From contig DATMJU010000703.1 in assembly GCA_035553795.1 (NCBI GenBank), forward strand, positions 1-34,487: a DNA stretch of 34,487 nucleotides, read 5' to 3'. Shown in pieces: positions 1 through 34,487 of this stretch. Position 1 is the stretch's first letter, and each line of letters begins with the position of its first letter. The translations under genes were made by a program, and so were the position numbers. The notes under the pieces were generated by a model, which saw only the letters and a list, made by a program, of their open reading frames with translations, did no database searches and was not told where the DNA came from. The stretch comes from Vicinamibacterales bacterium (GTDB lineage: Bacteria > Acidobacteriota > Vicinamibacteria > Vicinamibacterales > UBA2999).

Positions 1-2
1 AG

Positions 3-1385
3 CTGACGCAGGACACGCTCACCGCCAATGCCGGTGTGGGGGGCCTGACCCCGTGGGGTGGCGGGTCGTACCAGGTTGACTTTTCGTCGACACGCTTCGA
101 AAGCGATAACCAGTTCACCACGCTAAATCCGCAGTTCCCGACGGCGTTCCGGGCCACCTACGCGCAACCGCTCGGCCGGGGATTCACGTTTGACGCCCCT
201 CGCCGACAGATTGAGATCGCACGCCGGAACGAGACCGTCAGTCAGGCCGGCTTCAGGCAGCGCGCCCTCGAAGTCGTCACGGGCGTCGAGCAAGCCTACT
301 GGAACCTCGTGGCCGCGGTGCGCAATTTCGACACGCAACGTCAGGCGCTCGATCAGGCGCGCGCACAGGTCCAAAGCAACCGGCGGATGGCGGACGCGGG
401 CATACTGGCGCCGATTGCCGTCGTCGAAGCTGAGACGCAGGCGGCGACCTTCGAGGAGGCCCTGTATGCCGCGCAGCAGGGCGTGACGCGTGCTGAGAAC
501 GCGCTGAAACAGTTGATCCTGCCGGATCGATCATCGCCGTTGTGGCATCGTGCGCTGCAACCGGCAACAGTCGCCGATCCGGTACTCGTGGAACCGGATC
601 TGGAGGCTGCGGTCGTGCGCGCCCTCGCCAACCGGCCAGAGATCGTTCAGCAGGAGGCGGCGGCGGCGATCGCCGACGTGGATGTCCGCTACTTCCAGGA
701 TCAGACCCGTCCGCAGGTCGATCTTGTGGGCACATTCTCGGTCTCCGGACTGGCGGGAAACGTCATTTCGCGGGGCCCCAATCCAATCACGGCCAGTACG
801 CTGGTGCTGCAGGAGCGGATCAACGAGTTGAGCCGCCTCTCTGGACTCCCGGAGCTGCCGCCGTCCTCAGGCGGATCCCTCCCCGAGCTGCTGGTTGGCG
901 GCTACGGCCAATCGCTTCGCACGTTGACAGAGGGCAATTTCCCCGCAGCGAGGGTTGACCTGCGGCTGCAGCTGCCGCTGCGCAACCGGACGGCGGAGGC
1001 GAACCTTGCGGTCGCTCGACTTCAGCGCCAACAGGTCCACGCCCAGCGGATCCAGGTCGAACAGGCGATCGAGGCCCAGGTACGCGATGCCCTCCAGACG
1101 GTCCGGTCAGCGCGTGGCCGGCTTGGAGCGGCAACTACCGCACGAGCGTCCGCCCAGGTGCAGTACGAGAGCGAACAGCGGCAGTTCGAAGCGGGTACGT
1201 CGACGGTGTTTCTGGTGCTGCAGCGCCAGACGGCGTTGGTGACCGCACAGGCGCGGGAGATCCAGGCGGAGACGGATCTGCAGAACGCACTCGCGCTGCT
1301 CCGAAACGCAACGGGCGAGGCGCTTGACCGCTGGAACATTCGACTGCAGGTGCCGCCCACGGTCCCACCCTCCTCGGGCCGTTGA
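3..1385 (+). CDS. TolC-family outer-membrane efflux protein, 5'-truncated by window edge
   Basis: Frame is open from base 3 to TGA at 1383-1385 with no upstream stop. Two long Ala/Gln/Arg-rich helical halves separated by Gly/Ser beta segments (VDLVGTFSVSGLAG). C-terminal YESEQRQFEAGTSTVFLVLQRQTALVTAQAREIQAETDLQNALALL is typical of OMF/TolC proteins. Confidence 0.75.
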   Translation: MTQDTLTANAGVGGLTPWGGGSYQVDFSSTRFESDNQFTTLNPQFPTAFRATYAQPLGRGFTFDAPRRQIEIARRNETVSQAGFRQRALEVVTGVEQAYWNLVAAVRNFDTQRQALDQARAQVQSNRRMADAGILAPIAVVEAETQAATFEEALYAAQQGVTRAENALKQLILPDRSSPLWHRALQPATVADPVLVEPDLEAAVVRALANRPEIVQQEAAAAIADVDVRYFQDQTRPQVDLVGTFSVSGLAGNVISRGPNPITASTLVLQERINELSRLSGLPELPPSSGGSLPELLVGGYGQSLRTLTEGNFPAARVDLRLQLPLRNRTAEANLAVARLQRQQVHAQRIQVEQAIEAQVRDALQTVRSARGRLGAATTARASAQVQYESEQRQFEAGTSTVFLVLQRQTALVTAQAREIQAETDLQNALALLRNATGEALDRWNIRLQVPPTVPPSSGR

Positions 1386-1490
1386 ATTGGACCCTGCATC
1401 AAACCTGCGTGGCGTGGCGGCGGACGCGACCATGACCAGGCACGGCGCAGATCCTCACTGCCTCCGGGAGACGGCGTCGGTGGAGGGCCG

Positions 1491-2303
1491 GTGCAGGAAG
1501 TGCGAGTGATTGTAGCGACCGAGCTCTCGCGCTCCGGTGCGGCCATCGCGCGGCACGGCGCGCTGTTGGCACGAGCCGAGGGGGCCAGCCTTCATCTGGT
1601 GCATTATGAATCTCCGGCATTCGCCGCTCCCTTCGAGCACGGTTCTCTGCTTCCGTTCTTTCAGAGTGTTCCTCAATCGACAGCGTCGGCGCATGCGCGG
1701 CTGGGTCTGATTGCTAATTCTGTGGAACGATACGGGCTGCCGATACACGCTGCGGTCATGGCCGCGCCCCTCCGGGGTCTCTCAGAGCAGGTCAACGACG
1801 ACGACATCGTTGTGGTGGGCACCCGCCCACGAGGCAGGCTGTCGATCGGTCTGCGCCGTTCATTCCTAAGCCAGTGTCTGTCGACTATTCCCGGTGGCCT
1901 GCTGGTCGTCCCAGAGTCGGCAACAACACGGCCCGTCGCCACAGTTCTCTGCGCGTTGGGAGGCCTCACAACGTCGGGTCCGCTCAGCCACTACGCTGCC
2001 TTCCTGAGCGAGCGCCTCGGGGCAACTTTACGCGTTCTGCTGCAGTCGGACGGCGCCAGTGCCCCGCCGGCCGGTACGGCATACGCGCGAGCGGAATCGC
2101 TGCTGCGGGCGGCCGTAAGCGCCAGCAGCAATGAGGACAGGATGTGGGTCGTGACGCCTGCGCCCAAAGCGGACACGTTCACCCGCGGTGAACGCGTCGC
2201 GTACGAACGGCTGCTGCGCTCGTCGCGCAGTCCCGTCCTGTTCATGGACGAGCGCAGGGAGGCGTTCACGTGGTCGCCGACTCGGACACGCTGCTCGTCA
2301 TGA
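1491..2303 (+). CDS. Hypothetical protein, possibly tandem universal-stress-protein (USP)-like
   Basis: 270-aa ORF with GTG start; alternative GTGs at 1500 and 1506 follow a GGAGGG at 1483-1488. Two repeats of a beta-alpha pattern (RVIVATELS...HLVHY...IVVVGTRPRG; VLCALGG...LRVLL). No strong signature, so the family call is weak. Confidence 0.35.
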   Translation: MQEVRVIVATELSRSGAAIARHGALLARAEGASLHLVHYESPAFAAPFEHGSLLPFFQSVPQSTASAHARLGLIANSVERYGLPIHAAVMAAPLRGLSEQVNDDDIVVVGTRPRGRLSIGLRRSFLSQCLSTIPGGLLVVPESATTRPVATVLCALGGLTTSGPLSHYAAFLSERLGATLRVLLQSDGASAPPAGTAYARAESLLRAAVSASSNEDRMWVVTPAPKADTFTRGERVAYERLLRSSRSPVLFMDERREAFTWSPTRTRCSS

Positions 2304-2427
2304 GTCCCCGCCGCCAGACGTAGCGGCTCGCCTCTTCGTCCTCGCCTGTGCTCGCGTCACCCTGCGTATCTGTCGCCGCACGTCGCCACGATCAGCCGCA
2401 CGTCGAGCGGCGACTCCGACGAACGGC

Positions 2428-3231
2428 TCAGATCCACACGAGCGGCGGCACTGCCGGAATCTCCCCGATCTCGACCGCCAATCGAAAGAACGCGCACAGG
2501 CCTTCGAGCATCGGCTCGTCCAGCTCGAACTGGAGGCTGCGCCAGTACGCGTCGAGGGTGGTCGCGTCGAGCTGGAAACGGCTCGCGTGACGCCGGGCCA
2601 GGTCGGCGCGATGCAGTCGCCAGTAGTCCCGTGATTCGACAAGGGCGGCACCCAACTGCCGAAGCGCGGCCGGGGAACCCCCGCGCGCCTGCCAGAGCGC
2701 GAACGCAAATGGCAGTCCGGTCTCGGCAAACCACTCCGCTCCGAGGTCGACACGGCTCTCCGCGTCTGCGTGAAGAGACGGATCGAGCGCGAGGTCGCCA
2801 ATGTAGAGTGCCGCCGCGGCGCCCATGGCAAAAGGATCGTGGCGGCCCTGATCGAACCAGACGAAGCGAGGCATGACGCCCCACCGGACGCGCAGGAGAA
2901 TCTTGAGCAGGCAGACGGAGGTGGCCGACGACGTCGTGAGCGCGACAAGAGCGCCATCGAGGGCGCCCGGCGGGGCTCCAACCAGCAGAATGCTGCCGAC
3001 GGGCCCGCGCGAACCGATCACGACCTCGGGGATCAGGCGGTACTGCTCGGCATGTCGCGCATACTCGATACTCGAACACGGCGCGACGTCGAGGTCCCCG
3101 TGCGCCAGCATGTCATTCAGCACGGACGGGACACCCTGGGCGAGTACGACCCCCTCCGGGGGCCCCTGGTCGATGAACCGGGCGTGGACGGGAAAGCAGT
3201 TGCTGTAGATGATGTGACCGAGTCGAAGCAT
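2428..3231 (-). CDS. MqnA/MqnD-family protein (futalosine-route menaquinone biosynthesis, chorismate dehydratase-like)
   Basis: The ORF runs to 3420, but the family-typical N-terminus MLRLGHIIYSNCFPVH begins at ATG 3231. Also has GVPSVLNDMLAHGDLDVAPCSSIEYAR and IGSRGPVGSILLV, which match the VitK2-biosynthesis (MqnA) pattern as I recall it. Confidence 0.6.
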   Translation of the reverse strand: MLRLGHIIYSNCFPVHARFIDQGPPEGVVLAQGVPSVLNDMLAHGDLDVAPCSSIEYARHAEQYRLIPEVVIGSRGPVGSILLVGAPPGALDGALVALTTSSATSVCLLKILLRVRWGVMPRFVWFDQGRHDPFAMGAAAALYIGDLALDPSLHADAESRVDLGAEWFAETGLPFAFALWQARGGSPAALRQLGAALVESRDYWRLHRADLARRHASRFQLDATTLDAYWRSLQFELDEPMLEGLCAFFRLAVEIGEIPAVPPLVWI

Positions 3232-3245
3232 CCCAGGGCCTAACA

Positions 3246-3273
3246 TTGACATTGAACGTAGGTTCAATATAGA
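3246..3273 (+). promoter_or_regulatory. Sigma70-like promoter (TTGACA-16 bp-TATAGA) overlapping inverted repeat ATTGAAC-GTAG-GTTCAAT
   Basis: AT-rich island in the divergent intergenic region. TTGACA at 3246-3251 and TATAGA at 3268-3273. Perfect 7-bp inverted repeat at 3251-3257 / 3262-3268. Confidence 0.45.
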
Positions 3274-3358
3274 AATCAATTCTACTTTGCGGACGGCGGG
3301 ACGGCCAAGTCCATCCGGGGCAGCCCCGGGTTTCACACCGCGCCTGACAGGAGGCTGA

Positions 3359-4084
3359 TTGGCGGCTCGAGTTGAGGATGCCGTGGTGCTCGCGGCAGGC
3401 AATGGCGATCGGTTTTGCAACGGAACCCGTCAGTCGAAATTGCTGGAGCAAGTCCTGGGAGTGCCGCTGATCGTACGCACACTGGCCTCGGCGCGTGCCG
3501 CGGGAATCACTCACGTTGACCTTGTTGTCGGCTACCAAGCGGAGCGGGTCCGCGCGGTCGTCGAGCGCTCGCCGCTGGCCGAGTGCGTCACGCGTTTTCA
3601 CTTCAATCCCGAGTGGCACCGCGAGAACGGACTCTCAGTCCTGGCCGCCCGCGAGGCGTGCGGCAGCCGGCGATTCGCGCTGCTGATGGGAGATCACGTC
3701 TTCGAGCCTGTCGCACTCCAGCGGCTGCTGACCGCGGGGGCCTCTGAGGGCGAGTCGCTGCTCGCCATCGATCGCCGCCCGGCGCCCGCCTCCGTAGCGG
3801 CTGAGGCGACCCGGGTCCGGCTAGACGGCGACCGCATCGTGGCGATCGGCAAACAGGTCGAACCCTACGATGCCCTCGATACCGGGATGTTCGTGTGCGC
3901 GCCGACGGTCTTCGACGCGCTCGCGGCCGCGAGCGACGCCGGAGACACCTCCCTCAGCGCCGGCATCCGCCGGCTGGCTGACGCCGGCCTGATGCGGGGA
4001 ATCGATATCGGCGCGGCGCTCTGGCGCGATATCGACACGGTAGATGATCTTCATTCGGCAGAACAGGCGCTCTGCCGTTCATGA
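3359..4084 (+). CDS. Sugar/alcohol-phosphate nucleotidyl(cytidylyl)transferase
   Basis: TTG start 5 nt after AGGAGG (3348-3353). N-terminal AVVLAAGNGDRF (LAAGxGxR nucleotide-binding loop), VGYQAERV and LLMGDHVF fit the NTP_transferase fold. Stop overlaps the next start (ATGA at 4081-4084). Confidence 0.7.
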   Translation: MAARVEDAVVLAAGNGDRFCNGTRQSKLLEQVLGVPLIVRTLASARAAGITHVDLVVGYQAERVRAVVERSPLAECVTRFHFNPEWHRENGLSVLAAREACGSRRFALLMGDHVFEPVALQRLLTAGASEGESLLAIDRRPAPASVAAEATRVRLDGDRIVAIGKQVEPYDALDTGMFVCAPTVFDALAAASDAGDTSLSAGIRRLADAGLMRGIDIGAALWRDIDTVDDLHSAEQALCRS

Positions 4085-6435
4085 GTCGTCGCGGTGCGCA
4101 GATCGTCTCGCGGGTCGCGCTGGGTCTCGGTGTGGCACTCTTCGCCGGTACTCTCTGGCACGTGGATCTCGATGCGCTGACAGGGATGGCCGGCCGGCTC
4201 GGCACGGCATTGCCGATCGTACTCGTCCTCAGTGGCATCTGGCATCTGGCGCGCACGTGGTCATGGGCGGCCTGCTTCGCAGAACCGCTTCCCCTGCCCT
4301 TTGGGTCCCTCGCGCGAGTCCGACTGGCGGCGGAGGCTTTCAGCTACGTGACGGTGCGAGGCGTGGCTGGTGAGCCGCTCAAGGTCATGATGCTCACCGG
4401 GCGCATCGACTCCCGCCGGGCGACCGCAGCCGTCGCGCTCGAGCGCGTGTCGTATCTCGTCATCACAACCGGGATCGTGGGAGTCTGCGCCGCAGCCGCC
4501 GCAGCCAGTATGCCGCTGTCGGCCGGCTGGTTCCGGGTCTATAGCGGGTTCGCCATCGTGGCGGCCGTGATCGTGGGAGCGTCGGTGCTCCTGGCGCGGG
4601 GCCGGGGCGCGTACCTGAAGGCGACGCTCGACCTCCTGCACCGGGCGAGCCGCGGACGCCTGCGAGGAGGCGGTGTCGCGCGATTTCTCACGGCGACTGA
4701 GCATCACATCGTTGAGCTCGTGAAGGGCCATCCTCACCGCCTCGCGAGACTCGTCCTGGCAAATCTGATCTGCTTCGTCGCTATGGCGCTCGAGGTCTGG
4801 GTCGTGTCGCGCGCGATGGGGGTCTCCTTGACGACGTCGGGCGCGATTGCCGTGGAGACGTTCTCGCGTGTGGCGAGCTTTGCCTCGGCCTTCGTGCCTG
4901 CCGGCATCGGCACCTCCGAGGCCTCGAATGTCGCGGGCATGGCGGCAGTTGGTGTCCCTGGCGCCGGGTTGGCGCTGGCAGCCGCGCGGCGTTTCCGGGG
5001 TCTGTTCTGGGCCGGTGTCGGGTTTCTCGTCTATCCGAAGCGTCTCGCCGCCCGCCCGCCTCTCGATCTCGAAAGCGCTAATATGCATACACTACAAAGC
5101 CAAGCCGCCGGCACCGCCGACATAGGTTCGCGATTCTCAGGGCACGTGCTGATCTACATGGCCGACGATCCGCGAGTGCCCGTCAGCCCCCTCGACCGCC
5201 TCGCCGCTCTGCCGATTGGCGAGCGCGTGTTGCGCGCCGCCGACAGAGCAGGCTATGACGACATCCTCGTCTGGGCACCGACGAGTCACGCGGGCCTCTC
5301 GCGGGTCGCCGCCAGGCTGGCGCTCCGATCGCGTGTGGCGATCGCGCGTGACAGTGCTAGCTGGCGGAAACTGCAGGCGGGACTCCGCGTGCCGGCGCTC
5401 ACTGTCATCGGGTCAGGTACCGTCGTGGCGCCTTCGTTGCTCGAGGCCGCGCGACACGCCCTCCCGGCTCCCGAGCCCGGATACGGGATCGACATTCCCG
5501 CTGGCGACAGATTTCCGCAGTCCGGTGTACTCCGCGTTCATGCCGATGATGCCGCTGATCCGGCTGGCCTCGCCGACATCGTGCACGATCGTTGGCGCGC
5601 CGGCGTGTCCAGACCTGACGGCCAGGACGTTTCAGCGCACCGCGCCATGCTCGCCCTGCGCATCGCCGATTCGGGCCAGGATCTCGCACGCGCAGAGGCC
5701 GAGATCCGGAGATCCGTGTACAAGTCCACCGACCCGTACCTCGCGCGTGTCAACCGACGGATGTCGCTGCCCATTTCGATGCTGCTGTTGCGCACACCGA
5801 TGACCGCCAACGCGCTGTCGCTGCTGCTCGTTTTCTTGGGGTTCACTTCGGGATGGTTGTTCAGTCTCGGGAGCTACGCGACCGGGGTCGCGGCTGCGGC
5901 CCTGTCCCTCGGCGCGAGCATTCTCGACGGCTGCGACGGGGAGATCGCGCGACTCAAATACCAGGAATCGGCGTTCGGCTGCTGGGTGGAGACGATCGGC
6001 GACTACACCTATTACATCGCCATCTTCGTGGGTCTGACCGTGGGAGCAGTACGGTACACAGCCAATCCGATCTTCTATCGAATTGGGGCGGTCGCGCTCG
6101 CTGGCACGTTCATCACGTTTGCGCTACTCATCTGGCTGCGACGGCGCATCACCAACGGCCAGCCTGAGAAGCTGCAGTCGACGGCGAAAGCCCATTTCTA
6201 CGCGTCCAAGAAGAGATGGGCGTGGCTTGTCGCCAAACTGTCATTTTGCGCGACGCGGTCCACGATGCCCTACGGCATCATGGCCTTCGCGTTGCTTGGC
6301 ATTCTTCCCGGCATCCTCGTCCTGGCAGCCATCGGCGCGAATGTGTACTGGGTCAGTCTCACGATCCGGTTGCCATGGCTTCTAGCACCGGCCCAGCCGA
6401 AGACCGCAGCACGGGCCGTTGGCGACGCGGCGTGA
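4081..6435 (+). CDS. Tripartite membrane protein: flippase-like (LPG-synthase-TM/UPF0104-type) domain, soluble nucleotidyltransferase-like domain, CDP-alcohol phosphatidyltransferase
   Basis: 784-aa ORF. The first ~330 aa are polytopic and followed by a soluble segment (VLIYMADDPRV...GERVLRAADRAGYDDILVW). The C-terminal polytopic domain carries the signature D-x2-DG-x2-AR-x8-G-x3-E-x3-D (LDGCDGEIARLKYQESAFGCWVETIGD). Confidence 0.7.
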   Translation: MSRRGAQIVSRVALGLGVALFAGTLWHVDLDALTGMAGRLGTALPIVLVLSGIWHLARTWSWAACFAEPLPLPFGSLARVRLAAEAFSYVTVRGVAGEPLKVMMLTGRIDSRRATAAVALERVSYLVITTGIVGVCAAAAAASMPLSAGWFRVYSGFAIVAAVIVGASVLLARGRGAYLKATLDLLHRASRGRLRGGGVARFLTATEHHIVELVKGHPHRLARLVLANLICFVAMALEVWVVSRAMGVSLTTSGAIAVETFSRVASFASAFVPAGIGTSEASNVAGMAAVGVPGAGLALAAARRFRGLFWAGVGFLVYPKRLAARPPLDLESANMHTLQSQAAGTADIGSRFSGHVLIYMADDPRVPVSPLDRLAALPIGERVLRAADRAGYDDILVWAPTSHAGLSRVAARLALRSRVAIARDSASWRKLQAGLRVPALTVIGSGTVVAPSLLEAARHALPAPEPGYGIDIPAGDRFPQSGVLRVHADDAADPAGLADIVHDRWRAGVSRPDGQDVSAHRAMLALRIADSGQDLARAEAEIRRSVYKSTDPYLARVNRRMSLPISMLLLRTPMTANALSLLLVFLGFTSGWLFSLGSYATGVAAAALSLGASILDGCDGEIARLKYQESAFGCWVETIGDYTYYIAIFVGLTVGAVRYTANPIFYRIGAVALAGTFITFALLIWLRRRITNGQPEKLQSTAKAHFYASKKRWAWLVAKLSFCATRSTMPYGIMAFALLGILPGILVLAAIGANVYWVSLTIRLPWLLAPAQPKTAARAVGDAA

Positions 6436-6516
6436 GAACTACGACGCCGTCCATTTCGGCAGCAGCCGATTTTGTCCCCGGTGGACGTGGACCGACAAGG
6501 ATGCGTACTATCTGTT

Positions 6517-7158
6517 ATGCCCGGACGGAAAGCACCAGAAGTCGCACGGCGAGAGCAGATCCTCGATGCCGCACTTCGTGTCGCCATTCGTGAGCGCCTC
6601 GGGGGACTGAGGATTCGAGACGTGGCGCGCGAGGCGGGGCTGAGTACTGGTCTCGTCCTCTTTCATTTCAAAACCAAGGAGGCGCTGATAGCCGCGCTGC
6701 TGACGTGGCTGCTCGAGAGCACGACCGTGCTTCGTCCGGAAGTGCAGACTACGGGATCGCCTGCCGCTTCGCTCTGCGAGCTGATTCGCGCGGAGGCCCG
6801 GCGCCTCTCGACAGACCGCCATCGGTCGGAGTTGTTCTTCGATTTTTGGGTCGCCGGGACGCGCACGGCGAGGCTTCGCGGGCAGATGCGCCGGGCGCTA
6901 ACGAGGTACCGCGAGGAATTCCGCGCGCTGGCCGAGGAGGCACTTGCCACTGACGAGGACCGATACCCGGACGCGACGGCCGAAGGCTTGGCGTCAGCTG
7001 CAGTCAGCTTCGTGCACGGGTGCGCGATCCAATCGGTGATCGATCCCTCGGGTTTCGACTTGCGCGCGGCGCTCACCGTGATTGATGGGCTCGCTCGCGG
7101 CGGGCTGATCAAGTCGCCCCGAAAATCCCGCAGGCGTCAGAAACTGAAGCGCCCATAG
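6517..7158 (+). CDS. TetR/AcrR-family transcriptional regulator
   Basis: N-terminal HTH RREQILDAALRVAIRERLGGLRIRDVAREAGLSTGLVLFHFKTKEALI. ATG at 6517 is preferred over the ORF-track start at 6472. Confidence 0.8.
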   Translation: MPGRKAPEVARREQILDAALRVAIRERLGGLRIRDVAREAGLSTGLVLFHFKTKEALIAALLTWLLESTTVLRPEVQTTGSPAASLCELIRAEARRLSTDRHRSELFFDFWVAGTRTARLRGQMRRALTRYREEFRALAEEALATDEDRYPDATAEGLASAAVSFVHGCAIQSVIDPSGFDLRAALTVIDGLARGGLIKSPRKSRRRQKLKRP

Positions 7159-7361
7159 CTGGCCCGGCGGATTGTTACGTTCGTTGATGTCGCAGGAGTG
7201 CTGATGCTCATGAGGCGCGCCGTTCGACGACTCGCGCTTCGTCAAGTCACGCGCCGGCCGCCGGTTGAAGGCCGTGAGCTGGCGTAAAGGCCTGTCGGTG
7301 CGTGCGCGCGGTACCGCGACACAAATGGACGAATGCTGGCCATTGTTCTGAGGTGTTCTCA

Positions 7362-8393
7362 ATGCTTCGCGACTTCGACTGGGTGTTCACCGCGTGGGGG
7401 CGTATCATCTCCGGCTACCGGCCTGCTCTGTCGGTGGAGATTACCCGGGAGTGTCCGCTTCGCTGCCCTGGCTGTTACGCGTATGGGGAGGAACATCTGG
7501 GCGGCGACCTCACGCTCAGGCAGGTCAGCGACTTCAAGGGGGACGAGCTGGTCAGGCGCTTCATGGCGCTGGTCGACGAGCACCGGCCGGTGCATGTGTC
7601 GATCGTCGGCGGTGAGCCCCTCGTGCGCCATCGTGAGCTTGGCGAGATCCTTCCGCAGCTTGCCGACAGGGGTATCTTCACGCAGCTCGTGACAAGCGCC
7701 GTTCGTCCGATCCCCGTCGCGTGGGCGCCGCTCCGCCGTCTGCAGATCGTGGTGTCCATCGATGGCCTGCAGCCGGAGCACGACGCGCGGCGCACGCCGG
7801 CGACCTACGATCGAATTCTGAAGCACATCCACGGACATCAGATCACGGTCCACTGCACGGTTACTCGCCAGCAGGTGCAGCGCGACGGCTACATTGATGA
7901 GTTCGTGCGGGTGTGGTCGGAGAATTCCGACACGCGCCAGATCTGGGTGAGCCTGTACACGCCACAGATTGGCGAGGTCTCGGACGAGTGCCTGCGCCCG
8001 GACGACCGCCAACGAGTCGTCGCCGCGCTGATGCACCTCCGCCGGTCCTATCCCAAGCTGCGCATGCCGGAGGGGATGATCAAGGTGTACGCGCAGCCGC
8101 CGCGAAACCCGGAGGAGTGCATCTTCGCGCAGACGACCACCTGCGTGTCGGCGGATTTCCTGCGCCAGATCTCACCCTGTCAGTTCGGCGGCAACCCCGA
8201 TTGCTCGAATTGTGGATGCATCGCGTCAGCAGGGCTCGGCGCGCTCGGACGTCATCGCCTGCCGGGCGGGGTCCCGGTCGAGGCGCTCTATTTCCGCTCG
8301 GCGACGATGGGACGCAGCATCCGACGCCTTCGCGCACGGCTCGCAACACGCCGCGTCGCGGCGGGACGCCACGCGGACGGCGTAGGTCCCTGA
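7362..8393 (+). CDS. Radical SAM enzyme with C-terminal Cys cluster
   Basis: CxxxCxxC motif (ECPLRCPGCYAY) ~30 aa from ATG 7362, plus a GGEPL motif (SIVGGEPLV). C-terminal cluster TTCVSADFLRQISPCQFGGNPDCSNCGCIASAG loosely resembles the HpnH/DUF3463 arrangement. Confidence 0.7.
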   Translation: MLRDFDWVFTAWGRIISGYRPALSVEITRECPLRCPGCYAYGEEHLGGDLTLRQVSDFKGDELVRRFMALVDEHRPVHVSIVGGEPLVRHRELGEILPQLADRGIFTQLVTSAVRPIPVAWAPLRRLQIVVSIDGLQPEHDARRTPATYDRILKHIHGHQITVHCTVTRQQVQRDGYIDEFVRVWSENSDTRQIWVSLYTPQIGEVSDECLRPDDRQRVVAALMHLRRSYPKLRMPEGMIKVYAQPPRNPEECIFAQTTTCVSADFLRQISPCQFGGNPDCSNCGCIASAGLGALGRHRLPGGVPVEALYFRSATMGRSIRRLRARLATRRVAAGRHADGVGP

Positions 8394-8556
8394 TGTGCCC
8401 GCCTGAAAACTGGGCGAGCTGCCTTCGGTCGCAGATGCCCCGTGCGCTGGCCAAGTACCGGCAGGAGTGTCGGACACTCGCGGCCGCATGGCTGGCCACG
8501 CAGGGCAAAGGTGGCAGCGCCACCCCGCACCATTGAGGTTACCTCGTTGCATCGAC

Positions 8557-8982
8557 CTATGCGCAATGGGCTGTGACGGTCTGGCGTTTCCGATGCTCGG
8601 TGTCTCCCGCGTGCGAGCCTAACCGCGGCGAGTGGCGTCCCCCGGGCACGCTGATCGAAGGTGCTGGACCGCAGGTCGGGCACGGAGACGCACGTCCGTG
8701 AGCGTTTCCGAGTGTACTGGCGAGCCAGAGCGCCATGAGCAGCCCCCCAAGCGTGGCTATCGCCATCTCCCGCGCCCCGCGAATCCGGAACTGCCCGACC
8801 TGGCACGTCAGCACATACGCAACGAACAAATTGAACACAGCCCATGCGACGTTGGCGACCGGACTCGAGTCGCCCAACGGGCATGGGAATGGTCTGCCGG
8901 AGACGCCGTTGGACAAATGAGGAACAGCGTTCACCCAGAATGCGCCGCCGGCGAAGTACGCGACGTAGTGGTACCAGAGCAT
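8557..8982 (-). CDS. Hypothetical small membrane protein
   Basis: ATG 8982 is preceded by GAGAGGGAG. Three hydrophobic helices (YVAYFAGGAFWVNAV, VANVAWAVFNLFVAYVL, IATLGGLLMALWLAS). The C-terminal tail is low-complexity, so the true stop and length are uncertain. Confidence 0.4.
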   Translation of the reverse strand: MLWYHYVAYFAGGAFWVNAVPHLSNGVSGRPFPCPLGDSSPVANVAWAVFNLFVAYVLTCQVGQFRIRGAREMAIATLGGLLMALWLASTLGNAHGRASPCPTCGPAPSISVPGGRHSPRLGSHAGDTEHRKRQTVTAHCA

Positions 8983-9013
8983 CGGCTCCCTCTCAAACAA
9001 GGTCGAGACCGCG

Positions 9014-9035
9014 TATTGACCACTCGTTCAATATA
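9014..9035. promoter_or_regulatory. Operator-like inverted repeat TATTGA-N8-TCAATA, sharing ATTGA-N8-TCAATATA with site 3251-3271
   Basis: Perfect 6-bp arms at 9014-9019 / 9028-9033 between divergent small membrane-protein genes. 16 of 21 positions are identical to the site at 3251-3271, including the 10-mer GTTCAATATA. Confidence 0.4.
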
Positions 9036-9238
9036 CTCGGGAGGGGAGGGTCGCAACAATGGGGTGAACCGCCCCGGGGAAGCGCTGGCAGGAACCGCCC
9101 GCGAGCCCAGCAACCGGTGGGTTCCTTCTGCGGCCGCACAAGAGCATTCCGCCGTGCATCTCGCTGTGTTGCCTCTGGAACGACTCGCATGAGAAACTCG
9201 GCCGACAGGCCCGCGGCAGCACTGTGGAGAACAGCATC

Positions 9239-9580
9239 ATGAGGCGGATCCCTCTCGGAATCCTGCTTGGCATCGTGATCGGCGCTGTGGATGTCCTCTT
9301 GATGCTGCCGCTAGCGTTTCCGGACAAGCGAGCGGCGCTGGCGGGTGCATTTGTCTCACGCTTTTCCCTCGGCTTCTTCGCCGCGACCGTGCAACTCCCA
9401 CTCTCTCCGGTGCTCGCTGGAATGATCGTCGGGCTGCTCACGAGCGTACCTGACGCGATCATCACGAAGGCCTACGTTCCGATCACGGTTTCCGGTATCG
9501 TGTTCGGCGTGGTCGCGGCATGGATCGTGGGCCGCTGGGCACAAAAAATGGTCAATGGTGTCACCGACCTCGTCCTGTGA
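9239..9580 (+). CDS. Hypothetical small membrane protein (about 4 TM helices)
   Basis: ATG 9239 is preceded by GGAGAA. Sequence MRRIPLGILLGIVIGAVDVLLMLPLAF... is hydrophobic throughout. No recognisable family. Confidence 0.5.
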   Translation: MRRIPLGILLGIVIGAVDVLLMLPLAFPDKRAALAGAFVSRFSLGFFAATVQLPLSPVLAGMIVGLLTSVPDAIITKAYVPITVSGIVFGVVAAWIVGRWAQKMVNGVTDLVL

Positions 9581-9633
9581 TTGCTCGCGTGCCGTGAGTG
9601 GCCATCGCTCTGCTTGGCTGGTTGATTTGTACC

Positions 9634-12258
9634 ATGCCCATTCGTCCTCCTGATCCGATACTCAGACTGGCGGCGATCGTCGAATCGTCCGACGACGCGA
9701 TCGTCAGCAAGGATCTCTATGGCATCATCACCTCCTGGAACCGGGGCGCGGAGGAGCTGTTCGGATACACAGCTGACGAGGCCGTCGGACAACCGATCAC
9801 CATAGTGATCCCCCCAGACCGCCTTGCCGAAGAGGAGATGGTGCTGGGGCACATTCGCCGCGGCGAACGCGTCGCGCATTTCGAAACGATTCGCCGGCGC
9901 AAGGATGGGACGTTCGTCCCTATCTCGCTGACGGTTTCGCCGATTCGAGATGCCGCCGGCGTCATCATTGGCGCCTCCAAGATCGCCAGGAACGTTTCGT
10001 ACCGCCGGCAGATTGAAGCGGAACTGGATGAACTCCGACACCGTTTGTTGGCGCTTGCCACTGCCTCGGCGTCGATCCTTGGATCTCCCGATTCCGCTGC
10101 TGTCGCCTCAGCGGCCATCGATATCGCGCGCGACGTCTTTGCCGCCGATGGCTATGCGGTGTGGCGCGCGAAGGCGAGCGGTTCGTGGCAGATCGTGCGC
10201 TCGTTCGGGATCTCGCAGGAGTTCGCCTCGCGCGCCATTCCGGGGCGTTCAGGGAACCCCGTCCCCGTTGTGCCGTTCTCTGACCCGCTCGTCTGCGAAG
10301 ACGTAGAAGCGGCCACGATCGTTGCGGATATGCGGGACGAGTACCGCCGCGAAGGGATTGTGTCGATGATCGTGTTCCCGTTGATGATTCGTGGTGAACG
10401 ATCGGGAACCATGGTGTTTTATTTCCGCCAGCGGACGGCCTTCCGCGAGGTGGACATTCACGTAGGTGCGGGCCTCGCGAATCTGGTGGCCGCGGCGCTG
10501 ACGGCCGCCGATTTGTACGAAGAGCAGCGTCAAGCCCGTGAGGCCGCTGACCATGCCCGGCAACAGGCCGCGTTCCTTGCGGAAGCGAGCACCGTGCTCA
10601 GTTCATCGCTGGACTACGAAGCGACCCTGCGATCCGTCGCCCGCTTAGCGGTGCCGGGGATCGCCGACTGGTGCGCTGTCGACATTGTCGGCGAGGGAGG
10701 AGCGCTGCACAGGATCGCGGTCGCGCACGTCGATCCAAAGAAGGTGGAATTCGCACGAATGCTTCAGGAACGGTATCCCGCCGATCCGAACGCTCGGGAC
10801 GACGTTCACCAGGTGATCCGTACAGGTAAGCCTGCCTACATGGCGCGTATTCCACCAGCCCTCTTTGAGGCTGCCGCCCGGGACGACGAGCACCTGCACA
10901 TCATGCGCGAGCTGAATCTCACGTCGTATATGTGCCTGCCGCTGACGGTGCAGGGCAAAGCTATTGGCGCGATCACGTTCGTGAGCGCCGAATCAGGCCG
11001 ACAGTACTCGGAGGAGCATGTTCGGTTTGCCGGAGAACTCGCCACACGAGCGTCACTCGCGATCGAGAACGCACGCGCCTACGAACGGGCGAACGAGGCC
11101 AGCCGGCTGAGAGACGAATTCCTCGCCACTCTGTCACACGAACTGCGCACGCCGCTCAACGCGGTTCTGGGGTACGCGCGCATGATGCGCACAGAGACGT
11201 TGCCACCCGAGAAGGCGCGCGCCGCGTGGGACGTAGTCGAGCGAAACGCCACGTCGTTGCAGCACATCATCGAGGATGTCCTCGAGGTTTCCCGAATCGT
11301 CGCGGGCCGGCTCCGGCTGCACGTCGAGCCGGTCGATCTGCCGGGGATCTTGCGTGATGCGATGGCGACAGTCATCCCAGCGGCGGACGCCAGAGGCGTG
11401 CGGGTCGAAACCTTGATCGAGCCGCTGACGGCACCCGTCTCCGGAGACGCCGATCGTCTTCAACAAGTCGTTTGGAATCTGTTGTCGAACGCGATCAAGT
11501 TCACGCCGCGTGGGGGCAAGGTGCAACTGCGGTTGTCACGAGTCAGTTCGCATGTCGAGGTCACCGTCAGCGATACCGGCCGCGGCATATCTCCGGATTT
11601 CCTGCCATTCATCTTCGAGCGGTTCCGCCAAGCCGATGCCAGCTTCACTCGAGAACATGGAGGTCTCGGTCTGGGTCTCGCGATCGCCAAGCAACTGGCT
11701 GAACTTCATGGAGGCACGATCACTGCATCGAGTGGCGGACCGGATCAAGGCGCGACGTTCACCTTGAAGTTGCCGCTGATGATTGTTCATCAACCAGTAG
11801 CCCCAGAGCACCAGCGACAGCACCCGCATAGCGACCGTCGGCCGCCAGAACTGACGACGAGTCCCCGCCTGGATGGCATTCACATTCTTGCCGTGGACGA
11901 CGAACCGGATTCGCTCGACTTGCTGCGCATGGTCCTGGAAGGTGCGGGTGCAACGGTATCGACGGCATGTTCTGGACCGGAGGCGTTGGCCGCGATTGGG
12001 CAGCGTGTCCCCGATGCTCTTATCGCCGACGTCGGGATGCCGGCGATGGACGGCTTGCAGCTCATTCGCGCGATTCGACAGATGCAAGAGCCCGCCCGGA
12101 GCATCCCGGCTGCAGCCCTCACGGCGTACGCGCGGTCTCAGGATCGGATCACATCGCTGGCCAGCGGGTTCCACATGCATCTCGTGAAGCCGATCGACCC
12201 TCTCGAACTCCTCGTGGCTGTCGCGACACTTGCGCCCAAGAGGCTCGGCACGAACTAA
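9634..12258 (+). CDS. Cytoplasmic hybrid sensor histidine kinase (PAS-GAF-GAF-HisKA-HATPase-receiver)
   Basis: PAS region (IVESSDDAIVSKDLYGIITSWNRGAEELFGY). H-box LSHELRTPLN, N-box NLLSNAIKFTP, G-boxes SDTGRGI and GGLGLGLAI. C-terminal receiver ILAVDDEPD...DVGMPAMDG...LVKP. No TM segment; ATG 9634 preferred over GTG 9598. Confidence 0.85.
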   Translation: MPIRPPDPILRLAAIVESSDDAIVSKDLYGIITSWNRGAEELFGYTADEAVGQPITIVIPPDRLAEEEMVLGHIRRGERVAHFETIRRRKDGTFVPISLTVSPIRDAAGVIIGASKIARNVSYRRQIEAELDELRHRLLALATASASILGSPDSAAVASAAIDIARDVFAADGYAVWRAKASGSWQIVRSFGISQEFASRAIPGRSGNPVPVVPFSDPLVCEDVEAATIVADMRDEYRREGIVSMIVFPLMIRGERSGTMVFYFRQRTAFREVDIHVGAGLANLVAAALTAADLYEEQRQAREAADHARQQAAFLAEASTVLSSSLDYEATLRSVARLAVPGIADWCAVDIVGEGGALHRIAVAHVDPKKVEFARMLQERYPADPNARDDVHQVIRTGKPAYMARIPPALFEAAARDDEHLHIMRELNLTSYMCLPLTVQGKAIGAITFVSAESGRQYSEEHVRFAGELATRASLAIENARAYERANEASRLRDEFLATLSHELRTPLNAVLGYARMMRTETLPPEKARAAWDVVERNATSLQHIIEDVLEVSRIVAGRLRLHVEPVDLPGILRDAMATVIPAADARGVRVETLIEPLTAPVSGDADRLQQVVWNLLSNAIKFTPRGGKVQLRLSRVSSHVEVTVSDTGRGISPDFLPFIFERFRQADASFTREHGGLGLGLAIAKQLAELHGGTITASSGGPDQGATFTLKLPLMIVHQPVAPEHQRQHPHSDRRPPELTTSPRLDGIHILAVDDEPDSLDLLRMVLEGAGATVSTACSGPEALAAIGQRVPDALIADVGMPAMDGLQLIRAIRQMQEPARSIPAAALTAYARSQDRITSLASGFHMHLVKPIDPLELLVAVATLAPKRLGTN

Positions 12259-12978
12259 TCTTCGGCCTGTGTAGGACCTCTGAAATGTCTTCGGATCACC
12301 TACCTCGGTCAGTTCCCGTTATGCATGACCGCATCCAGTCACGCAGTCACCGGCTTGGCCGCCGCAGCGAACAGCTGCAGGCGTACGGAACTGATGTGGA
12401 GGACCGCCTAGCATATTGAGGCCGACGGCCTTAAGTGAGGGACTCGATTGTGATAGGACTGTGATACGTAGGGCTCACAACCTCGAAGAACATCGAGGTT
12501 TACGGACGCACACCGCCCGATAGTTCTGGAGGCTAAGACGCTGTTGGCGTGTGCGTTAGCGCGGCTCCGGGTTCGTCAGTGTGGCTCGCACGCTTCGCTT
12601 TCCAAGCGTGCCTGATCGACCGCTCCAGCATCTCTCCGTTTAGAATCAACAACTTGCAGTCACGAACATGCCGCGATCAGGGCGATTGTGATAAGTCCTC
12701 CAATGTGCCGCGATCACTTACGGGCTTTTCCAGTATAGCCGTGCCGTTGCTCCCTCAGTGAAACGACCGACGCGCGTCAATCCTGAGAAACGGAACGGTT
12801 GAAAACTGCTTCGAAACCTGAGTTCAACGGTCCTCAAAGATCTGCAACTTAATGCCGCGCTTCCGGACGCTAAGGGGGGATGCTACTCTCGAGTCCTGCA
12901 AGCCGAGTCACTGCACGACAACAGCCCGGTGTCGATCCCGCAGGCGAACGCGATCTCGCCGGCCTGCGCGGGGACTGC

Positions 12979-13294
12979 CTACTTTTTCGGTCCGGATACT
13001 TCGGCCTTGAACCCCGTCTTGTCCGTAATCGATTTGGCAATGGCCTCAGGGGTTCGTCTTCGATGCATCGAAGGTGATCTCCGCTGTGCCCTTTGGCTGG
13101 CTCACTTTCGCGGCCTTCACCCCGTCGATCTTCAGCGCTTCCTTTTCCACCCGTGCCGCACAGGCGCTGCATGCCATGCCTTCAATCTTCAACGTGCACA
13201 CGTCGCCGGCCGCGCGCGTCTCGTTCTGCGCAACTGCGGTGGAACCAAACCCCAGGAACCCGAGAATTGTCATGAGCGCCAGCACTCCCTTCAT
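12979..13294 (-). pseudogene. Periplasmic heavy-metal-associated (MerP/CopZ-like) protein, frame broken by one extra C in a C4 run (or sequencing error)
   Basis: Signal peptide MKGVLALMTILGFLGFGSTAVA followed by LKIEGMACSAC (GMxCxxC). The annotated frame stops after ...ITFDASKTNP (TGA at 13046-13048). The next frame continues PEAIAKSITDKTGFKAEVSGPKK* to TAG at 12979-12981, which is the expected alpha2-beta4 of the HMA fold. Confidence 0.75.
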
Positions 13295-13307
13295 CTCTGC
13301 TCTCCCT

Positions 13308-14276
13308 TCAAAACGCGCGGCTGATCCCGAACTGGAAGATAGCCGACGAATCGAGCTGCTTGTTGGACAAGGATCGGTACAGCGGCAGTTTCACCTCAGC
13401 TTGCACGTTGACGCCCTTGCCAACCAGAACGCCGATCCCCGGAGTCACGTACAGCCAGTTGCCTCCGCCGACGAGTACGCGTGTGCCGCGGAAGGTGTCC
13501 TGCTGACGATGCAGCCAGCCCACGCGCGCGAGCCCCGTGATCCGGTGATGGCCAAGTTCCCGGGCGAGGCCAACATTCGTTTCGGCAGATGCGCCCGTCT
13601 GTAGCCCGTCGCCATTCTCGTAGAGGGGAATTCGAGCAGCCACACTGCCGAAGACCGTGGCCTTGCCGAACCGGCGGCCGATATGCGCGCCGGCGAGCGG
13701 GTCCACGGTGCCGGAACCACGCTGCAGGCGCGACATGGGCACCAGGCTTCCGTCCTGCAGTTCCGATCGAAAGCGGGGTGTCTCTGTTCGACCGGTGGGA
13801 ACGGACGTGCCGAAGTTCACGACCGGATACCACTGCCGAACCGGTCGCAACTTGTACCAGCCCACCACGGACGTGTCGCCGATGCCGCTGAACGTCTCAC
13901 TGAAATCGAGCGCACCAGAGGCCCTGGGAATCACGGCGGATCTCGTCACATCTGGTACGCTCGCCGCAGCCTGAATTCCGAACCGCTCTGTCAGTCTGAT
14001 ATCGAGTGTGAGGAGCGGTACGGTGATCTGCGTCCGCTCCCGCATCGGATTGTCGACCTCAGACGACCCGTCGTACGCGCGGTCACGGTCTTCCGTCACC
14101 AGCCATGCGCCCACCCGGAACCGGCTGCCTGCAACCCCCTCGGTCAATACGCCCCGCCACCCGGGCAGGTACGGATTCGCGCAGCCGCTTCACGTCATTT
14201 GGGCCGAGGCGGGACTCGGAAGTAGCCATGTACTCCCGGCGACCGCGAATGCGCAGATTGCGCGTCTGAACGTCAC
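13308..14276 (-). CDS. Outer-membrane beta-barrel protein (MetA/phenol-degradation-like 'transporter' type) with an in-frame TGA at 14190-14192
   Basis: GTG 14276 overlaps the upstream stop (GTGA) and follows GGGGG. It encodes a Sec signal peptide MTFRRAICAFAVAGSTWLLPSPASA-QMT, then TGA. The same frame continues SGCANPYLPGW... through alternating beta-strand sequence ending in the aromatic terminus ...FGISRAF. Confidence 0.6.
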
Positions 14277-14560
14277 ATGACCCCCAATATTTGAAGCGAG
14301 AGCACGAAGCCCGCCAACGTTGCCGTGACCGCAAGAACCTTGTTGAAAGACCCACCCTCGCGTCGGAGCGTTATCCAGAGTGTCGTCGCCAACATGAGGC
14401 CGCTGACGGACAGAAACGCGCCCTGGTAGGCGACGGCCGTCTGCGCGAACGCCACACCGCTCAGACCAAAGAGAGACATCGCAGCCGGAATCGCGCAGCA
14501 AGGCCGTGTGCAGAATCCAGCAACGGCGCCGACGATCGTCGTCATGAGGACTCTTCCCAT
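14273..14560 (-). CDS. MerT/MerF-like small metal-transport membrane protein (vicinal Cys pair in TM1)
   Basis: MGRVLMTTIVGAVAGFCTRPCCAIPAAMSLFGLSGVAF parallels MerT ...ASACCLGPLVLIALGFSGAW. About 3 TM helices. Start ATG overlaps the regulator's stop (TAATG at 14558-14562). The ORF-track N-terminal extension to 14686 overlaps the regulator gene and is rejected. Confidence 0.6.
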   Translation of the reverse strand: MGRVLMTTIVGAVAGFCTRPCCAIPAAMSLFGLSGVAFAQTAVAYQGAFLSVSGLMLATTLWITLRREGGSFNKVLAVTATLAGFVLSLQILGVM

Positions 14561-15027
14561 TATCGAGACCTCGCGCGGCGCCGAGCGATCTCCGGCGAGA
14601 ACTTCACGTCTGAGACGGACGGTTCTGCATCCGCAATGAACTGGCACAGGCCGTCGCAGGTGACACCGGCCTGCTGCTGGTCCCACTTCGCAAGCTCCGA
14701 AGCGAGCTGATTCCGGAACGCCTGGAGTTGCTGGATCCGTTCATCGACCGCCGCGAGGTGCTCGTGGCCCAGGGACAGCACCTGTGCGCACGGCTTCTTG
14801 CCGGCGCGCGAGAGCTGAAGGATCTCGGCGACCTCGTCGAGCGAGAAGCCGAGCGCCTGGGCCTTCTTGATGAAACGGAGCTCCTCGACTGTCTGCTCCG
14901 AGTACCGCCGGTAGCCTGACGAAGCCCTCGGAGCGCGCTTGAGCAATCCGATTGACTCGTAGTACCGGATCGTCGCGGTCTGTACTCCCGCACGTTCTGC
15001 AAGGTCACCGATGAGCAACGCACCCAT
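14560..15027 (-). CDS. MerR-family metal-responsive transcriptional regulator
   Basis: HTH LLIGDLAERAGVQTATIRYYESIGLL, GYRRY and dimerisation helix. Cys80 (KKPC) and C-terminal Cys124-x3-Cys128 (VTCDGLCQ), counted from ATG 15027. An alternative ATG at 15036 lies inside the predicted -10 element. Confidence 0.85.
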   Translation of the reverse strand: MGALLIGDLAERAGVQTATIRYYESIGLLKRAPRASSGYRRYSEQTVEELRFIKKAQALGFSLDEVAEILQLSRAGKKPCAQVLSLGHEHLAAVDERIQQLQAFRNQLASELAKWDQQQAGVTCDGLCQFIADAEPSVSDVKFSPEIARRRARSR

Positions 15028-15042
15028 GCTTCTCATTAGAAC

Positions 15043-15064
15043 ACCTTCAAGTCGGCTTGAAGGT
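15043..15064. promoter_or_regulatory. MerR/CueR-type operator: perfect dyad ACCTTCAAG-TCGG-CTTGAAGGT inside a long-spacer promoter for the minus-strand operon
   Basis: The minus strand reads TTGACC(15067-15062)-TTCAAGCCGACTTGAAGGTG-TTCTAAT. This is the same layout as E. coli PcopA (TTGACCTTCC...GGAAGGTTTAACCT), with a 20-21 bp spacer. Confidence 0.7.
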
Positions 15065-15070
15065 CAAGGG

Positions 15071-15104
15071 GCTTGACTCTCAAGCCGGCTCAAGACCGTA
15101 ACCT
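15071..15104 (+). promoter_or_regulatory. Possible second long-spacer promoter (TTGACT-20 bp-TAACCT) facing the small Cys-rich ORF, with palindrome GCTTGA-CTC-TCAAGC and CTCAAG direct repeats
   Basis: TTGACT at 15073-15078 and TAACCT at 15099-15104. Palindrome at 15071-15085. CTCAAG at 15079-15084 and 15089-15094. Confidence 0.3.
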
Positions 15105-15146
15105 CGTTGGGCGTGGCGGATGATCCGCCCTCATGTCGAATTGGAG

Positions 15147-15263
15147 ATGGCGATGAAGATGGAACTGGTTGGGCTCGCGGCTGCTCTGGTGGCGATGTTC
15201 GGGACCGCAGCGGCGGCGGCGACGAAAGTGGCCTCGACGGGTTGCTGTCCGCTGTGTAGGTAG
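15147..15263 (+). CDS. Unannotated small ORF: signal/TM peptide with C-terminal GCCPLCR
   Basis: GGAG at 15143-15146. ATGs at 15147, 15153 and 15159. Encodes MAMKMELVGLAAALVAMFGTAAAAATKVASTGCCPLCR*. Third-codon positions are mostly G/C, as in neighbouring genes. It is followed by a perfect hairpin and falls below the 60-aa cut-off of the ORF track. Confidence 0.4.
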   Translation: MAMKMELVGLAAALVAMFGTAAAAATKVASTGCCPLCR

Positions 15264-15281
15264 CAAAGGGCGCGATTGGAG

Positions 15282-15304
15282 CTGGCCGGTGCCGTACCGG
15301 CCAG
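15282..15304. terminator. Perfect 8-bp GC hairpin (CTGGCCGG-TGCCGTA-CCGGCCAG) between convergent genes
   Basis: Read directly from the sequence. There is no clear U-tract, so terminator function is inferred from its position between the small ORF (+) and the 15328-15957 gene (-). Confidence 0.4.
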
Positions 15305-15327
15305 CGCGGTCGTCTGCTCTGGACTCG

Positions 15328-15957
15328 CTAGTGCCGCACCTGACCGCCAGCGAAGTGCAAGAGCACGAACAGGAGCGCCACGATCGCGATGACGACGGCG
15401 ACATAGGGCCAGGGGGGCGTGCCCGTCGACGTGAGGGCCGACGCGGTGATGGCTGGACGACGCTCGGCCTGCCTCCGGCTGCCGTACGGTGTCATACCGA
15501 ACGGCTTATACACGCCGAGCACGGTCGCGACCACCAGCAAGACCAAAGCGAGGGTCGCATGAAGCGCCGGCGATAGATTCCGCACCAGCCCAAGCTCCAC
15601 GGTCGGATCTGCGGCGACGCCCGCCATCTGCCTGAACGTGCCCATATAGATCAACAGGATGACGGTCGCGAACGCCGTAATCAGCAGCTTCAGTACAACC
15701 CAGTAGTGCCGAATAAGGCCCCACGGGGTTCCTAGCGATATCACGATCCCACTCAGGAGCGACGCATGGGCGAGTGGGACGAGGACGAACCACGCGGCCG
15801 GCGCCATGACGAGGTAGGCGCCACACACGGTCGCTTCGTCTCGGCTGGTGAGCCCGATGACCGCGAGCGCGAGGAACGCGATCACTGCGCCGAGCCAGCC
15901 CACAGACGACGTGATGTGTGCCGTGAACGTGAATCTGCGCAGAGCGCTGGCCATCAT
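15328..15957 (-). CDS. Hypothetical polytopic membrane protein
   Basis: 209-aa ORF with 5-6 hydrophobic helices (VGWLGAVIAFLALAVIGL, VLKLLITAFATVILLIYM, YVAVVIAIVALLFVLL). No family recognised. Lies downstream of the ECF sigma gene on the same strand. Confidence 0.55.
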   Translation of the reverse strand: MMASALRRFTFTAHITSSVGWLGAVIAFLALAVIGLTSRDEATVCGAYLVMAPAAWFVLVPLAHASLLSGIVISLGTPWGLIRHYWVVLKLLITAFATVILLIYMGTFRQMAGVAADPTVELGLVRNLSPALHATLALVLLVVATVLGVYKPFGMTPYGSRRQAERRPAITASALTSTGTPPWPYVAVVIAIVALLFVLLHFAGGQVRH

Positions 15958-16061
15958 GGGAACAACTTCGACATGAAGTGGCGGCCCGACTCGCCACAGG
16001 AACTCAGAGCTGATTGTATGACGGCGAGGTGAACCGCTCCTGAACAGAACGGCCGACTAGT

Positions 16062-16613
16062 TCAGGCGCGCTTGCACGTGCAGTTCAGGCACCCGTGTTC
16101 GGCACACGCCCCGCAGGATTGCGTGACTCGCTTTTTGAGTGCTTCCCGCGCGCGAAACACACGCACGGCCGCGTTGCCCGGCGACAAGCCTCTCTGTTCC
16201 GCGAATGCCTTCACGGGCGTGCCGCCCACTTCAATCACCTGGAGCGCCTCGGCGTATTCCGGTTTCAACGTCCTCGCCAGGCGCGAAACGCACGCGCAGA
16301 TCTCGCCCTCGATCTCGTCGGTTGCTGCGTCGTGGGTTTCGAGTTCCCGCGCGAACGCCTCGTATGCCCGATTGGCCGCGCCACGGCGCCGGAACTGATC
16401 GACCGCCGCATTCCGTAACGTCCGATAAAACCAGGGGACGATTCCCTCGTCGTCGGGTGCCTGCTCGGGGCGCGTCACGACTTTCGCGAAGGCCTCCTGG
16501 AGGATGTCCTCGGCCAGTGCGCGGTCGCCCACGCGACCCTCCAGATAGCGGAGAAACGCGCGATGGTTCTCGATGAGCAAGGCGAGCGGAGCGTCGCGCT
16601 CGGCGGCATCCAC
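16062..16613 (-). CDS. ECF sigma factor with Cys-rich C-terminal extension (CorE-like)
   Basis: Region 2 (AEDILQEAFAKVV...WFYRTLRNAAVDQFRR) and region 4 (AFAEQRGLSPGNAAVRVFRAREALKKRV). CxC in the linker (EICACV) and C-terminal SCGACAEHGCLNCTC. GTG 16613 chosen because the longer ORF (to 17051) overlaps the divergent gene. Confidence 0.75.
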   Translation of the reverse strand: MDAAERDAPLALLIENHRAFLRYLEGRVGDRALAEDILQEAFAKVVTRPEQAPDDEGIVPWFYRTLRNAAVDQFRRRGAANRAYEAFARELETHDAATDEIEGEICACVSRLARTLKPEYAEALQVIEVGGTPVKAFAEQRGLSPGNAAVRVFRAREALKKRVTQSCGACAEHGCLNCTCKRA

Positions 16614-16721
16614 CAGCCCATTGTATGAGCTTGCAAGATCCGGTGCGGCAGTTGCATCGGAGAACCCGTCATCGGATCGCCGCTCATCGCCGAGCGCCGA
16701 CAGTCGAACTGGAGCTTTCGA

Positions 16722-17120
16722 ATGCAAACCAAAGAAATGATCGCCAGCCATCCCGACGTCAAGGGCAACGTCAATGAAGCGTTGCTGCAGTTCATCGAGG
16801 CGAGCTATGAATGTGCCCAGACCTGCACCTCGTGCGCAGACGCGTGTCTGGCTGAAGAGATGGTCGCACAGCTGCGCCAGTGCATTCGGCTGAACCTGGA
16901 TTGCGCGGATGTGTGCCTTGCGACGGCAACAGTGGCCAACCGCAGGACGGGCTCGAACGAGGAAGTCATCCGTAAGATGCTCGAGGCGTGCGTCAGCGCA
17001 TGCCGACTCTGCGCAGACGAATGTGAGCGGCACGCCTCGAAGCATGAGCACTGCCGGGTTTGCGCGGAGTCCTGTCGGCGGTGCGAAAAGGCATGTCAGG
17101 CGGCGTTGAAGATTTTTTAG
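16722..17120 (+). CDS. Cys-rich four-helix-bundle metal-binding protein (DUF326 type)
   Basis: Repeated Cys-spaced helices: CAQTCTSCADACL, CIRLNLDCADVCL, CVSACRLCADEC, HCRVCAESCRRCEKAC. Confidence 0.8.
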   Translation: MQTKEMIASHPDVKGNVNEALLQFIEASYECAQTCTSCADACLAEEMVAQLRQCIRLNLDCADVCLATATVANRRTGSNEEVIRKMLEACVSACRLCADECERHASKHEHCRVCAESCRRCEKACQAALKIF

Positions 17121-17261
17121 TGCGCGGTTGCTCCCCTTCCGGCCCCCTCGACCTGAGCATGGGCACTATCCCTGCATCCGAACCCGACGGACGCCGATGC
17201 TCAACGTTCGAAGCTAAGTCATCGCGCGGATGCGAACGGACGGGCTCGGACAGGGGGAACC

Positions 17262-17825
17262 ATGAAGCGGTCCGCGGTGCTCATCTCGTTGACGGTTGTG
17301 CTGGTCGTGGTGTTCCTGGGTCTGGGCCTGGTGGCATTCGCCTACTCCGGCGCCGCGAACGTCGCCGCCTCCGAGGATTACCTGCCCGGCGTCAAATGGT
17401 TCTTCGCCACGGTGTCGGACAACTCCATCAAGGCGCACGCCGAGGAAGCAGCGACCCGCGGCGAAATCTCGGAACCTGCCGAAGTAACCGACGCGATGCT
17501 GCGCAAGGGCGCGTCCGAGTACCAGGCGATGTGCGTGCCGTGTCACGGCACGCCGGGCGGTTCACGCGGTGAGTTCGGGCGAGGCATGAAGCCGGAGCCT
17601 CCGGACCTCGCGAACGTCGCGCGTGAGATGGAGCTGCGAGAGGTCTATTGGGTTCTTCACCACGGCATCCGCCACACCGGGATGCCGGCGTTCGGCGGCA
17701 GCCATTCCACAGAAGACCTGTGGGCGATCGCCACGTTCGTCGAGCGCTTCGACGAAATGACGCCCGCACAGTACGAGCAGTGGATCAAGGAGTCGGGGGC
17801 CAAAATCAACTCGCACTCGCACTGA
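17262..17825 (+). CDS. Membrane-anchored mono-haem c-type cytochrome
   Basis: N-terminal TM anchor LISLTVVLVVVFLGLGLVAF, CxxCH motif (MCVPCHG) and distal Met region HTGMPAF. Confidence 0.8.
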   Translation: MKRSAVLISLTVVLVVVFLGLGLVAFAYSGAANVAASEDYLPGVKWFFATVSDNSIKAHAEEAATRGEISEPAEVTDAMLRKGASEYQAMCVPCHGTPGGSRGEFGRGMKPEPPDLANVAREMELREVYWVLHHGIRHTGMPAFGGSHSTEDLWAIATFVERFDEMTPAQYEQWIKESGAKINSHSH

Positions 17826-17921
17826 GAGCATCATCACCCGCGGATGCGCGCCTATGACTGTGGCACTGTAATGAGAGGCGCGGGGGTGCGTGAAGGCAGT
17901 ACAACCAACAGGAGGCTGTAC

Positions 17922-18065
17922 ATGGAACGCGATGTCGTCTGCGGTATGCAGGTGGATCCCGCCAAGGCGGCGGGGACGAGTGAACACAACGGGAAGACGT
18001 ACTACTTCTGCTCGAAGGGGTGCAAAGCCAAGTTCGACGCAAGTCCTTCTCAGTTCGATCGATAG
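17922..18065 (+). CDS. Small YHS/TRASH-domain metal-binding protein
   Basis: AGGAGG at 17910-17915, then ATG 17922. Encodes MERDVVCGMQVDPAKAAGTSEHNGKTYYFCSKGCKAKFDASP, the YHS pattern (CGM...Y(Y/F)FCS..C). Confidence 0.75.
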   Translation: MERDVVCGMQVDPAKAAGTSEHNGKTYYFCSKGCKAKFDASPSQFDR

Positions 18066-18160
18066 GGTCGACGGGGCGCTCCGACGGAGGGCCCCGCAAC
18101 CTCCTCCGTTCGGGGGTGTAATGGAAATCCGGGCGATGCGTGATCGGGGTGGAGGTTGAC

Positions 18161-20609
<2,449 letters not shown>

Positions 20610-20613
<4 letters not shown>

Positions 20614-21080
20614 CGGGAGGCCGCGTGGCGTATACTCGTTTCGTGCGCCTCGTCTGGCAGCGGACAATCAGCGTCGCCGTGCTGTCCCTCCTCGCGACCC
20701 TTCCCGTGAGCGGGCCGGTCTGCGCCGTGCTCTGCGCGCCTCCGGCACAGGACGAATACGCCACGGCGGGACATCACGATCAGCACGCCGATCATGATCA
20801 GCACGCCTCAGTGCCACCCGATCGCGAGTCGCACGTGAATCAGGCTGCCATGGGTGCTCCGCCGCATCAGAACTGCAGTAGCCATCAAGCACTTGGGGAT
20901 GTCACAGCCGCGTCGCTGTCAGCCGTGCGGGCTGATGTCGGCCTCATCACGGCCGTGCAGCACGTTCTCCCGATGGCTGCGTATCTGTCCCGACCGATGC
21001 CGCTCCGCGTGTACTCGGGCTCGAGTCCACCGCTCGACACGCCATCGCCCACGTGCGCTCCGCTCGTTCTCCGCATCTGA
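20610..21080 (+). CDS. Hypothetical His/Cys-rich secreted or anchored protein
   Basis: GTG overlaps the copA stop (GTGA). Hydrophobic N-terminus [25 protein letters not shown] (CxxxC), then [16 protein letters not shown] and C-terminal ...TCAPLVLRI. Confidence 0.45.
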
Positions 21081-21148
21081 TCGCCCTCCCGTAGGCGCCT
21101 CCCTCGAGTCGCGCCCAGCCTCCTGACAGTTCACTCGGCCGCGCAGCG

Positions 21149-21168
21149 GCGCCACGCGCATGTGGCGC
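21149..21168 (+). terminator. GC-rich hairpin GCGCCAC-GCGCAT-GTGGCGC downstream of the ATPase operon
   Basis: 7-bp perfect stem read from the sequence, with only a weak T-rich tail (TGAAACTTGTCTT). A second hairpin lies at 21181-21212 (GTCTTCG...CGAAGAC). Confidence 0.25.
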
Positions 21169-21279
21169 GGCCTGAAACTTGTCTTCGGCGAAGAGCTAAC
21201 GCCGACGAAGACGCCACCGCATCACGCACGACGGCGGGCGGCAGTGACGCCGACCGCATGAGCATCGATCAGACGCAAC

Positions 21280-23199
21280 ATGAGACTTCAGAAGCATCCG
21301 CGCAATCCATCGTTGTCACGGCCATCGCGCCGGACGTTCGTCAAGGGCCTGGCCATGGGCGGCGTGGCCGCCGGGCTCGGCCTGTGGGGTGAGCGCGCCT
21401 GGGCCCAGGGTGTGGCGCGCCGCGACACGGGCGTGCTGTCGGGCACCGAGTTCGACCTGGGCTTCGAGGAGACGCTGGTGAACTTCACCGGTGCGCCCCG
21501 GTTCGCGCACGCCGTGAATCGCTCGATCCCGGCCCCGATTCTGCGCTGGAAAGAGGGCGATACCGTGACGCTGCGCGCCTCGAATAGGCTGGCGGACGAC
21601 TACGCCTCGATTCACTGGCACGGCATTCTGCTGCCGGCCAATATGGACGGCGTTCCGGGTCTGAGCTTCAACGGCATAGCCCCTGGCGAAACGTATGTCT
21701 ACCGGTTCGATGTGAAGCAGGGCGGCACGTACTGGTATCACAGCCACTCGGCGTTCCAGGAACAGCTCGGACTGTACGGCGCGCTCATCATCGAACCGCG
21801 AGAGCCAGAGCCCTTCCGCTACGACCGCGAGCACGTCGTCCTCCTGTCGGACTGGACGGATGAAGATCCCGAGCGCGTGTTCGCAAAGTTGAAGAAGCAG
21901 GCGGACTACTACAACTTCAACAAGCGCACGGTCGGAGACCTGTTCCGCGACATCCGCAGGCGCGGCCTGGGCGAGACACTGGTCGACCGCGCCGCGTGGG
22001 GCGAGATGCGGATGACGCCGACGGATCTGGCCGACGTCTCGGGCTACACCTACACCTACCTGATGAACGGGACGGCACCGGCCGGCAACTGGACGGGGAT
22101 GTTCAAGCCCGGCGAGCGCGTCCGCCTGCGTTTCATCAACGGCTCGTCGATGACCTACTTCGATGTCCGCATCCCCGGTCTGAAGATGACCGTGGTCGCC
22201 GCCGACGGCCAGAACGTCCATCCCGTCACCATCGACGAGTTCCGGATTGCGGTCGCGGAAACGTTCGACGTCATTGTTGAACCGACCGGCCAAGACGCGT
22301 TCACGATCTTCGCGCAGTCGATGGACCGCACCGGCTACGCCCGCGGCACTCTGGCGGTCCGCGAAGGGCTGAGTGCCCCGGTGCCGGAGCCCGATCCTCG
22401 CCCGCTGCTCACCATGGCGGACATGGGCCACGGAGGGATGGGTCACGACATGAGCGCAATGGGCACGGCAGCGGCGCCGGCAGCCAAGCCTGACGATCCG
22501 CACGCCGGGCACAAGATGCCGTCCCCGAAAGCCGTCGCCGCGGACCCGCACGCCGGTCATACCGCGCCGCCGCAGAAACCTGTCGCGCCTGATCCACACG
22601 CGGGCCACAACATGCCCGCGCAGAAGCCACAGGCGCCCGATCCGCACGCTGGTCATGACATGGCCTCGATGACGATGCAGTCGCACCCGCCAAGCGAAGA
22701 GGGGAATCCGCTGGTGGACATGCAGACGATGATGCCGACGTCGCGCCTCGACGATCCGGGCATCGGTCTCCGGGACAACGGTCGCCGCGTTCTGACATAT
22801 GCGGATCTCAGGAGTCTGTTCGACGACCCTGACGGACGGGAGCCGGGCCGGACGATCGAACTGCATCTGACGGGGCACATGGAGCGGTTCGCCTGGTCGT
22901 TCGACGGCGTGAAGTTCTCGAACGCGGCACCGCTCCGGCTCACCTACGGCGAGCGCCTGCGCATCGTCCTGGTCAACGACACGATGATGACCCACCCGAT
23001 ACATCTGCATGGCATGTGGAGCGATCTCGAGGGCGACGACGGCGAGTTCCTCGTCCGCAAGCACACCATCGACATGCCGCCCGGCACGAAACGGAGTTAT
23101 CGCGTGCGCGCCGACGCGCTGGGCCGCTGGGCGTATCACTGCCACCTGCTCTACCACATGGAAGCGGGCATGTTCCGGGAAGTGAGGGTCGAAGAATGA
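21280..23199 (+). CDS. Copper-resistance multicopper oxidase (CopA/PcoA type) with Tat signal and His/Met-rich repeat insert
   Basis: Tat motif SRRTFVKG. Copper ligand motifs HWHG, WYHSH, HPIHLHG and HCHLLYHMEAGM. Confidence 0.9.
   Translation: MRLQKHPRNPSLSRPSRRTFVKGLAMGGVAAGLGLWGERAWAQGVARRDTGVLSGTEFDLGFEETLVNFTGAPRFAHAVNRSIPAPILRWKEGDTVTLRASNRLADDYASIHWHGILLPANMDGVPGLSFNGIAPGETYVYRFDVKQGGTYWYHSHSAFQEQLGLYGALIIEPREPEPFRYDREHVVLLSDWTDEDPERVFAKLKKQADYYNFNKRTVGDLFRDIRRRGLGETLVDRAAWGEMRMTPTDLADVSGYTYTYLMNGTAPAGNWTGMFKPGERVRLRFINGSSMTYFDVRIPGLKMTVVAADGQNVHPVTIDEFRIAVAETFDVIVEPTGQDAFTIFAQSMDRTGYARGTLAVREGLSAPVPEPDPRPLLTMADMGHGGMGHDMSAMGTAAAPAAKPDDPHAGHKMPSPKAVAADPHAGHTAPPQKPVAPDPHAGHNMPAQKPQAPDPHAGHDMASMTMQSHPPSEEGNPLVDMQTMMPTSRLDDPGIGLRDNGRRVLTYADLRSLFDDPDGREPGRTIELHLTGHMERFAWSFDGVKFSNAAPLRLTYGERLRIVLVNDTMMTHPIHLHGMWSDLEGDDGEFLVRKHTIDMPPGTKRSYRVRADALGRWAYHCHLLYHMEAGMFREVRVEE
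22495..22671 (+). repeat. In-frame tandem 48-nt (16-aa) repeats DPHAGHxMPxxKPxAP, 3.7 copies, inside the multicopper oxidase
   Basis: Units DPHAGHKMPSPKAVAA / DPHAGHTAPPQKPVAP / DPHAGHNMPAQKPQAP / DPHAGHDMASM. Unit boundaries at 22495, 22543, 22591 and 22639. Confidence 0.85.
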
Positions 23200-24137
23200 G
23201 CGGCGGGCTGGTGTTGCGCGCACTGATGATCATCATGGCCGCCGTAGTGGCATTCCCGTCGGTGGTCGCGGGGCAGGCGCCGTCTGCGCCTCTTCCCGCA
23301 CCGCCTCACGAGCACGGCGGTCACGAGGCCTCGCAGGCGAAGCCACAACCGCCGCCACCGCCAAAGCAGGGTCACCCCACGCACAAGCCTGGCGATCCGG
23401 CGCCCTATCCGCCTGGCCAGCCTCCACCGACCGGGCTTCCTCCCATTACGGACGAAGACCGGAAAGCGGCGTTTCCCGAGCTCCACGGACAGCACACGGT
23501 GCACGATGACGCCGTGTTCACCTACGTGCTGTTCGATCAGCTGGAGTGGCAGGCGGGCGACGGCAGCTCAAGTTTCAGCTGGGACAACAAGGGCTGGATC
23601 GGTCGTGACGTGAACCGATTCTGGTTCCGGACGGAAGGAGAGGCCGCAGACGGCGATCTCGGTGAAGCGGAGGCCCATACGCTCTACGGGCGCGCGATCG
23701 CTCGCTGGTGGGATCTGGTGGTCGGCGTTCGCCAGGATGTCCGGCCCGGTCCGGCCCGGACATGGGCGGCTGTCGGCATACAGGGCCTCGCGCCGTACTG
23801 GTTCGAGGTGGAGGCAACGGCGTACGTCGGTGAGTCCGGCCGTACGCACGTCCGTCTCGAGAGCGAGTACGAGCTGCTGCTCACCAATCGATTGGTCCTT
23901 CAGCCCCTTGTGGAAGTTGACATCTACGGGAAGTCGGACCCCCAACGCGGCCTGGGCGCTGGATTGAGCTCGATGAACGCGGGCCTCCGCCTCCGCTACG
24001 AGATTCGGCGCGAGCTTGCGCCCTACGTGGGCGTCACCTGGAATCGCAAGTTCTTCGGTACCGCCGATCTGGCGAAGTCGGAAGGCGAGGACATCGGCGA
24101 AGCGCGGCTGGCGCTCGGCGTACGGGTCTGGTTTTAG
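23196..24137 (+). CDS. Copper resistance protein B (CopB/PcoB outer-membrane protein)
   Basis: ATG 23196 overlaps the oxidase stop (ATGA). Signal peptide, Pro/His-rich N-terminus, then FDQLEWQ...WFRTEGE...YVGVTWNRKFFG, ending VRVWF. Confidence 0.8.
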   Translation: MSGGLVLRALMIIMAAVVAFPSVVAGQAPSAPLPAPPHEHGGHEASQAKPQPPPPPKQGHPTHKPGDPAPYPPGQPPPTGLPPITDEDRKAAFPELHGQHTVHDDAVFTYVLFDQLEWQAGDGSSSFSWDNKGWIGRDVNRFWFRTEGEAADGDLGEAEAHTLYGRAIARWWDLVVGVRQDVRPGPARTWAAVGIQGLAPYWFEVEATAYVGESGRTHVRLESEYELLLTNRLVLQPLVEVDIYGKSDPQRGLGAGLSSMNAGLRLRYEIRRELAPYVGVTWNRKFFGTADLAKSEGEDIGEARLALGVRVWF

Positions 24138-24145
24138 ATGCGCAG

Positions 24146-24778
24146 GTGCCTATGATCAAACGCATTGGGAAGTGGCTTGTCATTGCCTTCGCGCTCGTCG
24201 GTGTCGCCACCGCTGTGGGCGCGATCGCATTCCTCTCGTCCGGCATCAGCGCCAGACCGGAACCCAGTGCATTCGAGGCAGCTGCCGCTGGCCGGCTGCG
24301 GGCGCTGGCGATCCCCGCGTCGGCGAAGAATCAAAGCAATCCGGTATCCCTGGACGATGGGGTGATCGAAGCCGGTATGGCTCACTGGGCGGATCACTGC
24401 GCCCTGTGCCACGCGAACAACGGCGACGGACAGACCGAGATCGGGCGTGGGCTGTACCCGCGGGCGCCCGATATGCGGCTGCCGGCCACGCAGGACCTCA
24501 GTGACGGCACCTTGTTCTACATCATCGAGAACGGCGTGAAGCTCACGGGAATGCCCGCGTGGGGCACCGGAACACCCGAGGGAGAACACGAGAGCTGGAA
24601 GCTAGTGCACTTCGTCCGCCAGCTGCCGAAGCTGACACCGGAGCAGATCGAGCGGATGGAAGCGATGAACCCGCGCAGCCTCGAGAGCTCGACCGAGGAG
24701 GAAGAGATCCGGCGGTTCCTGGAAGGCGAAGGAGCCGCGCCGAAACGCACGAAACCGAAGCATGGAGGACACGAATGA
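24146..24778 (+). CDS. Membrane-anchored mono-haem c-type cytochrome (paralogue of 17262-17825)
   Basis: TM anchor WLVIAFALVGVATAVGAIAFL, CxxCH (HCALCHA) and LTGMPAWG. Start is GTG 24146 or ATG 24152. Confidence 0.8.
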   Translation: MPMIKRIGKWLVIAFALVGVATAVGAIAFLSSGISARPEPSAFEAAAAGRLRALAIPASAKNQSNPVSLDDGVIEAGMAHWADHCALCHANNGDGQTEIGRGLYPRAPDMRLPATQDLSDGTLFYIIENGVKLTGMPAWGTGTPEGEHESWKLVHFVRQLPKLTPEQIERMEAMNPRSLESSTEEEEIRRFLEGEGAAPKRTKPKHGGHE

Positions 24779-25113
24779 TACGGACGAATCGTACAACGCG
24801 AGGCGCCCTGGTCGTCCTGGGGCTCGCGCTGGTGCTGGCGGTCCCTGCCGCCGCCCATGAGCAGAAATTCATGGGCACGGTCGCCTCGATCGAAGGCGAG
24901 CACCTGCACATCACGACGACCGAGAAGAAGGAGGTCATGGTGATGCTGCACGACAGAACGAAGATTCTCAGGGGCAAGGAAGCCGCGAAAGCGGAAGACA
25001 TCAAGGTCGGCGAGCGGATCGTCGTCATCACGACGGACGGCAAGGACAAGAACGGCAAGGCCATGTTGATGGCGAAGGAAGTACGGCTCGCGGCGACGAA
25101 CGGTAATTACTAG
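24775..25113 (+). CDS. Small periplasmic beta-rich protein (possible OB-fold metal chaperone)
   Basis: ATGA overlap with the upstream stop. Signal peptide ALVVLGLALVLAVPAAA-HEQ. His/Met residues (HEQKFMG, GEHLHI, VMVMLH) and KVGERIVV. Confidence 0.55.
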   Translation: MIRTNRTTRGALVVLGLALVLAVPAAAHEQKFMGTVASIEGEHLHITTTEKKEVMVMLHDRTKILRGKEAAKAEDIKVGERIVVITTDGKDKNGKAMLMAKEVRLAATNGNY

Positions 25114-25139
25114 ATCGTCAGGCTGAGAGGGAGACTGAG

Positions 25140-25673
25140 ATGAGGCGAATCATGATCGCGGCGGGGCTGTGTGCGCTCCTCTCCGGGGCGGCTTTGGCGC
25201 AGGTGACGGTGGGGGGCGGCGAGCAGACTGGCGGACACGACGGACACGACGGACATCAGGCCTCCCTCTCGACCGGAGAAGTTGCCCTGATCGAGAAGCG
25301 GCTGGCCGAGTACGACGCGGCGTTCAACGCGAAGGACCTGGAGAAGCTTGGCACCTTCTATCACCCTGACGTGACTATCTACGAAGGGGGCGGCGTCGAC
25401 AACGGATGGGCAGCCTATCGAGACGGCCATCTCGGACCTGAGTTGAAAGCGTTTGAGAACCTGCAGTTCGGGCATCGGGATATCACGGTCTCGATTCTGC
25501 CGGGTGGCCAGTCCGCCTATGTCCGGTCGGAGTACTTCCTCAAAGCGAAGATGGGGACGCGCGAAATCGACTCCTCCGGGCTGGCCACCTACGTGCTGAT
25601 CAAAGGCGAGAACGGCTGGAAGATCCGCCATTCGCATACGTCCAGCCGGCCACGCCGGCCTGCAGGTGGATAG
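25140..25673 (+). CDS. Secreted NTF2/SnoaL-like (DUF4440-like) protein with N-terminal GHDGHDGH motif
   Basis: GAGGGAG SD and signal peptide AAGLCALLSGAALA-Q. The pattern LIEKRLAEYDAAFNAKDLEKLGTFYHPDVTIYE...WKIRHSH is typical of the NTF2-like fold. Confidence 0.55.
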   Translation: MRRIMIAAGLCALLSGAALAQVTVGGGEQTGGHDGHDGHQASLSTGEVALIEKRLAEYDAAFNAKDLEKLGTFYHPDVTIYEGGGVDNGWAAYRDGHLGPELKAFENLQFGHRDITVSILPGGQSAYVRSEYFLKAKMGTREIDSSGLATYVLIKGENGWKIRHSHTSSRPRRPAGG

Positions 25674-25739
25674 CGCCCAACGGGCTCAATCGATTTCGAG
25701 TTCGCGAATGCACCCACGAACGATCAGACAGGGGGAGCG

Positions 25740-26621
25740 ATGCAGATGAGCTACTGGCGATTCGCCGCGATGATCGCCACGTCCACGCTGGTGATGTTTG
25801 GGCTGATGTACATCCACACCTATATCTGGGACCATGCGTTCTTCAGTGAGACGCGGGCGTGGATGGCGCTGCTCATGGGGGCGGTGATGGCGATCATCAT
25901 GCTCGGCTACATGCTGAACATGTACAAGAATCGCACGGTGAACATCGCCATCTTCGTCGGAGCGGCCCTGGCCTTTGGGTTGACGACGTGGCTGGTGCGT
26001 TCGCAGGTGACCGTGAGCGGCGTCGATTTCATGCAGGCGATGATCCCGCATCACTCGATCGCCATTCTCACGAGCGAACGGTCCGGCATCGAAGATCCGC
26101 GCGTGCGCAAGCTCGCCGACGAGATCATCGAGGCCCAGCGTAAGGAGATCGCGGAGATGAAGTACCTGATTCGCGCGCTGGAGCGCGAAGGCGTACAGCC
26201 AGACCGCAAGCCGAAGGCCCCGGCCGAAGAGATGCCGGCCGGCGAGGCGGCCCGGCGCGCCGACCTCACCACGACCGACCTCGAGTCGCTCACTGATGAG
26301 GAACTGCGGCGGGTGCTCGGGTCTGGACCGGTCTGCCGGTTCGGCTACGCGGCGGGCGATGCGGCAGTGGCTGCCGCGACGGTGCCGGGCGCCGGCGACA
26401 GCCGCGGCGTGATCAAGCTGCACGGCCGCCTGGTTCCGATGACGGTTCGATACCAGACGTTAGCGGGGGACGGTTTCGAGTTGTCGAGTGACGACGTCAC
26501 GGTCGTGGCCGCTGCGTACGAGGGCGCGGCCGAGAATGAGGCGCGGCAGGCCGATGCCCGGCTGCGGATCGGAAAGGATCTGGAAGTGGGGTATGGCGGA
26601 TTCTACAAGTGCACACAGTAG
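25740..26621 (+). CDS. Membrane protein with a DUF305 (ferritin-like, MIPHH) domain and an extra C-terminal domain
   Basis: GGGGGAG SD. Four N-terminal TM helices. FMQAMIPHHSIAILTS...LADEIIEAQRKEIAEMKYLI is the DUF305 signature. A further ~110-aa C-terminal region is unrecognised. Confidence 0.65.
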   Translation: MQMSYWRFAAMIATSTLVMFGLMYIHTYIWDHAFFSETRAWMALLMGAVMAIIMLGYMLNMYKNRTVNIAIFVGAALAFGLTTWLVRSQVTVSGVDFMQAMIPHHSIAILTSERSGIEDPRVRKLADEIIEAQRKEIAEMKYLIRALEREGVQPDRKPKAPAEEMPAGEAARRADLTTTDLESLTDEELRRVLGSGPVCRFGYAAGDAAVAAATVPGAGDSRGVIKLHGRLVPMTVRYQTLAGDGFELSSDDVTVVAAAYEGAAENEARQADARLRIGKDLEVGYGGFYKCTQ

Positions 26622-26645
26622 CCGACCTACCACAACGAGCATAGA

Positions 26646-26659
26646 GTCACATATGTGAC
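26646..26659. promoter_or_regulatory. Perfect 14-bp palindrome GTCACATATGTGAC upstream of the ZIP transporter (candidate metalloregulator operator)
   Basis: Read directly from the sequence, 28 nt upstream of ATG 26687. AT-rich core in a GC-rich context. Confidence 0.4.
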
Positions 26660-26686
26660 AAGCGCAGATCTGAGTTCACAACATCC

Positions 26687-27454
26687 ATGAGTGAACTGTG
26701 GCAGGTCCTCCTCTTATCGCTTCTCCCGGGCGCCGGGAACTTTGCCGGCGGGCTGATTGCCGAGTTCTGGAAGCCGTCGCCGCGTCTGCTGAACTGGGCC
26801 TTGCACGCGGCGTCCGGCATCGTGATCGCTATCGTCGCTGTTGAACTGATTCCCAATGCCTTGAACGTCCTGGCCGGCTGGTGGCTCGCAGCGGCATTCG
26901 GCGCCGGCGGACTGGTGTACATCGCTCTCCAAGCAGGCGTACAACAGCTGCAGTCCAGGCAGGCCGGCCAAAAGCGAACTGGCATGTGGATGATCTACAT
27001 CGCCGTCGCGATCGATCTCGCCAGCGACGGACTGGTGCTCGGCGCGGGTTCGGCGGTGTCCTTGTCCCTCGCGATCGTTCTGGCCTCTGGGCAAATCCTC
27101 GCCGACGTGCCCGAGGGGTACGCCTCCATTGCCACGTTTCGGTCCAATAACGTTCCGCGCCGCAAGCGCCTGTGGCTGTCGGCCTCATTCGTAATGTTCT
27201 GTACTGCCGGCGCCATGCTCGCGTACTTCGGCTTGCGGGGCGCGCCGGAATCGTTCCAGATGGCGGCCTTGGTCTTTGTTGCAGGGCTGCTGACGTTGGC
27301 GGCAGTTGAGGACATCTTGGAGGAAGCGCACGAATCACGCGAAGACACCAAGTACTCAACCCTCGCGTTTCTTGTCGGCTTCGTCCTGTTCACTTTGGTG
27401 TCGGTCGGCCTCGAATCGATCGTCGAAGGTGCGGCGACGACCGGGACGCGTTGA
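26687..27454 (+). CDS. ZIP-family divalent metal transporter (ZupT-like)
   Basis: 255 aa and polytopic. GNFAGGLIA, HAASGIVIAIVAVELIP and LADVPEGYA (variant of the HNxPEG motif) fit the ZIP arrangement. Confidence 0.7.
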   Translation: MSELWQVLLLSLLPGAGNFAGGLIAEFWKPSPRLLNWALHAASGIVIAIVAVELIPNALNVLAGWWLAAAFGAGGLVYIALQAGVQQLQSRQAGQKRTGMWMIYIAVAIDLASDGLVLGAGSAVSLSLAIVLASGQILADVPEGYASIATFRSNNVPRRKRLWLSASFVMFCTAGAMLAYFGLRGAPESFQMAALVFVAGLLTLAAVEDILEEAHESREDTKYSTLAFLVGFVLFTLVSVGLESIVEGAATTGTR

Positions 27455-27552
27455 ACGGCGGCCGGTAGCTCGAAAGGAGCCACCCCGCGAGGACGATCAC
27501 TGCGATCGGCTGCGCACGACCTGGACATCCATGCCGAAGGTTTCTTCCACGA

Positions 27553-28350
27553 TCAGCCCCTCAGGCGAAGGATGCGTATGGCGCCGTTCAGGACGACAAG
27601 CGCGATAACGGCCGCAACGACAAGGTCGGGGACATTCGACCCGGTCAGCCCGACGAGGCCAGCAGCCACAATCACACCCAGGTTCGCGACCACGTCGTTC
27701 GTCGTGAAGATCCAGCTCGCTTTCATGTGCGCACCACCGTGGCGGTGGCGTGCGAGCAACCACATGCAGGTGACGTTTGCGATCAGCGCCGCGAGTGCAA
27801 CGACGACCATGAGCGGCGCTTCAGGCTCGCTTCCAAACACCACGCGGCGGAAGACCTCGGCGAGTGCGCCGATGGCCAGCAACAGCTGCAGGACGCCACT
27901 GACGTGCGCGGCCCTGAGCTGAGTGGCCTGCGCACGATGGACTCCGAACAGCGCAATGGCGTACACCGCGGCGTCGGCGAACATGTCCAGAGAGTCGGCC
28001 AGCAGTGCAGATGAATCTGCTACCCAGGCACCGATGGCTTCGCCGGCAAACATCCCCGCGTTAATCGCGAGCACGATCTTCAGCGTGCGAGTTTCCTCCG
28101 CACTGGAAGGAGGCTCCACTTCATCGACCTCGGAGGCCTCGGTGGTCTCCAGAATCGCGGCCCCAAGGTTCAGCGGCCGAATGATATTCGCGATGTCCTG
28201 GGCGTCGCCCTCGTGCACGACCACGAGCTCGCGCGCGTCGAGGAACGCCTGGATTCGATGCACCTCCTCGCGTCCTCGAAGAGCCATCCGAACCAGTCGC
28301 TCCTCAGCCGCGCAATCCATCTTCGGGACTGCGAATCGTGTCTTGTTCAT
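27553..28350 (-). CDS. CDF-like cation transporter with N-terminal HMA-variant domain (MDCxxEE) and no C-terminal cytoplasmic domain
   Basis: FAVPKMDCAAEERLVRMAL resembles the MDCPTEE-type HMA variant of Zn/Cd/Pb pumps. TM2 LLADSLDMFADA and TM5 TTNDVVANLG align with the CDF metal site. The ORF ends right after TM6. Confidence 0.65.
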   Translation of the reverse strand: MNKTRFAVPKMDCAAEERLVRMALRGREEVHRIQAFLDARELVVVHEGDAQDIANIIRPLNLGAAILETTEASEVDEVEPPSSAEETRTLKIVLAINAGMFAGEAIGAWVADSSALLADSLDMFADAAVYAIALFGVHRAQATQLRAAHVSGVLQLLLAIGALAEVFRRVVFGSEPEAPLMVVVALAALIANVTCMWLLARHRHGGAHMKASWIFTTNDVVANLGVIVAAGLVGLTGSNVPDLVVAAVIALVVLNGAIRILRLRG

Positions 28351-28985
28351 GCTGCGCGGTCTGTCGACGGCGAGCCGCTGTCGTTCTTGATTAGCGTCAC
28401 CACGCGGTACGTCCCTCCAAAGGCGACGGGTTGGTCGTGTTCGATCGCGAGTGGAGTTCCAGCAACCAGCGGGCCGAATCTGCGATTCAGGTCCGAGAAC
28501 AGCGGCTTGGCGAGCGCATTGAACGCGCGTCGCTTCAGCGAAGGCCGCTCCTCATCCCTGAGAAACTTGTCGAACACCCCGATCCTGCCTCCGGGCTTCA
28601 GCACCCGAGCCGCTTCCCGTAAGCCTCGTTCCGGGTCAGGCATGACCGCGAGGATCAAGTGCATCAAGACGGCGTCGAAAGACGAATCGGGGAATGCAAG
28701 CTGCCTCGCGTCCATGATCCGCGTGGTCACAGACTGACGTGTGCTCGCCGCACGCTGTTCGAGTCGTTTCAGCATGGCCGGCGTGACATCAACCGCGGTC
28801 ACATCGGCGTTCGAGGGCAGGTGCGGCAGATCCAGTCCCGTTCCGGCGCCCACTATCAACACCCGATTGCCCGGAGCCAGCCGCAGCCGCTCGATTGACG
28901 AACGACGCGCGGCCTCGAATCCGGCTGCGTTCGCAATGAGGTCGTACGCCGGCGCCCAGACGGTATAACGCACTCGATTCCACAT
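28347..28985 (-). CDS. Class I SAM-dependent methyltransferase
   Basis: Motif I VLIVGAGTGLD, post-I VTAVDV, and motif II/III DAVLMHLIL...LKPGGRIGVFD. No Cys residues. ATGA overlap with the downstream CDF gene. Confidence 0.75.
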   Translation of the reverse strand: MWNRVRYTVWAPAYDLIANAAGFEAARRSSIERLRLAPGNRVLIVGAGTGLDLPHLPSNADVTAVDVTPAMLKRLEQRAASTRQSVTTRIMDARQLAFPDSSFDAVLMHLILAVMPDPERGLREAARVLKPGGRIGVFDKFLRDEERPSLKRRAFNALAKPLFSDLNRRFGPLVAGTPLAIEHDQPVAFGGTYRVVTLIKNDSGSPSTDRAA

Positions 28986-28991
28986 GGGTAT

Positions 28992-29921
28992 TCAGTGACT
29001 CTGTCGAATTGGAGGATCCTGCGTTGCGTGCGCCACACCGTCGCATGTCGGATCCCGGTCGATCTGAATTGTGGAGTGCTGAATGCCGAAGCGCTCGGCG
29101 AGTACGCGCTGCGCGGACGCCAGCACGACGTCCCGCTTCGTTGGGTCGGCGCAGGTGACATGGGCAGACAGGGCAACAAAGCCGCTCGTAATCGTCCAAA
29201 CGTGCAGGTCATGAACGCTCGACACACCGGGCAGGTCAAGCAATGCAAAGCGCACGTCGTCCACCTTCACGTTTCCTGGCGCTCCTTCCATCAGCACCGC
29301 AACTGATTGGGCAATCAGAGACCAGGACGAATAGATCACCAGCAGCCCAATCAAGACAGAGGCGACAGGGTCGATCCAATCCCATGCAAATGCCCAAATC
29401 AGGGCTCCGGCAACAATGGCCTGGATGCTTCCCAACGCGTCGGTCAGCACGTGAAGCCACACGCCACGCACGTTGAGATTGCCTTCGCGGCCTCGGCGCA
29501 GGATCCAGAGTCCCGCGCCATTAACAAGCAAGCCGCCGCACGCGACAGCCAGCATCAGTGGCCCCTGGACCTCTGGCGGGTCACGAAACCGTTCGAACGC
29601 TTCGACGAAGATGTAGATAGCAATCGCGACGAGCGTCGCACCGTTCGCGAGCGCTGCCAGGATTTCCGCACGGTAATACCCATACGTCCGCTCGGCCGTC
29701 GGCCGTCGTCGAGCCACCTTCATGGCGAACAGCGTGAGTGCAAGTGCACCGGCATCCGACAGCATGTGTCCGGCGTCCGCCAGGAGTGCGAGTGAGCCGG
29801 ACAGGATGCCCCCGACCACTTCGAGACCCATGTACAGGACCACGAGCCCCAACGTGATGGCGATGGGCCGCGACTGGCTGCCCGCTTGGAGCCCGGTCTC
29901 GTGTCGGTGGTCGTGTGCCAT
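28992..29921 (-). CDS. czcD: Cation diffusion facilitator (CzcD/ZitB type)
   Basis: His-rich N-terminus MAHDHRHE. TM2 LLADAGHMLSDA and TM5 HVLTDALGS (HD-HD site). C-terminal cytoplasmic domain with HDLHVW. Confidence 0.8.
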   Translation of the reverse strand: MAHDHRHETGLQAGSQSRPIAITLGLVVLYMGLEVVGGILSGSLALLADAGHMLSDAGALALTLFAMKVARRRPTAERTYGYYRAEILAALANGATLVAIAIYIFVEAFERFRDPPEVQGPLMLAVACGGLLVNGAGLWILRRGREGNLNVRGVWLHVLTDALGSIQAIVAGALIWAFAWDWIDPVASVLIGLLVIYSSWSLIAQSVAVLMEGAPGNVKVDDVRFALLDLPGVSSVHDLHVWTITSGFVALSAHVTCADPTKRDVVLASAQRVLAERFGIQHSTIQIDRDPTCDGVAHATQDPPIRQSH

Positions 29922-29924
29922 CAG

Positions 29925-32900
29925 TCAAGCCGTTTCGGTACTCAAACGTGCCGCACGCCGTTCGAGCCACCCGTGCACCTGCAGGTAAAACGTCGGAAGC
30001 ACGAGCAACGTGAACAGCGTTGAGGTAACCAGGCCGCCGATCATCACGATCGCGAGTGGCCGCTCAATCTCGGTTCCGTGCAACTGCAGGACCAGCAACG
30101 GGAGCAGGCCCAGCGTGGCAGTGCCGGCGGTCATCAGCTTCGGCCGCACTCGGCCGATACTCGCTTCTCGGACCGCTGCCGGCAGTGCTCTGCCTTCTGC
30201 AACCAGCCCGCGTGTCTGGGTCACCAGCACGAGGCTGTTCTGCACCGCGATCCCGAACAATCCAATCAAGCCGACGAGCGACGATACATTCCACGTCTCC
30301 CCAGCAAGGAGCAGGGCCAGAATCCCGCCGACGAACGCGATGGGCACGGTTCCAAGAATCATTACGGCTTCGACCGCAGAGCCGAGTGCAATCAACAACA
30401 GCACGAACACACCAAACAGGGCCGCACCGATCGCCAGCGACAACGCCTGTGAAGCTCGCGCCTGGCTCTCTACACGCCCGCCCAAATCGAAGAAGTACCC
30501 TGATGGCAGTTTCAGCTGGCTCGCCAGAATCTCTCTGACTTCCGCAGCCGTGCTACCGAGATCGCGTCCGCTGACGGAGGCTTCCACGGCGATGCGCCGT
30601 GAGCCGGCCTCTCGGCGGATGGCGGCCGGACCGAACGTCTGGGTGATGTCCGCCAGCTGTCCGAGAGGAATGCGGGTGCCGTCGTGACCGTCAATGAACA
30701 GCGTGCGAATCGCATCGAACGTGGTGCGATGATCCTCACGAAGTCGCACAACCAGGTCGAACCGACGTTGTCCGAGCCAGATCTCCGACTGCTCTTCACC
30801 CACAAGTCCGATCCTGACCGCCCTGATGACGTCACCCGGTGCTAGCCCCACTCGTGCCGCTGCCTCACGGTTCACCGCGATCTGTAGCTGTGGCAAACCC
30901 GTGAGCTGTTCCGCACGCAGATCCGCAATCCCGTCCACGCCCCGCACGAGTGCCTCCACCTGCTCCGCAAGCCGGGCGAGTTCGTCGAGGTCTGGCCCGA
31001 AAATCCGAACGGAGAGGTCAGCCGGCGTGCCGCCCAGTCCCTCGTCGATGCGCATCCCAAGCGGCGTCGTGAACAGCACGGCCACTCCCGGGACGTCTTC
31101 GAGCTGCTCGCGCATATCGGTCTCGATCTCTTCAAGGCTGCGGGATCGGTCCGTCTTGAGGACTACTAAGACATCCGAGACGGTGTGCGGCATCGGGTCT
31201 TCGGTGCGTTCGGCGCGGCCTGTCCGCCGAACGACGTCCTCAACCTCGGGAACCTCTCGCAGAATGTCTTCGACGCGGTGATTCAGCCGGTCGACTTCTT
31301 CCAGTGCCGCTTCGGCAGGCAAGACGGTCTGCAGCAAAAAGGCGCCCTCATCCAGTTGCGGCATGAAATCGCTGCCGATGCGCGTACCGAGCACGATCGC
31401 CGGCGCGGCGATCAGGACTGTCACGATTGCGACGAGGCCTGGATGCCGCAGGCAACGGTCCAATGCGGGTGCGTACCACTGTTTGACCTTCCGCAACAGG
31501 GCGACATCTTCGTCTGCTCCCGAGCGGGTTGGCCGCAGCAGCATGGCCGCGGCAGTCGGTACGAGCGTCAGGGACAGCACCAGAGCCGCCACCATCGCGG
31601 CGATCACCGCCGCGGCGAGCGGCTGGTACATGCGTCCTTCGATGCCGGACATGCCGAAGAGCGGCAGGAACACGACGATCACGATCAGGGTTGCGAACGC
31701 GATCGGCCGTGCCACTTCCAGAGCGGCTGACAGTGCCCGCTCGCGTCGCTCGCGTTTGGAGGCGGCGCCGCTCAGTCGATGCAGGATGTTCTCGACCATG
31801 ATGATCGCGGCATCCACGAGCAACCCGACGGCGATGGCAAGGCCACCGAGTGTCATCGTGTTGAGACCAATTCCGAGTGGGTGCAGGAACAATCCGGCGA
31901 GGGCGATCGACAGCGGAATCGTCAACGTCACGACGAGTGCGGCCCGTACGTTCCCGAGTAGGAGCAGGATCACGAGCACGACGAAGACGCCTCCGACCAT
32001 CACGGCCCGTCCCACGCCGCCAAGCGCCGAGTTCACCAGCTGCGACTGGTCGTACACGATCCGCAGCTGCACGCCCTTGGGCAGTGCCCGGCGGATGTCC
32101 TCGACCGCTTCGCGGATGCCTGCGGCGACCTGCACGGTGTCGGAGCCGAACTGCTTAATCACCCGCGCGCTCACGACCTCGCCTTTCAGGCGGTGGGCGA
32201 TGCCGCGTCGGACTGCCGCCGCTTCTTGAATATCCGCGACATCGCCGAGGAGCACCGGCACGTCGCCGCGCGTGGCGACCACGGTCCTGCGCAGGTCATC
32301 GATTGTCTGGGCGCGGCCAAGCGCTCGCACGGTCCATTCAATGGCGCCCTGGGCTACGATGCCACCGGACGCGTTAATGTTCGACTCTTCGACCGCATGC
32401 ATCACTTCGTCGAGGCTGATGCGGCGAGCCGACATCCGTTCGGGGTCGAGTTGCACCTGAAACTGGCGAAGGTAGCCGCCAAGCCGTTCGACGGCCGCGA
32501 CACCGGGAACGGCCAAGAGGCGGTTGTTGACTTCGAACTCCGCCAGATCGCGCAGGGCCATCAGATCGGCCGTGCCCGGCTCCGCTTCAAGCGTGAACTC
32601 GAAGATTTCGTTCAGACGACCGGTCAGGCTGGAGATCAGTGGCGGGTCAGTTCCTGGTGGCAGCTGCCCCGTGACCTGTGCGACGCGCTCGGCGACAAAT
32701 TGACGAGACCGGTAGTAGTCCGCATTCGGCTCGAACTCGATCGTGACCTGCGACACGCCAAGCTGCGAGTTCGATCTCACACGACGGACGTCCGGAAGAC
32801 CGGCCAATGCGACTTCAAGTGGAATCGCAATGGCTGTCTCGAGCTCCTCCGCTCCCATGGCGGGGTTTTGAGCAATCACATTGAACACAGGCGCCGAGAG

Positions 32901-33023
32901 GTCAGGGAAGACATCGCGACGGAGGTCCTGCATCCAGAACGCTCCGATCGCTGTGCCGGCCGTCACGAGCAAGACGGTCAGCAGCGGCGCATGGAACGAT
33001 TCGCGAATCAGGCGGCTAATCAT
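29925..33023 (-). CDS. Heavy-metal efflux RND pump (CusA/CzcA family)
   Basis: 1032 aa with 12-TM RND architecture. TM4 GLLVDAAIIMVENI resembles the CusA-type signature rather than the Czc-type DFG..DGA..VEN. I could not confirm the CusA Met triad. Confidence 0.9.
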   Translation of the reverse strand: MISRLIRESFHAPLLTVLLVTAGTAIGAFWMQDLRRDVFPDLSAPVFNVIAQNPAMGAEELETAIAIPLEVALAGLPDVRRVRSNSQLGVSQVTIEFEPNADYYRSRQFVAERVAQVTGQLPPGTDPPLISSLTGRLNEIFEFTLEAEPGTADLMALRDLAEFEVNNRLLAVPGVAAVERLGGYLRQFQVQLDPERMSARRISLDEVMHAVEESNINASGGIVAQGAIEWTVRALGRAQTIDDLRRTVVATRGDVPVLLGDVADIQEAAAVRRGIAHRLKGEVVSARVIKQFGSDTVQVAAGIREAVEDIRRALPKGVQLRIVYDQSQLVNSALGGVGRAVMVGGVFVVLVILLLLGNVRAALVVTLTIPLSIALAGLFLHPLGIGLNTMTLGGLAIAVGLLVDAAIIMVENILHRLSGAASKRERRERALSAALEVARPIAFATLIVIVVFLPLFGMSGIEGRMYQPLAAAVIAAMVAALVLSLTLVPTAAAMLLRPTRSGADEDVALLRKVKQWYAPALDRCLRHPGLVAIVTVLIAAPAIVLGTRIGSDFMPQLDEGAFLLQTVLPAEAALEEVDRLNHRVEDILREVPEVEDVVRRTGRAERTEDPMPHTVSDVLVVLKTDRSRSLEEIETDMREQLEDVPGVAVLFTTPLGMRIDEGLGGTPADLSVRIFGPDLDELARLAEQVEALVRGVDGIADLRAEQLTGLPQLQIAVNREAAARVGLAPGDVIRAVRIGLVGEEQSEIWLGQRRFDLVVRLREDHRTTFDAIRTLFIDGHDGTRIPLGQLADITQTFGPAAIRREAGSRRIAVEASVSGRDLGSTAAEVREILASQLKLPSGYFFDLGGRVESQARASQALSLAIGAALFGVFVLLLIALGSAVEAVMILGTVPIAFVGGILALLLAGETWNVSSLVGLIGLFGIAVQNSLVLVTQTRGLVAEGRALPAAVREASIGRVRPKLMTAGTATLGLLPLLVLQLHGTEIERPLAIVMIGGLVTSTLFTLLVLPTFYLQVHGWLERRAARLSTETA

Positions 33024-33031
33024 GGCAAGCC

Positions 33032-34222
33032 TCAGTGCGCGTCATGGGCCGCCTCGCCTCGCTCTGCCTGGGCTTTCAGGAGAAAGGCGCCATCTACAAC
33101 AATCTGCTCGCCTGCGCGAAGGCCTGAGAGAACTTCGACTTCACCGGCCAAGTCACGTCCGCGCCCAATACGGCGGATCTCAAACGTGCCCTCGCCTTTC
33201 GGCAGGAAGACGCACCAGTCGTTACGGACTCGCTGAAGGGCCGCGACGGGCACGCTCAGAATGGGAGCACCTGACGCACCGACAGGGAGCACCGCGGTCG
33301 CTGACATGCCAGGCCGCAGCACACCACTCATGTTCTCGACGTTGATGCGTATGGGAACTGTCCGGGACTCAGACTCGACAGCCTGCCCGGCCACCGCCAC
33401 CTTTCCCTGAAAGTCCTGACCCGGAAGCGCGGGAAAGACGATCCGCGCCGGAGCACCGTTCTGAATACGCACGGCGTCGCGTTCAAACGCGTGGACCGTC
33501 AGCCACAGGGTTGAGAGGTCTCCGATTTTGAAGGCAGGCGTCGATGGGTCGAGCATCTGGCCAACCACGGCACGTCGTTCCAGGACCGAGCCGCTGACCG
33601 GCGAGCGCAGGACGAACGTGGACGCGGTGGCCTCGGCGGTGTCCGTGGACGGCGGCTCGAGGCCGAATGCGCCGATAGCGGCACGCGCCATTCGCAACCC
33701 TGCGCGCGCTTCGGCGGCCTGCGACTCGGCCTCCTGCACTTCGCGGAGGGGAACGATCTTCTCAGCGGCCAAACCTCGCTTGCGCTCGAGCGCGGCATCC
33801 GCAAGCTTCACCCGCGCCTCGGCCGACAGATACTCGGCACGTGCCTGCCCGAGCTGAGGACTCGTCAACTCGGCAAGCGTCTGCCCCCGACGAACGGTCT
33901 GACCGGCGTTCACCAACAAGCGTGTCACGCGTGCTTGAACAGGGACGCCCACCTCTGCGTACGCACGCTGATCGACTTCGAGTTCACCCAGCAACGTGAT
34001 CTGCTCACCGCCCGGCCGAGATTCCACTTCGTCGAGCGTGATACGGAGGTCGCGGAGCATGCCTTCTTCAATGCGGACCGTATTCGCGTCAGGCTCGGCG
34101 CGAGCTTCCGCCGCAGGGGCCGCAGACTCCGCTGCCGGCGGCGTGGCGGTGGTGTCAGAGCCACCGCCACACGCCCCTACGAAGGCGCACGCCACGAGAA
34201 TCCACGTCGTTCTGAGCGTCAT
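33032..34222 (-). CDS. RND periplasmic adaptor (CusB/CzcB-type MFP), lipoprotein
   Basis: Lipobox ACAFVGAC. Coiled-coil hairpin region (AEARVKLADAALERKRGLAAEKIVPLREVQEAESQAAEARAGL) and beta-barrel domain. Tightly spaced with the pump gene. Confidence 0.85.
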   Translation of the reverse strand: MTLRTTWILVACAFVGACGGGSDTTATPPAAESAAPAAEARAEPDANTVRIEEGMLRDLRITLDEVESRPGGEQITLLGELEVDQRAYAEVGVPVQARVTRLLVNAGQTVRRGQTLAELTSPQLGQARAEYLSAEARVKLADAALERKRGLAAEKIVPLREVQEAESQAAEARAGLRMARAAIGAFGLEPPSTDTAEATASTFVLRSPVSGSVLERRAVVGQMLDPSTPAFKIGDLSTLWLTVHAFERDAVRIQNGAPARIVFPALPGQDFQGKVAVAGQAVESESRTVPIRINVENMSGVLRPGMSATAVLPVGASGAPILSVPVAALQRVRNDWCVFLPKGEGTFEIRRIGRGRDLAGEVEVLSGLRAGEQIVVDGAFLLKAQAERGEAAHDAH

Positions 34223-34487
34223 CGCAGTACTCCGGCGCTGGCATCCAGATCGATGCTGGCGAGCGCGGCCTCCAAAAGGGCATCAAGGTATTGTGATCGG
34301 GTCTCGAGGATCTCCCTGCGAATCAACAACAACTCCGGGAGCCCCAGTTGGCCCACCTCGAAGCTGCGGGCTGTTAGGGTTTCGTTCTCGTCAAGTCCTG
34401 GGATTGCCTCAGTGTCGAGGACGCGGACAGCGGCGATCCGCCGTGAGTACGCCTCGAAGAGCGAACGCACCTCGAGCTGGACACGAG
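34219..34487 (-). CDS. Outer-membrane factor (CusC/CzcC type), C-terminal part only (gene continues past the window end)
   Basis: Frame is open to the window edge. ...RREILETRSQYLDALLEAALASIDLDASAGVL is a typical OMF C-terminus. ATGA overlap with the MFP start. Confidence 0.7.
   Translation of the reverse strand, partial: RVQLEVRSLFEAYSRRIAAVRVLDTEAIPGLDENETLTARSFEVGQLGLPELLLIRREILETRSQYLDALLEAALASIDLDASAGVLR

Follow-up and report, generated by a model that had tools for sequence, protein, structure and literature searches.

We predict that the TGA codon at 14192-14190 (minus strand) of a 34,487-nt stretch of Vicinamibacterales DNA (hereinafter, the window) is a programmed selenocysteine (Sec) codon, and assign to this reading, which rests on comparative sequence analysis, a probability of roughly 0.85. 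The original prediction, which likewise preferred Sec and placed a U-x-x-C motif at the mature N-terminus of an outer-membrane barrel, is supported by the conservation of the UGA, by the exceptions that carry Cys and by a covarying hairpin downstream. The features of the locus are the following.

13308-14276, minus strand, complete putative selenoprotein gene, delineated by translation; precursor of 322 residues including Sec
14202-14276, minus strand, GTG start and Sec-type signal peptide MTFRRAICAFAVAGSTWLLPSPASA, 25 residues by translation
14190-14192, minus strand, UGA codon, putatively read as Sec; residue 29 of the precursor and residue 4 of the mature protein
14181-14183, minus strand, TGC, the Cys partner in the U-S-G-C motif (TGC or TGT in the main clade)
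13308-14189, minus strand, mature body, consisting of a flexible tail, SGCANPYLPGWRGV, and then a predicted 12-stranded outer-membrane beta-barrel ending in ...FGISRAF
14150-14173, minus strand, SECIS-like hairpin, from the RNAalifold consensus of the homologues
14173-14171 and 14152-14150, minus strand, lower stem of the hairpin (C14173-G14150, G14172-C14151 and U14171-G14152), with a bulged A14170
14169-14164 and 14158-14153, minus strand, paired strands of the upper stem, with the loop CGGGU at 14163-14159
14273-14560, minus strand, small membrane protein of 95 aa, weakly MerT-like, with an F-C-x-R-P-C-C motif
14560-15036, minus strand, MerR-family metal-responsive regulator (Pfam MerR, MerR_1 and MerR-DNA-bind)
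12975-13294, minus strand, periplasmic HMA (MerP/CopZ-like) protein with a signal peptide and a GMACSAC motif (Pfam HMA, 5e-12)

Translated on the minus strand from GTG 14276, the gene reads V/M-TFRRAICAFAVAGSTWLLPSPASA-QMT-*-SGCANPYLPGWRGVLTEGVAG..., with SGCANPY... directly after the TGA. As originally described, a complete signal peptide and the barrel body lie in the same frame with the single TGA 14192-14190 between them, and the frame extends past it to the own stop of the barrel gene, TGA 13310-13308; the small-membrane-protein ORF upstream indeed ends in a TGA stop (14275-14273) that overlaps the GTG (14276-14274), and GGGGG lies ahead of the GTG at 14285-14281. The sole ORF that a mechanical caller lists here starts from TTG (14147..13308, 279 aa). 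Signal peptide cleavage is predicted, by the -3/-1 rule alone, to occur after A-S-A and to expose the mature N-terminus QMT-U-SGC, so that in the Sec reading the mature N-terminal peptide is QMT-U-SGCANPYLPGWR. We also considered the possibility that the Cys of S-G-C is a lipobox Cys and ruled out this lipoprotein reading because it would put Sec at position -3 and because A-S-A offers a cleavage site ahead of this Cys.

The original prediction raised the question of whether orthologs carry Sec or Cys in the critical column. We compared 77 related loci, drawn from genomes of Vicinamibacterales/Acidobacteriota and from soil metagenomes, with barrel identity ranging from 100% to ~50%; the codon in this column is TGA in 75 of them, and the remaining two (L079 and L082) contain TGT, a Cys codon. 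These two correspond to the proteins P0122 and P0271, which are full-length (305 aa), contain C-T-G-C and are translated straight through from the signal peptide into the barrel. The second position of the motif is an invariant Cys or, in approximately 16 loci that comprise a subclade of 51-55% identity with the motif U-A-G-U, a second TGA that would yield U-x-x-U. Distant relatives that contain only Cys have Cys pairs at the same place, directly after the signal peptide; a protein-database search with the distant-homolog alignment as the query returned only the same close family. The homologous loci maintain one continuous frame across the TGA, and all those with upstream sequence encode, in frame before it, a signal peptide ending in A-S-[AG]-Q-(M)-T. 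Both flanks of the TGA are under purifying selection in these loci, and across the 14 codons from the UGA to the first possible start, the protein sequence is conserved and synonymous sites vary. The best 120 homologs in the protein database are all truncated at or after the UGA and none spans the signal peptide; thus, gene calling breaks off at one and the same point throughout, giving products of 245-281 aa.

The hairpin identified previously, with the stem CCUGCC (14169-14164) and GGCGGG (14158-14153) and the loop CGGGU (14163-14159), is present and begins 21 nt past the UGA; this core stem stands, and the consensus extends it by three pairs (14173-14171 with 14152-14150) that had been missed. 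The NGGNU apical loop begins 26 nt past the UGA and 17 nt past the second UGA in the U-x-x-U forms; the bSECIS model of Zhang and Gladyshev reportedly accepts UGA-to-loop distances of ~16-37 nt. The longer outer stem in which this hairpin was thought to be nested, CGGCUGC (14187-14181) with GCAGCCG (14128-14122), does exist in the window sequence but is not conserved across the homologs: 73.5% of its cells are paired and several pairs are unpaired in 12-36 of the 68 sequences, and we rejected it as a conserved feature. For the inner hairpin, 88.9% of the cells in the 68 sequences are paired.

The earlier caution that such a hairpin is not diagnostic alone was justified, given that its stability in the single window sequence is that expected by chance (z = -0.3 against dinucleotide shuffles). 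Single-sequence folding, with z-scores from -0.3 to -0.85, is uninformative in GC-rich DNA, and the MFE folds of 51-nt stretches vary among homologs; hence, we relied instead on the isolated 27-nt hairpin, on covariation and on a tree-based count of changes. The clearest covariation involves the pair formed by the third positions of a Pro and a Gly codon, which is GC in 37 sequences, AU in 11, CG in three and GU in one, with A always opposite U; the switch from G-C to A-U, compensatory and synonymous, occurred in at least 6 separate clades. Third positions changed 1-5 times in the stem vs 13-23 times in the loop, and the substitutions G39C and G51A, both synonymous, always co-occur, shifting the register and leaving the loop unchanged. 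Few pairs are able to covary because conserved amino acids fix much of the stem, and three small clades have a G.A mismatch in the lower stem. For each Sec form, the predicted fold is more stable than the average over its synonymous-codon resamples. The hairpin is retained in all Sec forms and absent in the Cys forms, which have a different small hairpin nearby that, with only two sequences, is not interpretable. A search of Rfam, at the gathering threshold and with a permissive scan, detected no relevant family.

Among the alternatives to Sec insertion, the one that survives best, although we consider it improbable, is that the UGA is read through by other means, namely by a tRNASec-like tRNACys, by an acidobacterial allo-tRNA acting as an opal suppressor, or by near-cognate decoding as Trp or Gly stimulated by the hairpin. 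Unusual suppressor-type tRNAs are known from Acidobacteria, and tRNACys of the SelC* type from other phyla, none being reported from Acidobacteria (PMC5389517). Likewise compatible with read-through of this kind is that we found no Sec machinery: tblastn with E. coli SelA, SelB and SelD had no match in the window and 96 scattered loci (564 kb), and ARAGORN found no tRNA-Sec in the window and 16 loci, both samples being too small to count as absence. The phylum Acidobacteriota includes known Sec users (PMC12013277, Table 2). Against non-Sec decoding stands the standard signature of selenoproteins, that is, alternation of Sec and Cys, the occurrence of U-x-x-C and U-x-x-U, and a G-rich apical loop at a distance typical of SECIS elements. 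Moreover, the replacement of Cys by UGA recurs in a neighboring gene: in the loci L047 and L048, the first Cys codon in the GMxCxxC motif of the adjacent HMA gene is TGA, accompanied by a hairpin of its own (GCGGC-GGUCAGA-GCCGC). A genome-wide suppressor would also clash with the use of TGA as the main stop codon. In the window, TGA ends 18 of the 25 Pfam-supported ORFs, the barrel gene included, and on these grounds we rejected genome-wide reassignment of TGA as well. A scan of the window for other pairs of ORFs with coding-like GC3 split by a single TGA yielded only antisense artefacts of real genes.

It is still less probable that the UGA is a true stop, with the 28 codons before it forming an ORF for a leader peptide and the barrel encoded by a gene of its own that starts from TTG 14147 or later. 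This is how gene callers annotate the locus everywhere (245-281 aa), and the TTG does exist. However, such a barrel protein would have no signal peptide and hence no route to the outer membrane; homologs differ in the called start, and TTG 14147 is replaced by CTG or CTC in many loci. The codons from the UGA to this TTG are conserved at the protein level, the supposed leader is a canonical signal peptide that is always in frame, and straight-through translation of the homologs with the Cys codon likewise argues against a stop. The original prediction also allowed for a nonsense mutation in a decaying gene and for a miscalled base or misassembly in the window. A one-base frameshift in a C run of the adjacent HMA gene speaks for these alternatives, being a sign of some flaw in the assembly or the locus. 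Both are effectively refuted by the comparison of loci: the same TGA recurs independently in 75 loci that come from different samples and assemblers and are as little as ~50% identical, with purifying selection on both of its flanks.

Under the preferred reading, the mechanism would be the one established in bacteria: SelB carrying Sec-tRNASec would bind the 14173-14150 hairpin on the translating mRNA and insert Sec. The product would be a precursor for the Sec export pathway, and cleavage of the signal peptide would release a 297-residue, 12-stranded outer-membrane barrel of the FapF/COG4313 type whose flexible N-terminal tail would start with QMT-U-S-G-C. The resemblance to the SECIS elements of E. 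coli fdhF and fdnG, which are served by SelB and tRNASec, includes the in-frame UGA, the stem-loop within the coding region, the G residues that open the apical loop and the existence of homologs with a Cys codon. By contrast, the hairpin of the barrel gene is unrelated in sequence to that of fdhF and is predicted from sequence only, and, unlike the E. coli elements, one hairpin apparently serves two UGAs located 9 nt apart in the U-x-x-U forms.

A Pfam search gave no match for the window protein, and close relatives of this protein remain unmatched even at E-values up to 1; only a distant relative, P0147, is recognized by PF13557 (1.4e-6). Similarly, with the Sec replaced by Cys, the full-length protein matched no NCBIfam family at E-values up to 0.01, so that there is no family name to borrow. 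The AlphaFold2 model (pLDDT 91, pTM 0.87) is a 12-stranded barrel in which residues 1-14, the tail with the U-x-x-C motif, have pLDDT below 50. A Foldseek search initiated with this model retrieved FapF (5o65; E-value 8e-13, TM 0.72) and a COG4313 channel (4rl8; E-value 3e-10, TM 0.69-0.75), and comparison of the family profile A5 with PDB sequences identified the same two proteins (8e-13 for FapF and 3e-3 for 4RL8). This indicates a relationship with FapF/COG4313 at the superfamily level rather than membership in a curated family. The barrels are of equal size and predicted strand number to the COG4313 channel (Pput2725, PDB 4RL8; PF13557, Phenol_MetA_deg) and FapF (PDB 5O65) and share with them a short N-terminal segment ahead of strand 1; in Pput2725, this segment lies within the lumen at its periplasmic end (PMC4493636). 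Unlike the barrels described here, the known members are tied to hydrophobic substrates or amyloid export rather than to metals, and none is known to contain Sec or an N-terminal Cys pair; furthermore, the window protein lacks the coiled coil of the FapF type. The family is not among the entries of a 2026 inventory of 119 selenoprotein families, and a literature search yielded no paper connecting Vicinamibacteria with selenoproteins. These proteins apparently constitute an undescribed family of outer-membrane channels of soil Acidobacteria, encoded in metal-resistance operons and with a predicted Se-S or Se-Se pair at the mature tip.

The barrel gene appears to belong to an operon. The MerR-family regulator, which contains three Cys residues (one in KKPC and two in TCDGLC), is encoded upstream of the barrel in ~45 loci; its best NCBIfam matches are MerR, CueR and ZntR, all under the equivalog cutoffs (104.7 bits for MerR, with a cutoff of 150.85). 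The gene for the small membrane protein, found upstream of the barrel in ~17 loci, overlaps the regulator stop with its ATG (TAATG) and the barrel start with its stop (GTGA); the protein is only weakly similar to merT_RC607 of NCBIfam (E-value 0.0057, 17 bits, cutoff 130). Directly downstream of the barrel in ~38 loci is the gene for the HMA protein, which scores 44.4 bits against MerP (cutoff 92.55). The original remark that neighboring genes carry indels holds for the HMA gene, which in the window has an extra C near 13050 that shifts the frame downstream of ...DASKTNP; this frameshift has no bearing on the TGA of the barrel gene. Most of the loci lie within metal or metalloid resistance islands, and the island around the window gene is mainly of the copper type, with a P-type ATPase containing YHS, a multicopper oxidase and CopB. 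Among the ~35 window ORFs scanned with Pfam, no pyridine-nucleotide disulfide reductase, and hence no MerA, was detected. One of the Cys-form loci, L079, is not in a metal operon; members of the barrel family generally have the Sec codon, and Cys forms are rare exceptions.

Given this context, we tentatively propose, at slightly less than even odds, that the selenolate/thiolate pair of the tail is a soft-metal site that functions in MerR-controlled trafficking together with the HMA and small membrane proteins. The pair might bind Cu(I), Hg(II) or possibly As(III) or Cd(II), and the metal might travel between the channel and two partners encoded next to it, the HMA protein in the periplasm and the small inner-membrane protein rich in Cys, the whole pathway being controlled by the MerR-family metal sensor. 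In COG4313 channels, the counterpart of this tail sits within the barrel mouth on the periplasmic side. In a fuller and somewhat more conjectural form of this scenario, the proteins, which abound in soil Vicinamibacterales, would be passive channels whose N-terminal plug or tail, with its Sec-Cys or Sec-Sec pair, captures Cu(I), Hg(II) or As(III) and hands it off from the outer membrane to the HMA protein and on to the inner membrane. Weighing against a metal role are the lack of MerA among the scanned ORFs, the scores of the small membrane and HMA proteins, far under the MerT and MerP cutoffs, the low pLDDT (below 50) of the modeled tail and the location of the Cys-form locus L079 outside a metal operon. 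An alternative, which we regard as unlikely, is that Sec is inserted but the U-x-x-C motif is a redox center, i.e., a selenenylsulfide switch or an oxidoreductase-like site involved, for example, in channel gating or substrate reduction. A flexible tail with U-x-x-C could form a selenenylsulfide, and most U-x-x-C selenoproteins resemble thiol oxidoreductases (PMC13188914). However, there is no thioredoxin-like fold in the model of the barrel protein, most loci show tight operon linkage to the MerR-family sensor and the HMA metal-binding protein within metal/metalloid resistance islands, and several selenoproteins that handle metals and carry these motifs have been recognized (NF041115 and NF045683; PMC13188914).

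The proposed soft-metal role finds a partial parallel in MerR-MerT-MerP systems and HMA copper chaperones, which display the same logic of gene order (a regulator, a small membrane protein and a periplasmic HMA protein with GMxCxxC), a Cys cluster in the first helix of the small membrane protein, and translationally coupled genes. The differences are substantial: the equivalog cutoffs for MerR, MerT and MerP are all missed by far, with only broad MerR and HMA domain matches; no MerA is seen in the scanned ORFs; the island is of the copper type; and classical mer operons include no outer-membrane component, unlike the barrel locus. If the soft-metal scenario is true, the barrel would be the first selenoprotein among channels of the FapF/COG4313 type and could account for the passage of thiophilic metals across the outer membrane, the outer-membrane step of mer/cop-like trafficking. 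Recognition of the family would add an outer-membrane channel to the selenoprotein inventory, show that selenium is also used in a soil lineage that is widespread and mostly uncultured, and suggest a part for selenolate chemistry in metal resistance, at the cell surface or in the periplasm. Hundreds of database entries, 'hypothetical proteins' of 245-281 aa, are cut at the same place and lack the signal peptide and the only Sec/Cys motif, which makes the family invisible to annotation. The hairpin would be a compact natural SECIS, apparently shared by two UGAs at a spacing of 9 nt, and as such might be useful for recoding studies.

Sec in outer-membrane beta-barrels has precedents in the GSU2204/MtrB-PioB family (NF041027) and in the TonB-dependent receptors of the FCYXU type (NF049945), but these proteins, a 26-strand porin-cytochrome sheath and a 22-strand TonB receptor, respectively, differ in fold, size and Sec position, and neither profile is matched by the full-length protein with Cys for Sec (NCBIfam, E-values up to 0.01). 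Another comparison is with the recognized metal-handling selenoproteins, heavy-metal transport proteins whose U-x-x-C or U-x-x-U motifs have Sec in place of a metal-ligating Cys; we compared the MerT family (C/SxxU), the MerT/CopZ fusion NF045683, the UxxU HMA protein NF041115, the Sec-containing P-type ATPase and the SO_0444 Cu/Zn efflux transporter. Unlike the barrel, which has no sequence relationship to them, these are inner-membrane or soluble proteins. The HMA neighbors with a TGA in L047 and L048 are of the same kind as these recognized selenoproteins.

Re-reading of the minus strand bore out the sequence statements of the original prediction throughout. The GTG start of the barrel gene, preceded by GGGGG, overlaps the end of the small-membrane-protein ORF (GTGA) and encodes V/M-TFRRAICAFAVAGSTWLLPSPASA-QMT, which is followed by a TGA at 14192-14190 (minus strand); past this codon, the same frame continues as SGCANPYLPGWRGVLTEGVAG..., unbroken as far as the TGA at 13310-13308 (minus strand), so that a single in-frame TGA separates the signal peptide from the barrel body. 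The mechanical ORF list holds a sole entry for the barrel, TTG 14147..13308 (279 aa). The window likewise contains the hairpin CCUGCC/CGGGU/GGCGGG (14169-14153) and, outside it, the complementary segments 14187-14181/14128-14122.

Junctions of the barrel gene, read from the sequence
14558-14562, minus strand: MerR-family regulator stop and small CxxPCC membrane protein start, overlapping (TAATG)
14278-14273, minus strand: end of the small-membrane-protein ORF (ATG-TGA)
14276-14274, minus strand: GTG start of the barrel gene, with GGGGG before it, overlapping the end of the small-membrane-protein ORF
14273-14276, minus strand: overlap of the small membrane protein stop with the barrel start (GTGA)

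A protein search with the read-through product retrieved 610 relatives. The best 120 of these (245-281 aa, 69-100% identical) reach at most 87% query coverage, and the signal peptide is missing from every one; the truncated ORFs of MAGs are labelled 'hypothetical protein' in NCBI records. At the DNA level, we compared 16 genome loci (Vicinamibacterales/Acidobacteriota MAGs) and 80 metagenome loci, 77 of which take in the region of the Sec codon. The codon preceding [SA]G[C]-ANPYLPGW is TGA in 75 of the 77 and TGT in the other two (L079 and L082, the Cys forms), which encode the full-length 305-aa proteins P0122 and P0271 (...SGQT-C-TGC-ANPHLP); the orthologue column thus holds either TGA or Cys, in keeping with the proposed selenocysteine. 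About 16 loci form a subclade (51-55% identity) in which TGA replaces the partner Cys codon as well, so that the motif reads GQT-U-AG-U. Every locus has an in-frame canonical signal peptide upstream of the codon, ending in A-S-[AG]-Q-(M)-T, and over the 14 codons from the UGA to the first possible downstream start the protein is kept and synonymous sites vary. TGA terminates 18 of the 25 Pfam-supported ORFs in the window, including that of the barrel (after a C-terminal Phe).

Signal peptide and barrel accordingly belong to one gene. Read-through of the UGA by a residue other than selenocysteine retains a small residual probability, unusual suppressor tRNAs having been reported from Acidobacteria (PMC5389517). 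A leader ORF followed by a separately initiated barrel is untenable, since the barrel would then have nothing to direct its export. Conservation of the UGA, the in-frame signal peptide and the use of TGA as an ordinary stop exclude nonsense mutation, base-calling error and reassignment of the code.

The U-x-x-U subclade consists of L057, L059, L062, L063, L065-L067, L069, L070, L072-L074, L077, L078, L080 and L089, and its MerR gene is divergently oriented. The database protein P0166 reads ...SAQMT-W-SG-W-ANPYLPGW, with Trp at both Sec/Cys positions, which suggests that its contig was translated by some pipeline with a TGA=Trp code; it would be a further U-x-x-U member, with a QMT-type signal-peptide end. 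L010, from a record titled as a Chthoniobacterales bin (Verrucomicrobiota), carries a typical QMT-U-SGC gene with MerR, MerT-like and HMA neighbours, so that either the contig is mis-binned or the operon was horizontally transferred.

The caution in the original prediction that such hairpins are common in GC-rich DNA was right because, taken as a single sequence, this one does not exceed shuffled sequence in stability (z = -0.3). Three further pairs extend the stem beyond the one first described, as defined by RNAalifold (15 sequences) and pair counts (68 sequences).

Elements of the conserved hairpin (RNAalifold and pair counts)
14173-14171 with 14152-14150, minus strand: lower stem
14170, minus strand: bulged A
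14169-14164 with 14158-14153, minus strand: upper stem
between the upper-stem arms, minus strand: loop NGGNU

The hairpin covaries. At the lower-stem pair made by the third positions of the Pro and Gly codons, 37 genes have G-C, 11 A-U, three C-G and one G-U, with A opposite U in every case, and the A-U state occurs in at least six separate clades of a tree built from the barrel body. Third codon positions changed 1-5 times in the stem and 13 and 23 times at the two loop positions. The paired synonymous changes CUG->CUC and CGG->CGA, found in the U-x-x-U clade and separately in the loci L010 and L035, shift the upper stem by one register and leave the loop unchanged. Set against synonymous-codon resamples of its own peptide, each Sec form folds better than their mean; the Cys forms are without the hairpin, and their peptide differs there (PHLPSADAM / PHLPNGDAV). 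The nested outer stem, real in the window, is not conserved (73.5% of cells paired). The loop starts 26 nt past the first UGA and 17 nt past the second; bacterial SECIS elements reportedly lie ~16-37 nt from the UGA and have G in the first two positions of the loop (Zhang and Gladyshev, 2005), and both spacings fall within this range.

In the U-x-x-U clade, a single hairpin would need to serve both UGAs; the MFE folds there place the second UGA at the tip of a small additional hairpin and pair the first UGA with a downstream GCUCA. The Cys forms L079 and L082 have another small hairpin ~20-40 nt after the TGT (CACUU-GCC-AAGUG / CCCCAUUU-GCC-AAAUGGGG), differing by one compensatory U-A to C-G change, which could be chance or a relic.

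An in-frame TGA takes the place of the first Cys codon of GMxCxxC (GMI-U-THC / GMI-U-AQC) in the HMA gene that directly follows the barrel in two loci, L047 (at nt 1376) and L048 (at nt 1882). This gene has a hairpin of its own, GCGGC-GGUCAGA-GCCGC, 12 nt 3' of the TGA; with Cys put in for Sec, the protein has a clear HMA domain. The operon of these loci thus probably contains two selenoprotein genes, which lends indirect support to Sec use in the lineage, as do the documented Sec users among Acidobacteriota (PMC12013277). No match to tRNA-Sec or SelA/SelB/SelD was found in the window or in 564 kb of scattered loci. Of the 119 families in an inventory of prokaryotic selenoproteins dated May 2026, only two are outer-membrane proteins (the MtrB/PioB-type GSU2204 family and a TonB-dependent receptor), and none is of COG4313/FapF type (PMC13188914). 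No NCBIfam release 20 model matches the barrel protein, and membrane proteins of this kind go unmentioned in the deep-Sep and BSepDB papers. As far as these sources reach, the barrel is an undescribed selenoprotein family that would use the known decoding mechanism.

AlphaFold2, run on an alignment with distant relatives, yields an all-beta barrel (pLDDT 91, pTM 0.87) with residues 1-14 (SGCANPYLPGWRGV) at pLDDT <50. Foldseek matches FapF (5o65; E 8e-13, TM 0.72) and the COG4313 channel Pput2725 (4rl8; E 3e-10, TM 0.69-0.75), both also found by sequence with the family profile; the barrel of Pput2725 has 12 strands, and the N-terminal ~14 residues fold into its periplasmic end (PMC4493636). 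Among distant Cys-only relatives (25-34% identity), CC, CxC, CxxC or CxxxC very often stands directly after the signal peptide, and therefore the N-terminal thiolate cluster looks ancestral and Sec a clade-specific upgrade. We propose that SelB-dependent Sec insertion at the UGA, followed by signal-peptide cleavage after A-S-A, would give the mature N-terminus QMT-U-SGC, and that the Sec/Cys (or Sec/Sec) pair of this tail may form a soft-metal site that passes metal to, or takes it from, the HMA protein and the small membrane protein. The main functional rival of this metal-site reading is a redox (selenenylsulfide) role of the pair.

The barrel has a MerR-family gene immediately upstream in ~45 loci and an HMA gene immediately downstream in ~38, and in the window the HMA gene follows at 14 nt; the small membrane protein is found in ~17 loci. 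The TAATG and GTGA junctions indicate probable translational coupling, with the regulator on the same transcript as its targets. Since the three barrel partners all score below the equivalog cutoffs for MerR, MerT and MerP, and the window ORFs scanned include no MerA, the set is 'mer-like' in logic but not a mer operon. The wider window is a metal-resistance island, with a YHS protein, P-type ATPase, multicopper oxidase, CopB, cytochromes c, DUF305, ZIP, two CDF proteins, and an RND pump with its adaptor.

Extent of the island
15328-34222: dense metal-resistance island taking up the remainder of the window

Four other loci (L018, L050, L058, L060) carry a P-type ATPase, CopB or multicopper oxidase. 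In L012, the barrel is preceded by an ArsM-like SAM methyltransferase (CC motifs) and an LMW-PTP/ArsC-type protein, and the family therefore appears also in an arsenic-type context.

The same island holds a DUF326 Cys-rich protein, an HMA-CDF fusion, a methyltransferase and a second cytochrome c; the N-terminal extension of the ECF-type sigma factor ORF (16062-17051) is implausibly long. The window HMA gene (MerP/CopZ-like; 12975-13294, minus strand), intact in homologous loci, is broken by a frameshift near 13050: frame 0 stops after ...DASKTNP, and the next frame encodes the rest of the domain (PEAIAKSITDKTGFKAEVSGPKK). A single additional C in the run AACCCCTGAGG accounts for the break, which could be genuine or come from the assembly. 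Neither MerR nor HMA genes adjoin the Cys-form gene of L079. In the U-x-x-U loci L062, L072, L073 and L074, a short, extremely Cys-rich ORF (e.g., ...TPATCGCTCCERGACCCGCCTGKK*) ends just before the barrel signal peptide and could encode a metallothionein-like peptide or a different metal partner.
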